From: Methanobacteriota archaeon
Lineage (GTDB): Archaea; Undinarchaeota; Undinarchaeia; Undinarchaeales; Undinarchaeaceae
Direction of reading: 5' to 3'
NCBI GenBank assembly: GCA_002687935.1
Contig: NZBN01000007.1
Location: forward strand, 5,030-69,029
DNA length: 64,000 nucleotides
Shown: positions 1 through 64,000 of the stretch, piece by piece
How the letters are laid out: each line of letters begins with the position of its first letter
How positions within the stretch are numbered: the first letter of the stretch is position 1
Notes under the pieces: generated by a model
Told to the model about the DNA's origin: nothing
Database searches by the model: none
The model's input: the letters and a program-made list of their open reading frames with translations, nothing else
Program-made: the position numbers and the translations under genes

Positions 1-1
1 C

Positions 2-730
2 AAAACATTTTTCTTCGATTTCTCTAAAAAAGCGAAGCCAGGCCAGTTTATCATGCTCTGGATTCCTGGAAGGGAAGAAGTTCCGATGAGCGTTTCCTAT
101 TCTGACGGAAAAAGACTCGCCATAAGTGCCTTTGCTGTCGGCGAAAGCACTGAAAAGTTGCATGCTCTCCAAGTTGGTGATTTAGTCGGCATCCGCGGAC
201 CTCTTGGAAATCCCTGGAAACTTTCAGGTAAGAAAATAGCAGTCGTCGCAGGCGGTTATGGAAGCGCCCCCCTTGCCTTTTTTGCAGAAGAGCTCGGAAA
301 TGATATTGAAATAAGCGCCTTCCTTGGCGCAAGGACTAAGGACCTACTACTCTTCGAAGAAAGGTTGAAGAAGGCTTGTAAAAAAGTAATTTGCACCACA
401 GACGACGGTTCTTACGGAGAAAAAGGGCTCGTCACAGAGCCACTGGAAAAACTCCTTCAGAAAAAGGAATTTGATACAGTCTATGTCTGCGGTCCAGAAG
501 GTCTCGAAAAATCTGTTTTTGACCTCTGCGAAAAATACGACATAGCAATGCAGGCGAGCCTTGAAAGAATTTTCAAATGCGGTCTTGGTATTTGCGGAGC
601 ATGTGTCGCAGGAAAATACAGAATATGCACTGACGGTCCTGTTCTGGACAGAGAACAATTAAGAGGAATTGAAGATTTCGGAAAATTCAGCAGAGACAAG
701 GCAGGGAGGAAGAAAAAATATGGCAGTTGA
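2..730 (+). CDS. pyrK: Dihydroorotate dehydrogenase electron-transfer subunit PyrK. The open frame continues to the window start, so the N-terminus is missing.
   Basis: C-terminal CGLGICGACV 2Fe-2S motif and FAD/NAD-binding-like region. The frame is open upstream of the ATG at 53. Confidence 0.8.
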   Translation, partial: KTFFFDFSKKAKPGQFIMLWIPGREEVPMSVSYSDGKRLAISAFAVGESTEKLHALQVGDLVGIRGPLGNPWKLSGKKIAVVAGGYGSAPLAFFAEELGNDIEISAFLGARTKDLLLFEERLKKACKKVICTTDDGSYGEKGLVTEPLEKLLQKKEFDTVYVCGPEGLEKSVFDLCEKYDIAMQASLERIFKCGLGICGACVAGKYRICTDGPVLDREQLRGIEDFGKFSRDKAGRKKKYGS

Positions 731-1997
731 TTTTGTTCTTGAGAATTGTAAGATAGCAAAACCCAATGGAATCATTGAAGCGAGTATTGCAATAAATAAT
801 GGAAGAATACAAAAAATCGCCCTCAGTGATGCAATGCCGAAGGCAGAGAAAACAATTAATCTGTCTGAAAAAATAGTCCTGCCTGGTGCTATTGATCCCC
901 ATGTTCATTTCAGAGAGCCGGGTCTGACTGAAAAAGAAGATTTTGAAACAGGCTCACTCTCAGCCCTTTTTGGAGGAGTCACAACTGTTCTTGACATGCC
1001 GAATACTAAACCATTTACTGGAAGTATGCAGGACTTTGAAAATAAAAAAGCCCTTGCCGAGGAAAAATCCTATATTGATTTCAGCCTCTATTTCGGAGCG
1101 ATGGACGGTAATATCTGGGAGATGAAGAAGGCAAATCCAATAGGCTACAAATTTTATCTTGACCACCCTAATATTGTAGGATATTCTGGTCTCAAAGCAG
1201 CAGCGTCTTCCCTTGAAAACAAAATTTTTGCAGTCCATGCAGAGGACCCGGATATTATGCATGCGAATTTAAAGAAGAATTCTGCTGCGGACCCCAAAAG
1301 CCATGGAAAAATAAGAACTGCAGAGGCTGAAAACGAATCCGTCAAAGCAATATTGAATATAGAGATGGGGAGCAACAAATTATATTTCTGCCATCTTTCG
1401 ACTCCCTCTGCTGTAAAGACAGTCCACGAAGCAGGACATTTCACTGAACTCATAATTCCTCATCTCTTCCTGAGCCGAGAGAATTCAGCCGAGCTCGGAA
1501 ACTTCGCAAGAATTAATCCCAGTCTGAAAACAGAGGAAGACAGACTTGGTCTCTGGAAATCACTTTCCCTCGTCAGCACTCTCGCTACCGATCACGCTCC
1601 TCATCTTATTTCTGAAAAAGAAAGCACAAGCCCTCCTTCAGGAATGCCTGGAGTAGAGACATTCCTTCCACTTCTCATCGATTCAGTAAATAAAGGACTT
1701 CTTGACTGGACTGACATAGCAAGACTCTGCTCGGCAGGAGCTTCAAATATTTTTGGACTTGTAAATAAGGGAATAATTGAAGAAGGAAAGGACGCTGATT
1801 TAGTCATTGTTGACAGAAAAAAATCCTGGGAACTAAAAACCAGCAAATTACACTCAAAGTGCGGCTGGACGCCCTTCGAAGGAAGAAAACTAAATGGTAA
1901 AATTGACTCGGTGTTCTTCGGAGGAAAGCTTGCAATAGATAAAGGGAAACTTCTTACCAAGCCGGGTCAGGGGAAATACATTGTACCCGAAAGATAA
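720..1997 (+). CDS. pyrC: Dihydroorotase (amidohydrolase family).
   Basis: DPHVHFREPG metal-binding motif and an ATDHAPH motif. Start chosen at ATG 720 (MAVDF), overlapping the pyrK stop by 11 nt. Confidence 0.75.
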   Translation: MAVDFVLENCKIAKPNGIIEASIAINNGRIQKIALSDAMPKAEKTINLSEKIVLPGAIDPHVHFREPGLTEKEDFETGSLSALFGGVTTVLDMPNTKPFTGSMQDFENKKALAEEKSYIDFSLYFGAMDGNIWEMKKANPIGYKFYLDHPNIVGYSGLKAAASSLENKIFAVHAEDPDIMHANLKKNSAADPKSHGKIRTAEAENESVKAILNIEMGSNKLYFCHLSTPSAVKTVHEAGHFTELIIPHLFLSRENSAELGNFARINPSLKTEEDRLGLWKSLSLVSTLATDHAPHLISEKESTSPPSGMPGVETFLPLLIDSVNKGLLDWTDIARLCSAGASNIFGLVNKGIIEEGKDADLVIVDRKKSWELKTSKLHSKCGWTPFEGRKLNGKIDSVFFGGKLAIDKGKLLTKPGQGKYIVPER

Positions 1998-2021
1998 AAA
2001 GGGAGAAGTACAAGGGATATT

Positions 2022-2918
2022 ATGGATGTAGTCATTGCATGCTCAAAGGCTCAGGTTCTCGGGCAGAGAATAGCCAAGCAGTTTGGTGCGGAACTTGTTG
2101 AGTACGAGACACGAAAGTTCTCAGACGGAGAAGTTTACGCCAGAGTCCTGGGAAATGTCAACAATAAAGAGGTACTAATAGTTCAGGCGGGCTATCCTGA
2201 GCCAAACGATGCTATTATTGAACTCTTTCTCGTTATAGATTCCTGCAGAAGCCTTAATTCTCGCAGAATTCGCGTAGTGATGCCTTACTTCCCATATGCT
2301 CGCCAAGATAAACGTTTCAACAGAGGGGAATCTCTTAGTCTTCACGTTATAGCAGAGCTTTTGAAGTCTATGGGCGTTTCTCTCGTTGTAACTGCGGATG
2401 CACATTTCAAAGAAGAATATGGTCCCTACGACTTTTTTGGGATAAAGGCTTACAATATCAGCGGAGGAACAGTGCTTGCAGAACATATTAAAGAAAAGTT
2501 CAAACTGAAGGACTTCGTCGTCGTATCTCCTGACCTTGGTTCACGCGGAATGATTGCTGAAGCCGCAAAAAATGTTGGTGCTGATACAATGAAGATAAAC
2601 AAGAAGAGGAAAAGTGAGACAGAAGTTGAAATGACTGCAAAAGACCTCGATGTAAAAGGAAAAGATGTTCTGATTATAGATGATATAATAAGCACGGGCG
2701 GAACTATGCTGAAGGCAATTGAGCTTATGAAAAAAGCCGGCGCAAACAGGGTTTTCGCAGGAGCAACACACGGCATATTCTCAAAAGATTCTTTCAAAAA
2801 ACTTGAAAAAGCAACAACTTGCCTTGTCACCACTGATTCAATTCAGACAGGAGTTATGGAAGTTACTCTCGCCGGCGAGATTATGAAGGTAATTGAAGAC
2901 AGTAAGGTATATTTCTGA
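2022..2918 (+). CDS. prs: Ribose-phosphate pyrophosphokinase (PRPP synthetase).
   Basis: PRPP-binding loop VLIIDDIISTGGTM. Length and layout match archaeal class III Prs. Confidence 0.85.
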   Translation: MDVVIACSKAQVLGQRIAKQFGAELVEYETRKFSDGEVYARVLGNVNNKEVLIVQAGYPEPNDAIIELFLVIDSCRSLNSRRIRVVMPYFPYARQDKRFNRGESLSLHVIAELLKSMGVSLVVTADAHFKEEYGPYDFFGIKAYNISGGTVLAEHIKEKFKLKDFVVVSPDLGSRGMIAEAAKNVGADTMKINKKRKSETEVEMTAKDLDVKGKDVLIIDDIISTGGTMLKAIELMKKAGANRVFAGATHGIFSKDSFKKLEKATTCLVTTDSIQTGVMEVTLAGEIMKVIEDSKVYF

Positions 2919-3571
2919 TGGATTCCGAGGAAAAGAAAAAACTTGTTGCTGAGGAAGCTTCAAAACTTGTCGAGAACGGACAAACAATCGGTCTCGGAAC
3001 TGGAAGTACATCCTCTTATTTTATCAAAGCTCTTGCCACGAGAAATTTGGACATAAAATGTGTTTCAAGCTCAAAAAGAAGCACTGAACTGGCAGAAAGT
3101 CTCGGTCTTAAAACTCTTGAACCTGAGAATGCTGGAAAAATAGACCTTTATGTTGACGGAGCTGATGAGGTCTCAAAAGATTTAGATTTGATAAAGGGTG
3201 GAGGAGGTGCTCACACTCTTGAAAAGAGGCTGGCGTACCGAGCAGAGAGATTTATTGTTATTGTAGATGAGGGCAAACTTACTCATCTTCTGGGGGACTT
3301 CCCGCTTCCGGTTGAACTTAGAGAAGAATCTTTAAATGAAGGAAAAAAAGCACTCGAGGCACTGGGAGCAAAGGTTACACTACGAGAAAATTTCAAGACT
3401 GATCTTGGAAATCTTATTCTGGATTGCAAATTCAGCGCAATTCTCAAACCAGCCGAGCTCGAGAGAATTATAAACAATATTGACGGCGTTGTTGATAATG
3501 GAATATTTTCAAAGGAGAAGGTAAGTGAAGTCCTCGTCGGAACTGACGAAGGAATCAGGCATCTTTCTTAG
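2918..3571 (+). CDS. rpiA: Ribose-5-phosphate isomerase A.
   Basis: GLGTGST, DGADEV and KGGGGAH motifs. Start overlaps the prs stop. Confidence 0.85.
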   Translation: MDSEEKKKLVAEEASKLVENGQTIGLGTGSTSSYFIKALATRNLDIKCVSSSKRSTELAESLGLKTLEPENAGKIDLYVDGADEVSKDLDLIKGGGGAHTLEKRLAYRAERFIVIVDEGKLTHLLGDFPLPVELREESLNEGKKALEALGAKVTLRENFKTDLGNLILDCKFSAILKPAELERIINNIDGVVDNGIFSKEKVSEVLVGTDEGIRHLS

Positions 3572-5636
3572 TTTTCTTCTTATCCTTCCCCCACTCTTCC
3601 TTTGATTTGCAGGCTGGGTCTATACACATAGAGAATTTTCTTTTCCCACTTCTGACAACTTCTATCATCGGAAGTCCGTCGTGTTCGCATTCCTTCTTCA
3701 TAGGAACAATAAGTGCTCCTTGGGGAAGTGGATAGGAGTTAGTACAGTCAGGATAACCACTGCAGCCAATAAATTGCTTTCCAGTAGCTCGTGAACGCCT
3801 GATTATAAGGTCATTTTTGCACAACTTACAGACACTGATAGTTCTCTCCTCTTTTAGAGTTTTAACATATTTTTCCGCAAGTTCTTCTCCGATTTCCTTT
3901 ATGTGCTCTTTAAAGCGGAGAATTACAGTCTTCAGAGTTCCTCGTGCCTCTTCCAGAACTTCTTCACTATTTCCCTCCCCTGCCTTTATCGATTCAACAT
4001 AGGCTTCGAACTTTCTTGTAAGCTCCTCAGATGTAAGCTCCGGTGCATGCTCGGAAAGAACGCTGACAACCGTTAAGCCAAGCTCAGTAACCTCTATTTT
4101 CTGATTGTGGATGTATTTTCTGTCATAAAGCGTCTGAAGTATAGATGCGCGAGTCGCCTTTGTTCCTATTCCAATAGTCTCCATTTTCTTGACTATTGTC
4201 GCCTGTGAATATCTGGCAGGAGGCTTAGTTTTTTTCGCAGTCTTACTTAGTTTCTCCACTTCTTCTTCAGAAGCTTCTTCAAACGGTGGAAGTTCCTCTT
4301 CCTTCTTCGAATAATATTTTCCGTAAATTCCTATCCATTGCTTGTCAAGAGTTATTGCACCGCGAGCAAAGAAAGGCTCACCTGCTATTGAAAAAGATAC
4401 TGTCTGGCTCTGCCTTGTTGCAGTTTCTCCAAATGATGCAAGGAAACGCCTTGCAATCAAATCAAAGATTCTTGCCTCCTCATCATTGAGCTTTTTCGGA
4501 ACTTCTCCAGTCGGATATATACAGGGGTGAGCTGGGTCAGTTTTCTTTCCCTCATTTGCTTTTAGCTCCGGTTTTTTCAGGAGTTCCTCTGCTATTTTTT
4601 TATATGCTGTTATTTTTGTCAGAGCCTTTACCATTTCCTTCGCTTCAATTCCAGCCGGAAGCTTCTGTGAGCCTGTTCTTGGATAAGAGATAAGTCCTTG
4701 GTCATAAAGACTCTGCGAAAATCTCTGTGTCTTTTTTGGAGAATATTTGAAAGCCCTGTAAGATTCACTCTGCAGGGTACTGAGGTTAAAAGGCGCAGGA
4801 GCTTCCTCCTTAATAGTGCGTTTCTCAATTTTTTCCACTATTGCAGACTTTTCATTACACTTCTCATAAGTCTCAGAGGCTTTCTCTTTACCAAAGAAGC
4901 GTTCCTCTCTGTGCATTATTTTTAATCCATTTTCAAGAAGGGCGCTTATTTCCCAGTAAGGTTCTGGGACAAAGTCCGCAATTTCCTTCTCTCTGTCACT
5001 AAGAACTTTTAAAGTAGGACTCTGCACTCGTCCTGCAGATATTGGGCGGTATCCCCCCACTGCCTTGCTGTAAGCAGCTGAAAGTGCCCGAGAAGTATTA
5101 ATTCCCCAGTACCAGTCCAGGAAGTGACGAGTTATACCAGCTTCCACCATTTCAGTATCTAACTCATGCTGATTCTTGTAGGCCTTTTCTATTTCAGTTT
5201 CAGTAAGGGCAGAAAATTTCATTCTGTGAGTATTTTCAAGAGCTTTTTTCTTCCCAAGTTCGTGAATTATATTGTATCCGATAAGAGAGCCCTCTATATC
5301 GTAGTCGCATGCATTTATGAATTCATTTGCATTTTTTGCAAGTTTTTTGAGGCTTGTAAGATATGGTTTAGAAAAAGCTGAAGATTTTGAAACTCCGTGG
5401 GAGGGAACCCATTCAATTTCAAATATTGGGTAACCTCTTTGTCCTTCCTTCGGTCTGAGTGTATAAAGATGACCGACAGCAGGCGCGACAATTATATCCT
5501 TTCCGTCTTTTGTGAAAACATAGTATTTAGCCTTCCCGGCTTTTTCCTCTACTGCAGTTCCACCTGAAAGAAATTCAGCTATCCGCTGGCTAACCTTCGG
5601 CTTCTCCGTAACTACAAGTGTATATCCTTTTTCCAT
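3555..5636 (-). CDS. topA: DNA topoisomerase I (type IA) with C-terminal zinc-ribbon repeats.
   Basis: Toprim N-terminus, a catalytic Tyr region (SYPRTGS-like), and a C-terminal CxxC...CxxC array. Confidence 0.85.
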   Translation of the reverse strand: MEKGYTLVVTEKPKVSQRIAEFLSGGTAVEEKAGKAKYYVFTKDGKDIIVAPAVGHLYTLRPKEGQRGYPIFEIEWVPSHGVSKSSAFSKPYLTSLKKLAKNANEFINACDYDIEGSLIGYNIIHELGKKKALENTHRMKFSALTETEIEKAYKNQHELDTEMVEAGITRHFLDWYWGINTSRALSAAYSKAVGGYRPISAGRVQSPTLKVLSDREKEIADFVPEPYWEISALLENGLKIMHREERFFGKEKASETYEKCNEKSAIVEKIEKRTIKEEAPAPFNLSTLQSESYRAFKYSPKKTQRFSQSLYDQGLISYPRTGSQKLPAGIEAKEMVKALTKITAYKKIAEELLKKPELKANEGKKTDPAHPCIYPTGEVPKKLNDEEARIFDLIARRFLASFGETATRQSQTVSFSIAGEPFFARGAITLDKQWIGIYGKYYSKKEEELPPFEEASEEEVEKLSKTAKKTKPPARYSQATIVKKMETIGIGTKATRASILQTLYDRKYIHNQKIEVTELGLTVVSVLSEHAPELTSEELTRKFEAYVESIKAGEGNSEEVLEEARGTLKTVILRFKEHIKEIGEELAEKYVKTLKEERTISVCKLCKNDLIIRRSRATGKQFIGCSGYPDCTNSYPLPQGALIVPMKKECEHDGLPMIEVVRSGKRKFSMCIDPACKSKEEWGKDKKKTKKDA

Positions 5637-5653
5637 GTTTCCAATGCTCCTAT

Positions 5654-6556
5654 CTAAACTAGGTCTTTTACTCTCTCAACGAGAAGTTTTCCTATTCTTT
5701 CCTTTGCTTCTACTGTACTGCTTCCCAAGTGAGGTGTAAAAAGAATTCTGTCTCTATAGGAGAGAAGCTTTTCAGAAGCCTTCTTTCCCCAATATACATC
5801 AAGAGCTGCTCTTCCAATCTTACCACTTTCAATAGCAGAGTAGAATGCCTCTTCATCGAGAAGTTCCGCTCTTGCCGCGTTTACTATTAGGACTCCGTCC
5901 TTCATTTGTGAAAATTCATTTTCCCCAAGAAGTTCTTGCGTTTCCTTAGTAAGTGGCGCGTGCAGACTTATTATATCAGAGCTTGAAAGAAGCTCACTAA
6001 GTTCTGAACGCTTTACGGAAGCTTTCTGCATTTCTTCTTCTGGAGAATATGGGTCATAGGCTAAAACCTCCATTCCAAATGCCGAAGCAAGTTCGCTCAC
6101 TATTCTACCAACTCTGCCAAATCCTATTATTCCAAGTGTCTTTCCGGACAGCTCTATTCCGCTAAGACTGCCTTTCTCCCACTTTCCAGCCTTCGTAGAG
6201 GCATTTGCAGAGCAAATATTTCTGGAAAGATTTAACATAAGTCCCATTGTCAGCTCTGCAACACTCTGTGTCGGAGCTTCAGGAGTATTAAGAACCTTAA
6301 TTCCATTTTCCTTTGCAGCTTCCATGTCGATATTGTCCAGACCGACACCTGCACGAATAACTGCCTTAAGATTTTTTGCGGATGAAATAAGTTCTGATGT
6401 AACCTTTGTCCGGCTTCTCACTACAAGGATTTCAACATCAGCAATTTTTTCAAGAAGTTCTTCCGGACTAATAGCCGGAGCAAGTTCCAGCTCTCCCATT
6501 TCCCCAATTTCCTTTGCGGCTTCTTTGCTTATTGGATCTGTTATAAGTATTTTCAA
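5654..6556 (-). CDS. D-isomer-specific 2-hydroxyacid dehydrogenase (phosphoglycerate dehydrogenase-like, no ACT domain).
   Basis: GxGxxG Rossmann motif (GIIGFGRVG) and a catalytic His region (FTPHLGSST). Its start overlaps the stop of the adjacent class V aminotransferase. Confidence 0.75.
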   Translation of the reverse strand: MKILITDPISKEAAKEIGEMGELELAPAISPEELLEKIADVEILVVRSRTKVTSELISSAKNLKAVIRAGVGLDNIDMEAAKENGIKVLNTPEAPTQSVAELTMGLMLNLSRNICSANASTKAGKWEKGSLSGIELSGKTLGIIGFGRVGRIVSELASAFGMEVLAYDPYSPEEEMQKASVKRSELSELLSSSDIISLHAPLTKETQELLGENEFSQMKDGVLIVNAARAELLDEEAFYSAIESGKIGRAALDVYWGKKASEKLLSYRDRILFTPHLGSSTVEAKERIGKLLVERVKDLV

Positions 6557-7605
6557 GCCTCAACTACCTCCTTAAGTGCTTCAAGCGTTTGCTCAATTTC
6601 TGGTCTTCCTACTGAGCCCATATGACCTATTCTAAACATCTTTCCCTTTTCCGGAGCCTGTGCTCCAGCAACTAAAATTCCCTTTTCTTTCAGAGCAGAA
6701 CGAATATCTTCGGCTCTGTCACTTTTTATTGCTGTAAGAGTTGCTGAGCAGATGTCCTCTGATGCCGGATAGAGCTCAAGTTCCATCTCCTTTACAGCAG
6801 TTCTGGTAAATTCTGCATTTTCTCTGTGCCTCTGAATTCTTTTGTCAAGTCCCTCTTCCTCAATTATGAAAAGAGCTTCCTGAAGACCGAATATTAGAGA
6901 TATTGGTGCTGTGAATGGCGTTTGCGGATATTTTGAGCGGTATTTATTGAGGTCAGTAAGATAATTCTGTTCCTTACTCTCTATTACAGGCCAGGCTTTG
7001 TCAGATACTGAAAGAAAACCAATCCCTGGTGGCATTGAAAAACATTTTTGAGAGCCGGCTATACAGAGGTCAATGTTCCAATTATCTGTTTCCACATTGT
7101 CGCCTGCCATACTTGAAATTGTGTCGCAAATAAAAAGAGCATTTGTTTCCTTTACAAGTTTTCCAAGAGCTTCCACGTCTGCTCTGACTCCTGTCGATGT
7201 TTCATTATGGACCATAGTCACGGCTTTTACATCATCACTAAGGGCTTCTTCTATCTTCCCAATATCAGGAGCTTTCCCCCAGTCAAATTGAAGAGTTTCA
7301 ACATCTGCGCCTACTGAGACTGCTATATCTCGTAGTCTTTCCGAGAACTTTCCGAAAACAATAGAGAGGACTTTATCTCCCTTTGATACAGTATTTCCAA
7401 GAGCTGCGCACATTGCTGTCGTTCCTGAACCTGACATAGTATAAACTGTATCGTCTGTTTTGAAAACTTTCTTCAACCTGCTTCCGCAGTCATCAAGTAT
7501 TTCAGTAAATTCTGGCGTCCTATGGTGAACAATGGGGTGTGCTAATGCAGTTCGTATACGCTCTGGAACCTCAGTTGGTCCTGGTGTCATAAGTAGTTGA
7601 ACCAT
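6553..7605 (-). CDS. Class V aminotransferase (serine-pyruvate / phosphoserine aminotransferase-like).
   Basis: PLP-fold class V signature with the Lys in SQKCFSMPPG. Confidence 0.75.
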   Translation of the reverse strand: MVQLLMTPGPTEVPERIRTALAHPIVHHRTPEFTEILDDCGSRLKKVFKTDDTVYTMSGSGTTAMCAALGNTVSKGDKVLSIVFGKFSERLRDIAVSVGADVETLQFDWGKAPDIGKIEEALSDDVKAVTMVHNETSTGVRADVEALGKLVKETNALFICDTISSMAGDNVETDNWNIDLCIAGSQKCFSMPPGIGFLSVSDKAWPVIESKEQNYLTDLNKYRSKYPQTPFTAPISLIFGLQEALFIIEEEGLDKRIQRHRENAEFTRTAVKEMELELYPASEDICSATLTAIKSDRAEDIRSALKEKGILVAGAQAPEKGKMFRIGHMGSVGRPEIEQTLEALKEVVEA

Positions 7606-7667
7606 AGTGCCTTAAGAAGCTATTCAGAACCCTTTATGTAGTTTTCGATAGTCTCAAAAATATTTCA

Positions 7668-8408
7668 TCAATGCGCAAGAATGAGCATGATGCCTATTCC
7701 TGCCAAAAAGGCCAGGAACTGAAGAATAGATTTTCTCAATTTAGTTTCTTTGTGCATTTCAGGTATCAAATCTGCTGCTGCTATATAGATAAAATTTCCG
7801 ACTGCGAATGGTATCAATATTCCCTCAAGTGACGGGGTAGTGCTCCCAATAACCAGTACTATTACCGTTCCCAGAAGGGCTGTAAGAGCTGAAGCAAAGT
7901 TGTAGAAAAGAGCTCTTGCTCTCGAAAGCCCGCTGTGGATAAGTATAGAAAAGTCCCCAATCTCCTGTGGTATTTCGTGGAATATTATTGATATTGTAGT
8001 TGCTATTCCTACAGGAATGCTTGTAAGATATACAGCTCCAATAACCATACCATCTATAAAATTATGTACTCCGTCTCCAATCAGAATCAAATAAGATATT
8101 GGGTGTATGTGACTTTCACCTGTTTTGTGCATATGCTTCCAGTGGACAATTTTTTCTATTACAAATGCAGTCAAAAGTCCTGCAAGGATGTAAAGGGATA
8201 TTTCAAGTCCGAATCCACTTGTCTGGACAATCTCAGGAATTAGATGCAGGAAAACATTCCCCAGTATCGCACCTGTTGCAAAACTTACCAAATACAGAAG
8301 ATTATTTTCAAGAAGATTTTTTCTTGATGAAAGTATGAACACTCCTACAAGGGAAACGAGGCTAACTATTAGAACGCTAATAATTGCGTAAATCCATGAA
8401 ATTTCCAT
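7668..8408 (-). CDS. zupT: ZIP family metal (Zn/Fe) transporter.
   Basis: Multi-TM protein with the HEIPQEIGDF ZIP signature. Start trimmed to ATG 8408 (MEISWIY) because the longer Cys-rich N-terminal extension overlaps the upstream gene in another frame. Confidence 0.7.
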   Translation of the reverse strand: MEISWIYAIISVLIVSLVSLVGVFILSSRKNLLENNLLYLVSFATGAILGNVFLHLIPEIVQTSGFGLEISLYILAGLLTAFVIEKIVHWKHMHKTGESHIHPISYLILIGDGVHNFIDGMVIGAVYLTSIPVGIATTISIIFHEIPQEIGDFSILIHSGLSRARALFYNFASALTALLGTVIVLVIGSTTPSLEGILIPFAVGNFIYIAAADLIPEMHKETKLRKSILQFLAFLAGIGIMLILAH

Positions 8409-8443
8409 AGTAATTAAATGACAAAATCCCCTTTTATATATTT

Positions 8444-9307
8444 CTAATTGAGGATTATTATTATTGCTCCTGCAAGCATTATGAGAGTCCCTAACAATCT
8501 CCTTCCAATATTCTTTTCTCGGAATACGACCCCTCCAAATATTACCGCAAAGAGAACTGCGAGTCTCTTCATAGATACTACATAAGGAACTATTTCTAAG
8601 GTCATCGCAGCATTTATGAAAACAGCAGTAAGTGAAAGCACAATTCCTGTGGTCAATATCCACTTCCAAAGCTTTTTGTAACTTCCCACAAGCTTCCTTC
8701 TCCCTGTCTTTGAATAAATTAGAAAGGGTACTGCAGTTATTAGGAATATACCTGCTGAAGAAAGCATAGGGTCTGAATTAAGAACTGCAATTTTATTATA
8801 ATTCGCTGCGATACTGAAGATAAATGCAACTCCCAACATATCCAATACTCCTTTATTACTCAGAATTTGTTGTATGGGATAAAGAAGTCCCTTGTGGTCT
8901 GTAGACATATTAATCACATAAGAGCCTGATACAATCAGAACTATTCCTCCCATTCCGACATAACTTGGAAACTCTCCCAATATCAGGAAGGAAGTAGCTA
9001 TCAGAAAGAGGGGGCTGAATGACAGCATCGGCAAAGAGAGCGATATATCTGTCGTTTTCAGAGTCCTGAAATAGAGGGCAACTGCAAACGTATTGAGAAT
9101 CCCTGTTACAATAATTGAGGAATAGAATTGCCCTCCAATCACGGGAAGTCCGCTGACAAATGAAGAGATAAAGAGTATTACAGAACCTGAGAGAAAAATT
9201 CCGCCTGCCAAAACTTGAAGGTCCTCCTTTTTTACAAGCTTTTTTATTAGAGTATAGTAAATCGCTTCAAAAAATGCTGAAAATATCGCCAGTAGGTACC
9301 AGTACAT
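8444..9307 (-). CDS. EamA/DMT-superfamily permease (10 predicted TM segments).
   Basis: Duplicated 5-TM EamA-like hydrophobic pattern. Confidence 0.6.
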   Translation of the reverse strand: MYWYLLAIFSAFFEAIYYTLIKKLVKKEDLQVLAGGIFLSGSVILFISSFVSGLPVIGGQFYSSIIVTGILNTFAVALYFRTLKTTDISLSLPMLSFSPLFLIATSFLILGEFPSYVGMGGIVLIVSGSYVINMSTDHKGLLYPIQQILSNKGVLDMLGVAFIFSIAANYNKIAVLNSDPMLSSAGIFLITAVPFLIYSKTGRRKLVGSYKKLWKWILTTGIVLSLTAVFINAAMTLEIVPYVVSMKRLAVLFAVIFGGVVFREKNIGRRLLGTLIMLAGAIIIILN

Positions 9308-9311
9308 TCAA

Positions 9312-11204
9312 TTATAACCTTTCTTCTATTTCCTTTCCAATTTTCTTAATAAAACTCTCAGCCTTTACACCAAACTTGACCTTTCCATCTCTCGTTCTGA
9401 TGGCAAGCGTTCCCTTTTCAACTTCCTTGTCTCCAATAGTTATTATATAGGGGACTTTCTCAAGTGTGGCATCTCTGACTTTCGCCTCAACACGCTCAGC
9501 TCGTGAATCCATCTCAAATCGGATTCCATTTTCCATCATCATTCCGGAAATCATCTCTGCATATTTATTGTGCCTGTCTGCAACCGTTATTATTTTAGCC
9601 TGAACTGGGGAAAGCCACACAGGGAATGCCCCTCCAAAGTGCTCTATCAATACAGCCATAAAACGTTCCATACTTCCAAGTATTGCAAGATGTATCATCA
9701 CCGGTCTGTGCGGACTGTTATCTTCTCCAATATACTCAAGCCCGAAGCGTTCCGGCATCTGGAAGTCAAGCTGTATAGTTCCTGTTTGCCACTCTCTTCC
9801 AAGAGAATCTCTCATCACAAAATCAATCTTTGGTCCATAGAATGCACCGTCACCTGGATTAAGAGAGAAAGGAACTTTGGTTTTCTTAAGAACATTAGTC
9901 AAGGCCTTTTCAGCCCTTTCCCAAAGCTCGTCTGAACCCATAGACTTCTCAGGTTTTGTCGATAGACGTATTGTGTATTCAAATCCAAATGTTTTGTATA
10001 CAGTTTCCACAAGCTCGAGAATTCCCTTTATTTCTGACTCAATTTGTTCAGGTGTTACATATGTATGATTATCGTCCTGTGTAAATGCGCGGACCCGCAT
10101 AAGTCCGTGAAGAACGCCAGAAAGTTCGTGTCTGTGAACATGTCCGAATTCAGAAAGTCTCAAAGGAAGTTCACGGTAACTCCTCGGTCGCGAAGCATAT
10201 ATCTTCGTATTTCCTGGGCAGTTCATCGGCTTTACAGCGTACTCGTTTTCATCAACTTCTGTCAGATACATATTTTCCTTATAGTGGTCCCAGTGACCTG
10301 ACTGGTGCCACAATTTATTATCCAGTATTTGCGGAGTCCTTACTTCATGGTACCTCTGCTTCAATTTTTCCTCAAGAAGGAATTTCTCAAGCTCTCTGTA
10401 TATTACCATCCCCTTTGGATGGAAGAATGGAAATCCAGGACCTTCTTCGTGGAAGGAAAACAAGTCCAGACTCTGCCCAAGTTTTCTATGGTCTCTTTTC
10501 TCAGCCTCTTCCTGCAGTTTTAGATACGTTTTCAACTGTTTTGTCTCTGGAAAACTGATTCCATAGAGTCTCTGCAACATGGCATTCTTGGAATCTCCCC
10601 TCCAATATGCCCCTGCCACCTTTGTCAGTTTAAATGCTTTCAACATCCCTGTTCTCGGAACATGACCGCCCCTGCAGAGGTCCATAAATTCTCCTTGTTT
10701 GTAAAATTGTATCTTATTCCCTGAAATTTCCTTCAAAATTTCCAATTTGTAGTTATTTCCCTTGAAAAATTCCTCAGCCTTCTTTCTTGTGAGAATTACA
10801 CGCTCGACTTCAAGGTCTTCCTTTACAATTTTCTGCATTTCCTGCTCTATAGCTTCGAAATCGCCTTCCGAAAAAGCGTATTTTGAATCAAAATCGTAGT
10901 AAAAGCCGTTTTCAACTGCAGGTCCTATTGTATTCCTAACATTTTTATGCAATCTTTGTATTGCCTGCATCATGAGGTGAGCTGTCGAATGCCAGAAAGC
11001 TTCCCTTCCTTCCGGTGAATCAAAAGTGAAAAAAACAACTGAAGCGGATTTCTCTATTGGCTCAAAAAGGTCCCCCATTTCTCCGTCAAGTGAACCAACA
11101 ATAGCAGCCTTCCCAAGCCTCGGTCCTATTGAGTAGGCAAGCTCTCCAAGTGTAGTTCCTTTCTTTGTTTCTTTCTTCGAGCCGTCGGGCAGGCGTATCT
11201 TCAT
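9312..11204 (-). CDS. thrS: Threonyl-tRNA synthetase of bacterial architecture (TGS + N2 editing + class II core + anticodon-binding).
   Basis: N-terminal TGS domain, HSTAHLM editing-domain motif, and class II motifs. Confidence 0.85.
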   Translation of the reverse strand: MKIRLPDGSKKETKKGTTLGELAYSIGPRLGKAAIVGSLDGEMGDLFEPIEKSASVVFFTFDSPEGREAFWHSTAHLMMQAIQRLHKNVRNTIGPAVENGFYYDFDSKYAFSEGDFEAIEQEMQKIVKEDLEVERVILTRKKAEEFFKGNNYKLEILKEISGNKIQFYKQGEFMDLCRGGHVPRTGMLKAFKLTKVAGAYWRGDSKNAMLQRLYGISFPETKQLKTYLKLQEEAEKRDHRKLGQSLDLFSFHEEGPGFPFFHPKGMVIYRELEKFLLEEKLKQRYHEVRTPQILDNKLWHQSGHWDHYKENMYLTEVDENEYAVKPMNCPGNTKIYASRPRSYRELPLRLSEFGHVHRHELSGVLHGLMRVRAFTQDDNHTYVTPEQIESEIKGILELVETVYKTFGFEYTIRLSTKPEKSMGSDELWERAEKALTNVLKKTKVPFSLNPGDGAFYGPKIDFVMRDSLGREWQTGTIQLDFQMPERFGLEYIGEDNSPHRPVMIHLAILGSMERFMAVLIEHFGGAFPVWLSPVQAKIITVADRHNKYAEMISGMMMENGIRFEMDSRAERVEAKVRDATLEKVPYIITIGDKEVEKGTLAIRTRDGKVKFGVKAESFIKKIGKEIEERL

Positions 11205-11255
11205 ATTTCTATTTCAGTATCTATTGGTTTTTAAGACTTGCTAAACTCCTATCAT

Positions 11256-11756
11256 TTACAGACCCATAAAAGTCCTTCTAATATGGATTAATTCTTCAAA
11301 GTGAACTGGCACTATTTGTTTTCTCAATTTAAAAACAAAACTATCCTTTACCAGCTCAGGTCCTGTGTATTTCCCCTTGAAATTTACCAATTTCCTCCCT
11401 TTAAACCCATACACAAGCACATTTTTGTCAAGATATTCTTCAATATAGTTTATCTGCGGCCATCCCACTACAATATATTCACTTCCTATTGGAAGTTTCT
11501 CTCCGCCTGCATACATCTCCCATCTGGTACCTTTCCATAATTTAGCCATATCTCCTTCCGGCTTTTCTATAAAATTTTCCAATCGCTCTCCCTTCATTTT
11601 ACGCCAAATCCACATCTTGGAAAGCTGTATAAACTCCTCTCCACACATTTTCACGACACCTTTGTGCAGTGATTTTCCTCTCTTAAAAAGTATAAAATCT
11701 CCTTCTTTTGGAAGCCTTTCAGACGAATCTACCCACTTTAGATATTTTTTAGTCAT
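11256..11756 (-). CDS. Hypothetical protein (basic, possibly an ASCH/PUA-like fold).
   Basis: Clean ORF immediately upstream of thrS on the same strand. No recognisable signature. Confidence 0.45.
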   Translation of the reverse strand: MTKKYLKWVDSSERLPKEGDFILFKRGKSLHKGVVKMCGEEFIQLSKMWIWRKMKGERLENFIEKPEGDMAKLWKGTRWEMYAGGEKLPIGSEYIVVGWPQINYIEEYLDKNVLVYGFKGRKLVNFKGKYTGPELVKDSFVFKLRKQIVPVHFEELIHIRRTFMGL

Positions 11757-11845
11757 ATCAACACCTATCTTGTACTTATACAGATTAGTAGATAAGTCAG
11801 TTTAAATTTATTTTTATTCAGTTTTTCTAAAAAGTTCTCTAAGCC

Positions 11846-12679
11846 TTATTTCTTAATCTGCTCTACAAGCTTCTCGAGTCCGCTTTCCTTCCCACCAAGT
11901 CCGCTAGACAGATTTTGTGCCATCTTAGTGAATTCCATCGGGAAGATTAGCTTGCTTGACCTTCCGTCAGCAACTTCCTTGAGTGTCTGCAAATAAAGGT
12001 AGTTAAGGGCTGGTTCGGAAAGTTTTCCTGCAGCTGCTTCAATTGCATTGATTCTTATCTTGGTAGTTTCAGCTTCCTCGGCAGCAGCTTCCTTGTATCT
12101 CTGTGCTATCTGCTGTGCCTCCATAGCTTCAAGGACTGCTTCAGGAGGAATAACGCTGATAAGTTCAACCTCAATTATCTCAATTCCCCAGCCATCTGTC
12201 AGCTCCTGAATTTCATGTTTTAGCTGAGAGTTTATTTTATCTATATTTCCGTAGACGTCTTCGAGATGGTTGTTTCCAACAACGTTTCTTATTCTACCTT
12301 TCAGATGCTCTTCTATAGCCTTTCTATAATCTTCCTCAACTTCGAGCTCGGCCTTTGCCGGATCTGAAACTCTAAGGTACATTATTGCATCTATCAGAAC
12401 CTTTATTCTGTCTTTTGTGATTACTTGCTGAGGAGGTATGTCGATAGATTCCGTCCTCATATCATATTTTACAAAACTCTCTATAATTGGAAGAATAAAG
12501 TTCCAGCCAGGTTTTGCAATTCTGTGATATTTTCCAAATCTGAATACAACAGCCCTTTCATATTCCCTAAACTCAAACAATACATTGTTAAGCACGGAAC
12601 CTCCTGGTGCTGCCATTACAATCAATAATAGTAGAAGTACAATTCCAATTGGTATTCCTATTAACATCCAAGCTGCCAT
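11846..12679 (-). CDS. SPFH/band-7 (stomatin/prohibitin-like) membrane protein.
   Basis: N-terminal TM followed by an SPFH core (PGWNFILPIIE ... coiled coil). Confidence 0.75.
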   Translation of the reverse strand: MAAWMLIGIPIGIVLLLLLIVMAAPGGSVLNNVLFEFREYERAVVFRFGKYHRIAKPGWNFILPIIESFVKYDMRTESIDIPPQQVITKDRIKVLIDAIMYLRVSDPAKAELEVEEDYRKAIEEHLKGRIRNVVGNNHLEDVYGNIDKINSQLKHEIQELTDGWGIEIIEVELISVIPPEAVLEAMEAQQIAQRYKEAAAEEAETTKIRINAIEAAAGKLSEPALNYLYLQTLKEVADGRSSKLIFPMEFTKMAQNLSSGLGGKESGLEKLVEQIKK

Positions 12680-12738
12680 ATTACTCCCTTTTCACTACTC
12701 TCCAGTGAGTAATGTTGTATATAAGTCTTATTCCCCTC

Positions 12739-13566
12739 TCACAACCAGTCAAAAAGACCACTGAGTTTATCTTTCATTTTCTCAAGAAAACCCTTTGCCT
12801 GAGCTTTAGTCTCTTCTTCAGCAGCCTTCTTGGCAAGTTCCTCTACTTTTGTTGAAACCTTATCAGCAATTTCAGTAAGTTTGCTGTTGTCCTGTGTTAC
12901 TTCCTCTGACTGCTTCCATTCTATTGAAAGATTTGAAAATGATTCTTCATCAAGACCGTTGCACACTACGGTTTCTCCTGATACAAGACAGCTATTAGGC
13001 TGGGCATCTGTTATTACTGTTCCTTTTGGAATTGTAAGTGAATAAGATATTGCTCCTATCTTAAGTTCCGAACTTTCTATTACAGTTCTTACTCCGGTTC
13101 CTGTAATATTCCCTATAATGTCTGAGGGCTGTACCCGCAGTTTTCCATCCCCTGCCTTGGAAACTGTTGCACCAGTCTCAAAGGAGACATTCAAAATATA
13201 ATTTGTTTCATAACTTGTCATCTCAAGCCCTTTTCTAAAAATAATTCCTAGCTCAGCAGAGCTAAGTCCTTTATCAAGCTCATAATCACTTGGCATCATA
13301 TTCATTGCCAGTTCTCCATACTGGTCTTTCAGAACAAGATTTCCTATATCTCTCGTTCCGTATTGCATACTGGCTCTTGTAAGCTGTCCTTCGTCGGAAG
13401 CTCCGGCAGAGCATTTAAAATTATATACAATATCTACAAAAAGCCTGTTAGTGTATTCGCTATTTATCCCAATACTCTCTACAGAACAGCGTTCATCAAG
13501 AGCGGCATAAGCCTGTCCTGACAAGACAATTGTGCAAATTAAAATTCCAAAAAAGATTCGCTTCAT
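12739..13566 (-). CDS. Secreted hypothetical protein (signal peptide, C-terminal amphipathic helix).
   Basis: MKRIFFGILICTIVLSGQAYA signal peptide. No known domain. Confidence 0.5.
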   Translation of the reverse strand: MKRIFFGILICTIVLSGQAYAALDERCSVESIGINSEYTNRLFVDIVYNFKCSAGASDEGQLTRASMQYGTRDIGNLVLKDQYGELAMNMMPSDYELDKGLSSAELGIIFRKGLEMTSYETNYILNVSFETGATVSKAGDGKLRVQPSDIIGNITGTGVRTVIESSELKIGAISYSLTIPKGTVITDAQPNSCLVSGETVVCNGLDEESFSNLSIEWKQSEEVTQDNSKLTEIADKVSTKVEELAKKAAEEETKAQAKGFLEKMKDKLSGLFDWL

Positions 13567-13590
13567 AGTTGATTTGTCTCCTTTCTACTA

Positions 13591-13598
13591 TATATAAA
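13591..13598 (-). promoter_or_regulatory. TATA-box candidate for the leaderless secreted-protein gene ending at 13566.
   Basis: TATATAAA lies about 25-32 nt upstream of the start codon. Confidence 0.3.
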
Positions 13599-13616
13599 TT
13601 GACTGCAAGGCAAAAT

Positions 13617-13644
13617 TTAAGACATATTTAGACATTTGTCTTAA
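13617..13644. promoter_or_regulatory. Inverted repeat TTAAGACA-N12-TGTCTTAA in the divergent intergenic region upstream of lrp. It is flanked by AAATTTAAGA(C/T)A direct repeats.
   Basis: Perfect 8-bp arms read directly from the sequence. Candidate Lrp operator. Confidence 0.4.
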
Positions 13645-13697
13645 AATTTAAGATATCTATCTTAAATTTTCTACTTTTGCCTTAATATTTCCAAAGA

Positions 13698-13705
13698 TTT
13701 ATATA
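13698..13705 (+). promoter_or_regulatory. TATA box (TTTATATA) about 27 nt upstream of the lrp ATG, implying a leaderless transcript.
   Basis: Archaeal BRE/TATA spacing relative to the ATG at 13729. Confidence 0.45.
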
Positions 13706-13728
13706 CTATCATAGAGTTTTTAAGAGAT

Positions 13729-14220
13729 ATGACTAAGCTTGACGAGAAGGATTGTATAATCCTCAATATGCTACAGGAAAACTGCAGAGTCTCTCTTACA
13801 GATATGGCAAAGCGAGTAGGTCTTTCTGTTGATTCTGTAAAAAAGAGAGTTAAAAAAATGGAGAACTCCAAAATATTCTATCCTCGCGTTCAAATAAGAC
13901 CGCGTCATCTTGGTTTCGAGAACATTGTAGATGTCAAAATAAAACTTCATAATTACACTTCTGACGAACTAAGCGCTTTCGTAAAGTTCCTGAAAGATAA
14001 TCAACAAGTCCCTGAAGTCTTCCTCGTTTCAGGGGAGTGGGATTTGTCTCTAGTTATTATGGCAAAAAACTCTGAAGACCTTGGGGAGCTTACTGCCTCT
14101 ATCAGAAAGCGCTTCGGAAACATAATTAGGGAATGGTCAGAGTCTCTTACGACAATTGCTCATAAGTTCGAGACCTATGACATGCTCGAGCTGATGGGAC
14201 ACAGGAGTGGAAAAGAATAA
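13729..14220 (+). CDS. lrp: Lrp/AsnC family transcriptional regulator, first gene of the nonulosonic-acid operon.
   Basis: N-terminal HTH (ILNMLQENCRVSLTDMAKRVGLS) plus a RAM domain. Its stop overlaps the next ATG by 1 nt (TAATG). Confidence 0.8.
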   Translation: MTKLDEKDCIILNMLQENCRVSLTDMAKRVGLSVDSVKKRVKKMENSKIFYPRVQIRPRHLGFENIVDVKIKLHNYTSDELSAFVKFLKDNQQVPEVFLVSGEWDLSLVIMAKNSEDLGELTASIRKRFGNIIREWSESLTTIAHKFETYDMLELMGHRSGKE

Positions 14221-15155
14221 TGAAATTAATATTTTTCGGACTTGGTTCAATAGGGGAGAGGCAGGCCAGACTTCTTCAGGATAATTTTGAGCACGAGCTC
14301 TATGCTTTCAGGTCAGGAAAAAATTCTGAGAAAAACAAACTCGGTATTAAAGAAGTTCACACTCTAGAGGAAATTGAAAAAATCAATCCTGATGTCGCCT
14401 TTATCACAAATCCGACTAAGCTTCATATCTCAACAGCTCTTCAGTGTGCAGACCAAGGAATGAGCCTTTTCATAGAGAAACCACTTTCGTCAAGCAAAGA
14501 AGATGTTCAGAAGTTAATGGACACAGCAAATTCAAAGAAACTTTCTCTTTATGTCGCATATTGCATGCGCTTTCATCCTGTAATAAAGTGGCTCAAAGAG
14601 CATCTGAAAAACAACAAGCCTCTACATACAAGCGTTATGGTATCTTCCTATCTTCCAAATTGGAGAGAAGGGATTGACCATCTGACTCACTACAGCGCAA
14701 TAAAAGAGTCTGGTGGTGGAGTTCTCTTAGAGCTTTCACACGAGCTGGACTATCTTTACTATCTCTTCGGAACTCCAACTCTGATTGAAGCAGTTTCATC
14801 AAAAGCTGGAAGTGTAACTACTGACGTTGAAGACTTTGCAGATATACTTCTCAGTTTCAGCGGAAATCTTAATTGCAATTTGCATATGAACTTCCTCAGC
14901 AGGCTGGACAGGCGTGAGATGATTCTTGATTTTGAGGATCACACTGTTGTAGCCAACCTTGCAGAAAGTAAAGTAACAATTCTGTCTGACGGGGAAGCTG
15001 AATTAAAGAAATTCGCCTTTGAAAGAGACGACATGTATCTTGAACAGCTCAATTATTTCTTTGACAATCTCAATAATCCTGAAATTATGAACGGTCCTGA
15101 CGAATCTTCCAAGTTTCTGAACACTTTAATGGAAATAAAGGAGGCTGTAAAATGA
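14220..15155 (+). CDS. Gfo/Idh/MocA-family NAD(P) oxidoreductase (PtmF-like).
   Basis: N-terminal Rossmann fold. Sits in the ptmF-ptmB-ptmA-like order. Confidence 0.7.
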   Translation: MKLIFFGLGSIGERQARLLQDNFEHELYAFRSGKNSEKNKLGIKEVHTLEEIEKINPDVAFITNPTKLHISTALQCADQGMSLFIEKPLSSSKEDVQKLMDTANSKKLSLYVAYCMRFHPVIKWLKEHLKNNKPLHTSVMVSSYLPNWREGIDHLTHYSAIKESGGGVLLELSHELDYLYYLFGTPTLIEAVSSKAGSVTTDVEDFADILLSFSGNLNCNLHMNFLSRLDRREMILDFEDHTVVANLAESKVTILSDGEAELKKFAFERDDMYLEQLNYFFDNLNNPEIMNGPDESSKFLNTLMEIKEAVK

Positions 15156-15859
15156 TACTGCTAACAGTCTGTGCTCGAGGCGGTTCAAAAGGAGTAAAAA
15201 ACAAAAATATCCGTGAGATAGCAGGAAAACCGCTTATTGCCCATACTATAGAAGTCGCAAAAAAATGGGGAAAGGCTGACAGAATTGTCTGCTCTACAGA
15301 TTCTGAAGAAATCGCAAAAGCAGCCAGAGATGCCGGAGCTGAAACGCCTTTTATGAGACCTTCTGAGCTTGCAACAGATGAGGTAAGTAAAATGGATGTC
15401 ATAAGGCACGCTGTGGGGGAGGCTGAAAAACAATACGGGGAACGCTATGACCTAATTGTTGATCTTGATGTAACAAGTCCCGTGAGGACTAGCAAAGATT
15501 TGGATTCATGTCTCAAAATATTCCAGGAAAACGAAGTGGACTCGGTTTTCTCTGTTACAAATGCAAGAAAAAGTCCTTATTTCAATATGGTTGAACTAAA
15601 TTCTGATGGCTACGCACACCTTTCCAAAGAGCCTGTATCTCCAATAGTCAGAAGACAGGATGCACCCGAAGTTTATGATATGAATGCATCAATCTACTTT
15701 TACAAAAGGGAATTTCTGATGAATCCGGAAACAGAATCTCCGATGTCAGAAAAGTCAGCAATTTATGTTATGGATGACATTTCCTCTGCGGAAATAGATT
15801 CCGAACTTGACCTGGCATTTCTCGAATTCCTGATTGAAAAAGGAGAGGTATCATTATGA
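15152..15859 (+). CDS. Acylneuraminate cytidylyltransferase family (CMP-nonulosonic acid synthetase, NeuA/LegF/PtmB-like).
   Basis: GGSKGV P-loop-like motif and the CMP-NeuAc synthetase fold. Confidence 0.8.
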   Translation: MILLTVCARGGSKGVKNKNIREIAGKPLIAHTIEVAKKWGKADRIVCSTDSEEIAKAARDAGAETPFMRPSELATDEVSKMDVIRHAVGEAEKQYGERYDLIVDLDVTSPVRTSKDLDSCLKIFQENEVDSVFSVTNARKSPYFNMVELNSDGYAHLSKEPVSPIVRRQDAPEVYDMNASIYFYKREFLMNPETESPMSEKSAIYVMDDISSAEIDSELDLAFLEFLIEKGEVSL

Positions 15860-16635
15860 CGGATTATATGAAAAAATTCAGCCTTGACGGAAAAACTGCC
15901 GCAGTTTTCGGAGGTCTCGGTCTAATTGGAAGGGAAATAGTAAATTCCCTAAGTCAAGCAGGAGCTAAAGTTCTCTTAATAGATATTGATGAGGAACAAG
16001 GACACAAAACTGCTGAAGAACTTGGTGCAGAGTTCATTGAGCTGGATATAACTGATATAGAAAGCTACGATGAAAAAATTTCTTCTATCTGGAAAAAGCA
16101 GGGACAGGTCGATATTGTTGTCAATACTGCATACCCAAGAACTGAAGACTGGGGCGACAAGTTCGAAGATGTAAAGTCAGAATCATGGCGAAAAAATGTT
16201 GATATGCAGATGAATTCCTACTGTCTTCTCACAATAAAATTTGCCGAGTTAATGAAAGAAAATGAAGTCAAAGGAAGTATAATCAATTTAGGTTCAACTT
16301 ATGGAGTTCTTGGAGCAGACTTTGATGTATACAAAGGAACAGATATGACTTGCCCTCCTGCCTATGCAGCGATAAAAGGGGGAATTATAAATTTCTCGAG
16401 GCACGCAGCTTCCTATTACGGAAAACACGGAATCCGTGTTAATGCTCTCTGCCCTGGAGGAATTTTTGACAATCAAAATCCAGAGTTCGTAAAAGCTTAT
16501 GAAAACAAAACTTCCCTTAAAAGAATGGGAAATCCCGAGGAAATCGCATCAGCCGCAGTTTTCCTTGCATCTGACGCTTCTTCATACATAACAGGAACTG
16601 CCTTCATGGTAGACGGCGGGTGGACTAGCATATGA
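15856..16635 (+). CDS. Short-chain dehydrogenase/reductase (PtmA-like).
   Basis: TGxxxGxG cofactor site and a YxxxK active site (YAAIK). Confidence 0.75.
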   Translation: MTDYMKKFSLDGKTAAVFGGLGLIGREIVNSLSQAGAKVLLIDIDEEQGHKTAEELGAEFIELDITDIESYDEKISSIWKKQGQVDIVVNTAYPRTEDWGDKFEDVKSESWRKNVDMQMNSYCLLTIKFAELMKENEVKGSIINLGSTYGVLGADFDVYKGTDMTCPPAYAAIKGGIINFSRHAASYYGKHGIRVNALCPGGIFDNQNPEFVKAYENKTSLKRMGNPEEIASAAVFLASDASSYITGTAFMVDGGWTSI

Positions 16636-17399
16636 GCAAGAAGGCAAGAGTAATCGCAAGACTTGATGTAAAGGGACCTAATGTAATAAAAGGCGTTCAG
16701 CTTGAGTGCCTCCGAATCGTCGGGAAGCCCGGAGAGATGGCGGAGAAATACTATCTACAGGGAGCAGACGAACTCATTTACGTCGATATAGTTGCCAGCC
16801 TCTACGGTCGTGACAATCTTCTCGATATAGTTAACAAGGCATCTGATAAAATTTTCATTCCCTTCACCGTCGGAGGAGGCGTCAGAACTCTTGAGGATAT
16901 CTGTGAGTTTCTAAAAGCGGGTGCAGATAAAGTTGCAATTAATACAGCAATAACAAAAGATCCCGAACTAGTAAAAAAAGGAGCACGAATGTTTGGTTCT
17001 CAGTGCATAGTCGCTTCAATAGAGGCAAGGAAAATCGGCGAAGGTAAGTGGGAAGCGCTTACTGACAATGGTAGAGAAACAACAAGTCTTGATGTTGTAG
17101 AGTGGGCAAAAAAACTTGAATCCCTCGGAGCCGGCGAAATTCTCCTCACTTCCGTAGATATGGAAGGGACTCAGAAAGGTCTCGATACAGAACTTATCCG
17201 CAGTGTTACTGATGTAGTATCAATCCCAGTAATAGCCTGCGGCGGAGCGGGAAATTCTGATGATGTTCTTGACTGTATCAAAAAAGGAAAAACAGACTCA
17301 ATTGCCGTCTCTTCAATATTACACTTTGACAAAGAAACAATCCCTAAAATAAAATCCACACTGAATAATGGCGGAATTGAGGTGAGGACTCTTGACTGA
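16632..17399 (+). CDS. HisF-like cyclase subunit (WbuZ-like), acetamidino-sugar module.
   Basis: HisF (beta/alpha)8 signatures. Lies within a sugar operon, not a his operon. Confidence 0.75.
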   Translation: MSKKARVIARLDVKGPNVIKGVQLECLRIVGKPGEMAEKYYLQGADELIYVDIVASLYGRDNLLDIVNKASDKIFIPFTVGGGVRTLEDICEFLKAGADKVAINTAITKDPELVKKGARMFGSQCIVASIEARKIGEGKWEALTDNGRETTSLDVVEWAKKLESLGAGEILLTSVDMEGTQKGLDTELIRSVTDVVSIPVIACGGAGNSDDVLDCIKKGKTDSIAVSSILHFDKETIPKIKSTLNNGGIEVRTLD

Positions 17400-18069
17400 A
17401 ACTGATGTAAGTATAATTGACTATGGTCTCAACAATCTGAAAAGTGTTTCCAAAGGTTTTGAAAAGATAGGACGAAGTTCTAAAGTCGTTGATACTCCTG
17501 AAGAAGTCCTTTCTGCAAAATGTTTGGTTCTTCCGGGAATTGGCGCATTCGAAGACGGAATGAATGGTCTGAAGAAGAGAGCTCTCATCAATCCAATCAA
17601 GCAAAAAGTCTCTGAAGGAACTCCGTTGTTTGGTATTTGCCTTGGAATGCAGATGCTCTTCACTGAAAGCGAGGAATTCGGGCTTCACAAAGGTCTGGAC
17701 TTGATAAAAGGCAGAGTTATAGCATTCAAGCCTCCGGGAGAGTTGAATCTTGACTGGTATAAAGTTCCCCACATGGGCTGGAATGAGATAATTACTCCGG
17801 AAGCTTCCGACTGGAAGGGAACTTTCCTTGAAGAAACAAAAGAAGAGACAAATGTATACTTCGTTCACTCATTCTACCCAATCCCTGAGGATAAAGGGCT
17901 GATTCTCGCTAATACTGAACACGGGAAGCAGGTTTTTGCTTCTGTTGTAAAAAAAGGAAGCATTATCGGAACACAGTTTCATCCTGAAAAAAGCGGCGAA
18001 GTCGGTTTGGCAATGCTGAAATCTTTCTGTGATATAAACAATATAGGTAAAGGAGGAACAGAAAAATGA
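17392..18069 (+). CDS. HisH-like class I glutamine amidotransferase (WbuY-like).
   Basis: GICLGMQ catalytic Cys and HPEKS motifs. Confidence 0.8.
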   Translation: MTETDVSIIDYGLNNLKSVSKGFEKIGRSSKVVDTPEEVLSAKCLVLPGIGAFEDGMNGLKKRALINPIKQKVSEGTPLFGICLGMQMLFTESEEFGLHKGLDLIKGRVIAFKPPGELNLDWYKVPHMGWNEIITPEASDWKGTFLEETKEETNVYFVHSFYPIPEDKGLILANTEHGKQVFASVVKKGSIIGTQFHPEKSGEVGLAMLKSFCDINNIGKGGTEK

Positions 18070-19295
18070 GTGAAAAACTGGAGGCATATTTCGGTCTTCC
18101 AAATGAGGTTAAATTCTGTACAAGATGCGTAATTTCTAACCAGCGACCCAATTCTTCAATTGAGTTCAAACATACAAGGGAATCAAAGAAAAAAACAATA
18201 AATTTTGACAGCGAGGGTGTCTGCGATGCCTGCAGACATGCAGAAAACAAATACAACAAAATAGACTGGACGAAACGCGAAGAAGAGCTTTACACACTTC
18301 TTGACAAATACAGAAAAAATGACGGCTCCTATGATGTACTTGTTCCGGGGAGTGGTGGCAAGGACAGTGTCTTCGCATCCCATGTCCTCAAGTACAAATA
18401 CGACATGCATCCACTCACTATAACTTGGGCTCCGCATCTCTACACAAACTATGGCTGGGATAATTTCCAGGGATGGATTCACGAAGGAGGTCTAGACAAT
18501 ATGCTATTCACTCCAAATGGAAAAATCCACAGGCTTCTTACAAGACAGGCTTTCAAAAACTTACTCCACCCTTTCCAGCCTTTTATATTCGGTCAAAAGA
18601 ATCTAGCTCCAAAAATTGCTGAAAAGTTTGACATTCCTCTCATTTTCTACGGTGAGAATGAGGCTGAATACGGAAATCCAATACAGGACACATCAACAGC
18701 GGAAAGAGACTGGAAGTATTTTGCTTCCAATGAGCTCGAAAGCACCTATCTCGGCGGAACAAGTATTCAGGACCTTGTTGAAAAACACGGTGTAACGATG
18801 AATGATTTGGATATCTATATGCCTGCGGATCCTAAGATGGTCGAAAAGAAGCAAATAAAAGTCCACTATCTTGGATACTATCTAAAGTGGATTCCTCAGG
18901 ATAACTACTATTATTCTGTTGAACACACAGGCTTCAAACCGAATGACCAGAGAACTGAAGGTACTTATTCGAAATACAATAGTATAGATGATAAAACTGA
19001 TCCCTACCATTACTGGACTACTCTAATAAAATTCGGAATCGGCAGAACAACGTATGATGCGGCTCAGGAAATAAGAAACAATCATATAAACCGTGATGAG
19101 GGCGTCGCATTGGTCAAGAGATTTGATCAGGAATTTCCAACTCGTTATCTCAAGGACTTCCTAGATTACATCAGCATGACTGAGGAAGAGTTCTGGGAGA
19201 CAGCTGACAAATTCCGGTCTCCTCACATTTGGAAGAAGGAAAACGGTGACTGGAAGCTCAGGCACACAGTTTGGAAGGGAGGTACTGACGACTAG
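18066..19295 (+). CDS. N-acetyl sugar amidotransferase (PseA/WbuX/PtmG family PP-loop enzyme).
   Basis: SGGKDS PP-loop and an N-terminal CxxC...CxxC zinc ribbon. Confidence 0.75.
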   Translation: MSEKLEAYFGLPNEVKFCTRCVISNQRPNSSIEFKHTRESKKKTINFDSEGVCDACRHAENKYNKIDWTKREEELYTLLDKYRKNDGSYDVLVPGSGGKDSVFASHVLKYKYDMHPLTITWAPHLYTNYGWDNFQGWIHEGGLDNMLFTPNGKIHRLLTRQAFKNLLHPFQPFIFGQKNLAPKIAEKFDIPLIFYGENEAEYGNPIQDTSTAERDWKYFASNELESTYLGGTSIQDLVEKHGVTMNDLDIYMPADPKMVEKKQIKVHYLGYYLKWIPQDNYYYSVEHTGFKPNDQRTEGTYSKYNSIDDKTDPYHYWTTLIKFGIGRTTYDAAQEIRNNHINRDEGVALVKRFDQEFPTRYLKDFLDYISMTEEEFWETADKFRSPHIWKKENGDWKLRHTVWKGGTDD

Positions 19296-20416
19296 TGATA
19301 AAAATAAGAGATCGCGAACTTGGAACTGAAAAACCTGTCTATATAATTGCAGAAGCAGGTGTTAATCATAATGGAAGTATTGAACTCGCAAAGAAACTAG
19401 TTGATGCAGCTGCAGAAGCAGGTGCGGATGCTGTAAAATTCCAGACCTTCAGAGCCGAGCTTATTGTGACTGAAGATGCAGACAAGGCAGAGTATCAGAA
19501 AAAAGATTCAGATGAAAGCCAGTTCAACATGCTCAGGAATCTGGAACTTTCAGATGAAGATTTCATGGAGCTGAAAGAGTACTGCAATACTAAGAAGGTA
19601 GAATTTCTCTCAACACCACATTCAGGTGAGTGGAGTGTTAATCTTCTGGAAGAGCTCGGAATCTCTGCATATAAAATTGGTTCAGGGGACCTCACAAATA
19701 TACCTCTACTCAAATATATCGCAAAACTTGGTAAGCCTGTTATAATTTCCACTGGAATGGCGACTCTGGACGAGATAGAGGAAGCAAAGGAGTCAATAAA
19801 TTCAGAGGGAAATGATAATTTAATTGTACTTCACTGTACCACAATGTACCCCTGCCCTGAAGGAAAGGTCAACCTGAGGGCGATGCAGACAATTCTGGAA
19901 AAGACAGAAAATCTTGTAGGTTATTCGGATCATACAAATTCAATAGAGGCCTCAATAATTGCAACCTGCCTTGGTGCTTCTCTCATAGAAAAACACTTTA
20001 CACTTGACCAGGATATGCCTGGTCCTGACCATGCGTCTTCAATTGAACCTGACGAGCTTGAAGAGCTCATAAGAGCTATTCGCTTTGTCCGTAAAAATAA
20101 CATACAAAATCCCTCAGAGGCTTTTGACGCTCTCAACAGCCAGGGCTACTCATTGAATTCCAGTCTAATCGAAACAATATTAGGAAGTCCTGAAAAAGTT
20201 CCTGACGAAAAAGAGCTAGAAATATCAAAAGTAGCAAGAAAGAGCATAGTCGCAAGGAAATACATAAAATCTGGAGAGGAACTTACAAGCAAAAATATTG
20301 GAATTCTTCGACCAGGCGAGGGTCTTCATCCTCGGCACTTCCCAGAGCTTCTTGGAAAACAAGTAGTTCGTGATATAAAGAAAAACGAATATCTTCTCCT
20401 GGAGGATGTAAAATGA
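19295..20416 (+). CDS. Nonulosonic acid synthase (NeuB/LegI/PseI family) with C-terminal SAF domain.
   Basis: N-terminal TIM-barrel NeuB motifs (IIAEAGVNHNGS). Confidence 0.85.
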   Translation: MIKIRDRELGTEKPVYIIAEAGVNHNGSIELAKKLVDAAAEAGADAVKFQTFRAELIVTEDADKAEYQKKDSDESQFNMLRNLELSDEDFMELKEYCNTKKVEFLSTPHSGEWSVNLLEELGISAYKIGSGDLTNIPLLKYIAKLGKPVIISTGMATLDEIEEAKESINSEGNDNLIVLHCTTMYPCPEGKVNLRAMQTILEKTENLVGYSDHTNSIEASIIATCLGASLIEKHFTLDQDMPGPDHASSIEPDELEELIRAIRFVRKNNIQNPSEAFDALNSQGYSLNSSLIETILGSPEKVPDEKELEISKVARKSIVARKYIKSGEELTSKNIGILRPGEGLHPRHFPELLGKQVVRDIKKNEYLLLEDVK

Positions 20417-21546
20417 GAAAAATACTTTATGTCACTGGGAGTCGGGCAGAATATGGTCTTATGCAGTCAAGTCTTAAACTAATTGACAGCGATTCCGAAC
20501 TTGACCTACATATCGTGGCAACTGGAATGCACCTTATGCCAGAATTCGGAAACACAATCACTGATGTGGAGCACGACGGATTCAAACTTCATACAATTGA
20601 TTCAATTTATTCAGATGACAGCAAGGAAGCAATGGCACACTTTGCCGGAGAATTCCTCTCAAAATTTGTAGATGCTCTTAAAAAAATAAATCCGGATATA
20701 ATTCTTCTTCTTGGGGACCGTGCTGAGATGCTCTCAGCTGCAGTTGCAGGTGCTTATATGTCAATTCCTGTAGCACATATTCACGGAGGAGATGTAAGTT
20801 CAACAGTGGATGAAATGGCAAGGCACGCTATAACAAAACTCTCTGAAATTCATTTCGCTGCAACAGAATCAAGCGCTGAGAGAATAAGGAAGATGGGGGA
20901 ACTCCCGTTTAATATACATCTTGTCGGTGCTCCTGGTTTGGATTCAATACTTAATGATATTCTTCCTTCAAAAGAAGAAGTTTTCAAAAGCCTCGGACTG
21001 AATTCTTCTGAAAAAACAGTCCTAATTGTCCAGCACCCAATTACTCTTGAGGATGGAAAATCTGAAGAGCATATGAGGGCAACTCTTGAAGCTGTAAAAG
21101 AGGAAGGGTTTCAGGTTATTGTTGTTTATCCTAACGCAGATGCCGGAGGTCGGGAAATGATAAGTGTCATCGAAGAGTATGAAGGAACTTTCAATATTTT
21201 TAAAAGCATGGAACGGTCACTTTTCCTCAGCCTTATGAAGAACTCAGATTTAATTATTGGAAACTCAAGCTCGGCTCTGATAGAGGCGCCTTCCTTTGGA
21301 ACTCCTGCTGTCAATATAGGTTCTCGGCAGAGTGGAAGAGAGCAGTCTGACAATATAATTGATTCAGGGTATAAGAAAGATGAAATAATCTCTGCAATCA
21401 AAAAAGCACTTTCTCCTGAGTTCATTAAAAAAGCAGAAAAGTGCGAAAATCCATATGGCGACGGAAAGTCAGGAGAGCGCATAGTAAAAATACTAAAAGA
21501 GGTGGAGCTTGGTAGGGAACTTCTTGACAAGAAAATAGCATACTAA
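20413..21546 (+). CDS. UDP/GDP-N-acetylglucosamine 2-epimerase, hydrolysing (NeuC/LegG-like).
   Basis: Epimerase_2 fold with the typical N-terminus (YVTGSRAEYG). Confidence 0.8.
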   Translation: MRKILYVTGSRAEYGLMQSSLKLIDSDSELDLHIVATGMHLMPEFGNTITDVEHDGFKLHTIDSIYSDDSKEAMAHFAGEFLSKFVDALKKINPDIILLLGDRAEMLSAAVAGAYMSIPVAHIHGGDVSSTVDEMARHAITKLSEIHFAATESSAERIRKMGELPFNIHLVGAPGLDSILNDILPSKEEVFKSLGLNSSEKTVLIVQHPITLEDGKSEEHMRATLEAVKEEGFQVIVVYPNADAGGREMISVIEEYEGTFNIFKSMERSLFLSLMKNSDLIIGNSSSALIEAPSFGTPAVNIGSRQSGREQSDNIIDSGYKKDEIISAIKKALSPEFIKKAEKCENPYGDGKSGERIVKILKEVELGRELLDKKIAY

Positions 21547-21944
21547 TGGAAAAAGACGACAGATTTGATGAATGGAAGCCTCCTAAGATAAAGGACGGAG
21601 AACTCACTAAGTGGAATTGGATGGTTCAGAATGTGGAAGGTCTAAAACTCGGGAAGAAGACAGATATTGGAGTCTTCACTTACATAAATGCAAAACACGG
21701 CGTTGAAATACAGGACAATGTACAGATTGGCTCACACTGTTCAATTTATTCAGAATCTACAATTGACGAAAAATCCGGAAAAGTGATAATCGGAGAAAAT
21801 GCCAGAATAGGTTCTCACAGTCTGATAATGCCAGGAGTTATAATTGGAAAAAATGCAGTCATCGGGGCATTTTCCTTTGTTACAACTGATGTGCCTGACA
21901 ATTCTCTTGCATACGGAATTCCTGCAAAGGTGGTTAAAAAATAA
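21546..21944 (+). CDS. Hexapeptide-repeat (LbH) sugar N-acetyltransferase (LegH/PglD-like, short form).
   Basis: Isoleucine-patch hexapeptide repeats. Confidence 0.65.
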   Translation: MEKDDRFDEWKPPKIKDGELTKWNWMVQNVEGLKLGKKTDIGVFTYINAKHGVEIQDNVQIGSHCSIYSESTIDEKSGKVIIGENARIGSHSLIMPGVIIGKNAVIGAFSFVTTDVPDNSLAYGIPAKVVKK

Positions 21945-23081
21945 ATGAAAGTCCCTCTCTTCAAGACTTATTGGAATCAGGAAGACATAGAGTCAGTGAA
22001 AGCGGTAATCGAGCGAGGTACTTATTGGGCAACCGGTCCTGAAATAGAAGAATTTGAGAAGGAAATTGCCGAGTTCGTTGGAGCAAAATACTGCCTGGCT
22101 TTTAATTCCGGAACGTCGGCTCTCCATACACTCTTACTGGCTCATGATGTAAAGGAAAAAGAAGTCATAATTCCGTCTTTCACATTCATTGCAACAGCAA
22201 ACGCTGTCGTACTCGCCGGAGGAATTCCGGTTTTTGCAGAAACAGAAGCAGAAACCTACGGTCTCGACGCAGAAGATGTAGAATCACGCATTACAGAGAA
22301 GACTGCCGCAATATTAAATCTGGATTTTGGAGGATTCCCTGCAAGAGACCACGAAAAACTCAGAGAAATTGCAGACCGTCATAATATCCTTTACATAGGA
22401 GATTCAGCCGAGTCCCTCGGTTCAAAAACGAAGGGAAAATTACTCGGTTCAATTGCGGATTCTACAATTTTCAGTTTCTGTCAAAATAAAGTTGTCAGCA
22501 CAGGAGAAGGCGGTGTTCTTATCACTAATGATGAATCAGTTTATGAAAAATCAAAACTCATTCGTTCCCACGGACGTGTAGAGTTAGCTGAGGATTATTT
22601 CTCAAGTACAGAAGACAATGACTACATTCAAATCGGCTACAATTACAGAATGCCGACAATGTGCGCAGCTCTCGGACTTTCTCAAATGAAGAAAATTTCT
22701 GAAAACATTAAAATGCGAAGGTCTAATGCAGACTTTCTGAATGAAGGTCTTGGAAAAATCGAGCAGGTAAAAACCCCGACACTCATCGAAGGCGATTTCC
22801 AGGTTTATCAGATGTATACAATTCAACTTCCGAACCAGGAAACCAGAGATGCTCTTCAGAGTCATCTTACTGAGCAGGGAATTAGTACAAAAGTTTATTT
22901 CAATCCAGTTCATCTCAAAACAGTTTACAAAAATATGGGTTGTTCAGAAGGGGACCTACCCAAAACCGAGACACTCTCTGGAAAGGTTCTAACACTTCCA
23001 ATGCATCCATCACTTACTGAGGCTGAAATGGAGTATATAATAAATTCAGTGGAGGATTTTTTCAAAAATGTCGAAGCTTGA
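21945..23081 (+). CDS. DegT/DnrJ/EryC1-family PLP-dependent sugar aminotransferase (LegC/PseC-like).
   Basis: Class IV-fold aminotransferase motifs. Confidence 0.8.
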   Translation: MKVPLFKTYWNQEDIESVKAVIERGTYWATGPEIEEFEKEIAEFVGAKYCLAFNSGTSALHTLLLAHDVKEKEVIIPSFTFIATANAVVLAGGIPVFAETEAETYGLDAEDVESRITEKTAAILNLDFGGFPARDHEKLREIADRHNILYIGDSAESLGSKTKGKLLGSIADSTIFSFCQNKVVSTGEGGVLITNDESVYEKSKLIRSHGRVELAEDYFSSTEDNDYIQIGYNYRMPTMCAALGLSQMKKISENIKMRRSNADFLNEGLGKIEQVKTPTLIEGDFQVYQMYTIQLPNQETRDALQSHLTEQGISTKVYFNPVHLKTVYKNMGCSEGDLPKTETLSGKVLTLPMHPSLTEAEMEYIINSVEDFFKNVEA

Positions 23082-24468
23082 GGATATGTTAATAGACCAG
23101 TCAACTTCCATAAAGGAGGCAATGCGGATTATAGACAGAGCCGGAGTAAGAATGGCTCTTATTGTCGATGACAATCAAAAATTAAAGGGGATAGTTACTG
23201 ACGGAGATATACGGAGAGGAATAATTAAAGGAGCCGGAAACGAGGACGAAGTTTCAACTGTCATGAATAAAGCTCCATTAACTACAAAAGAGAATGTTCC
23301 TCACCAAGATGTTTTGGATTTACTCAAGACTAATAAGGTTCTAGGAATCCCAGTTCTTTCAGAAAGCGGAGAAATTATTGATATGCTTCTTCTGGAAGGA
23401 AATGAGGTTCTCTCATACACAAAACACGAAATAGAAAAGAAGCACCTAAGAAAAATACTCGTCATCGGTGGAGCCGGATATATCGGCTCCGTTCTTGTCA
23501 GAAAGCTTCTTGACAAAGGATACAAAGTAAAAATTCTCGACAATTTCCTCTATGGGGATGAGTCTTTATCCTCAATAGAATCTGACGAGCTCACACTTCT
23601 CGAAGGGGACACCAGACATATAGAAGATGTTACAGAAGCCGTCCAGGATGTTGATGCTGTTGTTCACCTTGCTGAGCTTGTAGGTGATCCTGCTTCAAAT
23701 CTAAATCCAAAATTTACCCAGGATATAAACTACCTTGCAACACGTAATGTTGCCTCTGTCTGCAAACACTTCCACCTCAATAGGCTGGTATATGCTTCAT
23801 CTTGCAGCGTTTACGGAGCATCAGAAGAAGGAAAGCTCCTTACAGAGGAATCCTCTCTCAATCCTGTTTCTCTTTATGCTAAAATGAAGATAAGCTCTGA
23901 GAAAGCCCTTGTTGAAATGAAGGATGACAGTTTCAGACCGACAATTCTGAGACTGGGAACTGTTTTCGGTCCTTCACCACGCCCAAGATTTGACCTTGTC
24001 GTTAATCTTCTCACTGCAAAGGCTGTAAGAGACGGAAAAATAACAATTTTCGGTGGAGATCAGTGGCGTCCGAATGTTCACGTTGAGGACGTTGCCGAAT
24101 CTATTATTTCTGTATTGGAAGCCCCTCTTGATAAAGTAGGTGGAGAGGTTTTCAATGTCGGGTCAGAGAAAAATAACCATACTATAAATGAGCTTGGAAA
24201 TTTTGTCAAAGGAAAGGTTCCTTCTGCAGAACTAATAATAGAAGAAAAAGATGTTGACAAAAGGGATTACAAAGTAGATTTCACAAAACTCCGCGAAGGT
24301 CTTGAACTGAGCCTGGAAAGAACTGTGGATGAAGGAATATCAGGAATAATTTCCTTCCTGGAAGACAACAAAGATATCAATTACGAAGATTCAAAATACA
24401 GTAATGTCAAATTCCTCGAACAGGGAAAGCTAACAGAATTCTTTTCCAACGGGGATACAAAAACATAA
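23068..24468 (+). CDS. Tandem CBS domains fused to an NAD-dependent sugar-nucleotide 4,6-dehydratase/epimerase (LegB/PseB-like).
   Basis: N-terminal ~120 aa CBS pair, then a GGAGYIGS Rossmann motif and YAKMK catalytic dyad. Confidence 0.75.
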   Translation: MSKLEDMLIDQSTSIKEAMRIIDRAGVRMALIVDDNQKLKGIVTDGDIRRGIIKGAGNEDEVSTVMNKAPLTTKENVPHQDVLDLLKTNKVLGIPVLSESGEIIDMLLLEGNEVLSYTKHEIEKKHLRKILVIGGAGYIGSVLVRKLLDKGYKVKILDNFLYGDESLSSIESDELTLLEGDTRHIEDVTEAVQDVDAVVHLAELVGDPASNLNPKFTQDINYLATRNVASVCKHFHLNRLVYASSCSVYGASEEGKLLTEESSLNPVSLYAKMKISSEKALVEMKDDSFRPTILRLGTVFGPSPRPRFDLVVNLLTAKAVRDGKITIFGGDQWRPNVHVEDVAESIISVLEAPLDKVGGEVFNVGSEKNNHTINELGNFVKGKVPSAELIIEEKDVDKRDYKVDFTKLREGLELSLERTVDEGISGIISFLEDNKDINYEDSKYSNVKFLEQGKLTEFFSNGDTKT

Positions 24469-24490
24469 ACTATTTAATAGGACAGTCTTT

Positions 24491-24730
24491 ATGCCAGTTA
24501 TGGCACGAAAGTCCAAAAAATCTAAAGAAGAGCAAAGAGTAATGTTCGCAGTGGAAGAGATTGTTCTCAGTTTTGTAGGCTCTCTTGTGCTCGCTTTCGG
24601 TTTTGTCGTTATCTCGACAGCTGAAGGAAGCACTTTCTGGGCTAACTTTGTACTGGGTCTCTTTGTGGTCTGGCTAGGATTACTCCTCTTTACTGTACCT
24701 TTAATCAGAAAGATTGAAGAGCTCATGTAA
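24491..24730 (+). CDS. Small hypothetical membrane protein (2 TM).
   Basis: ORF with two hydrophobic helices. No homology recognised. Confidence 0.35.
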   Translation: MPVMARKSKKSKEEQRVMFAVEEIVLSFVGSLVLAFGFVVISTAEGSTFWANFVLGLFVVWLGLLLFTVPLIRKIEELM

Positions 24731-24828
24731 TCCTTTGTTATGCATTTCAGCTCCAGCGCGAGCTTGAATTAAATTATTATTCACCTACCATCATAAGCTA
24801 TTAATACGCGCCACAATTAACATTTTTT

Positions 24829-25479
24829 ATGAGAGTTCTAACGGAGATACAGTCTAAAAAACTCCTGAAAAAACATGGTATAAAGACTACTACGCAGATT
24901 TTTGCAGCATCTCCTCAGGAAGCTGCCACAGCTGCATCAAAGCTTGGGTTTCCTCTTGTATTGAAAATAGTGTCTCCTGACATAACACATAAGACGGAAG
25001 TTAATGGAGTCAGAGTCGGAATAAAAACTGTGCCTGAAACTATAGAAGCATACCGTTCTCTAATTTCTTCAGCAAGAAAGGCGAGACCTAAAGCCGTCAT
25101 TGAAGGAGTTTCAATCCAGGAAATGGCGGATGGCGTCGAAATAATAATCGGCGTTTCAAGAGACTCACAATTCGGACCTGTTATTATGCTAGGAACTGGC
25201 GGAATTTTTGTAGAAGTTTTGAAAGATATATCATTCAGAGTTGCTCCGATAAGCGAGAATGATGCTCTTGAAATGATTTCAGAAATAAAAGGAAATACAC
25301 TTCTAAAAGGTGTTCGCGGAAAAAAACCCAGCGATATAAAATCTCTTGTTTCAATGCTATTGAAAACATCAAAACTTGCAATGTCTGATGAAAGTATAAT
25401 GGAGATAGATATGAATCCTGTTTTTGTAAGTTCCTCTGGAGCAATGGCAGCTGATGCTAGGGTGGTGCTTGACAAATGA
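24829..25479 (+). CDS. acdB: Acetate--CoA ligase (ADP-forming) beta subunit, ATP-grasp domain.
   Basis: ATP-grasp_5-like sequence, typical ~215 aa size. Confidence 0.7.
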   Translation: MRVLTEIQSKKLLKKHGIKTTTQIFAASPQEAATAASKLGFPLVLKIVSPDITHKTEVNGVRVGIKTVPETIEAYRSLISSARKARPKAVIEGVSIQEMADGVEIIIGVSRDSQFGPVIMLGTGGIFVEVLKDISFRVAPISENDALEMISEIKGNTLLKGVRGKKPSDIKSLVSMLLKTSKLAMSDESIMEIDMNPVFVSSSGAMAADARVVLDK

Positions 25480-26150
25480 AGACTGTAAAGGAAAAAATAC
25501 ACATAAAATTTTTCAGAACATCGGGAGTTCTGATAGCGGGCCTTATAATTTTCTTTGGCTTGCTGGCTTCCGTTCAGGGATATAACATAGAAAAAGTTAC
25601 TCAAAAAGATATACTTCTTGACGCACTTCAGCCTATATTTTCAGATCTGCTTGAAGAAGAATGCTCTGAAGCAGGAGAATTCAAAGATTCCTGCTTTGAG
25701 CAGGCTGGAGCTTCCATAAATCTCTCTGAAAAGATGGACGGTCTGTACACAGCTTCGGTTAAAATTCCAATAATCGGTGCCATAAGCATGTATTCCCTTA
25801 ATTCAATGGCATCTGCTTCTCAGGGAAGTGGTATTATGGTGGCAATCGCCGGAATAGCTATTGCCTTCTTTCTTCTCAAAGATAAACTAAGAATACTTAA
25901 AATTCTAGGGGGCATTTTTGTCTCACTCTCTGTAGCGACTTTTGGGGGGGCCTTCCTTATAGAAAAAGCAATTCTTCCACGACTTCTTTCCGGACAACTC
26001 TCTGCAGTCGTCTCATTGGCAGATTTCTTCAGCTCCCAGCTCCTCAACTTCCAATTTTTTGTCGGAAAGCTCTTCTTTATTGCAGGTCTTTCTCTCTATG
26101 CCTCATACTTCCTCATCAAAAAATATCTATTTTCGGAGGTCGGTAAATGA
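25476..26150 (+). CDS. Hypothetical integral membrane protein.
   Basis: 4-5 hydrophobic segments. Start overlaps the acdB stop. Confidence 0.45.
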   Translation: MKTVKEKIHIKFFRTSGVLIAGLIIFFGLLASVQGYNIEKVTQKDILLDALQPIFSDLLEEECSEAGEFKDSCFEQAGASINLSEKMDGLYTASVKIPIIGAISMYSLNSMASASQGSGIMVAIAGIAIAFFLLKDKLRILKILGGIFVSLSVATFGGAFLIEKAILPRLLSGQLSAVVSLADFFSSQLLNFQFFVGKLFFIAGLSLYASYFLIKKYLFSEVGK

Positions 26151-27322
26151 GCCCTATACTGTCGTCTGCTGAAAGCTCAATAATAGAATCTCCAATAAGG
26201 AGAATAGCCCAGCTTCTTGAAAAAGCAGGAGCTGACCCTGATATAATAAGTTTCGGTGGCGGAGCTCCGAGCCTTGCTCCCCCAAAAGAAGTTGTTAATG
26301 CAATGATATCTTCTCTGAAAAAAGATGCCTTTAAAGCAGTATCTTACACATCAACAAAGGGTCTTCCAAGCTTGCGCGAAAAGATAGCAGGAGATCTTAC
26401 TCGGAGTGGTGATGCTGTTGAGCCGAGCCAAATTGCTCTTACAACTGGAGCAACTGGGGGACTTTTTACGGCACTTGAGGACATAATTAACCCAGGAGAA
26501 GAAATAGTAGTTTCTGACCCAACTTATGTCGGTTACGAAGGTCCAGCTCTTATTGACCGGGCAAAAATTCGTCGTGTTCCTGTCAAAAAAGAAAATGATT
26601 TCCAACTTACTCCAGATTTAGTAAATGAAGCCATTACAAAGAAAACGAAGGCCATTATCATACTCTCCCCTGACAATCCAACAGGAAGAATTCAGAAAAA
26701 GAAAAATGTCAAAGGGATAGCTGACATAGCTAAGGATAATAATCTCTGGATTGTATCTGATGATACTTACAAAGACATAATCTATGAAGGAAGCCACACA
26801 TACGTTCACAAATATGCCCCTGAAAATACAATAACTGCATGCGCCTTTTCAAAATCTTCTTCACTCCCTGGTCTCCGTCTTGGCTATGTATACGGTCCAA
26901 AAGAGGCGATAAATGGTATAACGAAATTAAGTCAGTATATTATGCTCTGTCCAAACAAACTCAGCCAGACTGCAGCTGAGAGTTTCTACTCTGTCAAAGA
27001 TTCGTATTTAAAAGAAAGTGTTATTCCTGTTTACAAGAAAAAGCGCGAGGTAATGGGTGAAATGATAAAAAAACACCTTCCTATCTGCAATTACGTAAAG
27101 CCACACGGAGCATTTTATTATTTTATTGATTTGTGTGATTCAAAACTTGATGATGAAGAATTCTGCAATCGCCTTCTTGAGGAACGGAAAGTCGTGGCAA
27201 TTCCCGGGAAATATTTTGGAAATGAAGGTAAAGGTCATATAAGGCTGACCTTCGTTTCAGAAAGCGAAAAACGCATAGAAGAGGGAGTTCTTAAAATAAA
27301 AGATTTCATGGAGGAACTATGA
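26147..27322 (+). CDS. Class I/II aminotransferase (aspartate aminotransferase family).
   Basis: PLP-Lys motif FSKSSSLPGLRLGY. Confidence 0.75.
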   Translation: MSPILSSAESSIIESPIRRIAQLLEKAGADPDIISFGGGAPSLAPPKEVVNAMISSLKKDAFKAVSYTSTKGLPSLREKIAGDLTRSGDAVEPSQIALTTGATGGLFTALEDIINPGEEIVVSDPTYVGYEGPALIDRAKIRRVPVKKENDFQLTPDLVNEAITKKTKAIIILSPDNPTGRIQKKKNVKGIADIAKDNNLWIVSDDTYKDIIYEGSHTYVHKYAPENTITACAFSKSSSLPGLRLGYVYGPKEAINGITKLSQYIMLCPNKLSQTAAESFYSVKDSYLKESVIPVYKKKREVMGEMIKKHLPICNYVKPHGAFYYFIDLCDSKLDDEEFCNRLLEERKVVAIPGKYFGNEGKGHIRLTFVSESEKRIEEGVLKIKDFMEEL

Positions 27323-28701
27323 GCTCAAAAAATGGAATAAAACAACTATTCAATCCTGAAAGCATAGCAGTAATTGGGGCTTCTCACAATCCACACAAGG
27401 TCGGCAGTATAATTTTGAAGAATCTGAAAGAAGGCGGTTTCACAGGCAACCTATATCCCATAAATCCTGACACCTCTCCTATATTGGAGCTTAAGACCTA
27501 TAGTTCAATCAATAGAGTGAGAGGAACGGTTGACCTGGCAATAATATCAACTCCTGCAAATACTGTTCCGAAAATACTCGAGGACTGCGGTCGCTCAGGT
27601 GTCAAGGCGGCAGTTATAATTTCAAGCGGCTTTAAGGAAATCGGAGAAAAAGGAGAGAAACTTGAAGAAGAATTACGAAAAACAATTGAGCGCCATGAAA
27701 TTACAGTAGTCGGTCCAAACTGTCTCGGAGTTTATGATGTAGATTCTGGAATTGACAGTATTTTTCTTCCAAGTTACAGAATGGGACGTCCAAAACACGG
27801 CAATATTTCATTTATTTCCCAGTCTGGCGCTTTCGGCTCCGCTCTTCTTGACTGGAGTGCTGAAGAGGGTTTCGGAATCAGTAAGTTCGTATCTTATGGA
27901 AACGCTATTGATGTTGATGAGGTCGCTCTTCTTGAATACCTTGGAAATGACAAGGACACAAAAGTAATTTCAATGTATCTTGAGGGAGCCAATAGAGCAA
28001 GAGACTTAATAGAAGTTGGAAAAAAAGTGACACAGAAGAAGCCTGTAGTATGCCTCAAAGTTGGCAGAACGGAAGCCGGCGTCAAAGCAGCCGCTTCACA
28101 CACGGGGTCTCTCGCCGGTTCTGATGAAATATATTCTGCGGCCTTTAAACAGGCTGGAATTATCCGAGCAGAAACTATAGAAGAAATGTTTGATTATTCC
28201 CGAGCCTTTGCAACTCAGCCGCAGCTCAAAGGGAAGAAAATTGCAATAATAACTGACGGAGGAGGATTTGGAGTTATGGCAGCAGATTCTGCTGAAAAAC
28301 ACGGTCTACAACTTGCAGAACTTTCCAAAAAAACCAAAAAATTTCTCAAAAAAGAATTAGTCCCTTACGCCTCCTTAAACAATCCAATAGATTTGACCGG
28401 GGTTGCAAATGAGGAGCATTACTCTGCAGCCATAGATGCTTGCATGGCAGACCCAAAGGTAGACTGTGTTTTGGTTATTCTCCTCTTACAACCTCCAAAT
28501 GTCAGTTCAGATGTTATTGAGACTCTCATCGAAATCAATTCACAGCACAGAAAGCCAATGCTTGTCTGCAGTGCAGGCGGTCGCTATACAAAAACACATA
28601 CTGACATTCTCGAGGATTCAGGAATTCCTGTTTTCCCGACTCCTGACCGCGCCGCAAAGGCAATGGCCACTCTTTACAAATATTCAAAAATCAAAAATTA
28701 A
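27319..28701 (+). CDS. acdA: Acetate--CoA ligase (ADP-forming) alpha subunit (CoA-binding + succinyl-CoA synthetase-like).
   Basis: IAVIGAS CoA-binding N-terminus and a ligase-CoA domain. ~460 aa. Confidence 0.75.
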   Translation: MSSKNGIKQLFNPESIAVIGASHNPHKVGSIILKNLKEGGFTGNLYPINPDTSPILELKTYSSINRVRGTVDLAIISTPANTVPKILEDCGRSGVKAAVIISSGFKEIGEKGEKLEEELRKTIERHEITVVGPNCLGVYDVDSGIDSIFLPSYRMGRPKHGNISFISQSGAFGSALLDWSAEEGFGISKFVSYGNAIDVDEVALLEYLGNDKDTKVISMYLEGANRARDLIEVGKKVTQKKPVVCLKVGRTEAGVKAAASHTGSLAGSDEIYSAAFKQAGIIRAETIEEMFDYSRAFATQPQLKGKKIAIITDGGGFGVMAADSAEKHGLQLAELSKKTKKFLKKELVPYASLNNPIDLTGVANEEHYSAAIDACMADPKVDCVLVILLLQPPNVSSDVIETLIEINSQHRKPMLVCSAGGRYTKTHTDILEDSGIPVFPTPDRAAKAMATLYKYSKIKN

Positions 28702-28728
28702 AACTTAAATACACGGAGCCCATATACG

Positions 28729-30216
28729 TTGTGTGGGAGAATGAAGTTAAAGATAATACTTGCAACATTTGTAATATTCCTTATAGTTACTACTCCAGTT
28801 CTTGCTGAAAGCAGTCTTCAAACACCAAGAACCGGCGACGTTTTTAATCCTGGTGATTCCATTCTGATTACAGGAACTATGACTACGTCGTCAAGTGTTG
28901 CAGGAGCAAATGTTGATGTTTATGCATACAGTAGTGAACTTAACCTGCGAGTTTCTATTCTGTCCAAATTCTACAGTTTCACATCCGACGTTCCTGTTAC
29001 AATATCACAAATAAATCAGGGTGTTGTGAGCTGGACAATTCCACAGGATTCCCGTTCTTCTAGTGACTGGGTAATCTACACAAATGTTTCAAAAGGAGTT
29101 CAGGTATATTCTCTCGCTTCTTCTGGGGAATTTGAAATTTCCAGAGAACTTTCACTTTCATATGGTGCAAATGCTTACAAATTCAATCTTGGTGAATCTC
29201 TTACAATAACTGGGACAGTTCTCGGGGCAGGTGGAAATCCTGTTGACGGAACTGCAAAAGTGAGCTTTTTGGAGACAGTTCTCGGAACATCGTCTACAGA
29301 CTTTTCTTCTATCTCTGGTGGATATTTTGTATATTCAAAAGAGTTTACTTCTTCATCTGATGAAGGAAGTTTCGTTATTACTATTTCTGCAGAAGACAAT
29401 AACAATAACAGTGCACTTTCTGGAACTTTCCCTTTGACAGTTACAAATGATTTGTCTCTGTCTTGCACCATCCCTACTACTGATATAAAACCCGGCAGTT
29501 CTGTCGCAGTAACTGGGGAATTGAAAGATATACACGGAAATCTACTTTCAGATGTGAGTGTAACTGCTCTGATAACAGATCCAGCATCTGCTGAGACTTT
29601 AAGACAGGAAGGAGTAACAGACGGAAACGGGAAATATGGTCTTGATTTCACTCTTCCAAAACTCGGAATGGCGGGTCTCTACAGCGTTCGTGTTGATGCC
29701 AGCGATTCAAACGGCAATGAAGGCCAGTGTGAGATGAGCTTTGATTTAGAGGGTGCCCGTTCTCTGAAAGCAGAACAACTCAGTTTGAATGGAAGTAGTC
29801 ATTATTCTGGTGATGAGCTTATTCTTGGTGTCAAAATTGAAAATGACGGAAATGTCGATATAGGTGGAGTTGTTAAAGTCTACTTCGGCGACGAAGAAGT
29901 TCATTCTTTTGATATATCAATAGAGCGTGCAGAAACCAAAGAAATTTCTGAGACATTTTCACTTGATGCAAACCTTGGAACACATATTGTAAAGCTTTCT
30001 ATTGTGGCACAGGGTCAGATCCTTCTTGAAAAGTCGCTTGACAACACAGTCGATGTTCTTGAAAGAAAAGAACCAGAAAAATTCAAACTAAAAACTACTC
30101 ATATAATATCTGGCTTGGTTATTTTTCTCATAGCATATGTACTAATTTTTTACTGGAAAGATGCCCGTGATTATCTCTGGCACAGACAGCACAAAAGGCA
30201 CTTGAAAAAACACTGA
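28729..30216 (+). CDS. S/T-rich cell-surface protein with signal peptide, CARDB-like beta domain and C-terminal TM anchor.
   Basis: Signal peptide, Ser/Thr-rich repeats, a C-terminal hydrophobic helix and a basic tail. Confidence 0.55.
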   Translation: MCGRMKLKIILATFVIFLIVTTPVLAESSLQTPRTGDVFNPGDSILITGTMTTSSSVAGANVDVYAYSSELNLRVSILSKFYSFTSDVPVTISQINQGVVSWTIPQDSRSSSDWVIYTNVSKGVQVYSLASSGEFEISRELSLSYGANAYKFNLGESLTITGTVLGAGGNPVDGTAKVSFLETVLGTSSTDFSSISGGYFVYSKEFTSSSDEGSFVITISAEDNNNNSALSGTFPLTVTNDLSLSCTIPTTDIKPGSSVAVTGELKDIHGNLLSDVSVTALITDPASAETLRQEGVTDGNGKYGLDFTLPKLGMAGLYSVRVDASDSNGNEGQCEMSFDLEGARSLKAEQLSLNGSSHYSGDELILGVKIENDGNVDIGGVVKVYFGDEEVHSFDISIERAETKEISETFSLDANLGTHIVKLSIVAQGQILLEKSLDNTVDVLERKEPEKFKLKTTHIISGLVIFLIAYVLIFYWKDARDYLWHRQHKRHLKKH

Positions 30217-30396
30217 TTATTCTGCGCCTTTTATTTTGGTTACCAGCTTTACAAGTCCAACTAATATCAAGTAGCTAGCTACAAGAAAGTTGAGAGAATT
30301 CGGATACAGAAATATAAGGACACCGAAAAAAACCATAAGAAGTGGTGAAATAAGTTCCCCAATTCCTACCTTTCTCAAGAGTCTGTGGATATTCAT
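30217..30396 (-). CDS. Possible 59-aa small membrane protein, below the ORF-track size cut-off.
   Basis: ATG at 30396, two hydrophobic helices, and a stop abutting the convergent surface-protein gene. Confidence 0.25.
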   Translation of the reverse strand: MNIHRLLRKVGIGELISPLLMVFFGVLIFLYPNSLNFLVASYLILVGLVKLVTKIKGAE

Positions 30397-30450
30397 TCCT
30401 AATCTCTTGAAACTTCTGTGTTTATATAATGCTTTCGATTTTTTTATTAA

Positions 30451-30524
30451 CAGGCCCGCCGAGATTTGAACTCGGGTTACAAGCTCCGCAAGCTTATGTG
30501 ATATCCAGGCTACACTACGGGCCT
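30451..30524 (-). tRNA. tRNA-Arg(GCG).
   Basis: Hand-folded cloverleaf: acceptor AGGCCCG/CGGGCCU, anticodon stem UAAGC/GCUUG with loop UUGCGGA, T-arm CCGAG-UUCAAAU-CUCGG. No CCA encoded. Confidence 0.75.
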
Positions 30525-30568
30525 ATGAACTAAAAACTGTTTCTCCGCTGTTATATATCTTTCAGCTA

Positions 30569-30937
30569 TCAATAGCCACTGTCAGTAGCAACTGGAGCTG
30601 AGCACACACACTTCGGTTTCATAATATCATTAAGCTCCTCACAAGTATAATCTGTCACATTCTTAGGACATACCTGACAGTCTTCAACAGGAGGGCATTC
30701 CTTGACTTCCGGACATACTACTATTTCAGGACAGATAATCTCAGGACAGCTGATATCCTGGCATTCTGGCGTTGCAGCCAGTCCATACTGGTATCCAAAA
30801 TAACCTCCTCCAACTACTCCGAGAACAAGCATCAGAGTCGCCGCTTTTCCTGGAATAAGTTCCAAAATGAGATCTATAACATCAAGTATTCCGAAAAAAT
30901 CTACCTTCTCTTCTTTGTTCTTTCTTCGCTTTGCCAT
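30569..30937 (-). CDS. Small membrane-anchored Cys-rich protein with CPE repeats.
   Basis: One TM followed by CPEIICPEIVVCPEVKECPPVEDCQVCP. Confidence 0.45.
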   Translation of the reverse strand: MAKRRKNKEEKVDFFGILDVIDLILELIPGKAATLMLVLGVVGGGYFGYQYGLAATPECQDISCPEIICPEIVVCPEVKECPPVEDCQVCPKNVTDYTCEELNDIMKPKCVCSAPVATDSGY

Positions 30938-31050
30938 ATTATCACTATGTATGGTCTCTCTTTAAATCCTTCTTTTATCAAACTCAAGAATTTAATTCAT
31001 TTAATTGCCTAAGGCAAAGTATTTTTAAAAGAGCGCTTTACCGTGATAGT

Positions 31051-32232
31051 ATGAAGTGGGATTTGAACTTTGAAAGGCTGGAAGAAGACTTATTTTCTCT
31101 AATAGAAATTCCAAGTGTTTCCGGAAATGAACAGGCAATTTCAAATTTTATTCTAAGTACATTAAAAAAATCGGGTTTAAAACCAGAGCAGGATGAAATG
31201 GGGAATATTATTGTTCAGATTGATGGAAAGCACAAAGGAAAGCATGTTATTCTAAATGGTCATCTGGATACAGTTCCTCCTGGGAAGGGCTGGAAAGGAG
31301 ATCCCTATAAAGCAAGAAAGGCCAATGGCAGAATCTATGGTCTTGGTTCTGCGGATATGAAGGCAGGGCTTGCCATAATGATGGAGCTTTCCCGTATTTT
31401 TCATTCACTCAAAAGAAACTTTTGCGGAAAAGTTACTTTTACATTTACTGTCGGAGAGGAAGTTGAAGATCACAAGAGGCACGGTGCATATCATATAACT
31501 AAAAATTTGAAAGGTGATTTTGCCCTGGTTCTTGAGCCGTCCCAGCAGGACGATTCCAAGAAAATATGTGTAAAAGTTGGTAATGGCGGTCGCTGTATCT
31601 TGAAGGCTAAGATACACGGAAAAGCAGCCCATTCCAGCAGACCCTTTCTTGGAGTAAATGCGTTGGAACTTGGCTCTCTAGTAGTCAACAAAATTAGAAA
31701 AGAAGCTCCCAAAATTAAAGAATTCAAAATTAAAGAATTGGGTGTGAGTTTCAGGCCTGGTTTTTCTGTTACACAAATGAGTGTTGATGACAGTCCTTCT
31801 AATGTTATACCTGATTACTGCGAGTTAATAATAGACCGCAGAACAGTTCCAGGGGAAAAACGGACAGACATTATTAAGTATGTTCGTTCCATTTTGGAGT
31901 CCGTCAAAAAAGAAAGTGGTATTAAATTTAAGTATGAACTCAAATTACTTGGCTACAGGAGACCGATTTTAATGCCCCTGAATTCGAAATTATTGAAAAC
32001 TCTTATAGAAAAAGTAGAGAAGAGATATTCTTACACGCCACGTTTACTATTTTCACTGGGAACTTCCGATGCGGGATATTTCGAAAAAAGTGGTACACCT
32101 ACACTATCATTCGGACCTGGAGATTTATACCATATCCATAAAGCTAATGAGCACGTCTCTAGGGCGGGGCTTCGCGCATATGCACTGATTTGCATGGATA
32201 TAATTTCAGATGTATGTGAGACAGGAAAATAA
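31051..32232 (+). CDS. M20-family metallopeptidase / deacylase (ArgE/DapE/LysK-like).
   Basis: HLDTVP and GSADMKAG metal-binding motifs. Start chosen at ATG 31051. Confidence 0.75.
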   Translation: MKWDLNFERLEEDLFSLIEIPSVSGNEQAISNFILSTLKKSGLKPEQDEMGNIIVQIDGKHKGKHVILNGHLDTVPPGKGWKGDPYKARKANGRIYGLGSADMKAGLAIMMELSRIFHSLKRNFCGKVTFTFTVGEEVEDHKRHGAYHITKNLKGDFALVLEPSQQDDSKKICVKVGNGGRCILKAKIHGKAAHSSRPFLGVNALELGSLVVNKIRKEAPKIKEFKIKELGVSFRPGFSVTQMSVDDSPSNVIPDYCELIIDRRTVPGEKRTDIIKYVRSILESVKKESGIKFKYELKLLGYRRPILMPLNSKLLKTLIEKVEKRYSYTPRLLFSLGTSDAGYFEKSGTPTLSFGPGDLYHIHKANEHVSRAGLRAYALICMDIISDVCETGK

Positions 32233-32233
32233 C

Positions 32234-33577
32234 ATGAGAAAGTATCTAAAAAGACCAAAAGTAGGTATGGAAGTCGAGTTGTTTACTCTAGACAATAATG
32301 GAATTCCAGTTCCTGCTGTAGATAAATTGATTAAGAATTGTTCTGTGCAGAAGCGGCAATACGCAATACAAAGAGAATATGCAAAACACCTGCTCGAGAT
32401 TGGTGCCTTCCCAACAATACAGGTTAGAAATCTTGCCTTAAGTTTCCTTGAAAATTTAGAGGCAGTTACAGAGACTGCTGAAGAACAGGATTTATTTCTA
32501 TATCCTTTGGGAACCTATCCTGGAAAATTTACAGCAGAAGTCAGAAGAGAGTATTCTCATGTCGTACAAGAGAAAGTTATTGGTGAAGAAGTTAAAAATA
32601 TAGCTCCAAAGGTCGCAGGTTTCCACTTCCATTACGGTCTTCCAAGAGGAATTCTCAATCGCTCGACATATGAGCTTAGAATGACAAAAAATCCAAAGGA
32701 GAGGGAGGCATTTTTGAGTGAATATAATTTTTTGATAGCGGCCGACCCGGCTCTGACTACCTTTATGCAATCTTCACCTTTCTTTGAAGGGAAGCTCTTA
32801 GGAAAGGACAGCAGAACTTTGCTGTATCGTGATATGAAAAGCAAAGTTAATGATGAAATTATAAGAGGAATTTACAGAGAAGAGAGAACTTTTGGAAGAA
32901 TTCCGCGTTATGCTAATACGATTGCAGACTTAAACTTCCTTGTTGAGAAGCGCAGAAGTAGCTGGGAAGCCTTGATGAAGGATGCTGGTATGTCCTATAA
33001 GAAAATTTCACACAGGAAAAAACCACTTGACTTGTATTGGGGTCCTGTAAGGATTAACAAGCTCGGAACTTTAGAACAGCGTGGAATGGATATTAATGAG
33101 CCGAAATACGTTGTTGGAATTTCAATTCTCTTGAGGCATATACTCAGACAGATTAATAGGATGGATCTCAAAGTTAAGGCAAGCGATTTTGGTGCATACA
33201 AGCCCTTCAAACTGGAAGGCGATACTATTCATATAGCTCCCTTTTCAAAAGTTAAAAATGACTTGCAGTATAAGTCTGCGCTGGATGGTCTAGAGGACAA
33301 GGAAATTTTGCATTATTGCCAAAGCTTCTATCGTCTGGCAAAGAAATTTATAGAACATGACAGAGGTCTTGCTCTCAAATCAATCAAAAATATGCTAAAG
33401 ACAAAAAGAACCAAATCTGATATGGTAATCAGAGCTGCAAAGCGAAAGGGCTACTCTGGTGATTCTGAACTGCCTCAGGAAGTTGCTGCAGAAATAGCCA
33501 TAAAATACTCTAAAAAATTCATCACAGAAATAGAAAAAACCAAATCAGATATCAAAAATATCAGCTTAGATGATTAA
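32234..33577 (+). CDS. Carboxylate-amine ligase of the GCS2/YbdK family (glutamate-cysteine-ligase-like).
   Basis: GMEVELF, LGTYPG and FHFHYG motifs resemble YbdK LGIELE/GGTHPF/HVHVG. Start is 2 nt after the M20 stop. Confidence 0.6.
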   Translation: MRKYLKRPKVGMEVELFTLDNNGIPVPAVDKLIKNCSVQKRQYAIQREYAKHLLEIGAFPTIQVRNLALSFLENLEAVTETAEEQDLFLYPLGTYPGKFTAEVRREYSHVVQEKVIGEEVKNIAPKVAGFHFHYGLPRGILNRSTYELRMTKNPKEREAFLSEYNFLIAADPALTTFMQSSPFFEGKLLGKDSRTLLYRDMKSKVNDEIIRGIYREERTFGRIPRYANTIADLNFLVEKRRSSWEALMKDAGMSYKKISHRKKPLDLYWGPVRINKLGTLEQRGMDINEPKYVVGISILLRHILRQINRMDLKVKASDFGAYKPFKLEGDTIHIAPFSKVKNDLQYKSALDGLEDKEILHYCQSFYRLAKKFIEHDRGLALKSIKNMLKTKRTKSDMVIRAAKRKGYSGDSELPQEVAAEIAIKYSKKFITEIEKTKSDIKNISLDD

Positions 33578-33586
33578 ATTATATAG

Positions 33587-33661
33587 TGCACCCGGAGGGA
33601 TTTGAACCCCCGACTTCTGACTTAGGAGGTCAGCGCCTTATCCAGACTAGGCTACGGGTGC
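33587..33661 (-). tRNA. tRNA-Arg(CCU).
   Basis: Acceptor GCACCCG/CGGGUGC, anticodon loop CUCCUAA, T-arm GGGGG-UUCAAAU-CCCUC. Confidence 0.8.
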
Positions 33662-33701
33662 AGACACTCCAATCCATCTGTATATTCGTATTTATCTCTT
33701 A

Positions 33702-35435
33702 CTACATACGTTCAGGAATCCGTATTCCGAGCAAGTAGAGGCATCTTCCGAGTGTATTGTAAACAGACTGTACGAGAAGTATCCTCGCCTTCCTCACGTC
33801 CTTATCCGTTTCCTTCAGTACAGGATGCTGAGCATAGAATGCGTTAAATTTTTCCGCCAAGTGTATAGAATAGTTTGCGATTATATCTGGCCTGTAATTC
33901 TTTGAAGCTTCCCTTACAGCCATTGGAAATTTACTAAGGTGCTTTATTATTTCATATTCCTCATCGTTTGGAACCTTCATGTCAACTTTAGCGGGGTCAG
34001 GGAATTTTTTAACATCTTCAAGTATATGCATTGATCTTACCGTGGCATACTGTAGATAAGGTCCCGTTTCTCCTTCAAATTCAAGTGAGCGTTCCCAGTC
34101 AAAGAATATAGTTTTATTATTTCCAATGTTCAGCATCTGGAATTTCATTGCCCCTAAAGATATATCCAATGCTATCTTCCTCTGCATTCTCGGATCTATG
34201 TCAGGATTCCTCAGCATAACTTCCTCAAGCGCCTTTTCGAACATGCGGTTTTTCATTTCCGAGTAAAGTATTGAAGTTCCTTCTCTGGATGACATCTTCC
34301 CGGAAGCAAGTGTAACAAGGTCGTATGGTATGTGTTTGCATTTATCCGCGTTCTTGAATTTCATCTTCTTAAGCACATTAAAGAGCTGCTGGAAGTGAAG
34401 CCTCTGCTCTGAGCCGGTTATGTATATTGACTTGTCAATTCCATAATCTTCAAATTTAGTTTTTGCCAGAGCAAGGTCCTTTGTCGAATACAAAGCAGTT
34501 CCGTCTGAACGAAGAATCAGGAAAATACCGAGCTTCTCCGGTTTTTCCATATTTATGATAATAGCACCGTCACTTTTCTTTGCTATTTTTTCCTTAAGGA
34601 GCTCCTGTACTATCTCCTTCCCTGGCTTTTCCATCTGGCTTTCAAAGAACCACACATCAAAATGAGCGTCCAAATCTTCGTATATCTTATTGAAATCATT
34701 TATAGACCACTGCTTGGTTTCATTCCAGAGTTGCATTAGGTCTCCATCACTTTCGTCCTCGAGATTTCTGAGAACTTCTTCAACTTCTTTCTTATAGTCT
34801 GGATATTGTTCTATTTTTTCACAGGCTTCAGTGTAGAGCTTGCCCAGCCATTCTCCCTTGCTTTCCCGTGGAACTTCCCCTTCGTGGAATTTTCTATAAC
34901 ACCATAGGACCTTTGCTACATGCGCTCCGACATCTCCAGGGTAGTTCGCCTGAACAACTTCATATCCGGACTGCCTTAGTATCCTTGAAAGGCTCTCTCC
35001 TAGGGAAGTTCCTCTCAAATGTCCTATATGGAAAGCTTTGTGCGTATTCGCCTGACTGTATTCAACCATCACTTTCTCTTCCTGCGGAAGGTTTTGTCCA
35101 TAATCAGTTTTTACAGCTTCTTTCAGAACACTTCCCATAAACAAATCTTTCTTGAAGAAGAAATTAACATAGGCTCCTGCAAGCTTAACCTTTGAGCAGG
35201 ACTTCGGTTTTTTGATATTAGCAAGTATCTTTTCCGCAAATTCTCTCGGACTTTTTCTCTTCAGTTTTCCCAGCGGGAAAGAAACACTGCATGCAAGGTC
35301 TCCCATTTTATAACTTGGAGGTTCTTCAATAGTTCTTTCAATTTCCACTTGTGGCTTTAGTTTTAGCTTTTTCAGAACTTCTTTTACTGCTTCTACAACT
35401 TCTTCCCGTGCTTCCATCCAAGGGTCTGGTATCAA
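33702..35435 (-). CDS. argS: Arginyl-tRNA synthetase.
   Basis: Class I HIGH-like HIGHLRG motif, KMSS-like MSSR motif, and a C-terminal DALR anticodon-binding domain. Confidence 0.85.
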   Translation of the reverse strand: MIPDPWMEAREEVVEAVKEVLKKLKLKPQVEIERTIEEPPSYKMGDLACSVSFPLGKLKRKSPREFAEKILANIKKPKSCSKVKLAGAYVNFFFKKDLFMGSVLKEAVKTDYGQNLPQEEKVMVEYSQANTHKAFHIGHLRGTSLGESLSRILRQSGYEVVQANYPGDVGAHVAKVLWCYRKFHEGEVPRESKGEWLGKLYTEACEKIEQYPDYKKEVEEVLRNLEDESDGDLMQLWNETKQWSINDFNKIYEDLDAHFDVWFFESQMEKPGKEIVQELLKEKIAKKSDGAIIINMEKPEKLGIFLILRSDGTALYSTKDLALAKTKFEDYGIDKSIYITGSEQRLHFQQLFNVLKKMKFKNADKCKHIPYDLVTLASGKMSSREGTSILYSEMKNRMFEKALEEVMLRNPDIDPRMQRKIALDISLGAMKFQMLNIGNNKTIFFDWERSLEFEGETGPYLQYATVRSMHILEDVKKFPDPAKVDMKVPNDEEYEIIKHLSKFPMAVREASKNYRPDIIANYSIHLAEKFNAFYAQHPVLKETDKDVRKARILLVQSVYNTLGRCLYLLGIRIPERM

Positions 35436-35740
35436 TATTTCTTCTTTCTCAGGCTGTTTGACAGCTTTCTTGGGCGCCTTTTAGTTGTTTTTTTCTTTCC
35501 CTTAACAGCTTTCTTAACCAGCCTTTTCTTAGAAACTTTAGCTTTCTTCACTGCCTTTTTCTTAACAACTTTCTTCTTCACAGTCTTCCTGTTAACCTTA
35601 GCAACTTTCTTAGAAACTTTAAATTTCTTAACAGCTTTCCGCTTGTCCTTAACAGCCTTTTTAGAAGTCTTTTTCACAGTTTTAGTCTTTTTCACCATTT
35701 TCTTCTTCTTAATGGGGTTTTTCTTGTTTTTTACAGCCAT
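35432..35740 (-). CDS. Lysine-rich (~45 percent K) low-complexity basic protein, translationally coupled to argS.
   Basis: ATG at 35740 sits 8 nt after the tRNA-Arg(UCG) 3' end. KKAVKK-type repeats. Its stop overlaps the argS start (ATGA). Confidence 0.55.
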   Translation of the reverse strand: MAVKNKKNPIKKKKMVKKTKTVKKTSKKAVKDKRKAVKKFKVSKKVAKVNRKTVKKKVVKKKAVKKAKVSKKRLVKKAVKGKKKTTKRRPRKLSNSLRKKKY

Positions 35741-35748
35741 AATTTTTA

Positions 35749-35824
35749 TGGGCCCAACGGGATTTGAACCCGCAATCTCCTGGTCCGAAGCCAAGTGTCA
35801 TAATCCGGGTTAGACCATGGGCCC
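35749..35824 (-). tRNA. tRNA-Arg(UCG).
   Basis: Acceptor GGGCCCA/UGGGCCC, anticodon stem CUUGG/CCAGG with loop CUUCGGA, T-arm GCGGG-UUCAAAU-CCCGU. Confidence 0.75.
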
Positions 35825-35846
35825 GCTGTGTATATAGTTTTTTTGA

Positions 35847-36389
35847 TTAAATAGTATTCGCTACTATGCTCAATATCCCACTAAAGTAGTATGTTAGCAA
35901 AAAGTAGTTTCCTATTGTATTAAAGAAACCGAAGGCGATTCGCCGGTCAAGTGGGTCAAAAAATACACGGTTTCTGATGATTGAGAAAAGGACATTTGTG
36001 ATTAATATTATGGACCACAGAGCGAATTGATAAAGGAGATGGGGTGGCGCGAAACTGACCGCAATCACAACACAAAACAGGGCAATCATGTCCATAATCA
36101 CCCATGGTATTTTCTGTATATTTCCAAGAATTTTCCCAGCCGGGTTCAGGAAAATCGTACTCATAACTATGGCATACATCGCTTCTGACAGCCCCAGGGT
36201 TGCGACGGCTGCAATAAGAAAAACGTTGTGAAATTCGAGTTTCAGGTTATCATATATAGAGCTCGACCTACTTGCTATTGTGATAAGACTTACAAGAATG
36301 ACACCTTTCCAAGTTTCTGGATAGAGGAGCATAGGAAGAACCATACAAACTATGATGGTCGTTAGCAGAACCTTTGCTCCAGTTTTCAC
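35847..36389 (-). CDS. Hypothetical polytopic membrane protein.
   Basis: 5-6 hydrophobic helices. No signature recognised. Confidence 0.45.
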   Translation of the reverse strand: MKTGAKVLLTTIIVCMVLPMLLYPETWKGVILVSLITIASRSSSIYDNLKLEFHNVFLIAAVATLGLSEAMYAIVMSTIFLNPAGKILGNIQKIPWVIMDMIALFCVVIAVSFAPPHLLYQFALWSIILITNVLFSIIRNRVFFDPLDRRIAFGFFNTIGNYFLLTYYFSGILSIVANTI

Positions 36390-36468
36390 CGTATTTTGAT
36401 AAACAACATGAATTAAATAATCATCGATAGCAGCAAGCTTAAAATAACAGGCTTCAATATCAAAGTCT

Positions 36469-37098
36469 ATGGGAAAACGGGAGCAGTCTTTTACATTTTT
36501 GAAAAAATCAGGTTCTCTTGGCCTTATAACGGCTGTGTTTTTCCTTCTCGCCGTTTATGGACTTATAGCCTCATCTAATATTCTCTTTATTGCAGGACTT
36601 TTTACAATACTGAGTATTTACAGCAGAATATACTCATGCAAAGCGCCGCTTGACATTTCTGTCATCGGCATCGGCTCAATCTGCATCGCTGTAGTTAGTG
36701 ATGTGTGGCTCGCCGCAATCTTCGGATTTTCTATGTGGCTCATCACAATGATGTGGCAGCCTTATATTGAATTCAGCTACCAAATACCTCACGCCATCGC
36801 TTCATTTATTGTGATGCTATTCTTTCCACTTTTTATTTCATATGCAGGAAAAAACCTGGTTCTTATGGCAGTTTCTTATGCCCTTGTAAAGTTCATAATT
36901 GAATCTATACTTTTCACACCACTCCTTAGGCCCGCCACAATAATTCCTGATTTGATATTTAATCTTCAGGAGCTTCCCTTTACAATATTCTATACGGCCA
37001 TTGTAATGCAGTTTTTCGCCGGTCCAATCTTACTTTCTCTTGGAATTTCTGGCTGGGAAACAGGCTCCTTGTGGTTATTTATAAAAATGATTTTCTAA
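36469..37098 (+). CDS. Hypothetical polytopic membrane protein.
   Basis: 6-7 hydrophobic helices. Divergent from the neighbouring membrane gene. Confidence 0.45.
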   Translation: MGKREQSFTFLKKSGSLGLITAVFFLLAVYGLIASSNILFIAGLFTILSIYSRIYSCKAPLDISVIGIGSICIAVVSDVWLAAIFGFSMWLITMMWQPYIEFSYQIPHAIASFIVMLFFPLFISYAGKNLVLMAVSYALVKFIIESILFTPLLRPATIIPDLIFNLQELPFTIFYTAIVMQFFAGPILLSLGISGWETGSLWLFIKMIF

Positions 37099-37107
37099 AT
37101 AAGAAAG

Positions 37108-37182
37108 TGGGCCTGGAGGGATTTGAACCCCCGATCTATTGCTTAGAAGGCAATCGCCTTATCCAGACTAGGCTACAGGCCC
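37108..37182 (-). tRNA. tRNA-Arg(UCU).
   Basis: Acceptor GGGCCUG/CAGGCCC, anticodon loop CUUCUAA. D- and T-arms are near-identical to tRNA-Arg(CCU). Confidence 0.8.
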
Positions 37183-37207
37183 GACAAAACTATGGGCTAG
37201 GGTCTTT

Positions 37208-40200
37208 TTATCGCTTTCTGTGATAATCCTGTAAGGACATTGCCTCGTTGTGGACTCCATTATACTTTCTGAATTTTATTGCCTCAAGAGCGGCACCCGC
37301 CCCTGACATTGTCGTTATACAGGGAATTGCGTGTTTTATACAGGCTCTCCGTATTTTATAACCGGCCCTCTCCCGGCTTCCTGCGGTTGTCGGTGTATTT
37401 ATCACCAAATCAATTCCCTTCTCTTTAATCATAGTGACTATATCTGGTATCCCTTCTCCGGATTTCAAAACCTTCTGTACTTTAATTCCATTAATTCTCA
37501 ACATTTTAGCGGTTCTTCCCGCTCCTGCTATTTTGAATCCCATATTTTCAAATTCCTTCGCAATTTCCACAGTCTCTTCTTTGTCTTTATTCCGTACAGC
37601 GAAGAAAATTTTGCCTTTTTCCGGAAGCTTCAGACCTGCTCCTAATTGAGCTTTATAATAAGCGATTGGAAAGTTATCAGCAATTCCCATAGTTTCTCCT
37701 GTGCTTTTCATCTCGGGTCCAAGTGCCGTATCTGAGCCTGGTATTTTGTTGAAAGGAAAAACAACTGATTTCACAGACACATGTTGGGTTTTTCCTGGCT
37801 CAGTACACCCAAGTTCTTTCAGACTTTTTCCAAGCATAACTCTTGCAGCAATTTTCGCAAGTTGAATTCCAGATGCTTTGCTTATGAAGGGGACAGTTCT
37901 ACTACTTCTTGGATTTACTTCCAGAACATAGACAATAGAATCTCTGACTGCATACTGTATATTCAAAAGACCCTTTATGTTGAGTTCCCTAGCAAGTTCC
38001 TCTGTATATTTCTTAATAGTCTTGATTTCTGCATCTGTCAAAGTTTGCGTCGGCGTTACACAACTTGAGTCCCCTGAATGAATTCCTGCCTGTTCTATAT
38101 GTTCCATTATACCACCTATCAATGTGTCAGTTCCGTCTGAAACCGCGTCTACATCTATTTCTGTTGCACTCCCTAAAAATTCGTCTATCAATACTGGGTG
38201 TTCCTTTGAAACCTTTACAGCCTCGTTAATATATCGTTCAAGATCTAAATCATTAAACACAATTTCCATTGCCCTTCCTCCTATCACATAACTTGGGCGT
38301 ATTAGAACCGGATATACAATTTTTTCTATTACTTCTCGTGCTTCCTCAAGGCTGTGAGCAATACCATTCTCTGCTTGCGGTATTCCCAATTTTTCTATAA
38401 TCTTTGAGAACTTATCCCTGTCCTCAGCTCGGTCCATGTCCTTCGGAGAAGTTCCCAATATATTCACACCCGCCTTTTCCAATAAAAGAGAAAGATTAAC
38501 AGAAGTCTGTCCTCCAAATTGTGTCATCACTCCGTAGGGCTTTTCATTATTAATTATTCTCATCACACTGCTAAATGTCAGTGGCTCGAAATAAAGACGG
38601 TCTGAAGTATCATAGTCTGTTGATACCGTCTCTGGATTATTGTTAATTATTATTGATTCAAAACCTTCTTTTTGTATCGCCCCAAGTGCATGAACAGTGG
38701 AGTAATCAAATTCAATTCCCTGCCCAATTCGTATAGGACCTGAACCAAGTATCATAATCTTCTTTTTATCTTCAGCTACTGCTTCATTCTCTCCTTCTGC
38801 AGAATAAAAGTAAGGTGTCTTTGCTTCAAACTCAGCTGCGCAAGTATCAACCATCTTGAAGCCCTCTATTTCTTCCCTTTCTAAAAACACTCTTTTAACT
38901 CCATTGAGGAACCAAGGGTCTATCTTGGTCAATTTGTGTATTTCTTCCACTGATACTCCTTTTTTCAGAGCGGATGCTATATAGAAAAGTCTTTTGTGCG
39001 TCGGTATTTCAAGCAGATAAAGATTTTCAAAATCCTCAAGACCTTCTTTCAAACTTTCTTTGTCAATATCAAGACTTGCTACAGCCTTTTCCAGACTCTC
39101 TTCAAAGGTTCTGCCTATTGCCATAACTTCACCAGTTGCCCGCATTTCAGTTCCCAATGTTCTGTCAGCAAGATGGAACTTCTCAAAAGGCCACCTTGGT
39201 ATCTTGGTTACAATATAATCAAGAGCAGGCTCAAAACTTGCCTTAGTCTCCTCAGTGATGGGATTGTCTATCTCATCAAGAGTCATTCCTATTGATATTT
39301 TCGCCGCAATAAGTGCTATTGGATACCCCGTCGCCTTTGATGCCAGAGCAGAGCTTCTGGAAACCCTCGGATTTACCTCTATCACAATATATCTGTTACT
39401 TTCTGGGTCAAGTGCAAACTGAATATTACAACCTCCCTCCACATTCAGAGCTCTGATTATTTTCAGAGATGCAGTCCTCAGCATCTGATATTCTTTATCG
39501 GTCAGAGTCTGTGATGGGGCGACAACTATACTGTCTCCAGTATGAATTCCCACTGGATCAAAATTTTCCATATTGCAGACAGTTATACAATTGTCTGCCG
39601 AATCCCGCATTACTTCATATTCTATTTCCTTCCAACCAGTGACACACTCTTCAATCAGAATCTGCCCAATCCTACTGTTCGCTATTCCTCCTGAGGATAT
39701 ACTTTCAAGTTCCCGCATATTTTCAGCTATCCCTCCACCTGTTCCTCCAAGCGTATATGCAGGTCTAACTATTACAGGAAATCCAACTTCTTCTGCTATC
39801 CGTTTTGATTCATCGACACTGGTTGCTATTCCTGATTTTGGTATAGGCTCGCCTATTTTAATCATCATATCTTTGAAAAGTTCCCTGTCTTCACAGTCCT
39901 TTATTGCCTTCAGCGGAGTTCCAAGTATCTCTACATTATTTTTTTCAAGAATTCCGGAATCTGCCAGCTCTGCAGTAAGATTAAGACCTGTTTGTCCCCC
40001 AAAACTGGACAGAACTCCGTCCGGCTTTTCCTTTTCAATTATTCTTTCAAGAGATTCAAGTGTCAGTGGCTCAATATATACAGAGTCCGCCATATCACTG
40101 TCAGTTTGTATAGTCGCAGGATTAGAATTCACTACTACAGTTTTCAGACCTTCTTCGCGCATTGACTTCAGAGCCTGCGACCCTGAATAATCAAATTCTG

Positions 40201-40270
40201 CAGCCTGTCCGATAATAACTGGACCTGCTCCTATCACCAGAACTTTTTTGATATCATTTCTTTTTGGCAT
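37208..40270 (-). CDS. carB: Carbamoyl-phosphate synthase large subunit.
   Basis: Two ATP-grasp halves and a C-terminal MGS-like domain. ~1020 aa. Confidence 0.9.
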   Translation of the reverse strand: MPKRNDIKKVLVIGAGPVIIGQAAEFDYSGSQALKSMREEGLKTVVVNSNPATIQTDSDMADSVYIEPLTLESLERIIEKEKPDGVLSSFGGQTGLNLTAELADSGILEKNNVEILGTPLKAIKDCEDRELFKDMMIKIGEPIPKSGIATSVDESKRIAEEVGFPVIVRPAYTLGGTGGGIAENMRELESISSGGIANSRIGQILIEECVTGWKEIEYEVMRDSADNCITVCNMENFDPVGIHTGDSIVVAPSQTLTDKEYQMLRTASLKIIRALNVEGGCNIQFALDPESNRYIVIEVNPRVSRSSALASKATGYPIALIAAKISIGMTLDEIDNPITEETKASFEPALDYIVTKIPRWPFEKFHLADRTLGTEMRATGEVMAIGRTFEESLEKAVASLDIDKESLKEGLEDFENLYLLEIPTHKRLFYIASALKKGVSVEEIHKLTKIDPWFLNGVKRVFLEREEIEGFKMVDTCAAEFEAKTPYFYSAEGENEAVAEDKKKIMILGSGPIRIGQGIEFDYSTVHALGAIQKEGFESIIINNNPETVSTDYDTSDRLYFEPLTFSSVMRIINNEKPYGVMTQFGGQTSVNLSLLLEKAGVNILGTSPKDMDRAEDRDKFSKIIEKLGIPQAENGIAHSLEEAREVIEKIVYPVLIRPSYVIGGRAMEIVFNDLDLERYINEAVKVSKEHPVLIDEFLGSATEIDVDAVSDGTDTLIGGIMEHIEQAGIHSGDSSCVTPTQTLTDAEIKTIKKYTEELARELNIKGLLNIQYAVRDSIVYVLEVNPRSSRTVPFISKASGIQLAKIAARVMLGKSLKELGCTEPGKTQHVSVKSVVFPFNKIPGSDTALGPEMKSTGETMGIADNFPIAYYKAQLGAGLKLPEKGKIFFAVRNKDKEETVEIAKEFENMGFKIAGAGRTAKMLRINGIKVQKVLKSGEGIPDIVTMIKEKGIDLVINTPTTAGSRERAGYKIRRACIKHAIPCITTMSGAGAALEAIKFRKYNGVHNEAMSLQDYHRKR

Positions 40271-41360
40271 TCATTAACTCCACAAATTTGTCAAATAAAT
40301 ATTCATTATCTTGTGGTCCTGGACATCCTTCTGGATGGTATTGAACTGAAAATATCGGAAGTTCTTTGTGGCGCATTCCTTCAACAGAGCTGTCATTAAG
40401 ATTTATATGACTTACTTCAAATCCACTACCCTCTATGCTTTTTGCATCCAGGGAGTATCCATGGTTTTGTGTTGTTATGTAAATTTTTCCACTTTCCAAA
40501 TCCTTAACTCCGTGATTTACTCCACGGTGTCCGAATTTAAGCTTGTAAGTCTTTGCCCCAGCAGCCAGCCCTATAATCTGATGACCGAGGCAAATCCCAA
40601 AAAGTGGGACTTCACCAAAGAGGTTCTTTACAGTATCAATTAAATAGGGAACCATTTCCGGGTCTCCTGGTCCACTTGAAACTATTACTCCGTCTGCTCC
40701 TTTCAGAATTTCTTCAGCACTTGTCGTCGGTGGAACAACACGGACGCTGACCCCTCGCTTGAGAAGACATCTGACCATATTTTGCTTTGCTCCACAATCT
40801 ACAAGTGTGACATTAAAATTTCCATCAACTTTGTATATTTCATCTTTCTTCCTTGAAACTTCTGGCAAAAGGTCTTCACTGTCAGGATAAGGTGTTTTTC
40901 TGAGTTCTTCTGCCACTTTTTCAGTATCGACCCCTTCCTTGCAAATTTTCCCCCGCATCGTTCCGTGCTCTCTCAACTTTCTGGTCAGAGCTCTGGTGTC
41001 TATTCCACTCACTCCGGGGATTTTATATTCTTTAAGAAACTCTCCAAGAGTTTTTTTTGACCTATGGTTTGAGGGCAGTTCACAGGAACTTGAAACAAGA
41101 AGTCCTCGTACTTGTATTTCCTTGGATTCAAAATCTTCACTAGTTATCCCATAATTTCCTGCAAGCGGATAAGTCATAGTAAGTATTTGCCCTCTGTATG
41201 ATGGGTCAGTAAGAGCTTCCTGATATCCGGTCATTCCAGTGCTAAACACAACTTCTCCAAAAACTTCAGAATCTTCTCCGAAAAACTCCCCTCTAAAAAC
41301 AAGTCCGTCCTCAAGTACAAGTAGTGCCTTTTCTCCCACAGTTTCCACTCTACCTAGCAA
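40254..41360 (-). CDS. carA: Carbamoyl-phosphate synthase small (glutaminase) subunit.
   Basis: CPSase small-chain N-domain plus a GATase (GICLGHQ) domain. Confidence 0.9.
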   Translation of the reverse strand: MLGRVETVGEKALLVLEDGLVFRGEFFGEDSEVFGEVVFSTGMTGYQEALTDPSYRGQILTMTYPLAGNYGITSEDFESKEIQVRGLLVSSSCELPSNHRSKKTLGEFLKEYKIPGVSGIDTRALTRKLREHGTMRGKICKEGVDTEKVAEELRKTPYPDSEDLLPEVSRKKDEIYKVDGNFNVTLVDCGAKQNMVRCLLKRGVSVRVVPPTTSAEEILKGADGVIVSSGPGDPEMVPYLIDTVKNLFGEVPLFGICLGHQIIGLAAGAKTYKLKFGHRGVNHGVKDLESGKIYITTQNHGYSLDAKSIEGSGFEVSHINLNDSSVEGMRHKELPIFSVQYHPEGCPGPQDNEYLFDKFVELMNAKKK

Positions 41361-41459
41361 TTACTAAATCCGCTAATTCTTTGAAGATTAAATAATTATC
41401 TACCTAACATTAAAACTATTTTAGAAAGCTTTATAGCATTTGCAATACGGTAATTAAAG

Positions 41460-42683
41460 ATGAAAGGAGTAATTCTGGCCGCAGGTGTTGGAACACGTCT
41501 TGCCCCAATAACTAACACAAGGTCAAAGCCAGCAGTTCCTGTGGCTAACAAGCCTCTTATAGAGCACATAATCGGCTCACTCAAGGGAGCAGGAATCGTG
41601 GACATAGTAATAATTGTTAATACTTCAGGGGAGCTCGAAAAGCTCCTAGGAGACGGTTCTCGCCTTGGAGTTAAATTACAGTATGCAGTTCAGGAAGAAC
41701 AACTTGGAACGGCTCATGCAATTTCACTCGTCAAAGAGATGGTTACTGAGCCTTTCATACTTGTTAACGGAGATAATCTTGTCCCTCTCTCAGTTGTTAA
41801 TGAACTCGTGGAAAAATTCAACGGAACTGCAACCATAACTCTTCTTAAAGCTGATGACCTTTCAGCTCTCAGTACCTGCGAGCTCGATGGAAATAAGGTT
41901 CTAAAAATTGTAGAGAAGCCAAAACCCGGAGAGGAGCTAAGTCCATACGCATCTATAGGAACCTACGCATTTTCTCCAGAACTCTTTGATTATATAGACA
42001 AAGTTGAAAAATCTCCCCGTGGTGAATATGAGCTTCCAAGCGCGATGGATTTAATGCTTCAGGCTGGCAAGGAAATGACTTGGGTTGAAACAGGCCAGTT
42101 CCAGCACCTTAGCTATCCTTGGGATATGCTCAGCGAAACAGTAGTCTTTCTGGATGAGATGGAAGAGTCAAGAGAAGGAACAGTTGAGGATGGCGCAGTT
42201 CTGAAGGGGAAGGTCTCTATTGGAAAAGGAACAGTAATAAAGTCCGGAGCATACATTGAGGGTCCAGTTCTAATTGGGGAGGATTGTACAATAGGTCCGA
42301 ATTGCTTCATCAGAGCCTACACAACACTTGGAAACAAGTGCAGAGTAGGAAATGCTGTTGAGATAAAAAACTCAGTAATTTTTGATGGTACAAATATTCC
42401 ACATCTTTCTTATATTGGGGATTCAGTAATCGGCGAAAATGTAAACTTCGGTGCAGGCACAGTTCTTGCAAATTTCCGTCTTGACAAACAAAACATAAAG
42501 ATGGAGGTCAAAGGAAAGCTTGTCGATACTGAAAGGAAAAAACTCGGAGCAATAGTCGGAGATAACACAAAATTCGGTTCAAATGTTGTTGTCAATCCTG
42601 GAAGAAAGATAGGAGCAAATTGCAATATCTGGCCCGGAACTGTGGTGATAAAGGACTTAGATGACGGAGAAGAGCATAAGTGA
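41460..42683 (+). CDS. Bifunctional sugar-1-phosphate nucleotidylyltransferase / LbH acetyltransferase (archaeal GlmU-like).
   Basis: N-terminal GxGTRL nucleotidyltransferase motif and a C-terminal hexapeptide-repeat domain. Confidence 0.75.
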   Translation: MKGVILAAGVGTRLAPITNTRSKPAVPVANKPLIEHIIGSLKGAGIVDIVIIVNTSGELEKLLGDGSRLGVKLQYAVQEEQLGTAHAISLVKEMVTEPFILVNGDNLVPLSVVNELVEKFNGTATITLLKADDLSALSTCELDGNKVLKIVEKPKPGEELSPYASIGTYAFSPELFDYIDKVEKSPRGEYELPSAMDLMLQAGKEMTWVETGQFQHLSYPWDMLSETVVFLDEMEESREGTVEDGAVLKGKVSIGKGTVIKSGAYIEGPVLIGEDCTIGPNCFIRAYTTLGNKCRVGNAVEIKNSVIFDGTNIPHLSYIGDSVIGENVNFGAGTVLANFRLDKQNIKMEVKGKLVDTERKKLGAIVGDNTKFGSNVVVNPGRKIGANCNIWPGTVVIKDLDDGEEHK

Positions 42684-42684
42684 A

Positions 42685-43260
42685 ATGACTGGAAAATTCA
42701 TAGTTTTCGAAGGAATTGATGGAAGTGGAAAATCCACACATGCAAAAATTCTTTCAGAGTGGCTAAATTCCAATGGAATCAAAACTCTGCACACAAAAGA
42801 ACCAAGCCAAGGCAAAATAGGAATACTTCTTAGGGACTATCTTAAAGTCAAGACATCAAGTGGACGAGTTGATGCACTTCTTTTTACAGCAGACAGAGCT
42901 GAACATCTTGAACAGGATATACTTCCGGCTATGAAAAGGGGAGAAGTCGTAGTATGTGAACGCTACAAATACTCAACAATAGCCTATCAAACAACCCAAG
43001 GAGAAGATACGGACTGGCTTATCGGTCTTAATGAGTTTGCAAGGGAGCCCGATCTTGTAATTCTTATGGATTTAGAACCGTCTGTCGCATTAAAACGTTC
43101 TGAAGAAGGAGAGAAATTCGAGGCTCTTGGATTCCTCACAAAAACCAGAAAAAATTATATGAAATTTTCAGACCACTTTACAATAGTTGACGCCAGCAAA
43201 AGCAAGGATGAAGTACAGGAAGAGCTTCGTAGAATTGTCGGAGACTTCCTCAATTTATAA
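42685..43260 (+). CDS. tmk: Thymidylate kinase.
   Basis: P-loop FEGIDGSGKST and a DRY-like motif. Start chosen at ATG 42685, 2 nt after the upstream stop. Confidence 0.8.
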   Translation: MTGKFIVFEGIDGSGKSTHAKILSEWLNSNGIKTLHTKEPSQGKIGILLRDYLKVKTSSGRVDALLFTADRAEHLEQDILPAMKRGEVVVCERYKYSTIAYQTTQGEDTDWLIGLNEFAREPDLVILMDLEPSVALKRSEEGEKFEALGFLTKTRKNYMKFSDHFTIVDASKSKDEVQEELRRIVGDFLNL

Positions 43261-43272
43261 TAAAAAATTCAA

Positions 43273-43346
43273 TGGGGTCGAGGAGATTTGAACTCCTGAT
43301 CTCCTGCTCCCAAAGCAGGCATCATACCAAGCTAGACCACGACCCC
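43273..43346 (-). tRNA. tRNA-Pro(UGG).
   Basis: Acceptor GGGGUCG/CGACCCC, anticodon stem CCUGC/GCAGG with loop UUUGGGA. Confidence 0.8.
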
Positions 43347-43411
43347 GTGTCTTAAACAAATAGACCTAGCTTAAGTTATATTTTAAACCTTTCATATAAA
43401 AAATTAAGAGA

Positions 43412-43434
43412 GGCAGCGCAAAAAACACGCCGCC
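43412..43434 (-). terminator. Hairpin (GGCAGCG-loop-CGCCGCC) followed on the minus strand by a T-tract.
   Basis: Lies 10 nt downstream of the stop of the 43445-43672 gene, with a T-rich run after the stem. Confidence 0.3.
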
Positions 43435-43444
43435 TCATGACAAA

Positions 43445-43672
43445 TCAGAGCCCTATCATTGTTGTTGTCACCATTATGTTTGGAATATTTCGGATTCTCC
43501 GCACCAAAAATTCATTCAGGCTATCAAGGCTACACGATTCTGCCTTTATGAAGACATCATAGTCCCCATAGACATTATGTACTTCCTTGATTTCCCCTAT
43601 CTCTCTCAGGTCGTTTAAGACTTCTCTTTCCTTTCCTGTTTTTGTTGTTGCCAGGATAAACGCTGTTACCAT
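43445..43672 (-). CDS. Stand-alone RAM (Lrp/AsnC ligand-binding) domain protein.
   Basis: 75 aa matching only the C-terminal RAM fold of Lrp. No HTH. Confidence 0.6.
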   Translation of the reverse strand: MVTAFILATTKTGKEREVLNDLREIGEIKEVHNVYGDYDVFIKAESCSLDSLNEFLVRRIRNIPNIMVTTTMIGL

Positions 43673-43721
43673 TGGGCATCACCACCAATGTTGGTTAGGC
43701 TGTGTACCTATATATCCCTTG

Positions 43722-43736
43722 CCACAATTTTTGTGG
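43722..43736. promoter_or_regulatory. Perfect palindrome CCACAATTTTTGTGG in the divergent promoter region between the RAM gene and lrp2.
   Basis: Seen directly. A TATA-like CTATATAT at 43708-43715 is adjacent. Confidence 0.35.
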
Positions 43737-43815
43737 ACAAATTGCTAAAAAACGATGAAAAATTAATCAAAAAGCTTATTAATACTCCCTTCATATGGTC
43801 ATTTGTGCAGCTACT

Positions 43816-44289
43816 ATGACTAAGCTTGACGATAAAGATAAAAAAATACTACATGAACTTCAGGAGAACTGCAGGCAGTCCTCTCGTGACCTTTCTAAGA
43901 AATTAGACTTACCTGCTTCTACTATCCATCAGAGAATCAAGAAGCTTGAGAAGGCAGGAATCATTTCCGGTTATACAGCAATTGTAGATCCTGAAAAAGT
44001 CGGCTATAATTCTTCTGCAATAATATTCATAGAATTCAGTTATCATGATGCAAAGAAAAATAACATGTCCCAGGAAACCATTGTGGAAAAAATTTCAAAA
44101 CTTCCTAATGTTCAAGAGGCTCATATGGTCACAGGTTTCGAGGATATTGTAATCAAAGTTGTTGGTAAAACTGACAGGGATATAGGAGCTTTTGTAATAA
44201 AGACACTTAGAGAAATTCCTGGAATACTCAAAACGAAAACCGGAATAATACTTGCAAGCAGTAAGGATTCCAGAAGGATTTCCCTCTAA
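43816..44289 (+). CDS. Lrp/AsnC family transcriptional regulator (paralog of the operon-leading lrp).
   Basis: MTKLDDKDKKILHELQENCRQSSRDLSKKLDL HTH region and a RAM domain. Start taken at MTKLD. Confidence 0.75.
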   Translation: MTKLDDKDKKILHELQENCRQSSRDLSKKLDLPASTIHQRIKKLEKAGIISGYTAIVDPEKVGYNSSAIIFIEFSYHDAKKNNMSQETIVEKISKLPNVQEAHMVTGFEDIVIKVVGKTDRDIGAFVIKTLREIPGILKTKTGIILASSKDSRRISL

Positions 44290-44297
44290 ATTAATTT

Positions 44298-44468
44298 TTA
44301 CAGAAGTGCTCTTCCATAAAGGTGTAGAATAAGTTCCAGAATTACAATTAGCCCTGACGCCACTATTACGTGCTCAGGCTTAAACTTAAGACCAGTTCCT
44401 TCTTCATCGGAAACACGGAAGATTCCGCCTCCGCTTCCTGGCATGTTTACCTTTGTCTTCTTTGCCAT
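44298..44468 (-). CDS. secG: Preprotein translocase subunit Sec61beta (archaeal SecG). 56 aa, so absent from the ORF track.
   Basis: Manual translation gives MAKKTKVNMPGSGGGIFRVSDEEGTGLKFKPEHVIVASGLIVILELILHLYGRALL, with the conserved PEHV...YGR pattern and a single C-terminal TM. Confidence 0.65.
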   Translation of the reverse strand: MAKKTKVNMPGSGGGIFRVSDEEGTGLKFKPEHVIVASGLIVILELILHLYGRALL

Positions 44469-44550
44469 GCGATATCAGTGGTCTGCATTCTTTTTAAAGC
44501 TTTTTAGGAAAGGCTTATATGTTTCCAGAGCTTTCTCATCCTACAAAACA

Positions 44551-45822
44551 ATGGACGCGTCAATAAACCCTTTTGAAAACGCATTAAAACAGCTGGAGAA
44601 TGCACAAAAGACAGAGCCGATTGATGAGGACATCTATCAACTTCTTAGACATCCTCAACGAATCATAGAGCTTTCCATCCCTGTAAAGATGGACTCAGGA
44701 GAATTAAAATTTTTCACAGGCTACAGAGTTCAATATAATGATGCCCCTGGTCCAACAAAAGGTGGTATAAGATATCACCCTCATGTTACTCTCGACGAAG
44801 TAATGGCCCTCGCTGCCTGGATGACCTGGAAATGCTCAGTTGCAGGTCTTCCTTATGGTGGTGCGAAAGGCGGAGTTATTTGCAATCCAAAAGAAATGTC
44901 TGAAGGAGAAATTGAAAGACTCAGCCGGGGTTACGCAAGGGCTCTAGCAAATTGCATAGGTCCTGAAGTTGACATACCTGCTCCTGATGTTTACACAAAT
45001 CCTCAGATAATGGCCTGGATGTCTGATGAATATAACAAAGCTGTTGGAAAGGAACTTCCTGCCACATTCACAGGAAAGCCTATTGAAAACGGTGGTTCAG
45101 AAGGCAGAGGAATCTCAACTGGTGTCGGCGGAACATTCATTGTCAGGGAAGTTGCAAAAAAACTTGGTCTCAAAGCTGAAGAAACAAGCGTTGCTGTTCA
45201 GGGCTATGGAAATGCCGGTTCTATAGTGGCTCAAAAACTTGATGAAATGGGCTACAAAATCGTAGCTGTCAGCGATTCTAAAGGGGGAATATATTCTGAG
45301 CATGGCTTTGACCCACATAAAATTCTGTCCTGCAAAAGCGAGGTCGGTACAGTCGGAGAATGCGGTCATATAGGGGTTCTTGCAGAAGGAGGAGATTTCC
45401 AGAAAATAACTAATGAGGAGCTTCTTGAGCTTGATGTCGACATACTTATTCCTGCCGCACTTGAAAATCAAATAACTGTTGAAAATGCAGACAAGATTAA
45501 AGCAAAGGCAGTTGTTGAACTTGCAAATGGTCCGACAACACCTGCTGCTGATGAGATTTTGTTTGAGAAGGGAATAATTGTAGTTCCTGATATACTTGCG
45601 AATGCAGGCGGAGTTTCCGTAAGCTACTATGAGTGGTATCAGAATATGAATGATGCGCACTGGACTGAGGAAGAAGTATTTGAGAAGCTTGACACCTTAT
45701 TGACTAAGGCATTCGCTGATGTTTCAGAAAAATCAGATAATAATAAAACAGATATGCGAACTGCAGCTTTCATACTCGCAGTTCACAAGGTAGCAGAAAA
45801 AGTAAAAGAAAGAGGCTACTAG
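44551..45822 (+). CDS. gdhA: Glutamate dehydrogenase.
   Basis: KGGIRYHPHV ... GLPYGGAKGG signature. Start at ATG 44551 (MDASINPF). Confidence 0.85.
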   Translation: MDASINPFENALKQLENAQKTEPIDEDIYQLLRHPQRIIELSIPVKMDSGELKFFTGYRVQYNDAPGPTKGGIRYHPHVTLDEVMALAAWMTWKCSVAGLPYGGAKGGVICNPKEMSEGEIERLSRGYARALANCIGPEVDIPAPDVYTNPQIMAWMSDEYNKAVGKELPATFTGKPIENGGSEGRGISTGVGGTFIVREVAKKLGLKAEETSVAVQGYGNAGSIVAQKLDEMGYKIVAVSDSKGGIYSEHGFDPHKILSCKSEVGTVGECGHIGVLAEGGDFQKITNEELLELDVDILIPAALENQITVENADKIKAKAVVELANGPTTPAADEILFEKGIIVVPDILANAGGVSVSYYEWYQNMNDAHWTEEEVFEKLDTLLTKAFADVSEKSDNNKTDMRTAAFILAVHKVAEKVKERGY

Positions 45823-45850
45823 AGCCCCCTCTTTTATTTCAAATTAATTA

Positions 45851-46003
45851 CTAATTTGGTAGGAATCTGCAGACTGTTGTTCCGCATCCGCTTCCACACT
45901 TACCCTTTGCCATTTTTCTGTTGTTTTTTGTGGTTGTAACGTTTGCGTCTGTAATGTCTACTTCCTTTTGGCACTTCATGCACCTTCCTTTGTAGTCAGC
46001 CAT
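45851..46003 (-). CDS. Candidate ~50-aa duplicated zinc-ribbon protein (CxxC...CxxCGT).
   Basis: GGAGG-N5-ATG Shine-Dalgarno context at 46003. The exact frame depends on one nucleotide near 45960 that could not be re-verified by eye. Confidence 0.3.
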   Translation of the reverse strand: MADYKGRCMKCQKEVDITDANVTTTKNNRKMAKGKCGSGCGTTVCRFLPN

Positions 46004-46279
46004 TTTACCCTCCTTTTAAGCGATATGCTTAAAATTCCATACATTCCTCCGTTTAATAGTGTTTCTATTCGTGAAAATCCTTAAATAGTGGGTTTTTCAT
46101 AGCTATGTTGATTAAAATGATTAGAAGTGAGTGTCTTCATAGTTGAGGAAAACAAAGCTTTTAGTCAGGATTCTAAAAAAATTTCATTTAGAGCTTCAGC
46201 TGTTTTCACAGTCAATAAAACTGGTCCGGATCAAACACGCAAGCGTGTAGGTCCGGTCCAATCTATAATCAATAAAAAT

Positions 46280-46352
46280 GGCCCGGATGGGGTAATGGTT
46301 ATCCTTCCAGCTTGTGGAGCTAGAGATCCGAGTTCAATTCTCGGTCCGGGCC
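46280..46352 (+). tRNA. tRNA-His(GUG) with genome-encoded G-1 pairing the C73 discriminator.
   Basis: 8-bp acceptor stem (G-1:C73), U8, A14, anticodon loop UUGUGGA, T-arm CCGAG-UUCAAUU-CUCGG. One C-A mismatch in the anticodon stem. Confidence 0.65.
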
Positions 46353-46373
46353 CTCAGTCTCAAGGTGATTGCT

Positions 46374-47639
46374 ATGGCTTTTGAAAAAGCAAAAGGAACA
46401 CGTGACTTTAGTCCTCAGGAAATGTCTCTGAGAAACTATGTTTTCGACACAATAAGGAGAGTTTACAAGACCTATGGCTATCAGGAACTGGAAACTCCGG
46501 CCTTCGAGCGCTGGGAAACCCTCAATGCAAAGAGTGTCGGCGGAGAGGATGTTTCTAAAGAGATATTCCGCTTTACTGACTACGGTGAGAGGGAGATGGG
46601 TCTCCGCTTTGACTTGACAGTTCCAATGGCACGCTATATTGCCAACAATCCAATGATTCCAAGACCTTTCAAGCGCTTCCAGATAGGGCGCGTATGGCGC
46701 TATGACCAGCCCCAGGCTGGGCGTTACCGAGAGTTCTGGCAGGCAGACGTCGATGTTGTGGGCTCTACGGAGGTTGAGGCAGATCTTGATGCAGTAGGGG
46801 CTGTTGTAGCCTCGCTTAAAGAGCTTGGTTTCAAAGATTTCATAGTTGAAGTAAATAACAGGGCGCTTCTAGAAGAAATTGCAGAGCTTTTCGAAATTCC
46901 ACGAGTTAAGTGCCCTGACTTGTTCAGATGTATAGATAAGCTCGACAAGATAGGGATGGACGCTGTCAAAAAGGAAATAGCGGACAAAGGAATCAAAAAT
47001 GTTGACAAGTTTCTCAACTTTATAGAGACTGCCGGCATGAAGGAGCTTGAAGAAAAACTGCCTGAAAGCGCCGAACTTGCCAAAACAAAGGAGCTTCTGA
47101 AGGCTTCAAAAGCCCTCGGCCTTGGAAAATATCTAAAACTTACTCTGTCTATGGTGCGCGGACTTGCTTACTATACCAGCTTTGTATTCGAGATAAAAGT
47201 TAAAGGGATGGAAAAATACGGAAGCGTTGGTGCTGGAGGTCGCTATGACAACCTCATCGGAGTCTACGGAAAATCTACTATGCCGGCAACAGGCTGTTCC
47301 ATCGGCGTTGAAAGGATAATAGAGATAATGAAAGAGCGAAAAATGGTAGACATCCCGAAAACTGAGACTAAAGTCCTCGTCATTCCAATTGGGAACACTT
47401 TCAAAGATGCCGCAAAAATTGTCCAGCAGCTCAGAGATGCCGGAATTCCATCATCAATAGACTTGATGAAGCGCGGTCCGAGCAAGCTCTTCAATTATGC
47501 AAATTCTCTTGGTATAGCGTTTTCACTTGCGGTAGGTGAGAAAGAAGTAAAATCAAAGAAATACACCTTGAAGAATATGGAAAGTGGTAAGCAGGAAGAG
47601 CTCGGTATTGAGAAAATAATCAATAAATTATCAAACTAA
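46374..47639 (+). CDS. hisS: Histidyl-tRNA synthetase.
   Basis: Class II motifs and a HisRS anticodon-binding domain. ATG 46374 chosen rather than the GTG at 46314, which overlaps the tRNA. Confidence 0.85.
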   Translation: MAFEKAKGTRDFSPQEMSLRNYVFDTIRRVYKTYGYQELETPAFERWETLNAKSVGGEDVSKEIFRFTDYGEREMGLRFDLTVPMARYIANNPMIPRPFKRFQIGRVWRYDQPQAGRYREFWQADVDVVGSTEVEADLDAVGAVVASLKELGFKDFIVEVNNRALLEEIAELFEIPRVKCPDLFRCIDKLDKIGMDAVKKEIADKGIKNVDKFLNFIETAGMKELEEKLPESAELAKTKELLKASKALGLGKYLKLTLSMVRGLAYYTSFVFEIKVKGMEKYGSVGAGGRYDNLIGVYGKSTMPATGCSIGVERIIEIMKERKMVDIPKTETKVLVIPIGNTFKDAAKIVQQLRDAGIPSSIDLMKRGPSKLFNYANSLGIAFSLAVGEKEVKSKKYTLKNMESGKQEELGIEKIINKLSN

Positions 47640-47684
47640 TCCTTTTTCCAACAAGCTTAATAATATCTAAACAGTACTCTTTGT

Positions 47685-48164
47685 ATGACTAATAGAAAAG
47701 CCTATGACGAACTAAGTCAGGATAATAAGGAAAAGCTAGTTTGCGCACTTTTCGCGGCAAAATATCCGGGACTCAGTTCTGACTGCGGAGTCAATGTAGA
47801 CGCTGCAGCCTACTCTTTAAGAGCTGCCTGCGTTCTCATCGCAGAAGAAGAAGATGAACTTGTGAAAAAAATAATTGTTCTCTTAGAAGAGCACAACGAC
47901 TTCATAGAGTCTCTTGCTTCTGAAATCCTCACTCAATATGTTTCCGACCTAAACAAAAGTGATGAATTTGATGAAGACAGAGATGAACTAGTTTTGATAA
48001 CCGGTAGAAAATGGGAGTCCTCCTCATTTTCAGATGAGGGCAAGAAAGTTCTCACCGTTCTTGATGTGGATTCACTTCTAGCTGGTATTGAAAAACACTC
48101 ATCAAAAGACACAAAACAAGCAAAGCATTTGAGAAACCTCGCAAAAACCTTCAACATAATTTAA
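47685..48164 (+). CDS. Hypothetical acidic protein.
   Basis: ORF only. Confidence 0.4.
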   Translation: MTNRKAYDELSQDNKEKLVCALFAAKYPGLSSDCGVNVDAAAYSLRAACVLIAEEEDELVKKIIVLLEEHNDFIESLASEILTQYVSDLNKSDEFDEDRDELVLITGRKWESSSFSDEGKKVLTVLDVDSLLAGIEKHSSKDTKQAKHLRNLAKTFNII

Positions 48165-48166
48165 TT

Positions 48167-48529
48167 TTACTCGAAAAGACTTAATCCTAGTTTATTTCCC
48201 ATTTTCTTAGCGGTCGCGTCATCTGGTCTTAGTTTCCCATTCTCTATCATTTTCAGCTCTGAAAGCTTAACTCCGAGAAAAACTCCGAATTCTTTTTGAG
48301 TCATCTCAAGTTTCTGCCTTTGCTGTGAAATTATTTTTCCAAAATCATCAACAAGAAGTGTCTCATCTGGCATTTTATAATTAGATTGTCCGATTTTGGA
48401 AGCTGCTACATTTTTCGTAAAAATTTCTTTTCCGTAGCGTGTGCAGTGTTCGCAGACAGAAACAGTTGAGCCTCCGACATTTACTTTTCTTTCTGAGTCC
48501 AGCACCAGTCCGCACAGCTCGCACTCCAT
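48167..48529 (-). CDS. mbf1: Archaeal multiprotein-bridging-factor-1 homolog (zinc ribbon + HTH XRE).
   Basis: N-terminal CxxC...CxxC ribbon and a C-terminal XRE-type HTH. Confidence 0.7.
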   Translation of the reverse strand: MECELCGLVLDSERKVNVGGSTVSVCEHCTRYGKEIFTKNVAASKIGQSNYKMPDETLLVDDFGKIISQQRQKLEMTQKEFGVFLGVKLSELKMIENGKLRPDDATAKKMGNKLGLSLFE

Positions 48530-48570
48530 ATATAGTAACTATATTAAGCAAGATTTAATACTTTCTTTTT

Positions 48571-48852
48571 ATGGCAGAAGTTCATTTTCTAAATGACAAG
48601 AAAAAAGTGAAAGCAAAAGACGGAGATTCTTTGAAAGCTCTTGCCAGAGAGATAGATAGTTCTCTCCCATTCGGATGCAGAAATGGTCTTTGCGGAACTT
48701 GTCTTGTTACTGTTGAAGAAGGCGAAGAAAACCTTAGTCCGATAGCTCCACACGAGAGCCGGACTCTCGCCACATGTGGTTCAAAAGAGAAGCAAAGGCT
48801 TGCCTGCCAGTGTAGAATTCAAAAAGGCAAGGTAAAAATTAAATGGGAATGA
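48571..48852 (+). CDS. 2Fe-2S ferredoxin.
   Basis: CRNGLCGTC ... C motif. Confidence 0.75.
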   Translation: MAEVHFLNDKKKVKAKDGDSLKALAREIDSSLPFGCRNGLCGTCLVTVEEGEENLSPIAPHESRTLATCGSKEKQRLACQCRIQKGKVKIKWE

Positions 48853-49145
48853 TTCAGGAACTTAATGAAGAACGAGTTATTGAACTCCTCAAAGAATGCA
48901 AGGACCCTGAGCTCGGAATTGATGTATGGACACTCGGTCTCATCTACGAAATCAAGGTTACTTCTTCTGCTGTTAAAATAAAAATGACTTTGACTTCTCC
49001 TACATGTCCCTTCGGTCAAATGATGATTTCTGAAATAAAAGACCGTCTAAAACTTTCAGGCGGAGCCTCCGAGGTCGACGTTGAGCTGACCTTCAATCCT
49101 CCATGGGAGCCTCCCACAAAAGTTCGAACAATGCTGGGAATTTAA
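48843..49145 (+). CDS. MIP18/DUF59-family Fe-S cluster assembly protein (SufT-like).
   Basis: Conserved TxTxPxCP motif (TLTSPTCPF). Confidence 0.7.
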   Translation: MGMIQELNEERVIELLKECKDPELGIDVWTLGLIYEIKVTSSAVKIKMTLTSPTCPFGQMMISEIKDRLKLSGGASEVDVELTFNPPWEPPTKVRTMLGI

Positions 49146-49180
49146 GCAAAGCATAAAAACTCCCCTTCCTTAATCGAGTT

Positions 49181-50836
49181 ATGATTCCAAAGACATTGCG
49201 TAACAGCTGGAGTTCTTTCGTAGTTCTTCTGCTTGCAGGATATCTTTCTTGGTGGCTAACTCTTGATGTCCGTGTCGTCTACATTTTTGTTTTTCTGGCA
49301 ATTCCAATTTTCCTTTACCTTCGTCTTGCCGCACCTTTTCTTTTCAGACCCAGGGCAAGGATAGGTTTCATTCAGGTTGGTGCCGGAGCTGTCAAAGATT
49401 TGGCAAGCCGGAGACTCATTTATATTCTTACTGCCTACTTTGTTCTATTTTTCCTAGCTGGATTGGCATGGAAAGTAGTATGGGTTGGCTTATCTCCGGG
49501 TTTTTATGATATGGAAGATGGAACTGATTTCCAATCAGAGCAGTTAGTTCTTAGCGATTTAGAATCAAGAACTCTTTTCACCACTGATGTTTACAGAAGA
49601 GTTCCTCACAATACAGGAGAAATAAGATTGAGAGCAAATCGCTTTGGTTGGACTACAATTTTAGAAGCTGAACCTGTATACGAAAACGGTGAGTTGTTGT
49701 GGCGCGCAGCGCTGGAGCCAAACGGACTTGTCAACCAGCTTGTAAGGACTTCACCTGGTTTTTCACAGACTTCTGGAATAACAGAGCTTAGTCCGGAAGT
49801 TTCAGAGATGGACCTCAAATACACAGAAAATCGTATGTTCAATCAAAAATCCAAAAGACGGGCTTGGTATGCAAACAGATTCTGGATTGTTGGTAACGGC
49901 TATCTCACAACAGATACAGATGGAGCTATATGGTGGCTCTATCCAAGAATGTCCATTAAATGGTTTTCGTTTACATATTCTCAAAATTTTGAAGGTGTAA
50001 CTTTAGTCAGTGCACAGACTGCAGACATCCGTCATTACTCCCCAGACGAGCTTGGCGCTCTCAAGGAATTTATAGGCCAGGACCATCTCCGCGTTTATCC
50101 GGAATCACTGGCGCTTGCTCAGTCCTATATTTATGGAGCCAACCGCTTTGGGTTCATTGCCCGTGAAATAACAAAAAGGTCTTCCGACGGTGAATCTCTA
50201 TATGAAATTCCTGGCGGTCAGATATCAACTGGAGCCGCAGAGACATTCCAAAAATACCCAATTCTCTCAGTTTACAATGATGAACTCTATTGGGCTACAC
50301 TATACGAGCCTGTAGGTGGAGAATCCCGTGGTGCCAGAACAGCAGCCATTGCCTTAATTGGAGCGGATTACAACAATGCCGGAGAAGTAAAGATGTATAA
50401 ATTTGATGATTTGGAAAAGAACATTCCGGGAGTAAACAAAGTTCTTCGGCTTGCAAGGACAGAAGTCCAGAATTTCGAAGGCTGGGTTCCTCAGCAAGTT
50501 CAGATATATCAGGACGACCAGAATCGGCTTTATGCCCTGTCTTCAATTGTCAGCGGTTATGGCTCAGGTCAGAAAGTTGCCGCACTTGCAGGAGTAAATC
50601 TGCTGGAGGGCTCAGAAAGAGCCTACATCGTTAAAACAAGCGACTATTCTGATTTGGAAACAGCTCACACAGCTCTTCTCAATAATATGTTTTCTGGGGT
50701 AGCGTCTGCTCCTGCTACAGAAACTGTAACTATACAGGAAGAAGCTCAGACAGAACAGGGAGCTGAATCTGGTGTAGATGAGCGTCTCAGAATAATTGAA
50801 CAGAAAGTTGATCAGATTCTAGAAAGGCTTGAATAG
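49181..50836 (+). CDS. Hypothetical membrane protein (N-terminal TM helices, large soluble domain, C-terminal coiled coil).
   Basis: ORF of 551 aa. Family not confidently recognised. Confidence 0.5.
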   Translation: MIPKTLRNSWSSFVVLLLAGYLSWWLTLDVRVVYIFVFLAIPIFLYLRLAAPFLFRPRARIGFIQVGAGAVKDLASRRLIYILTAYFVLFFLAGLAWKVVWVGLSPGFYDMEDGTDFQSEQLVLSDLESRTLFTTDVYRRVPHNTGEIRLRANRFGWTTILEAEPVYENGELLWRAALEPNGLVNQLVRTSPGFSQTSGITELSPEVSEMDLKYTENRMFNQKSKRRAWYANRFWIVGNGYLTTDTDGAIWWLYPRMSIKWFSFTYSQNFEGVTLVSAQTADIRHYSPDELGALKEFIGQDHLRVYPESLALAQSYIYGANRFGFIAREITKRSSDGESLYEIPGGQISTGAAETFQKYPILSVYNDELYWATLYEPVGGESRGARTAAIALIGADYNNAGEVKMYKFDDLEKNIPGVNKVLRLARTEVQNFEGWVPQQVQIYQDDQNRLYALSSIVSGYGSGQKVAALAGVNLLEGSERAYIVKTSDYSDLETAHTALLNNMFSGVASAPATETVTIQEEAQTEQGAESGVDERLRIIEQKVDQILERLE

Positions 50837-51583
50837 CTATTTCTGATTTAGCCACTCATTTGTTGCATACTTATTTTCTCGTAACTCCTTTGCCATTTCA
50901 AGTTCTTCTGCTGTAAGTTTTCCTTCTTCAAGCTCTCCGAAAACTCGTCTGTAGCCCTCGATCATGGCACTCTCAACTTCCTTGCGTGAGATTTCACCAA
51001 TTTCCTTCTTCACAGTTGTTACTCGGTCTTTTATTGAATCAAGAATTTTATCTGCTATTTTTGCTTTTGATACATTAAGTACTGAAAATAGCTCATCAAT
51101 ATTAGTGCTGTACATCAAAGTTCCGTGCTGAAGTACTGCTCCCCATTTTCTTGTCTGGGCACTTCCTGATATCTTCTTCCCATTAGCCAGTATATCATTA
51201 ATCGGCTTGAATTCAGATTTTATTCCTAGAATATCAAGAGCTTCTATTATAGGCTGGCAGAGGAATCCATAAGATTCTGGTATTTTCTTATTCAGAGTAT
51301 CCTCTCCCATTACAACAGAGTAGGTTATTTCTCCTTGCTGGTCGTGGTAAACGGCGCCGCCACCCGTTATCCTTCGAACCGCGTCTATTCCGACCTTTCG
51401 ACGGTTTTCATCATATATTTCTTCTGCATAGCTTTGAAAGTAGCCAATCGTAACTGTCGAAGGATTAAAAACAAAAAGCCTGCAGGTATCAGGAACAATT
51501 CCCTTTGAACGCGCTTTCAATATGGCTTCATCAACCGCCATTGCCATGGCACCGTCTTCTTCTCTTAATTTAATCAGTCTCAT
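50837..51583 (-). CDS. lplA: Lipoate-protein ligase A, catalytic N-terminal domain (split LplA).
   Basis: BPL/LPL catalytic domain motifs (RRITGGGAVYHD, KISGSAQ). Confidence 0.8.
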   Translation of the reverse strand: MRLIKLREEDGAMAMAVDEAILKARSKGIVPDTCRLFVFNPSTVTIGYFQSYAEEIYDENRRKVGIDAVRRITGGGAVYHDQQGEITYSVVMGEDTLNKKIPESYGFLCQPIIEALDILGIKSEFKPINDILANGKKISGSAQTRKWGAVLQHGTLMYSTNIDELFSVLNVSKAKIADKILDSIKDRVTTVKKEIGEISRKEVESAMIEGYRRVFGELEEGKLTAEELEMAKELRENKYATNEWLNQK

Positions 51584-52113
51584 TATCCCGAATACACACA
51601 GGTATGGTTTTCTCCAAATATATATGCGTTTACTTCCCCTCCTCCTGTACTACTCACTAGTATTTCATTTACTTGTATGGTGATGCTATTAACACCTTCT
51701 GTGGTTCCAGAAACTATGTATTTTGTTTCAGTACTGTTATCTTTGAAAACCTCAAACTTTGCTTTGTATGCTCCACTTTCAGCTTCGTAAATCCCTTTAA
51801 GATATACTAAACTTGTCCCACTCGTTGTGCAGGGACTTTCCTCTGCTCCAGAAATAATCTCTTCTGTAATATTTTCAAGCGTTTCTGAAGTCCCGTTTAG
51901 AATTTCCTGAATTTCACTTAAATTATCGGGCAACATGCCCCCAATATCTTCTGGAATCATTGCACTTACATTATCCGGAATCATATCACCAATATTTTCT
52001 ATTCCTTCTACAATATCCCCAATTTCTGTAGACAATTCTGATGTATCTATTTCTCCGGTGCATCCTGTGATAAGCACAGACAGAACAAGTGTCGCCAACA
52101 CAAACCTTCCCAT
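51583..52113 (-). CDS. Acidic lipoprotein (lipobox LITGC) with short MIPDN/MIPED/MLPDN repeats.
   Basis: Signal peptide plus a Cys lipobox. Confidence 0.5.
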   Translation of the reverse strand: MGRFVLATLVLSVLITGCTGEIDTSELSTEIGDIVEGIENIGDMIPDNVSAMIPEDIGGMLPDNLSEIQEILNGTSETLENITEEIISGAEESPCTTSGTSLVYLKGIYEAESGAYKAKFEVFKDNSTETKYIVSGTTEGVNSITIQVNEILVSSTGGGEVNAYIFGENHTCVYSG

Positions 52114-52169
52114 ATTTAAAATTATGTAGATATGTTTATATATTTTCCAACGTTAGCCTGTTTGGGAAG

Positions 52170-52463
52170 ATGGATTCGATTGTGAAAAAACAATTCAAAG
52201 TGGCAGGAGGCAAGCTCTTGAAAGCATCATTTTCTGTTGATGAGGGAAAACTGAAAGACGTAAAAATAACTGGTGATTTTTTTCTCTATCCTGAAGAAGC
52301 AATTGAAGGTCTTATTTTATCTCTCAATGACATTGAATTTGAAGAAAGTATAATTGAGAAAGCAGTTTCAGTATATCTAAAAGATAATAATGCTGAGTTT
52401 GTCGGTGCTTCTCCAAATGATGTGGCAAAACTCTTCACACAGGAAGTGGAGGATTCCAAATGA
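52170..52463 (+). CDS. lplB: Lipoate-protein ligase C-terminal accessory domain (LplB-like).
   Basis: ~97 aa matching the LplA C-terminal domain. Start at ATG 52170. Confidence 0.55.
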   Translation: MDSIVKKQFKVAGGKLLKASFSVDEGKLKDVKITGDFFLYPEEAIEGLILSLNDIEFEESIIEKAVSVYLKDNNAEFVGASPNDVAKLFTQEVEDSK

Positions 52464-53446
52464 TAATTTCAAAGACTCCTCTCCGAGTAACCTTTGGAGG
52501 GGGTTGCACGGATTTCCCTTCATATTATGCAGACCATGGCGGTTTCCTAGTCAATGCCGCTATAGACAAATACACTTTTATTATTCTTCATCAAAAATTT
52601 GACAAGAAGATAAGGGCAAAATATTCTCTTTGTGAAGTTGTCGACAGCGTTGAAGAACTTAAGAATCCAATAATAAAAGAGGCTCTAAAATCTGTCGATT
52701 CTCCAACTGGAATAGAAATTGTCAGTCTTTCTGACATTCCAAAAGAAACTCAACTTGGACAGACTGGAAGTTATACAGTTGGGCTTCTCGAGGCTCTCAA
52801 TCAATGGAAGAACGAGCATATTCCTACAGAAGAGCTTGCGACAAAGTCCTGCAAAATACTAATTGATATTCTAAACAAACCTGTCGGAAAACAGGACCCA
52901 TATATCGCTGCCTATGGAGGTATAACTTGCTTTGATATTTCAAAAGATGGTGAAGTAAAAGCCTCTCCTTTGCAAATATCCAGCGAAACTACGGAAGAAT
53001 TGGAGAAGAACCTCCTTTTCTTCTTCACGGATTTTACCAAGGCATCTGCCGATATACTGGGTGAACAACTAAGTAAAGGGGGTAAACTCAGCAAAGAAGT
53101 TGAAGAAAATCTTCACAAGGTAAAGGATGTCAGCTACAGAATAAAGGAAGCTTTGGAAAAAGGGGATACTTCTGAATTTGGAAAGCTGTTAAGTGAGCAC
53201 TGGGGGCTGAAAAAGGCGCGTTCTCCAAGTTCTACAACTCCTCAAGTTGACAAGCTATATTCCTCTGCTTTGGAGAACGGAGCCATCGGAGGAAAATTAG
53301 TCGGTGCCGGAGGCGGAGGCTTCCTGATGTTTTATGCAGAAGATGCCGAAAAACTCAGAGAAACAATGGCTAAGGCTGGCGCAAGAGAAATGAAATTTGG
53401 TTTTGATTTTGAAGGCTCAAGAGTTATGCTCAACACTGAAGCTTGA
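52460..53446 (+). CDS. GHMP-family sugar kinase (HddA/heptose-7-phosphate-kinase-like).
   Basis: N-terminal PLRVTFGGGCTDFPSYYADHGGFLVNAAIDKY resembles the HddA N-terminus. GHMP ATP-binding loop GLGSS-like. Confidence 0.6.
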   Translation: MIISKTPLRVTFGGGCTDFPSYYADHGGFLVNAAIDKYTFIILHQKFDKKIRAKYSLCEVVDSVEELKNPIIKEALKSVDSPTGIEIVSLSDIPKETQLGQTGSYTVGLLEALNQWKNEHIPTEELATKSCKILIDILNKPVGKQDPYIAAYGGITCFDISKDGEVKASPLQISSETTEELEKNLLFFFTDFTKASADILGEQLSKGGKLSKEVEENLHKVKDVSYRIKEALEKGDTSEFGKLLSEHWGLKKARSPSSTTPQVDKLYSSALENGAIGGKLVGAGGGGFLMFYAEDAEKLRETMAKAGAREMKFGFDFEGSRVMLNTEA

Positions 53447-53455
53447 AAGGGTTTA

Positions 53456-53518
53456 GTGTCTCAGACCGCCCATCATTCATCATCTGGTATCAGATCGATG
53501 TCGGATCTTCATCGACTA
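53456..53518 (-). ncRNA. Candidate C/D box sRNA. On the minus strand the layout is C(UCGAUGA)-15nt-D'(CUGA)-6nt-C'(AUGAUGA)-12nt-D(CUGA).
   Basis: Box elements and spacings read by eye. Fibrillarin and Nop5 are encoded in the same window. Confidence 0.3.
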
Positions 53519-53588
53519 CTTTTAGGTTCTTTTTATCACTTATAAATGTGCTGGAAAGTCTTAAGTAGAATCAAACTAAATTTCCTAT

Positions 53589-53888
53589 ATGGGGAAACGA
53601 AGAACACAGAAAGAAATAGAGGAGTATTGCAATTTTCTTTCTGCTCACATAGCTTCAAAGGAGTTTGGTGTGGCAATTAATTATTTTGAATCTTTAAATT
53701 CCTCATTAAAAGAAGCTGAAAAGTACATAAGCGGAAAAGATATCGAAGAAATAAATGAGCTTAAACTTCCACTCGTCAATGCTCTCCACCACACTTATAA
53801 TAGTTCCGAGGAAAAACAACAGAGCTGCGGGGAGTGTTTCGAAGACATCTTCAGCAAAATAAAGGAAGTGTTCAATATAGATAAATGA
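53589..53888 (+). CDS. Hypothetical helical protein.
   Basis: ORF with a TATA-like CTTATAAAT upstream. Confidence 0.4.
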   Translation: MGKRRTQKEIEEYCNFLSAHIASKEFGVAINYFESLNSSLKEAEKYISGKDIEEINELKLPLVNALHHTYNSSEEKQQSCGECFEDIFSKIKEVFNIDK

Positions 53889-54229
53889 AAAAACTGAATT
53901 TGGTATTCATAATCTTGCTTGTTATATTTATTTCAGGTTGTCTGACCTACTCAAAGTCGGAGAAAGTTAAATTCCTCGGAGAGGGTGATGAAATTTCTCT
54001 TACAGGCTATATCTTCTCTGAAGGGACTAAATTCTGCTTCGACAGCGAGGCTACTGACTGTTTTCCAACTTCTTCCAACATTCTGAGCGAGGATATGCTC
54101 AGTACAGCCGATTGCATAGTTGTTGTTGGTGTTGATGCTACTATGTCGGTCTCAGAGGAAGAAAAAATTCTCCTCCTTAATTCAGTGTCAATTATTGACG
54201 AAACAAGCTTCTGCAACGAAAGAACTTAA
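53885..54229 (+). CDS. Hypothetical lipoprotein-like secreted protein.
   Basis: Signal peptide with an ISGC lipobox-like motif. Confidence 0.4.
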   Translation: MKKLNLVFIILLVIFISGCLTYSKSEKVKFLGEGDEISLTGYIFSEGTKFCFDSEATDCFPTSSNILSEDMLSTADCIVVVGVDATMSVSEEEKILLLNSVSIIDETSFCNERT

Positions 54230-54267
54230 ATATTTCCAGTGACACTGTATAAGAATTCTGAAATACG

Positions 54268-55191
54268 ATGATTAGAGCTTCTGCACCGGGAAAATTAATT
54301 TTGTTCGGAGACCATGCTGTGGTCTATGGAGAACCGGGAATAGCCACTGCGATAAACAAGAGAGCATACTCTACTGCATGCGAATTGGATGGAAAAAAAA
54401 TTGTTGTTGAGTCCAAAGATACTGGAGAAACAACAGAATGTGGAATCAGGGAGAAGTCCAAGAATCCAATAATTGCCGCAGTTCAGGAAGCACAAAAATT
54501 CTCAAAAAGTCGGTCAGGTATTGGTATTGAAATAAATTCCCAAATTCCTATCGGTGCCGGACTTGGTTCATCTGCTGCCGTAGCAACAGCCACGATTGCT
54601 TCCGTCGCAACACTTCTCACTGGAAAGGAGCCGTCCACTATGGAGATTGCAGAGATGGCTTACAAAGCTGACAAACTGGCTCACGAAAGTCCAAGTGGCA
54701 TAGATACTGCTGTAACAAGTCTTGGTGGAACTATTTTTTTCAAAAAAGGAAACATAAGTCAGCTGGATTCTGAGCCTCTCACTTTAGTTGTAGCAAACAG
54801 TGGTGTCAGAAGGAACACCAGCGACATGGTTTTGAGAGTTAAAAACAGTATAAGGGATCCAAGAGTTGCCCTAAGTATGTTCAGCATAGGTTCCTTGTCA
54901 AAGGAAGCTCGAACAATTCTTCTTGGTAAGCGTCAGGGAGATCTTGGCCCTCTTATGGATCGTGGACAGTCCCTCTTGAAAGATTTGGGTGTCAGCTCTA
55001 CATCCCTCGAGGACCTGGTTCAGCTTGCAAAAGATTCTGGAGCAGTCGGCTCAAAAATAACTGGAGCTGGGGGTGGAGGTTGTATTATTTCACTATCAGA
55101 TAACCCTGAGACATTAATCCAGGCTTTCAAAGAAAGTGGTGCTTCTGCATATTCCGTAAGGACAAATCAGCCCGGTGTTAGAATTGACTGA
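54268..55191 (+). CDS. mvk: Mevalonate kinase.
   Basis: APGKLILFGDHAVVYG N-terminus and a GHMP ATP loop GAGLGSSAA. Confidence 0.85.
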   Translation: MIRASAPGKLILFGDHAVVYGEPGIATAINKRAYSTACELDGKKIVVESKDTGETTECGIREKSKNPIIAAVQEAQKFSKSRSGIGIEINSQIPIGAGLGSSAAVATATIASVATLLTGKEPSTMEIAEMAYKADKLAHESPSGIDTAVTSLGGTIFFKKGNISQLDSEPLTLVVANSGVRRNTSDMVLRVKNSIRDPRVALSMFSIGSLSKEARTILLGKRQGDLGPLMDRGQSLLKDLGVSSTSLEDLVQLAKDSGAVGSKITGAGGGGCIISLSDNPETLIQAFKESGASAYSVRTNQPGVRID

Positions 55192-55990
55192 AAATAGTAA
55201 AGAAACAATATTCGTCAAGCTCGGCGGATCTGCAATAACGCATAAGGAAAAAGAATTTCAGGAAAATCTTTCTGTTATAGATTTATCCTCTTCTCAGATT
55301 TCAGAACTTTACGAGGATTTCAAATTAATTCTTGCTCACGGTGGCGGTGGTTTTGCCCATCCAGTTGCAGAAAAACATAATGTAAGTAAGGGAATAGAAA
55401 AGTGCAAGCCTATTGGTCTTGCAAAGACAAGAAGTGCTCTGCAGAATTTGAATTCGATAGTTGTCAAATCTCTTATATCTCATAAAGTTCCGGCTATTAC
55501 CATTTCTCCTTATTCCTGTTCAAAGATGGAAAATGGGAGATTCACAGAATTTAACCTTTCTCCAATTCATAAAAGTCATAAGATTGGGGCAGTTCCACTC
55601 CTTCATGGTGATATTGTTTATGATTCTGTCAAGGGATGCTCAATAGCCTCTACAGAAATGATATTTTCCCATCTCTCTACTAGGATTACTCCTAAGCGCA
55701 TAGTAATTGGAACTAATGTGGATGGTGTTTTCTGGAATAATCCAGATAGTGGCAAGAGGGAGCTTGTTGAGGAAATAAATAGCGGAAACCTTGCCGAGGT
55801 TCTTTCAGCAGTTGAAGAGTCAAAAACCAGCGATGTTACAGGCGGAATGAGGCACAAAATAGAGGAGCTCTACAATATCAGCAAGCACAATATAGAAATA
55901 TTCATAGTTAATCTTTCCAAGAAAAACTACTTAAGCGGAGCCATACTCGGGAAACCAGAACTAAGCACTAGAATAAAGGCGGGAGAATAG
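55175..55990 (+). CDS. ipk: Isopentenyl phosphate kinase.
   Basis: Amino-acid-kinase fold with KLGGS and HGGGGF motifs. Confidence 0.8.
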   Translation: MLELTENSKETIFVKLGGSAITHKEKEFQENLSVIDLSSSQISELYEDFKLILAHGGGGFAHPVAEKHNVSKGIEKCKPIGLAKTRSALQNLNSIVVKSLISHKVPAITISPYSCSKMENGRFTEFNLSPIHKSHKIGAVPLLHGDIVYDSVKGCSIASTEMIFSHLSTRITPKRIVIGTNVDGVFWNNPDSGKRELVEEINSGNLAEVLSAVEESKTSDVTGGMRHKIEELYNISKHNIEIFIVNLSKKNYLSGAILGKPELSTRIKAGE

Positions 55991-56016
55991 AACCATTAAT
56001 TTTGGTTCATTGGCAT

Positions 56017-57057
56017 ATGAGCACAACTGGGAGAAAACTCGACCATATCAAAATTGTCTCGAATGAGAAAGTCGAGGCAAAAGAAAAAACGACACTTCTT
56101 GAAGAAGTTGAACTTATTCATAATTCTCTTCCTGGTCTTGATAGAGATTCCATAGATGTTAACATAGAGTTGTTCGGAAAGAAATTAAAAATACCTTTTT
56201 TAATAAGCGGAATGACTGGAGGTCATCCGGATGCGGAAAAATTTAATCTGGCTCTTGCAGAAGCCGCAGAACAGTCCGGTTCCGCCTTCGGTCTAGGTTC
56301 TCAAAGAGCAATGCTGGAGGACAAATCTCTTTCAAGTACTTACAAAGTCAGGTCAGTAGCACCCACTGCTCTTATTTTCGGAAATATTGGAATTCCGCAA
56401 ATCTCAGAGTATTCCCCTTCTGATATTTCATCAATGCTTGATGATGTCGGTGCCGATGCTCTTGCAGTTCATCTAAATCCTCTTCAGGAATCTGTCCAGC
56501 CTGAAGGCGATGTTGATATGGTGGGACTCGCCGCTTCACTAAAGGATTTAGTCAAAGAACTAGGATTTCCTGTTATAGTAAAGGAAACTGGAGCCGGAAT
56601 ATCAAAGGACGTTGCAAAAATTCTAATTGACTGTGGTGTTTCAGCTATAGATACAGGTGGGGCTGGAGGAACATCATTCGCCGCGGTCGAACTTTTCAGA
56701 AAAGAGGGCAATGAACTCTCTGAGTTCTGGGATTGGGGAATTCCAACTGCTGCGAGCATTCTTGAAATAAGAGCTGTTTCAAAGGAAATTCCTCTCATAG
56801 CAACAGGTGGTATACGAAGCGGATTGGATGTAGCAAAGGCAATCGCTCTGGGGGCAAATGTAGTTGGTATGGCCGGTCCAATGATAAAGGCGGCGACAAA
56901 AGGAAGCGCTGAAGTTCTTCTTGAAATTGAAAAACTCAGGAAAAGTCTAGGAACGGCAATGTTTCTTTGCGGGGCTTCCAAACTTTCTGAATTAGTCAGA
57001 GACAAAACAATTTTAAATGGTGCTCTCAGAAGCTGGCAGGATCAAAGGGGACTCTAA
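56017..57057 (+). CDS. fni: Type 2 (FMN-dependent) isopentenyl-diphosphate isomerase.
   Basis: TIM-barrel FMN-binding motifs. The ORF-track start at 56002 is also possible. Confidence 0.8.
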   Translation: MSTTGRKLDHIKIVSNEKVEAKEKTTLLEEVELIHNSLPGLDRDSIDVNIELFGKKLKIPFLISGMTGGHPDAEKFNLALAEAAEQSGSAFGLGSQRAMLEDKSLSSTYKVRSVAPTALIFGNIGIPQISEYSPSDISSMLDDVGADALAVHLNPLQESVQPEGDVDMVGLAASLKDLVKELGFPVIVKETGAGISKDVAKILIDCGVSAIDTGGAGGTSFAAVELFRKEGNELSEFWDWGIPTAASILEIRAVSKEIPLIATGGIRSGLDVAKAIALGANVVGMAGPMIKAATKGSAEVLLEIEKLRKSLGTAMFLCGASKLSELVRDKTILNGALRSWQDQRGL

Positions 57058-57058
57058 T

Positions 57059-57919
57059 ATGGGAAAAAGAAGCGCACTTCCAAAACATATACACACTTTG
57101 GATTCAGTTCTCAAAATGACAAGACCTTCTGCAATAATTACATATATTATTCTTATTTTTGTAGCATTTCTTTCAACAGGCGATCTTCCGTCTACTGGTA
57201 TTCTGTCCGCAACCTTGATTGCAGTTCTCTCAGCTGCTGCAGGCGGTTTTCTTTTAAATGATTACTACGATTTGTATATAGATAAAATAAATCGTCCAGA
57301 CAGACCACTTCCTGCTGGAAAAATAACTCCTGCAGCAGTCTGGGTTTTCTCACTATTTTTCTATGCTGTTAGTATCTGGGCGGCATCAAGTCTTCCTCTC
57401 GTCACCTTCATATTCATTTCAGGAAACCTCTTTCTTCTTTTCCTCTATGCAACTACTCTGAAGAAAGTAGGATTTATTGGAAACATTGCAGTTGCCTATC
57501 TGACGGCGTCTGTTTTCATTCTCACAACATCCGTCGTCGGAGACATCGCGGCCGGAGCAGTTCCAGCTGCTTTGATATTTCTTTATATGGGGGCGCTTGA
57601 AGTTCTCAAGGATATGGAGGATGTCAAAGGGGATTTTAAATTCGGAGTAAGAACCCTTCCGCTGACACATAAAGACCTTGGAAAATATGTTGCACTGGCA
57701 TTTATGGCTCTTACAATAGCTCTGAGTCCAATTCCGTATTATCTTGAAATATTCTCAATAAATTATCTCATTTTGATTCTTATCGTAGATGTATTACTTG
57801 CCTTGTTAATGCGTTCTCTCTGGCGAGATTCTTCACTATCTTCTGTAATCTTCTATGTAAGAAGGATAAAGGCTTCAATAGTGCTTAGTATGGCTGCCTT
57901 TATACTCGGAGTTCTGTAG
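57059..57919 (+). CDS. UbiA-family prenyltransferase, likely digeranylgeranylglyceryl phosphate synthase.
   Basis: 8-9 TM helices and Asp-rich NDxxDxxxD motifs. Start is 2 nt after the fni stop. Confidence 0.75.
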   Translation: MGKRSALPKHIHTLDSVLKMTRPSAIITYIILIFVAFLSTGDLPSTGILSATLIAVLSAAAGGFLLNDYYDLYIDKINRPDRPLPAGKITPAAVWVFSLFFYAVSIWAASSLPLVTFIFISGNLFLLFLYATTLKKVGFIGNIAVAYLTASVFILTTSVVGDIAAGAVPAALIFLYMGALEVLKDMEDVKGDFKFGVRTLPLTHKDLGKYVALAFMALTIALSPIPYYLEIFSINYLILILIVDVLLALLMRSLWRDSSLSSVIFYVRRIKASIVLSMAAFILGVL

Positions 57920-57961
57920 CGGAAGGCATAAAAACAAGAAATCAGACAGAAAAATTCTAAA

Positions 57962-58645
57962 ATGAAACTTGCAGCACTTTTCAGTGGAGGAAAGGATTCA
58001 ACAGCATCTCTCTACAAGGCGATGCAGGACGGCCATGAAATAACTCATCTAGTTACTGCTCTTGCCTCAAATCCTGACAGCTATCTTTTCCATACGTCTG
58101 CAATAAATATGGCAGAACTTGCGTCAGAAGCCATGGGAATACCTTTGGTAAAAGTTCCCATCGAGAGCACTTTCGACACTGGGGAGGCTGAGGAGCTCGA
58201 AGAAGCTCTGTCAAAACTCGACATAGATGGAATTACTCTCGGCGGAGTAAGCTCAAATTACCAGGGAAATATTTTCACAGGAATCGCAAGCAAGCTCGGT
58301 CTTGAAGTTGTCGCCCCTTTTTGGGAAAAGCCACATGAAGAGCTTATAGATTACGCACTTGACGAAGGCTTTAAAATAATTTTCGTCTCTGTTTCTGCAG
58401 ATGGCCTCGATCAATCTTGGCTCGGACGGGAGCTGAACAGGGAAACTTACGAAGAGCTCAAAAAAATAAGAGAAAAGTACCGTATAGATATAGGCGGCGA
58501 AGGTGGAGAATATTGTACTCTTGTTATTGACGGACCAATTTTCAAGAAGAGAATAAAGATAGAGAATTCAGAAGTTTCATGGAAGGGAATGGCTGGAAAA
58601 CTTATAATAAAGAAGGCAAACCTCTCTGAAAAAGTTACACAGTAA
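57962..58645 (+). CDS. PP-loop ATPase of the MJ0570/diphthine-ammonia-ligase (Dph6-like) family.
   Basis: SGGKDS PP-loop at the N-terminus. Confidence 0.65.
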   Translation: MKLAALFSGGKDSTASLYKAMQDGHEITHLVTALASNPDSYLFHTSAINMAELASEAMGIPLVKVPIESTFDTGEAEELEEALSKLDIDGITLGGVSSNYQGNIFTGIASKLGLEVVAPFWEKPHEELIDYALDEGFKIIFVSVSADGLDQSWLGRELNRETYEELKKIREKYRIDIGGEGGEYCTLVIDGPIFKKRIKIENSEVSWKGMAGKLIIKKANLSEKVTQ

Positions 58646-58676
58646 GTTATTTAATTGCCCTGATAATAGTTCTTGT

Positions 58677-59462
58677 ATGAATATTTTAAAGAAATTCTCA
58701 AGGTCTCTAAAAGCTCTAAGAGATATGTACTTTATCTGGAAAGAAAGACCTTTCAGTACAGTTCGTGAGATATCTGATATTTATCATAAGCGCCCGCTTC
58801 TCGATTCTGCATATACTTCTGCAGTAGAAATGCTAAAGCGCGATTCCTATATGTTCAGCGAAGCCTGCGCAGCAGTTCTTGATGATGTCAGCATAAGGAC
58901 TCCAAAAACCAAAGGTTCAATCATCACGACTCTGGAGTCAGAAGATGAAAGAATAAACCTTTATGAACGTGATATAAGAAAGAGAATTTTGAAATATCTC
59001 GCAGAAAACTCAGCTCCTGATGTAAAACGTTCTTTGGTTCTCACAAGTCTTGTTATCGATCTTGAACAGCTTGGGGACTACACAGTTGAAATGGCAAGAC
59101 TGACTCTTTTAAATCCCCATAAAGTTGACAATAGTCTTCATATGAAGACTATGCGAAATTATCGTGATAGACTGAATATGATGTTCTCACTTTCTGCAGA
59201 GGCTCTTGCTGAAAAATCAAAGAAAAAGGCCACTCAGGTCAGCAAGCTAAACCAGGGACTTCTTACAGACTCTGAAAAATTCCTCAGAAAACTAGAACGT
59301 GGAAAGAATCTGCGCATGGCGGATGTGATGTTCTATATGCTTCTAACGAGATACTTCAGAAGAGTCGGAGGTCATCTGGAAAACATATCAATGGGAATTT
59401 TCCAGCCCTTCCAATATGTCGGTTTTAAGAGACATACAAAACACAAGCCAAAAAAGAGCTAA
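58677..59462 (+). CDS. PhoU-domain protein (phosphate-uptake-regulator-like).
   Basis: Two repeats resembling the PhoU ExxGDxxxNIA motif (EQLGDYTVEMA, RRVGGHLENIS). Confidence 0.5.
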   Translation: MNILKKFSRSLKALRDMYFIWKERPFSTVREISDIYHKRPLLDSAYTSAVEMLKRDSYMFSEACAAVLDDVSIRTPKTKGSIITTLESEDERINLYERDIRKRILKYLAENSAPDVKRSLVLTSLVIDLEQLGDYTVEMARLTLLNPHKVDNSLHMKTMRNYRDRLNMMFSLSAEALAEKSKKKATQVSKLNQGLLTDSEKFLRKLERGKNLRMADVMFYMLLTRYFRRVGGHLENISMGIFQPFQYVGFKRHTKHKPKKS

Positions 59463-59463
59463 A

Positions 59464-60150
59464 TTAAAAACCGACTCTGGTTCCTGTAAATTCCTTTTTG
59501 TCTAGAATATTTCCAATATTTTCAAGATCCTTTCCATTAACCACTGCGGCGTGTATCTTATTTTCTGAGAGTATTTTGGCTGCCACAGGATCCATAATTG
59601 TTGAAATATTTGCCTTGTGCTCTCCACTGCCTGCAAGGTCTTTCAGTTCATCAAAACTTACTGACTCAAGTTTTTTTGCATCCTTAAATTTATTCGGGTC
59701 TTTGTCATAAACATAATCAACATCAGTGCACTTTATGACCATTTCAGCGCCCCAGACTTCTGCTATCTCCGCTGAGACTGCATCTGTTCTCTGTCCTGGT
59801 CTAAATCCTCCTGCAACAATAACCTTTCCTGGACTTTCTTCAGAAATTTTAAGAAAATCTTCTTCTGACTTTGCTATCTCATCAGCCGCCAAATCTCCAA
59901 GAGCTGTTACAAGTAGTGAAGCATTTACTCTGGATGCCATTATTCCAACTGTATCAAGAAGGTCTTCATCGCTGGTGAATTTTCTTCCCAGCTCTCCATA
60001 CTCTCTAGAGAGTTTGCCCCCCCCTACAACCACAGCAATCTGGTGGGTTTTTGCCCATTCACTTATTTTTGAAGAAAATTTCTCTAAAAAATCCTTATCT
60101 ACGCCTTCGGCTGAGAATACAGATCCTCCCAGTTTCAAAACGGTTTTCAT
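59464..60150 (-). CDS. pyrH: Uridylate (UMP) kinase.
   Basis: Amino-acid-kinase fold with KLGGS and VVVGGG motifs. Confidence 0.85.
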   Translation of the reverse strand: MKTVLKLGGSVFSAEGVDKDFLEKFSSKISEWAKTHQIAVVVGGGKLSREYGELGRKFTSDEDLLDTVGIMASRVNASLLVTALGDLAADEIAKSEEDFLKISEESPGKVIVAGGFRPGQRTDAVSAEIAEVWGAEMVIKCTDVDYVYDKDPNKFKDAKKLESVSFDELKDLAGSGEHKANISTIMDPVAAKILSENKIHAAVVNGKDLENIGNILDKKEFTGTRVGF

Positions 60151-60151
60151 C

Positions 60152-60358
60152 TTATTTGCTTCTAAGAACTACAGCTCTTGATATATATCCGGCAAGTCTG
60201 TTCCTTATTCTCTTGCTAGGACACTTCAGGCTACCGTTTTCTATAATTTCATTAAGAGCAAGCTTATTCTTGTCAAAATCCACACTATAGTTGTCTGGAC
60301 TCCTTTCCAAGAGTTCGTCTCCTACTCTCTTAACGAATGTTTGTATTATTCTTCCCAT
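60152..60358 (-). CDS. rps17e: Ribosomal protein S17e.
   Basis: MGRIIQTFVKR and SKRIRNRLAGYISR match the S17e consensus. Start trimmed to ATG 60358. Confidence 0.65.
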   Translation of the reverse strand: MGRIIQTFVKRVGDELLERSPDNYSVDFDKNKLALNEIIENGSLKCPSKRIRNRLAGYISRAVVLRSK

Positions 60359-60412
60359 ACCTCGTTTACTTGATTCAAAAAGATTAAAAAGCTTTCCATA
60401 CAGGTTCAATGC

Positions 60413-61378
60413 ATGTCAAAGCAAATAGTAGTCACTCCCTTTGGTATTTATTCCTCTGAAGGAGGTAAACTTAGCCTGGAGTCTGAGTTTTCAACCAGTC
60501 CAGCTGAGGCGGCAAAAACTCTGAGGAACTATGAAAAAACAGAAACTTTGCCTGAATTAGACGTCCTTCTTGAGTCTGGAGCTGAATTTTCAGCAGACAG
60601 CGAAGCTTCAATAGATGCCAGATTGCGTCTCGATGAACTCGCAAAGGAGAGAGGGATTGATTTAGATAAATATATTCACGCTCTTAACCAGGAACTTACA
60701 AAACTGAGGATGCATGAAGAGCTGGCTTCCCCTGACAGAAGAATTATCCAGGCTGTCAACTCCCTTGAAGAGATGGACCCCCTTGTAAATGTTCTTTCTG
60801 AGAGACTCAGAGAATGGTCTTCTTTATATTCTCCAGAGCTCAGTCGCTCTGTACAGAAACATGATGATTTTTTGATAAAACTTTCCCAGCAAAAGGAAAT
60901 ATCCAGCGAACTTGGGGCAGTTTTCGAAAGGTCTGATACAGAAGTTCCCAAAGGTATAGCACATTCTCTCTCAGATATGTATGAAACACGAACCAGACTC
61001 CGCGAATACCTTGAGAAAATGATGAGGGAACACTATCCAAATCTCGAAGCTGTCGCTGGAAGTCACATTGGGGCTCAGCTTATGGCTCTTGTCGGAGGTG
61101 CCAAGCGTCTGGCAACAAAGCCTTCGAGCACAGTCCAGGTTCTTGGAGCTGAGAAGGCACTATTCAGGCACGTCACAACTGGGGCAAAGCCTCCAAAATA
61201 TGGAGTTCTTCTGCACCATCCTGTGATAAATGACCTTCCGAAACATCTTCGGGGGAAGGGAGCTCGGATTCTTGCAGGAAAAATATCCCTTGCAATAAGG
61301 GCTGATGTCTACGGCTCAGGCTTTTCAGCTGACAAACTCAATGAAAGCCTGGACAAGAGGATAAAAAATCTAAAATGA
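60413..61378 (+). CDS. nop5: Nop5 (Nop56/58) C/D box snoRNP protein.
   Basis: NOP domain (GAKPPKYGVLLHHPVI). Confidence 0.8.
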   Translation: MSKQIVVTPFGIYSSEGGKLSLESEFSTSPAEAAKTLRNYEKTETLPELDVLLESGAEFSADSEASIDARLRLDELAKERGIDLDKYIHALNQELTKLRMHEELASPDRRIIQAVNSLEEMDPLVNVLSERLREWSSLYSPELSRSVQKHDDFLIKLSQQKEISSELGAVFERSDTEVPKGIAHSLSDMYETRTRLREYLEKMMREHYPNLEAVAGSHIGAQLMALVGGAKRLATKPSSTVQVLGAEKALFRHVTTGAKPPKYGVLLHHPVINDLPKHLRGKGARILAGKISLAIRADVYGSGFSADKLNESLDKRIKNLK

Positions 61379-62028
61379 AACTTCTAAAAAAACTCGGAAA
61401 AGAGTATGCAACTCTTAGCTTAGTTTCGGGCAGAAAGGTCTACGGAGAACGACTCAAAAAGATAGACGGAAAAGAATACAGATTCTGGGATTCTTACAGG
61501 TCAAAACTTTCAGCGGCGCTTACACTTGGTCTCAAGAATATGCACTTTGAAGAGGATTCAAGTGTTCTCTATCTTGGAGCCGCAAACGGAACAACTGCCA
61601 GTCACATATCTGACTTAGTTCCAAAGGGAACTGTATATTGTGTTGAGTTTTCCCCAAGAGCAATGGCGGACCTTTATCCACTTTGCAAAAAGAGGAAGAA
61701 TATGGTTCCTATACTCGCTGATGCAAATCGCCCAATCCAATACGCTCACCGCATCGGCCAAGTCGATATAGTTTACCAAGATGTTGCACAGCGCCATCAG
61801 GCTGACATTCTTATCAAAAATGCAAAAATGTTCCTCAAACCACGAGGCTGGACATATCTTATGGTAAAAGCCCGAAGTATAGACGTTTCTGAAAATCCAA
61901 ATAAGTTATTTAACATTCTCACAAATCAGCTTAGGTCAACATTCGACACTGAGGAAAAACTTAAGCTCGATCCCTACGAAAAAGACCATATGTGCATAGT
62001 TTCGAGGCTGAGAAAAACAATACGATGA
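61375..62028 (+). CDS. flpA: Fibrillarin (rRNA/tRNA 2'-O-methyltransferase).
   Basis: SAM-MTase motif VLYLGAANGTTASHISD. Confidence 0.85.
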   Translation: MKLLKKLGKEYATLSLVSGRKVYGERLKKIDGKEYRFWDSYRSKLSAALTLGLKNMHFEEDSSVLYLGAANGTTASHISDLVPKGTVYCVEFSPRAMADLYPLCKKRKNMVPILADANRPIQYAHRIGQVDIVYQDVAQRHQADILIKNAKMFLKPRGWTYLMVKARSIDVSENPNKLFNILTNQLRSTFDTEEKLKLDPYEKDHMCIVSRLRKTIR

Positions 62029-62963
62029 TTCCTGAGAGTTCCCAAAGAGAGAATCTTCTGGAAAGAGCCGCCGGACTTTTGGAAGCCCTCGGATTTTCAG
62101 TAGCACGTCAGCTTACTCCAAGCTGTTTCGACCTTCTTGCTCGTGACGGAGATACAATATTCTTGCTTAAAATTCTTTCAAACGTAGATTCTCTTACAGA
62201 GGAGCAGTCCATAGATCTCCGGCGCGTTTCCAATGTTATTGGAGCAAGTCCAATGCTAATTGGTGAGTCCGCGCGTGGCGAGACAATGATGGAGCACACA
62301 GTCTACGAACGCTACAATATTGCCTGCGTCAGTTTCAAAACATTTGAAAATGCCCTGTCGGAACATCACTTTCCCTTTGTTTACTCAAAGAAAGGCGGAT
62401 TCTATTCTCATCTGAATACGGACTATCTCCGGAAGTTGATGCAGAAGAACAATATCTCTGCCGGAGCCTTGGCGCGCGAAGCTGGTATCTCAAAAAGCTC
62501 GCTCCTGAATTATGAGCGCGGGCAGGGGGCTAGCATCGAAAACATTGAAAGGCTCCAGGAAGCTCTTGGAGATTTGGTTCTTGATCCTATAGATGTTTTC
62601 CGATTTGAAGAGGAAAGTCCAGAGCTTTCCGGTGGAATAAGTAAAATTGAAAAGGTAGTAGAATCTCACTTCGGAGATATTGGCTTCAGAACAGCGGCCG
62701 TTACCAAAGCTTCCTTCAGCCTCGTTGGCAGGAGCAAGAAGGATATAATCTTCACTGGACTCAAGTCAAAATCCCTGGAAAAGCGTGCAAAGGATATAAG
62801 GGAGTCTTCAAAGGTGCTCGGACAGCACGGAATGTTTGTTCTCAAGAAAACAGAGGAGAGACAAGTCAGTGGTGTGCCAGTACTCGGAGAGCAGGAATTC
62901 CAGGAAACAGTAACTTCAAAACAGCTTCTAAAGCTTCTGAGAGAGCTTGAGGAAGTTGATTAG
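62025..62963 (+). CDS. Putative archaeal transcriptional regulator with a central XRE-type HTH (COG1395-like).
   Basis: ISAGALAREAGISKSSLLNYERGQ HTH region. ATGA overlap with the fibrillarin stop. Confidence 0.5.
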   Translation: MIPESSQRENLLERAAGLLEALGFSVARQLTPSCFDLLARDGDTIFLLKILSNVDSLTEEQSIDLRRVSNVIGASPMLIGESARGETMMEHTVYERYNIACVSFKTFENALSEHHFPFVYSKKGGFYSHLNTDYLRKLMQKNNISAGALAREAGISKSSLLNYERGQGASIENIERLQEALGDLVLDPIDVFRFEEESPELSGGISKIEKVVESHFGDIGFRTAAVTKASFSLVGRSKKDIIFTGLKSKSLEKRAKDIRESSKVLGQHGMFVLKKTEERQVSGVPVLGEQEFQETVTSKQLLKLLRELEEVD

Positions 62964-64000
62964 TTTCCATTTTGTTCTGGGTTCCGTCCTACAACGTTAG
63001 CAACTTCCAAAGAGGTCCAGCGTTTTTCTGGAAGCCCTATCCAGGCCCAAGGTAGTGTATTTATAATGCTAGTGTGGCTTGTAAAAGCCGTAGCTTCGGC
63101 CGAAGTCAAAGACAAGGCATCTATTTCTGCTATGTAAATATGACTTGGCTCTGCTAAGAGTGCTATTTCTGCCTTACCGTCATTATCCAAATCTCCACAG
63201 GCTATATCAAGCCAGTCCTGTTTCCAGTGAGTTGGACAAGAAGTTAGGTGGTAAGCTCTTGACATAGATGATATTGTTGGACACCCATTATTATCAGAAC
63301 TTGTTATATTTACTGCAATTTTTGGTATATTTCTAATTGTCTTACTTGATATTGAATTATTTATGTAAATTTCAACACTATCCCTTCTTTGGGAATTCAT
63401 ATCAAAAGAGGATACTGTTTCCATTGCTGGTATGCCTATGTACCCTTCAGAATATTCCCAATCTCCGCAGTCAATCGGCCAGTCCTCATGACTTATAGTA
63501 TATGTATCTAGATTGGAATCTAGCCAATTAAAATTATTACTAAAAGTTCTGTCATCTTCCAGGTCTACTAAGGAAAAGATGCAATTTCCGGAAGTTGTAC
63601 AGACTTTCATTACAGGTTTCAAGGTAGCTAAGTTAAAAGTGTCAGTTACTCTACAAGAATCATCAGATGCAAAACAACCAGAACTGCATTCCGCCTGCCA
63701 TCCAAAGGCTCCCCACAAATCTTGTCGCAGAGTAATTAAGTCGTTTTTAATCCCATCACCATCAAAATCGCAAATTGATGCCCCTGTATAATATCTGCTG
63801 AATCCTGAACTAATTGAGCCCAAATCTTCTGCACTACTAACTACAGCTCCTGTAGCGTATACACCTGCAAGCCATCCTGACTCAAGTTGGAAGAACTCAA
63901 TCTCAAGTGTTCTCATCTTTCGAGGAGATTTCTCCTCATTTGTGGTGCTCCTATAAATAAGGACTATATTATTTTCACGCCCATCCAAATCGCTATCTGA
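62960..64000 (-). CDS. Secreted FG-GAP/VCBS-repeat surface protein, partial (N-terminus lies beyond the window end).
   Basis: DxDGDGxxD repeats (CDFDGDGIKND, CGDLDNDGKAE). The frame is open to position 64000. Confidence 0.55.
   Translation of the reverse strand, partial: SDSDLDGRENNIVLIYRSTTNEEKSPRKMRTLEIEFFQLESGWLAGVYATGAVVSSAEDLGSISSGFSRYYTGASICDFDGDGIKNDLITLRQDLWGAFGWQAECSSGCFASDDSCRVTDTFNLATLKPVMKVCTTSGNCIFSLVDLEDDRTFSNNFNWLDSNLDTYTISHEDWPIDCGDWEYSEGYIGIPAMETVSSFDMNSQRRDSVEIYINNSISSKTIRNIPKIAVNITSSDNNGCPTISSMSRAYHLTSCPTHWKQDWLDIACGDLDNDGKAEIALLAEPSHIYIAEIDALSLTSAEATAFTSHTSIINTLPWAWIGLPEKRWTSLEVANVVGRNPEQNGN

Follow-up and report, generated by a model that had tools for sequence, protein, structure and literature searches.

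The window analysed here, a 64,000-nucleotide stretch of DNA from a small-genome, Undinarchaeota-like DPANN archaeon, contains an arginine locus composed of carA-carB, tRNA-Arg(UCU), tRNA-Arg(UCG), argS, tRNA-Arg(CCU) and tRNA-Arg(GCG) (Table 1), which is probably ancestral and lineage-wide in Undinarchaeota-like DPANN archaea. We demonstrate the identities of these genes, their order and their conservation. The conserved layout hints at joint expression of arginine-tRNA ligase (ArgRS) and its tRNA substrates, most likely through tRNA-mRNA co-transcription, which we infer from the spacing of the genes and the absence of T5 runs. The explanation we favour, with about an even chance of being right, is that the locus is ancestral and, in the lineage of the window, has been compacted into tRNA-mRNA transcription units in which ArgRS and tRNAs are made together.

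Table 1. Features of the arginine locus and of the tRNA-His/hisS pair, with positions counted from the first letter of the window.
Feature	Position	Strand	Support	Remarks
tRNA-Arg(GCG)	30450-30525	-	ARAGORN; Rfam 56.3 bits	reads CGU/CGC
ORF122	30569-30937	-		122 aa; one predicted membrane helix; Cys/Pro/Glu-rich tail
M20 metallohydrolase	30931-32232	+		ArgE/DapE/LysK deacylase family; likely true start Met at 31051
GCS2-like protein	32210-33577	+		455 aa; weak N-terminal resemblance to GCS2/YbdK carboxylate-amine ligases
tRNA-Arg(CCU)	33586-33661	-	ARAGORN; Rfam 68.6 bits	reads AGG
argS	33702-35740	-		catalytic body 33702-35435; start ATG at 35740
tRNA-Arg(UCG)	35749-35824	-	ARAGORN; Rfam 60.2 bits	reads CGA, and CGG by wobble
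ORF180	35847-36389	-		180-aa polytopic membrane protein; very narrow family
ORF209	36469-37098	+		209-aa membrane protein; no family match
tRNA-Arg(UCU)	37107-37182	-	ARAGORN; Rfam 73.1 bits	reads AGA
carB	37208-40270	-	Pfam; NCBIfam	carbamoyl-phosphate synthase
carA	40254-41360	-	Pfam; NCBIfam	carbamoyl-phosphate synthase
tRNA-His(GUG)	46280-46353	+	ARAGORN; Rfam	encoded G-1
hisS	46374-47639	+		20 nt after tRNA-His

ARAGORN and the Rfam tRNA model RF00005 concordantly call four minus-strand tRNA-Arg genes in the 64-kb window. The anticodons assigned by ARAGORN (gcg, cct, tcg and tct) are those proposed in the initial annotation, and all four genes match model positions 1-71 with 56-73 bits. 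Neither ARAGORN nor Rfam reveals introns or pseudogene features in them, and tRNA-Arg(GCG) and tRNA-Arg(CCU) adopt the cloverleaf from free energy alone. Orthologues of every isoacceptor are kept in relatives, the nearest ones outside the window's own species group being 84-97% identical, depending on the isoacceptor. Model match and retained orthologues identify the four as predicted functional genes, not pseudogenes. By standard wobble rules, the anticodons GCG, CCU, UCG and UCU can cover all six arginine codons, as had been claimed; within the window, AGA is the commonest arginine codon (45% of arginine codons) and CGG the rarest (5.4%). The initial annotation had also taken the CCU and UCU genes to be near-identical outside the anticodon arm and recently duplicated, and neither point stands. 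The two share identical D and T arms, have an overall identity of 82% and diverge at five of seven acceptor-stem pairs. The UCU gene is 97% identical to its counterpart in lineage L092 versus 82% to the window's own CCU gene, and orthologues of both are present in lineages with ArgRS only 52-57% identical. The 82% identity, the different acceptor stems and the orthologues of both indicate that the duplication is old.

The product of argS is identified by its profile matches as a class Ia arginine-tRNA ligase with all three expected domains. It scores 470.7 bits against NCBIfam TIGR00456 (cut-off 261.65), Pfam detects Arg_tRNA_synt_N (3e-17), tRNA-synt_1d (1e-50) and DALR anticodon-binding (1e-27) domains, and residues 134-679 of the full-length protein, P0001, can be aligned with solved ArgRS structures. 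The supposed lysine-rich partner gene encodes the N-terminal part of ArgRS itself, an extension of ~103 residues (49% Lys+Arg) severed by a 1-nt indel in this assembly: the window lacks one base of the A-run at 35479-35482, which splits argS into two ORFs, whereas all relatives, and two further assemblies from this population (99.9% identical), have an in-frame A5 run. Given these in-frame copies, a programmed frameshift in the Lys-rich region was rejected as the default reading. An exact look-up of the window's 577-aa ArgRS ORF returned no match because the true ArgRS is a 679-aa fusion. Judged by protein length, most relatives have an ArgRS without the extension, which is sporadic in the clade. 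The extension probably adds unspecific RNA affinity. Improved tRNA binding is reported for synthetases with Lys-rich extensions (PMC8319005). As a ~100-residue N-terminal extension with 46-49% Lys+Arg on a standard catalytic body, it resembles the Lys-rich appended domains of eukaryotic synthetases (PMC8319005, its references 44-46). Those domains are found mainly on eukaryotic class IIb enzymes and on some trypanosomatid enzymes (PMC8319005), whereas here the bearer is an archaeal class I ArgRS and RNA binding is putative; the protein is a rare case of an archaeal synthetase bearing a Lys-rich appended domain.

We compared the locus across eight related Undinarchaeota-like lineages with ArgRS 52-90% identical, including L095, a single locus from a metagenome scan with the ArgRS protein. 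The tRNA-Arg genes surround argS in the same order in all eight: in the arrangement UCU-UCG-argS-CCU-GCG, argS with CCU and GCG is found in 8/8 lineages and UCU and UCG in 6/8, and the adjacency carAB, tRNA-UCU, argS is kept in 6/8. Orthologues of tRNA-GCG lie downstream of argS in L088 and L090-L095, those of tRNA-UCG upstream of argS in L088, L090, L091 and L092, and those of tRNA-UCU between carB and argS in L001, L088, L090, L091 and L092. In L093 and L094, the whole upstream flank is replaced and the remaining order survives. The intervening genes differ among lineages (ORF180/209, an AlaX-like gene, a VTT-domain gene, M20/GCS2-like, a 215-aa ORF), and genes on the opposite strand separate argS from tRNA-CCU in L090 and L094. 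The block of L088, L091 and L092 includes argG, argH, argF and an amino-acid kinase, which are absent from the window. L092 packs four tRNAs and argS into 2.7 kb, with tandem tRNA pairs only a few nucleotides apart. Unrelated neighbours are syntenic as well, namely the genes for an MG2-domain protein, DUF3096 and acetyl-CoA synthetase subunits. Many of the relatives' tRNAs have one to three introns, because of which seven of their tRNA-Arg genes were missed or mis-named by default ARAGORN and Rfam runs.

Only six tRNAs occur in the whole 64 kb, and four of them are the arginine tRNAs, located within 6.7 kb around argS with start-to-start spacings of 1359, 2163 and 3136 nt and protein genes in between. 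As a background control, we used 80 unrelated argS loci of archaea and bacteria (1.30 Mb, including ~20 other DPANN loci), taken among the matches listed by a genome-collection scan with an ArgRS alignment; these are distant relatives at no more than 45% identity. Among them are 41 tRNAs, seven of which are tRNA-Arg, in six loci. None of these 80 listed loci has more than two tRNA-Arg nearby, and none has a tRNA-Arg directly against argS. The clustering of tRNA-Arg around argS exceeds chance, and the four-tRNA arrangement, found in 0/80 of the other argS loci among the matches listed, is specific to the Undinarchaeota-like clade. The linkage of the arginine tRNAs to argS, which had been singled out as striking, and to carAB is non-random and kept across a deep archaeal lineage; carAB, which adjoins the cluster, also serves pyrimidine synthesis.

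The other named neighbours fared unevenly. Pfam and NCBIfam bear out argS, carB, carA and an M20 deacylase of the ArgE/DapE family, whereas support for the GCS2 identity is slight: the Pfam match, at E=0.003, does not reach the gathering score, the NCBIfam YbdK family scores 27.5 bits where 176 are required, and no solved relative of the GCS2-like protein was found. The best solved relatives of the M20 protein are DapE and ArgE. It reaches 198 bits against TIGR01910 (cut-off 217.6) and does not reach the trusted cut-off for any specific equivalog, for which reason ArgE itself was not assignable. The GCS2-like gene overlaps the M20 gene by 23 nt and is missing from this position in L003, L088 and L090. 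ORF122 has no family match in Pfam or NCBIfam and also occurs in the 88%-identical contig L095. ORF180, whose reading frame ends 22 nt ahead of tRNA-UCG, has a 33%-identical orthologue at the same position in Naiadarchaeum (L090); a word search returned only a 96% twin, and a full HMMER search of 1.84 billion representatives gave 12 matches at E<=0.001, of which one is spurious and 11 are distant. ORF209 is found only in the close relatives L001-L006, and the notion that it is a paralogue of ORF180 was dropped as not significant (E=0.49). ORF122, the M20/GCS2-like pair and the membrane genes are lineage-variable fillers. Functional membership of the cluster, as proposed for the M20/GCS2-like pair and the membrane genes, is not supported: each is encoded on the opposite strand or restricted to certain lineages, and other genes stand in their place in relatives.

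The co-transcription that we favour would proceed from two transcripts, one spanning (ORF180)-tRNA(UCG)-argS-tRNA(CCU) and another carA-carB-tRNA(UCU), from which RNase P and tRNase Z would excise the tRNAs. The tRNase Z cut after tRNA(UCG) would leave the argS mRNA with 8 nt ahead of its start codon and no Shine-Dalgarno motif, making it effectively leaderless, while tRNA(GCG) would be transcribed from its own promoter. Synthetase and substrate tRNAs would in effect be made jointly, in a genome that has few regulators. The distances between the genes would leave little or no room for separate promoters, which counts in favour of this mechanism. The discriminator base of tRNA-UCG lies 8 nt before the argS ATG, with the same 8 nt in L001 and L006; this spacer excludes an intergenic promoter, and no Shine-Dalgarno motif occurs in it. 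The corresponding distance is ~36-124 nt in L088, L090 and L091. From the argS stop to tRNA-CCU there are 40 nt here and in L001, 2 nt in L093, 15 nt in L091 and 59 nt in L088, and from the carB stop to tRNA-UCU 25 nt in the window and 29 nt in L088. Also counted in favour is the distribution of T runs: on the coding strand, no run of at least five Ts occurs from 35903 to 33558, the first T5 run after tRNA-CCU lies 28 nt downstream on the same strand, and another is found 20 nt downstream of tRNA-UCU. The same holds for the order kept across eight lineages despite differing intervening genes, for the clade specificity (0/80 other argS loci among the matches listed) and for a duplication in L088, in which the 3' part of a tRNA and ~100 nt of its downstream flank recur, at 93% identity, before the alaX-like gene and argS.

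The histidine genes of the same window provide an independent parallel to the tRNA-Arg/argS pairing, likewise counted in favour of co-transcription. tRNA-His lies 11-22 nt upstream of hisS in 4/4 lineages (the window, L096, L097 and L098). A Shine-Dalgarno-like motif lies in the spacer, in the window GGTGA within 20 nt; the only conserved TATA box lies ~200 nt further upstream, and a conserved micro-ORF precedes the unit. The ThrRS gene in the same window has no tRNA-Thr beside it, which was counted on the other side.

Archaeal promoters are compact, and a consensus TATA scan gave no decisive promoter calls; the placements that follow were made by eye. A TATA-like GATATATAAC lies ~20-29 nt upstream of tRNA-GCG, which therefore probably has its own promoter. 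Three further sites were counted against co-transcription: a TATA-like AGATAAATAC (ATAAATAC) fits within the 40-nt argS-CCU spacer, the T-loop of tRNA-UCG (TTCAAATC), whose centre lies ~25 nt ahead of the argS ATG, could double as the TATA box from which a leaderless argS mRNA is transcribed, and L090 has a TTTAAAAG box ~30 nt before argS. Such boxes before tRNA-GCG and tRNA-CCU, and before argS in L090, are what one would expect if the linkage were a historical legacy, that is, if old local duplication and anticodon change beside argS were followed by little rearrangement, with compact promoters expressing each gene independently. This alternative is possible, though we consider it less probable. 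The opposite-strand genes of L090 and L094 show that insertions between argS and tRNA-CCU are tolerated, and because of them co-transcription is not obligatory in the clade. Inertia could explain part of the conservation, since the whole block is syntenic, the unrelated MG2-domain gene included, and the identical D and T arms of CCU and UCU are as expected of old paralogues. Against a mere legacy, the order outlasts many changes of intervening genes and the upstream-flank replacement in L093 and L094, spacings of 2-15 nt would place a tRNA promoter inside the argS coding sequence, the tight cognate pairing is independently repeated in tRNA-His/hisS, and the other listed argS loci do not have the arrangement.

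Two further proposals assign the tRNA a regulatory role. Undinarchaeota may have "amino-acid islands" of isoacceptor tRNAs, synthetase and biosynthesis genes, in which the cognate tRNA by the start codon would serve as sensor or operator, with synthetase translation depending either on how fast the tRNA is processed or on whether free synthetase is bound; we regard this as unlikely. In a narrower form, which we hold to be quite improbable, unprocessed tRNA-UCG would be an operator to which free ArgRS, helped by its Lys-rich extension, binds to block initiation, and tRNA-His would act likewise for hisS. The 8-nt spacing would place the start codon within the footprint of a tRNA-bound protein and is kept in an 85%-identical relative despite a spacer substitution, two synthetase genes independently have their cognate tRNA on the 5' side, and the tRNA binding reported for Lys-rich extensions fits the scheme. 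No T-box or other known leader was found: Rfam returned only tRNA matches among its curated RNA families, both at the gathering score and at E<=1. (Weak "Plastid-ycf2" matches were dismissed as artefacts; they are the antisense strands of two tRNAs.) This autoregulation is a purely inferential proposal, and it has to contend with the wider spacing in L088, L090 and L091, with the lack of the Lys-rich extension in most relatives and with fast processing by RNase P and tRNase Z, through which the operator would be lost. Least probable of all, and largely refuted for the core, is a mobile origin, with the cluster carried by a mobile element or virus or arising from tRNA-targeted integration events. 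Strains vary in the sequence that follows tRNA-CCU: L003 departs precisely at the 3' end of the tRNA, which is also where five contigs end. In L090, ~30 nt from the 3' end of argS recur in the flank of a 1.6-kb insert. Yet neither an integrase nor any PHROG match was found among the four unassigned ORFs (ORF180, ORF209, ORF122 and the GCS2-like protein; Pfam/PHROG), no att-like direct repeat of a tRNA 3' end occurs in 30000-37400, G+C is uniform (0.385-0.41), and the flanks are housekeeping genes with clade-wide synteny. Mobility would explain the filler genes at most, not the tRNA-argS linkage.

Linkage between tRNA and synthetase genes is already known as such, and the arginine locus is a variant of it. 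Co-transcription of tRNAs with mRNAs is demonstrated for the E. coli thrU-tyrU-glyT-thrT-tufB operon and in the mitochondrial tRNA-punctuation model, where the tRNAs are not cognate to the encoded protein. The likeness lies in tRNAs that abut coding genes across spacers too short for separate promoters, with tRNA-processing nucleases that would free the mRNA; here, by contrast, co-transcription is deduced and the tRNAs are substrates of the encoded enzyme. In T-box leaders and the thrS operator, a tRNA or its mimic in the leader controls the synthetase. The likeness is conceptual, a tRNA-shaped RNA before the cognate synthetase gene, whereas the window has a complete tRNA gene, no Rfam leader and putative regulation. 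To our knowledge, the regulation of aminoacyl-tRNA synthetases in archaea is largely unknown, as archaea lack T-boxes, and we know of no control of the T-box or thrS-operator type in them. The amino-acid islands, if true, would be an archaeal functional analogue of such control, with tRNA-His-hisS and its micro-ORF as a second instance, and the operator scheme for tRNA-UCG would likewise be its archaeal counterpart.

The pylT-pylS-pylBCD genes of methanogens (PMC3941956, PMC2933860) likewise form a conserved unit in which a same-strand tRNA adjoins its cognate synthetase gene. Same-strand cognate adjacency of this type is seen on either side of argS, with tRNA-UCG 8 nt before it and tRNA-CCU 40 nt after it, and at hisS, which tRNA-His precedes by 20 nt. 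Genes for synthesis of the amino acid belong to the pyl block; at the arginine locus, their possible counterparts are carAB and, in L088, L091 and L092, argG, argH, argF and an amino-acid kinase. The pyl cassette is transferable and serves the 22nd amino acid with one suppressor tRNA, whereas the arginine locus belongs to the vertical core genome and serves a canonical amino acid with four isoacceptors on both sides of argS; no homology is implied. The tRNA arrays and operons of bacteria and archaea (PMC8421152) also place several co-oriented tRNA genes in a short stretch. Arrays are head-to-tail and of mixed specificities, whereas the arginine cluster is mono-specific and interleaved with protein genes, its tRNAs being 1.3-3.1 kb apart; these distances exceed the about 100-200 nt of head-to-tail arrays, to which only L092 comes close.

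A phylum-wide arrangement in which the whole detected tRNA-Arg set rings argS, together with the tRNA placed ahead of hisS, furnishes a concrete and testable model of how very small genomes may couple the expression of an enzyme to that of its RNA substrates. Should historical linkage alone account for the layout, the locus would be a useful curiosity and a warning for annotation, in that intron-bearing tRNA-Arg genes are missed or mis-named. It also serves as a marker of shared ancestry for Undinarchaeota-like genomes, and it displays clear gain or loss of tRNA introns within one orthologous locus, from none in the window to up to three per gene in relatives.

Six tRNA genes were called by ARAGORN in the 64-kb window, and four of them, all on the minus strand, are tRNA-Arg genes that match the Rfam tRNA model (gathering score, 29 bits) over their full length. 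The coordinates and anticodons proposed in the initial annotation were correct, the four genes are free of introns, and the GCG and CCU tRNAs (named by anticodon) adopt a cloverleaf from minimum free energy alone. By standard wobble, the four anticodons make all six Arg codons readable, as had been claimed; Arg codon usage in the window is AGA 45%, AGG 20%, CGU 11%, CGC 10%, CGA 8% and CGG 5%. No tRNA-Arg(CCG) was found at any argS locus examined. The CCU and UCU genes had also been taken for a recent duplication. Their D and T arms are identical; overall the tRNAs are 82% identical, their acceptor stems (GCACCCG vs GGGCCUG) differ at five of seven positions, and both have orthologues in distant relatives, which makes the duplication, judged from sequence, an old one. 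The UCU gene is 97% identical to that of L092, a more distant Undinarchaeota-like argS locus, and the CCU gene is 80-84% identical to those of L092 and L093, another such locus. Two Rfam matches to 'Plastid-ycf2 5'UTR' (33586-33661 and 35748-35824, plus strand; 33 and 23 bits, gathering score 65.7) are weak, lie antisense to two of the tRNA genes and were rejected as artefacts.

Features of the window and of related loci (L-numbers), with positions on each sequence
Sequence	Feature	Position	Strand	Evidence
Window	ThrRS gene	9312-11204	-	
Window	sugar-modification cluster	14220-24468	+	
Window	tRNA-Arg(GCG)	30450-30525	-	ARAGORN; Rfam 56.3 bits
Window	M20 deacylase, ArgE/DapE family	30931-32232		Pfam, NCBIfam
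Window	tRNA-Arg(CCU)	33586-33661	-	ARAGORN; Rfam 68.6 bits
Window	argS	33702-35435		TIGR00456, 471 bits; Pfam, NCBIfam
Window	tRNA-Arg(UCG)	35749-35824	-	ARAGORN; Rfam 60.2 bits
Window	tRNA-Arg(UCU)	37107-37182	-	ARAGORN; Rfam 73.1 bits
Window	carB	37208-40270		Pfam, NCBIfam
Window	carA	40254-41360		Pfam, NCBIfam
Window	micro-ORF	46117-46146	+	
Window	tRNA-His(GUG), encoded G-1	46280-46353	+	ARAGORN
Window	tRNA-His/hisS pair	46280-47639	+	
Window	mevalonate/isoprenoid lipid genes	52460-57919	+	
L096	tRNA-His/hisS pair	3904-5284		
L096	hisG, hisD	5286-7882		
L097	tRNA-His/hisS pair	3862-5269		
L098	tRNA-His/hisS pair	3917-5278		
L088	127-nt direct repeat	8949-9075; 9851-9977		
L090	intron-bearing tRNA-Arg	9775-9895		
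L090	argS 3' end and its copy	11703-11731; 13318-13346		
L091	intron-bearing tRNA-Arg	9514-9985; 12179-12361		
L092	intron-bearing tRNA-Arg	9334-9900; 11775-12057		
L092	tandem 67-nt copies	9524-9657		
L093	16S-tRNA-Ala-23S operon, RNase P RNA gene	1-4440		
L093	intron-bearing tRNA-Arg	6537-6630		
L094	intron-bearing tRNA-Arg	13808-13922		

The nearest named relatives of both ArgRS and HisRS belong to Candidatus Naiadarchaeum and Undinarchaeales MAGs (53-58% identity), with which the window also shares local gene order. On these grounds the window, which contains no rRNA gene, is taken to be probably from an Undinarchaeota-like DPANN archaeon. We compared the argS neighbourhoods of eight lineages, calling the relatives' tRNA-Arg genes with ARAGORN in intron mode for some, with Rfam at the gathering score for others and by reading the sequence for the rest. 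CCU and GCG lie downstream of argS in all eight lineages, UCU and UCG lie upstream in six, and the order is always the same; in L092 the four tRNAs and argS fit inside 2.7 kb. As a control, we used the 80 argS matches listed from a genome scan, which cover 1.30 Mb of bacterial and other archaeal sequence and include about 20 loci from other DPANN. These hold 41 tRNAs, of which seven, spread over six loci, are tRNA-Arg; none of the 80 matches listed has more than two tRNA-Arg per locus or a tRNA-Arg directly against argS. The chance that three more tRNA-Arg genes and argS would fall within 6.7 kb of a given tRNA-Arg is roughly estimated at ~1e-7, assuming a genome of ~0.7 Mb, which matches the MAG sizes in PMC7414124. 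The cluster is genuine, old and not a product of chance. In the Undinarchaeales MAG that carries L093, the rRNA operon and RNase P RNA gene stand immediately upstream of argS.

tRNA-Arg genes around argS in eight lineages
Locus	ArgRS identity	Upstream of argS	Downstream of argS
Window	100%	UCU, UCG	CCU, GCG
L001/L003/L095 (close relatives; L095, metagenome contig)	90%	UCU, UCG	CCU, GCG
L088	56%	UCU, UCG (22-nt intron)	CCU, GCG
L090 (Naiadarchaeum)	56%	UCU, UCG (T-loop intron)	CCU, then GCG, other strand
L091	54%	UCU (intron), UCG (three introns)	CCU (84-nt intron), GCG
L092	52%	UCU (109-nt intron), UCG (several introns)	CCU (two introns), GCG (two introns)
L093	53%	rRNA operon, RNase P RNA	CCU (intron, 2 nt past stop), GCG
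L094	55%	giant protein, OB-fold ORF	three genes, then CCU (T-loop intron), GCG

In the relatives, the orthologous tRNA-Arg genes contain one to three introns, including D-loop and T-loop positions, whereas the four in the window have none. Because of these introns, seven of the relatives' genes were missed or mis-named by default tRNA finders, ARAGORN calling three of the intron-bearing genes Pyl, Gly and Phe and missing others. In L092 the CCU and GCG genes share a 50-nt intron at 92% identity, which suggests that it spread between genes; non-canonical intron positions and intron spread between tRNA genes are known in other archaea (PMC4090602, PMC3239211). Three further rearrangements were seen. 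In L092, a 67-nt fragment whose beginning resembles the 5' end of tRNA-Arg(UCG) occurs twice in tandem, as perfect copies, directly before the real gene. In L090, a ~30-nt copy of the argS 3' end, encoding GIEIPVRM*, lies just upstream of tRNA-Arg(CCU), 1.6 kb past the real argS stop and separated from it by two opposite-strand ORFs; it resembles a scar left by insertion into a once-tight argS-tRNA junction. At both tRNA-UCU and tRNA-UCG of L088, the direct repeat (93% identical) spans the T-arm, the 3' end and ~100 nt of the sequence beyond; it includes the first codons of an alaX-like gene, leaving a 13-codon relic ORF before argS.

The lysine-rich 'partner gene' that had been placed beside argS is part of argS itself. 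A database protein of 679 aa, 100% identical to the window ArgRS, starts with MAVKNKKNPIKKKK, the 'partner' ORF, and reads through into the ArgRS body. Two loci from the same population, L006 (NCBI) and L007 (JGI), are 99.9% identical to the window; over 3662 nt, L006 shows one mismatch and a single gap. That gap is one base of the A-run at 35479-35482 (minus strand), which is A4 in the window and A5 in L006, L007 and all relatives; the A4 run splits the 679-aa enzyme into the Lys-rich ORF and a 577-aa body, and is probably, from this sequence comparison, an assembly error or a rare variant. The fused form also occurs in a 90%-identical relative (678 aa) and, at 53-55% identity, in two others (720 and 664 aa). 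The extension (88-142 residues, 46-49% Lys+Arg) has no Pfam match, and alignment to solved ArgRS structures begins only at residue 134. Such Lys-rich extensions have been reported to raise RNA affinity in other synthetases (PMC8319005).

The protein genes interleaved with the tRNAs vary among relatives. G+C is uniform throughout the region. The M20 enzyme belongs to a family that includes ArgE and LysK and scores under every specific cut-off; its 455-aa neighbour resembles GCS2/YbdK ligases only weakly and only at the N-terminus (Pfam E=0.003, under the gathering score), and the 122-aa, 180-aa and 209-aa ORFs have no family match in Pfam or NCBIfam. L095, which is 88% identical, has the M20/GCS2-like pair and the 122-aa ORF in colinear arrangement. 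The close relative L003 leaves the window sequence exactly at the tRNA-CCU 3' end (L003 6741 onward), where a TPR gene follows, and L088 has a VTT-domain gene and L090 other ORFs at this place. Five independent contigs (L001, L002, L004, L005 and L007) end within ~70 nt of the same 3' end (33586), two of them exactly there. Together, the contig ends and the L003 divergence suggest that the stretch past tRNA-CCU varies between strains or is a recombination hotspot. The 180-aa membrane protein (ORF180, upstream of tRNA-UCG) is the only interleaved gene shared in position with Naiadarchaeum (33% identity), and its family is very narrow, with 11 real distant representatives among 1.84 billion proteins. 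As to the proposed link to arginine synthesis, carAB lies directly before tRNA-UCU in six of eight lineages, and L088, L091 and L092 carry argG and argH before carAB, with ornithine carbamoyltransferase and an amino-acid kinase 3-6 kb past argS. The link is weaker in the window, where argG and argH are absent from this place.

A second cognate pair lies in the same window. The tRNA-His gene stands 20 nt upstream of the hisS start (46374) on the same strand, the spacer containing a Shine-Dalgarno-like GGTGA, and the same arrangement occurs in three more lineages with spacers of 11-22 nt; the Naiadarchaeum tRNA-His has a 45-nt intron. No TATA-like box is present at the expected distance before tRNA-His; a conserved TATA box, CTTAAATA, lies ~200 nt upstream at 46080, and ~30 nt past it is a micro-ORF (MIRSECLHS*), ~130 nt before the pair. 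The relatives' micro-ORFs read MKGICDCLHK*, MKISDCLHKY* and MKASECLHR*; across the four sequences compared, the length is 9-10 codons and Cys-Leu-His is invariant. On these four sequences, the element is a candidate leader peptide or small hairpin (GUGA...UCAC). Micro-ORF, tRNA-His and hisS are best read as one transcript. Histidine-synthesis genes adjoin the pair in L096, as arginine genes adjoin argS. No tRNA-Thr lies next to the ThrRS gene, and cognate pairing is thus not universal in this genome.

At the argS locus, ORF180 stops 22 nt before tRNA-UCG, whose discriminator is 8 nt from the argS ATG (UAAAAAUU, with no Shine-Dalgarno motif in this spacer); argS stops 40 nt before tRNA-CCU, and carB 25 nt before tRNA-UCU. 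The distance from argS to tRNA-CCU narrows to 15 nt and 2 nt in relatives, and a few nt separate the paired tRNA genes of L092. No T run of five or more occurs on the coding strand over 35903-33558, with T5 runs 28 nt past tRNA-CCU and 20 nt past tRNA-UCU. Gene identities, order, spacings and conservation are established. From these spacings we infer, at roughly even probability, coupled production of ArgRS and its substrates from shared transcripts. One unit would comprise tRNA-UCG, argS and tRNA-CCU, possibly with ORF180, and another carA, carB and tRNA-UCU; tRNA-GCG, with a TATA-like GATATATAAC 20-29 nt upstream, would use its own promoter. RNase P and tRNase Z would free the tRNAs, leaving the argS mRNA effectively leaderless, and the Lys-rich extension may add unspecific RNA affinity. 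Several observations caution against co-transcription. Archaeal promoters take up little space; the 40-nt spacer before tRNA-CCU has room for a TATA-like ATAAATAC; the tRNA-UCG T-loop (TTCAAATC), centred ~25 nt before the argS ATG, could itself act as a TATA box; in L090 argS is preceded by a TTTAAAAG box; and opposite-strand genes lie between argS and tRNA-CCU in L090 and L094.

The linkage could instead be historical and without function, ancient local duplications having been kept through synteny inertia. Unrelated neighbours such as an MG2-domain protein are syntenic too, which lends this reading some plausibility; we consider it a serious but less likely reading, since the tRNA/argS order outlasts much turnover of the intervening genes, the tRNA-His/hisS pair is an independent parallel, and the arrangement is absent elsewhere. 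The 8-nt spacing makes it attractive to see tRNA-UCG as an autoregulatory element in the argS leader, which we nevertheless hold to be improbable. A mobile element might account for the variable filler past tRNA-CCU, but not for the core, and with no integrase, att repeat or compositional signal it is a very unlikely origin of the cluster.

Among known systems, tRNA-mRNA operons such as E. coli tufB and mitochondrial tRNA punctuation come nearest in presumed mechanism. The locus differs from a classical tRNA array in its kilobase spacings and single specificity, and does not match a T-box system (Rfam). In its logic the locus comes closest to the pylT-pylS-pylBCD cassette, where the genes for a tRNA and its synthetase are combined with biosynthesis genes (PMC3941956, PMC2933860). 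Full-text searches turned up no description of the tRNA-Arg/argS arrangement, and the Undinarchaeota genome paper gives tRNAs only as counts (PMC7414124). The argS locus, where one synthetase gene is grouped with mono-specific tRNAs, is clade-wide and unreported, and the window adds a second cognate pair; the two together offer a testable model of synthetase regulation in archaea, alongside a plausible neutral alternative.

Two further gene groups flank the region. The co-oriented sugar-modification cluster encodes NeuB, a UDP-GlcNAc 2-epimerase, a DegT aminotransferase, a cytidylyltransferase, a HisF/HisH-like pair and epimerases, and probably serves nonulosonic-acid synthesis for the cell surface. 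The mevalonate/isoprenoid lipid genes comprise two GHMP kinases, an FMN-dependent dehydrogenase, a UbiA prenyltransferase and an amino-acid-kinase-family protein that is probably isopentenyl phosphate kinase.

What the first reader, a model, noticed from the sequence alone, without database searches (positions are those of the whole stretch)
46280..47639. Cognate tRNA-His immediately upstream of hisS, repeating the tRNA-aaRS tandem seen at argS
tRNA-His(GUG), with an encoded G-1 opposite C73, ends 21 nt before the hisS ATG on the same strand. The same arrangement occurs for tRNA-Arg(UCG) and argS. Two independent cognate tRNA to synthetase tandems in one window suggest a systematic arrangement: coordinated expression, or regulation of the synthetase by processing of its own tRNA substrate. 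The tRNA-His anticodon stem carries one C-A mismatch.
Basis: seen in the sequence. Interest (0 to 1): 0.55.

Follow-up and report, generated by a model that had tools for sequence, protein, structure and literature searches.

The report
Frameshift-gated tRNA-His and hisS operon
The histidine tRNA gene really does sit 21 bases in front of the histidyl-tRNA synthetase gene in this small-genome (DPANN) archaeon. Comparison with relatives indicates that both lie behind a short leader that seems to sense histidine supply by a ribosomal +1 frameshift, and that the shifted reading frame runs straight through the tRNA gene to the synthetase start. I found no description of such a control device.

Summary
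tRNA-His(GUG) occupies 46280-46352, with G-1 encoded opposite C73 and one C28·A42 mismatch. It ends 21 nt before the hisS ATG at 46374. tRNA-Arg(UCG) ends 8 nt before the true argS start. A 1-nt homopolymer difference in the window hides that start.

Both tandems are conserved across Undinarchaeota-like relatives. The tRNA-His→hisS tandem also recurs in other DPANN phyla and in some CPR bacteria.

The new result lies upstream. A conserved archaeal promoter drives a 9-codon leader ORF at 46117-46146 (MIRSECLHS*). It carries a G-rich box, a 3-nt spacer, the slippery codon CUU and then a His codon, which is the layout of the bacterial prfB +1 frameshift site.

- In 11 of 11 related loci the +1 frame stays open for 57-147 codons. 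It passes through the spacer, the tRNA-His gene and its introns, and stops within -2 to +10 nt of the hisS ATG. That is 0 stops in 921 codons, against 54 and 89 in the other two frames.
- The same cassette is fused in the +1 frame to hisG and other genes.
- It is specific for His codons: 26 of 44 motif hits have the ORF layout, against 35 of 704 for all other codons.

Best reading: scarce His-tRNA-His triggers a +1 frameshift that couples translation to hisS. All of this rests on comparative sequence analysis and none of it has been tested experimentally.

The parts
46073..46088 (+). Archaeal BRE/TATA promoter (gaaaatCCTTAAATAG). It probably drives the whole leader-tRNA-His-hisS unit.
   Evidence: The TTTAAATA-type box is conserved in 10 divergent loci and ends 26-31 nt before the leader ATG. 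The transcription start is inferred from that spacing and has not been mapped.
46117..46146 (+). Leader ORF in frame 0: ATG ATT AGA AGT GAG TGT CTT CAT AGT TGA, encoding MIRSECLHS*.
   Evidence: It is conserved as M-x-x-[SR]-[DE]-C-L-H-x(1,2)-stop in 11 loci. Indels within it are in frame, and all three stop codons are used.
46126..46131 (+). G-rich box AGTGAG, resembling a Shine-Dalgarno motif, exactly 3 nt upstream of the shift codon.
   Evidence: A box of the form [AG]G[TG]GA[TG] followed by a variable 3-nt spacer occurs in about 26 cassettes. SD motifs are 4-5 times enriched upstream of start codons in this window. A stimulatory role is inferred by analogy with prfB.
46135..46140 (+). Proposed +1 shift site: CTT (Leu, P site) followed by CAT (His, A site).
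   Evidence: CTT is the Leu codon in every CUU-type cassette seen, with no synonymous Leu codon; several loci outside the window's lineage carry ATT (Ile) instead. CAY varies only synonymously. Cassette geometry is specific to His: 26 of 44 hits, against 0-5 for any other residue or stop at that position.
46139..46384 (+). The +1-frame ORF of 81 codons. It runs through the spacer, the 57-nt insertion, tRNA-His, the hisS SD and the hisS ATG, and its TGA stop codon lies at 46382-46384.
   Evidence: In 11 loci this frame has 0 stops in 921 codons, against 54 and 89 in the other frames. The phase between CTT and the tRNA is identical in 11 of 11 loci. The stop always lies within -2 to +10 nt of the hisS ATG.
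46110..46166 (+). Candidate long-range helix P1. The 5' strand GATTAAAATG (46110-46119, including the leader AUG) pairs with CTTTTAGTC (46158-46166).
   Evidence: RNAalifold predicts it. 84.5% of cells are paired, and the covariation score is 0.327 against 0.163 in shuffles (0 of 500 reach it); slid controls score lower. Its role is unknown.
46221..46277 (+). A 57-nt insertion absent from the relative with 95% identical HisRS. It is flanked by a 20-nt direct repeat that includes the first 9 nt of the tRNA.
   Evidence: The insertion is 19 codons long and has no stop in the +1 frame. It occurs only once in the window.
46280..46352 (+). tRNA-His(GUG) with encoded G-1, C73, a C28·A42 mismatch and no encoded CCA.
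46353..46373 (+). The 21-nt gap, containing the hisS SD motif AAGGTGAT at 46362-46369.
   Evidence: No terminator-like site lies in the gap.
46374..47639 (+). hisS, a class II histidyl-tRNA synthetase of 421 aa.
   Evidence: Pfam tRNA-synt_His 1.1e-47 and HGTP_anticodon. The nearest named homologues are from Undinarchaeales and Naiadarchaeum.
35749..35824 (-). tRNA-Arg(UCG), ending 8 nt before the true argS start.
   Evidence: The same position is kept in L172, L173 and L174.
33702..35740 (-). argS with a lysine-rich N-terminal extension of about 105 aa. The window splits it through a 1-nt homopolymer difference at 35479-35482.
   Evidence: Pfam finds the ArgRS domains. P0121 (100% identical, 679 aa) and P0122 (90% identical, 678 aa) are single ORFs. 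Adding one A restores the P0121 sequence.
33586..33661 (-). tRNA-Arg(CCU), starting 40 nt after the argS stop.
   Evidence: It is conserved in L172 and L173.
37107..37182 (-). tRNA-Arg(UCU), directly after carB. Together with tRNA-Arg(GCG) at 30450-30525 it completes 4 Arg isoacceptors within 7 kb.
   Evidence: It is conserved next to carAB in L172, L173 and L174.

Best explanation
tRNA-His and hisS form one transcription unit behind a conserved archaeal promoter and a short translated leader.

The leader ORF (MIRSECLHS*) places a His codon (CAU) in the ribosomal A site immediately after the slippery Leu codon CUU. An SD-like G-rich box lies 3 nt upstream of CUU. This is the layout of the bacterial prfB +1 frameshift site, with a sense codon in place of the stop codon.

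When His-tRNA-His is plentiful, the codon is read and translation ends two codons later. When it is scarce, peptidyl-tRNA-Leu slips from CUU to UUC. The ribosome then continues in the +1 frame for 81 codons, across the spacer and the still unprocessed tRNA-His sequence. It terminates 10 nt inside hisS and couples into hisS translation. It may also keep transcription going.

Because the sensed molecule, His-tRNA-His, is the joint product of the two genes, the unit would regulate itself as RF2 (the product of prfB) does. tRNA-His would then be cut out by RNase P and tRNase Z, leaving a hisS mRNA with a 21-nt SD-bearing leader for basal expression.

Shown by sequence:
- the tandem and its conservation;
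- the leader ORF;
- the phase-locked open +1 frame ending at the hisS start;
- the fusion of the same cassette to hisG.

Inferred:
- the frameshift itself;
- its dependence on histidine;
- the coupling to hisS;
- the processing steps.
For: 1. The tandem is conserved in all close relatives, L081-L096, with HisRS identity from 95% down to 48%. It recurs in Woesearchaeota, Micrarchaeota, Parvarchaeota and CPR bacteria.
2. The leader ORF and its TATA box are conserved in 11 loci.
3. The +1 frame has 0 stops in 921 codons, against 54 and 89 in the other frames. The probabilities of a stop-free shuffled spacer are 0.007-0.105 per locus, with a product of about 1e-15. The phase is identical in 11 of 11 loci although spacers range from 64 to 172 nt. 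tRNA introns are kept open, including 147 codons in L089. Two independent insertions, of 57 and 90 nt, are in frame. The stop always lies within -2 to +10 nt of the hisS ATG, and four loci have an ATGA overlap.
4. The same cassette, with its own SD and ATG, precedes hisG in L083, L088 and L089. There the HisG profile TIGR00070 aligns from position 1-2 at or next to the CUU-encoded Leu of the shifted product. The +1 frame has no ATG upstream; L089 alone has a GTG there, inside the box.
5. The cassette is also fused in the +1 frame to hisS itself (L122, L131), a racemase (L104), AbrB-like ORFs (L010, L089) and other genes (L045, L152). Two cassettes occur in series in L028 and L156.
6. Every CUU-type cassette uses CUU and no synonymous Leu codon. 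The 3-nt spacer varies and the box does not. The cassette geometry is specific to His: 26 of 44 hits, against 35 of 704 for all other codons.
7. SD motifs are used in this genome.
8. Established knowledge: CUU is the shift codon of prfB (CUU UGA) and of Ty1 (CUU AGG), and a slow A site drives +1 shifts (PMC5009743).
Against: - No transcript, ribosome-profiling or peptide data exist. Everything is comparative.
- About half of the cassettes (box AGTGAK) contain a GTG in the +1 frame, and L017 and L049 have an ATG there. Independent initiation of the long ORF is therefore possible in those loci.
- Several Woesearchaeota-type cassettes use AUU instead of CUU. AUU re-pairs less well in the +1 frame.
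- The box matches the presumed anti-SD over only 4-5 nt, and the 16S rRNA 3' end of this organism was not available.
- hisS has its own SD, and its 5' region shows no significant structure. What the arriving ribosome adds is therefore unclear.
- A single regulatory codon is a weaker sensor than classical leader peptides.
- The covarying helix P1 has no settled role in this model.
- L011, L050 and L031 have the tandem but no open frame reaching hisS.
Confidence: 0.6

Rival explanations
1. Co-transcription without recoding. tRNA-His and hisS (and tRNA-Arg and argS) are simply transcribed together, as in a tRNA-mRNA operon, and separated by RNase P and tRNase Z. The leader ORF is an ordinary short upstream ORF or a His-sensitive pause site. 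The long overlapping ORF either starts at its own GTG or ATG or is not translated.
For: The gaps of 21 and 8 nt, the shared strand and the lack of a terminator fit co-transcription. A GTG in the +1 frame lies inside AGTGAK boxes, and an ATG is present in L017 and L049. The Arg tandem has no cassette and is still conserved. CPR loci have the tandem without a cassette.
Against: This does not explain why the +1 frame is stop-free and phase-locked in 11 of 11 loci through spacers, introns and insertions. It does not explain why AGGGAT-box cassettes, which have no start codon in the +1 frame, still precede long essential ORFs: the racemase in L104, the ORFs in L152 and L045, and hisG in L083 and L088. 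It also does not explain why no synonymous Leu codon ever replaces CUU or why the layout is specific to His.
Confidence: 0.2
2. HisRS expression is set by processing of, or by HisRS binding to, its own tRNA substrate in the precursor. For example, HisRS bound to the unprocessed tRNA-His 11 nt upstream of the SD could block ribosome entry, as ThrRS does on the thrS operator. Alternatively, tRNase Z cleavage could create the translatable 5' end.
For: The tRNA is a full HisRS substrate, with G-1:C73, and lies 11 nt from the SD. For argS, tRNase Z cleavage would leave an 8-nt, effectively leaderless mRNA. Processing of such precursors is established biochemistry.
Against: The distance from tRNA to start codon is not conserved: 11-60 nt in close relatives and up to 168 nt in L026. 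The SD region shows no significant structure. The conserved leader and the open frame are left unexplained.
Confidence: 0.1
3. The leader is a structured regulatory RNA, resembling a riboswitch or an attenuator. Helix P1 closes a conserved core of about 55 nt that holds a small hairpin. It would sense a ligand, a tRNA or a protein without any frameshift, and the apparent ORFs would be by-products.
For: P1 covaries: 84.5% of cells are paired, with a covariation score of 0.327 against 0.163 in shuffles. The third position of leader codon 3 is an invariant A, which points to constraint at the RNA level. An inner hairpin is kept in one of two registers.
Against: No Rfam family matches, including T-box. 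The cassettes in front of hisG and the other genes have no P1 partner yet keep the box, CUU and CAY. An RNA-only model does not predict a stop-free frame through the tRNA or the stop at the hisS ATG.
Confidence: 0.08
4. Chance adjacency, or an assembly or annotation artefact.
For: None beyond the small size of the window. One of the three synthetase genes (thrS) lacks a cognate tRNA.
Against: The arrangement recurs in dozens of independent assemblies from JGI, NCBI, ENA and Logan. Only 6 non-His tRNAs occur in the 80 genome loci, against 10 loci with tRNA-His upstream.
Confidence: 0.01

Closest known systems
prfB (release factor 2) autoregulatory +1 programmed frameshift in bacteria
   Same: Both have the slippery P-site codon CUU and an SD-like box exactly 3 nt upstream. 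In both, the 0 frame ends early and the full product lies in the +1 frame. In both, the molecule that decodes the A-site codon is the product of the regulated gene or genes, giving negative feedback.
   Different: Here the A-site codon is a sense codon (His CAY), not the stop codon UGA. The sensed molecule is an aminoacyl-tRNA made by two genes. The host is archaeal. In the tRNA-His/hisS version the +1 ORF has no conserved protein product and serves only to carry the ribosome through a tRNA gene to the next start codon.
Ty1 / ABP140 +1 frameshift (CUU AGG C) and laboratory 'hungry codon' frameshifting
   Same: tRNA-Leu slips on CUU while the A site waits for a scarce aminoacyl-tRNA (PMC5009743).
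   Different: Ty1 relies on a constitutively rare tRNA-Arg to set a fixed ratio of products. Here the slow codon matches the pathway under control (tRNA-His, hisS, hisG), which implies conditional sensing.
Leader-peptide attenuation of the his operon (hisL) in enterobacteria
   Same: Both use a short translated leader, upstream of histidine genes, whose decoding depends on His-tRNA-His. The physiological logic is the same: more expression when charged tRNA-His is low.
   Different: hisL has 7 consecutive His codons and acts through alternative terminator and antiterminator hairpins. Here there is one His codon, no canonical terminator switch was found, and the proposed output is a change of reading frame.
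T-box riboswitches upstream of hisS and his operons in Firmicutes
   Same: They control the same gene set (hisS and his biosynthesis) in response to the charging state of tRNA-His.
   Different: There is no T-box match. The element is far smaller, and sensing would occur on the ribosome rather than by direct binding of RNA to tRNA.
tRNA-mRNA co-transcription units (E. coli thrU-tyrU-glyT-thrT-tufB operon; mitochondrial tRNA punctuation)
   Same: tRNA genes lie directly upstream of a protein gene on one transcript, and the mRNA 5' end is created by tRNA processing. This probably applies to tRNA-Arg(UCG)-argS (8-nt gap) and to basal hisS expression.
   Different: Here the tRNA is cognate to the synthetase that follows it. 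The pairing is conserved across a phylum. In the His case the tRNA lies inside a maintained reading frame.
E. coli thrS translational operator (a tRNA-like structure in the synthetase's own mRNA)
   Same: A tRNA-shaped element lies just upstream of a synthetase ribosome-binding site.
   Different: Here it is the genuine tRNA gene, in some relatives with introns. The distance to the SD is not conserved, and there is no evidence for HisRS binding as the control step.

Membership tests
Canonical tRNA-His gene | Cloverleaf with GUG anticodon that scores above the tRNA model threshold | tested here: met
   ARAGORN calls tRNA-His(gtg). Rfam RF00005 scores 52.1 bits against a gathering score of 29.
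Canonical tRNA-His gene | Extra 5' G-1 opposite the discriminator C73 (the HisRS identity element) | tested here: met
   G at 46280 lies opposite C at 46352. G-1 is encoded in all relatives examined.
Canonical tRNA-His gene | Not a pseudogene: intact stems and aminoacylation | tested here: inconclusive
   There is one C28·A42 mismatch. The sequence is identical in the relative with 95% identical HisRS. tRNAscan-SE was not available, and charging cannot be tested here.
Class II histidyl-tRNA synthetase | HisRS catalytic core plus HGTP anticodon-binding domain | tested here: met
   PF13393 1.1e-47 and PF03129 1.9e-17. 4296 homologues were found.
prfB/Ty1-type +1 programmed ribosomal frameshift site | P-site codon whose tRNA can re-pair in the +1 frame (CUU N) | tested here: met
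   CUU_C occurs in all cassettes of the window's lineage, with no synonymous Leu codon. Some Woesearchaeota-type cassettes use AUU_C instead.
prfB/Ty1-type +1 programmed ribosomal frameshift site | [quoted passage not shown] | not testable with these tools
   The A-site codon is always His CAY: 26 of 44 motif hits have the cassette geometry, against 0-5 for any other residue or stop at that position. Whether it is slow depends on the level of His-tRNA-His in vivo.
prfB/Ty1-type +1 programmed ribosomal frameshift site | SD-like stimulator 3 nt upstream of the shift codon (prfB type) | tested here: inconclusive
   The box [AG]G[TG]GA[TG] is conserved at exactly 3 nt, with a variable spacer. SD motifs are enriched at start codons. 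The 16S rRNA 3' end was not available, and complementarity is only 4-5 nt.
prfB/Ty1-type +1 programmed ribosomal frameshift site | The 0 frame ends early and the functional product needs the +1 frame | tested here: met
   The 0 frame stops after 2-3 codons. The HisG profile TIGR00070 aligns from position 1-2 at or next to the shift-site Leu. No ATG lies upstream in the +1 frame of the hisG cassettes, and a GTG does so only in L089.
prfB/Ty1-type +1 programmed ribosomal frameshift site | Trans-frame protein demonstrated | not testable with these tools
   This needs proteomics or reporter assays.
Leader-peptide transcription attenuation (hisL type) | Short leader ORF enriched in codons for the regulated amino acid | tested here: inconclusive
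   There is a single conserved His codon, two in L081. It is not a run.
Leader-peptide transcription attenuation (hisL type) | Mutually exclusive terminator and antiterminator hairpins followed by a U run | tested here: not met
   No terminator-like site lies between the leader and the tRNA. Only the long-range helix P1 and short U stretches were found.
T-box riboswitch | Match to the T-box covariance model (Stem I specifier loop and antiterminator bulge) | tested here: not met
   There is no Rfam hit other than tRNA at the gathering threshold or at E<=10.
tRNA-mRNA co-transcription unit | Same strand, with no promoter or terminator able to fit between the tRNA and the ORF | tested here: met
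   The gaps are 21 nt (His) and 8 nt (Arg). No terminator-like site lies in the gap.
tRNA-mRNA co-transcription unit | A common transcript observed | not testable with these tools
   No RNA data are available.

The most novel reading that the evidence does not exclude
DPANN archaea (Undinarchaeota, Micrarchaeota, Woesearchaeota, Iainarchaeota and others) share a modular histidine sensor. It is a prfB-like +1 frameshift cassette whose A-site His codon reads the supply of His-tRNA-His and gates hisG, hisS, AbrB-like regulators and other genes. In the tRNA-His-hisS unit the shifted ribosome translates through a tRNA gene, introns included, so that the operon's joint product regulates the operon.

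This would be the first cellular +1 programmed frameshift in Archaea, the first natural frameshift switch that senses an amino acid, and the first tRNA gene kept inside a translated reading frame.
Probability: 0.55. Interest if true: 0.92.

Novelty: new variant of a known kind. Interest (0 to 1): 0.85.

Why it matters
How archaea match amino-acid supply to the expression of biosynthetic and synthetase genes is largely unknown. Neither T-boxes nor leader-peptide attenuators have been found in them.

This locus offers a concrete hypothesis that needs only sequence-defined constructs to test: a single His codon placed after a slippery CUU acts as the sensor.

If it holds:
- It adds a third solution, after attenuation and T-boxes, to the control of histidine genes.
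- It extends prfB-style autoregulation from a stop codon to a sense codon.
- It shows that a tRNA gene can lie inside a translated frame.
- It explains why the tRNA and its synthetase are kept together.
- It affects annotation: hisG and other genes are miscalled or truncated in DPANN genomes, and spurious ORFs are called across tRNA-His.

Tried and rejected
- **Bacterial promoter scan.** The sigma-70 scan is not relevant because the organism is archaeal. Only its terminator part was used.
- **Known RNA families.** No family other than tRNA matches. The weak C/D-box and H/ACA hits at E=3-8 lack conserved C and D boxes in relatives and were rejected.
- **Anticodon mimic.** I considered the leader hairpin as a mimic of the tRNA-His anticodon arm that HisRS might bind. 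The GUG in the loop is not conserved, so this was rejected.
- **T-box-like specifier.** A specifier presenting CAC was considered. The element is too small and has no model match, so this was rejected.
- **Hidden SD.** Folding of the hisS 5' regions gave z-scores from -1.5 to +1.3, so there is no support for sequestration of the SD.
- **GGTGA-N-ATG enrichment.** The test was uninformative: 11 matches against 9.9 expected. It was replaced by a count anchored on start codons.
- **Arg-type or other cassettes.** None was found in the window or in the Arg loci.
- **Open frame through tRNA-Arg(UCG).** Only short frames at chance level were found.
- **Mobile-element origin of the 57-nt insertion.** It has a single copy in the window. 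It looks like a partial duplication.
- **CPR loci L031 and L067.** They have the tandem but no cassette.
- **L045 products.** The two +1 products have no Pfam match.
- **Literature.** Ten searches found no description of the tandem, of a His-codon frameshift or of an ORF running through a tRNA gene. The search library does not cover most papers in subscription journals.
Full report
**1. Observation**

ARAGORN finds six tRNA genes in the window. One is tRNA-His(GTG) at 46281..46353 on the + strand. Rfam's tRNA model scores it 52.1 bits at 46281..46352, against a threshold of 29. The base before it, 46280, is G and lies opposite the discriminator C73 at 46352, so G-1 is encoded. The anticodon stem has one C28·A42 mismatch. 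The ORF that follows is a class II HisRS (PF13393 1.1e-47 plus HGTP_anticodon). Its ATG is at 46374 and its stop ends at 47639.

**2. Organism**

The best named HisRS and ArgRS homologues are from Undinarchaeales and Naiadarchaeum, at about 53-58% identity. One JGI metagenome protein is 95% identical. The window therefore comes from a DPANN archaeon near Undinarchaeota. Archaeal BRE/TATA promoters and SD-led translation apply. GGAG, GAGG, AGGT and GGTG are 4-5 times enriched upstream of start codons in the window.

**3. The tandem is conserved and recurrent**

Every close relative whose hisS context I could fetch has tRNA-His directly upstream on the same strand, 11-60 nt from the start codon. 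This covers L081-L096, from JGI, NCBI, ENA and Logan assemblies, with HisRS identity from 95% down to 48%. In several of them the tRNA has one or two introns.

I also scanned 80 hisS loci from one genome per species. tRNA-His lies upstream on the same strand in 10 of them:
- Within 170 nt of hisS: Woesearchaeota (L011, L017), an unclassified archaeon (L049), Parvarchaeota (L050), Micrarchaeota (L026) and CPR bacteria (L031, L067).
- 0.7-1.3 kb upstream: L028, L036 and L078.

Only 6 tRNAs of any other type occur in all 80 loci. Chance adjacency is excluded.

**4. A conserved leader**

In the window's lineage the tRNA lacks a well-placed TATA box of its own. A strong box, CCTTAAATAG at 46079-46088, is conserved. 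It ends 26-31 nt before a conserved ATG, so transcription should start a few bases before that ATG. The ATG at 46117 opens a 9-11 codon ORF:
- MIRSECLHS* in the window;
- MKASECLHR*, MKTSECLHN*, MKISDCLHKY*, MKGICDCLHK*, MTRRDCLHI* and MMNRRDCLHSC* in relatives.

Indels within it are in frame, and all three stop codons are used. There is no Rfam match.

**5. The +1 frame is kept open through the tRNA gene**

I started from the codon pair CTT-CAY (46135-46140 in the window) and followed each frame.
- The 0 frame stops after 2-3 codons.
- The +1 frame is open for 57-147 codons in all 11 loci. It runs through the AT-rich spacer, the whole tRNA-His gene with its introns (147 codons in L089), and the gap.
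- It stops within -2 to +10 nt of the hisS ATG. Four loci have an ATGA overlap. Four loci, including the window (46382-46384), stop 10 nt inside hisS. Two abut the ATG.

In total the +1 frame has 0 stops in 921 codons, against 54 and 89 in the other two frames. For the spacers alone, the probability of a stop-free shuffle is 0.007-0.105 per locus, with a product of about 1e-15. The distance from CTT to the tRNA is congruent modulo 3 in 11 of 11 loci, although spacers range from 64 to 172 nt. Two independent insertions are in frame and stop-free: 57 nt in the window relative to L081, and 90 nt in L086 relative to L087. The encoded peptide is not conserved. Only the openness of the frame is. Selection therefore appears to act on ribosome transit to the hisS start.

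**6. The same cassette gates hisG and other genes**

The motif GANTGYCTTCAY recurs in the relatives, just before hisG in L083, L088 and L089. Each copy has its own SD and ATG in frame 0 (for example MKNSADCLHFGRTE*), and the HisG body lies in the +1 frame. The shifted product aligns to the HisG profile TIGR00070 from position 1-2, at or next to the CUU-encoded Leu. No ATG precedes it in that frame. L089 alone has a GTG there, inside the box. Gene callers had used an internal TTG or GTG, or a later ATG.

Further cassettes are fused in the +1 frame to:
- hisS itself (L122, L131);
- an amino-acid racemase (L104);
- AbrB/MraZ-like small ORFs (L010, L089);
- a radical-SAM-like ORF (L152);
- two unannotated ORFs in an Iainarchaeote (L045).

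L028 and L156 carry two cassettes in series. L026 (Micrarchaeota) has the complete arrangement: cassette, then 105 codons through an intron-containing tRNA-His, then an ATGA overlap with hisS. In L095, L096, L152 and L156 an AbrB-like ORF itself reads through tRNA-His.

**7. Why a +1 frameshift**

The consensus is [AG]G[TG]GA[TG] - NNN - CUU - CAY.
- CUU is the Leu codon in every CUU-type cassette, with no synonymous replacement.
- The 3-nt spacer varies.
- The G-rich box is fixed at exactly 3 nt.

This is the geometry of the prfB site (SD-like box, 3 nt, CUU, then a slow A-site codon), and CUU is also the Ty1 shift codon (PMC5009743). A tRNA-Leu with anticodon GAG can re-pair on UUC; this follows from pairing rules and is an inference. 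With this motif and the cassette ORF geometry, the A-site codon is His in 26 of 44 occurrences, against 0-5 for any other residue or stop at that position (35 of 704 overall). In the whole window only the site at 46135 qualifies.

**8. Model**

His-tRNA-His, the joint product of the tRNA gene and HisRS, decodes the sensor codon.
- When it is abundant, translation ends two codons later.
- When it is scarce, the ribosome shifts to the +1 frame, crosses the unprocessed tRNA and delivers itself to the hisS start. In the other versions it synthesises HisG and the other products.

The steps that are shown are the sequence layout and its conservation. The frameshift, its dependence on histidine, the coupling into hisS and the later excision of the tRNA by RNase P and tRNase Z are inferred.

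A covarying helix, P1, pairs the leader's 5' end, including the AUG, with a TTTAGC box 14-20 nt after the leader stop. It may restrict leader translation to nascent transcripts, or it may take part in termination. I cannot decide between these.

**9. The Arg tandem**

ArgRS in this lineage carries a lysine-rich N-terminal extension of about 105 aa. P0121 is 679 aa and 100% identical over the catalytic part. P0122 is 678 aa. The window has AAAA at 35479-35482 where AAAAA restores the single ORF. The true start, 35740, lies 8 nt after tRNA-Arg(UCG).

The order carAB - tRNA-Arg(UCU) - tRNA-Arg(UCG) - argS - tRNA-Arg(CCU) - tRNA-Arg(GCG) is conserved in L172, L173 (together with argH, argB and argF) and L174. 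No frameshift cassette is present there. The likely mechanism is plain co-transcription, with tRNase Z leaving a nearly leaderless argS mRNA; this is an inference. thrS in the same window has no tRNA-Thr beside it.

**10. Known systems**

The closest known systems are the prfB and Ty1 +1 frameshift sites, hisL attenuation, T-box control of hisS and his operons, and tRNA-mRNA operons such as the tufB operon. A 2021 review lists one cellular -1 frameshift and no cellular +1 frameshift in Archaea (PMC8211752). Ten literature searches found nothing on this arrangement. The search library does not cover most papers in subscription journals.

**11. Caveats**

- Half of the cassettes contain a GTG in the +1 frame inside the box, and L017 and L049 have an ATG there.
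- Some lineages use AUU instead of CUU.
- The 16S rRNA 3' end was not available.
- hisS has its own SD and no evident structure hiding it.
- Some loci with the tandem (L011, L050, L031) lack a complete open frame.

**12. Verdict**

What lies behind the tandem is most likely a frameshift-based histidine sensor. That is a new variant of prfB-type recoding with an unusual consequence: a tRNA gene inside a maintained reading frame.

Noticed in passing
window 33702-35740 (- strand); A-run at 35479-35482: ArgRS in this lineage has a lysine-rich N-terminal extension of about 105 aa, resembling the tRNA-binding appendages of eukaryotic synthetases. The window splits it from the catalytic body by a 1-nt homopolymer difference (A4 against A5) relative to the 100% identical database protein P0121. 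This is either an assembly error or a real variant.
   Followed up: yes
window 30450-41360 (- strand mostly): An arginine 'island': carA-carB, four of the five tRNA-Arg isoacceptors (UCU, UCG, CCU, GCG), argS and an M20 peptidase (30931-32232, possibly ArgE-like) lie within 11 kb. The cluster is conserved in L172-L174, and L173 also has argH, argB and argF.
   Followed up: partly
window 46212-46288: A 57-nt insertion relative to the relative with 95% identical HisRS, bounded by a 20-nt direct repeat that includes the first 9 nt of tRNA-His. It contains the hairpin ACACG-CAAG-CGTGT and two GGTCCGG copies. L086 has a similar 90-nt insertion carrying a partial copy of the tRNA 5' end. Both keep the reading frame.
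   Followed up: partly
L089 3675-3979; L084/L093, L090, L094, L026, L011; L173 5514-5960 and 8179-8361; L174 ~5775-5890: Many tRNA-His and tRNA-Arg genes in these relatives carry introns. L089 tRNA-His has two, one of them about 240 nt. L096 and L174 have T-arm or T-loop introns. ARAGORN misses or mistypes several of these genes without intron mode.
   Followed up: partly
L095/L096 1170-1493, L152 3-299, L156 981-1337, L010 30-294, L089 5305-5506: Small AbrB/MazE/MraZ-like ORFs are linked to the system. Some read through tRNA-His as a C-terminal tail, and others are the +1 product of a His cassette. This hints at a transcription regulator made only when histidine is short.
   Followed up: partly
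L083, L088, L089 (hisS followed by hisG-hisD-hisB...): hisS lies directly upstream of a short-form hisG of about 200 aa. Short HisG normally needs HisZ, a paralogue of HisRS, so this HisRS may double as the HisG partner. This was not tested.
   Followed up: no
L104 1914-2652; L152 296-1487; L045 476-1253 and 1250-2303: His cassettes also precede an Asp/Glu-type amino-acid racemase, a radical-SAM-like protein and two ORFs with no Pfam match. These genes are not obviously related to histidine.
   Followed up: partly
window 45851-46003 (- strand): A 50-aa zinc-ribbon ORF (DUF5679 in relatives) with a strong SD is transcribed divergently from the leader. It is syntenic in most relatives.
   Followed up: no
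window 9312-11204 (- strand): thrS is present with no tRNA-Thr nearby, so the pairing of a tRNA with its synthetase gene is not general in this genome.
   Followed up: yes
window 33658-33669 (- strand): A one-mismatch copy of the leader motif (GAGTGTCTGCAC) overlaps the 5' end of tRNA-Arg(CCU). It is probably chance: 7 matches against 5.6 expected.
   Followed up: no
L036 and L078: A MAG labelled Gammaproteobacteria (L036) and a Shapirobacteria MAG (L078) have nearly identical tRNA-His genes (one base differs) 0.7-1.3 kb upstream of hisS. This suggests that the L036 bin is misclassified.
   Followed up: no
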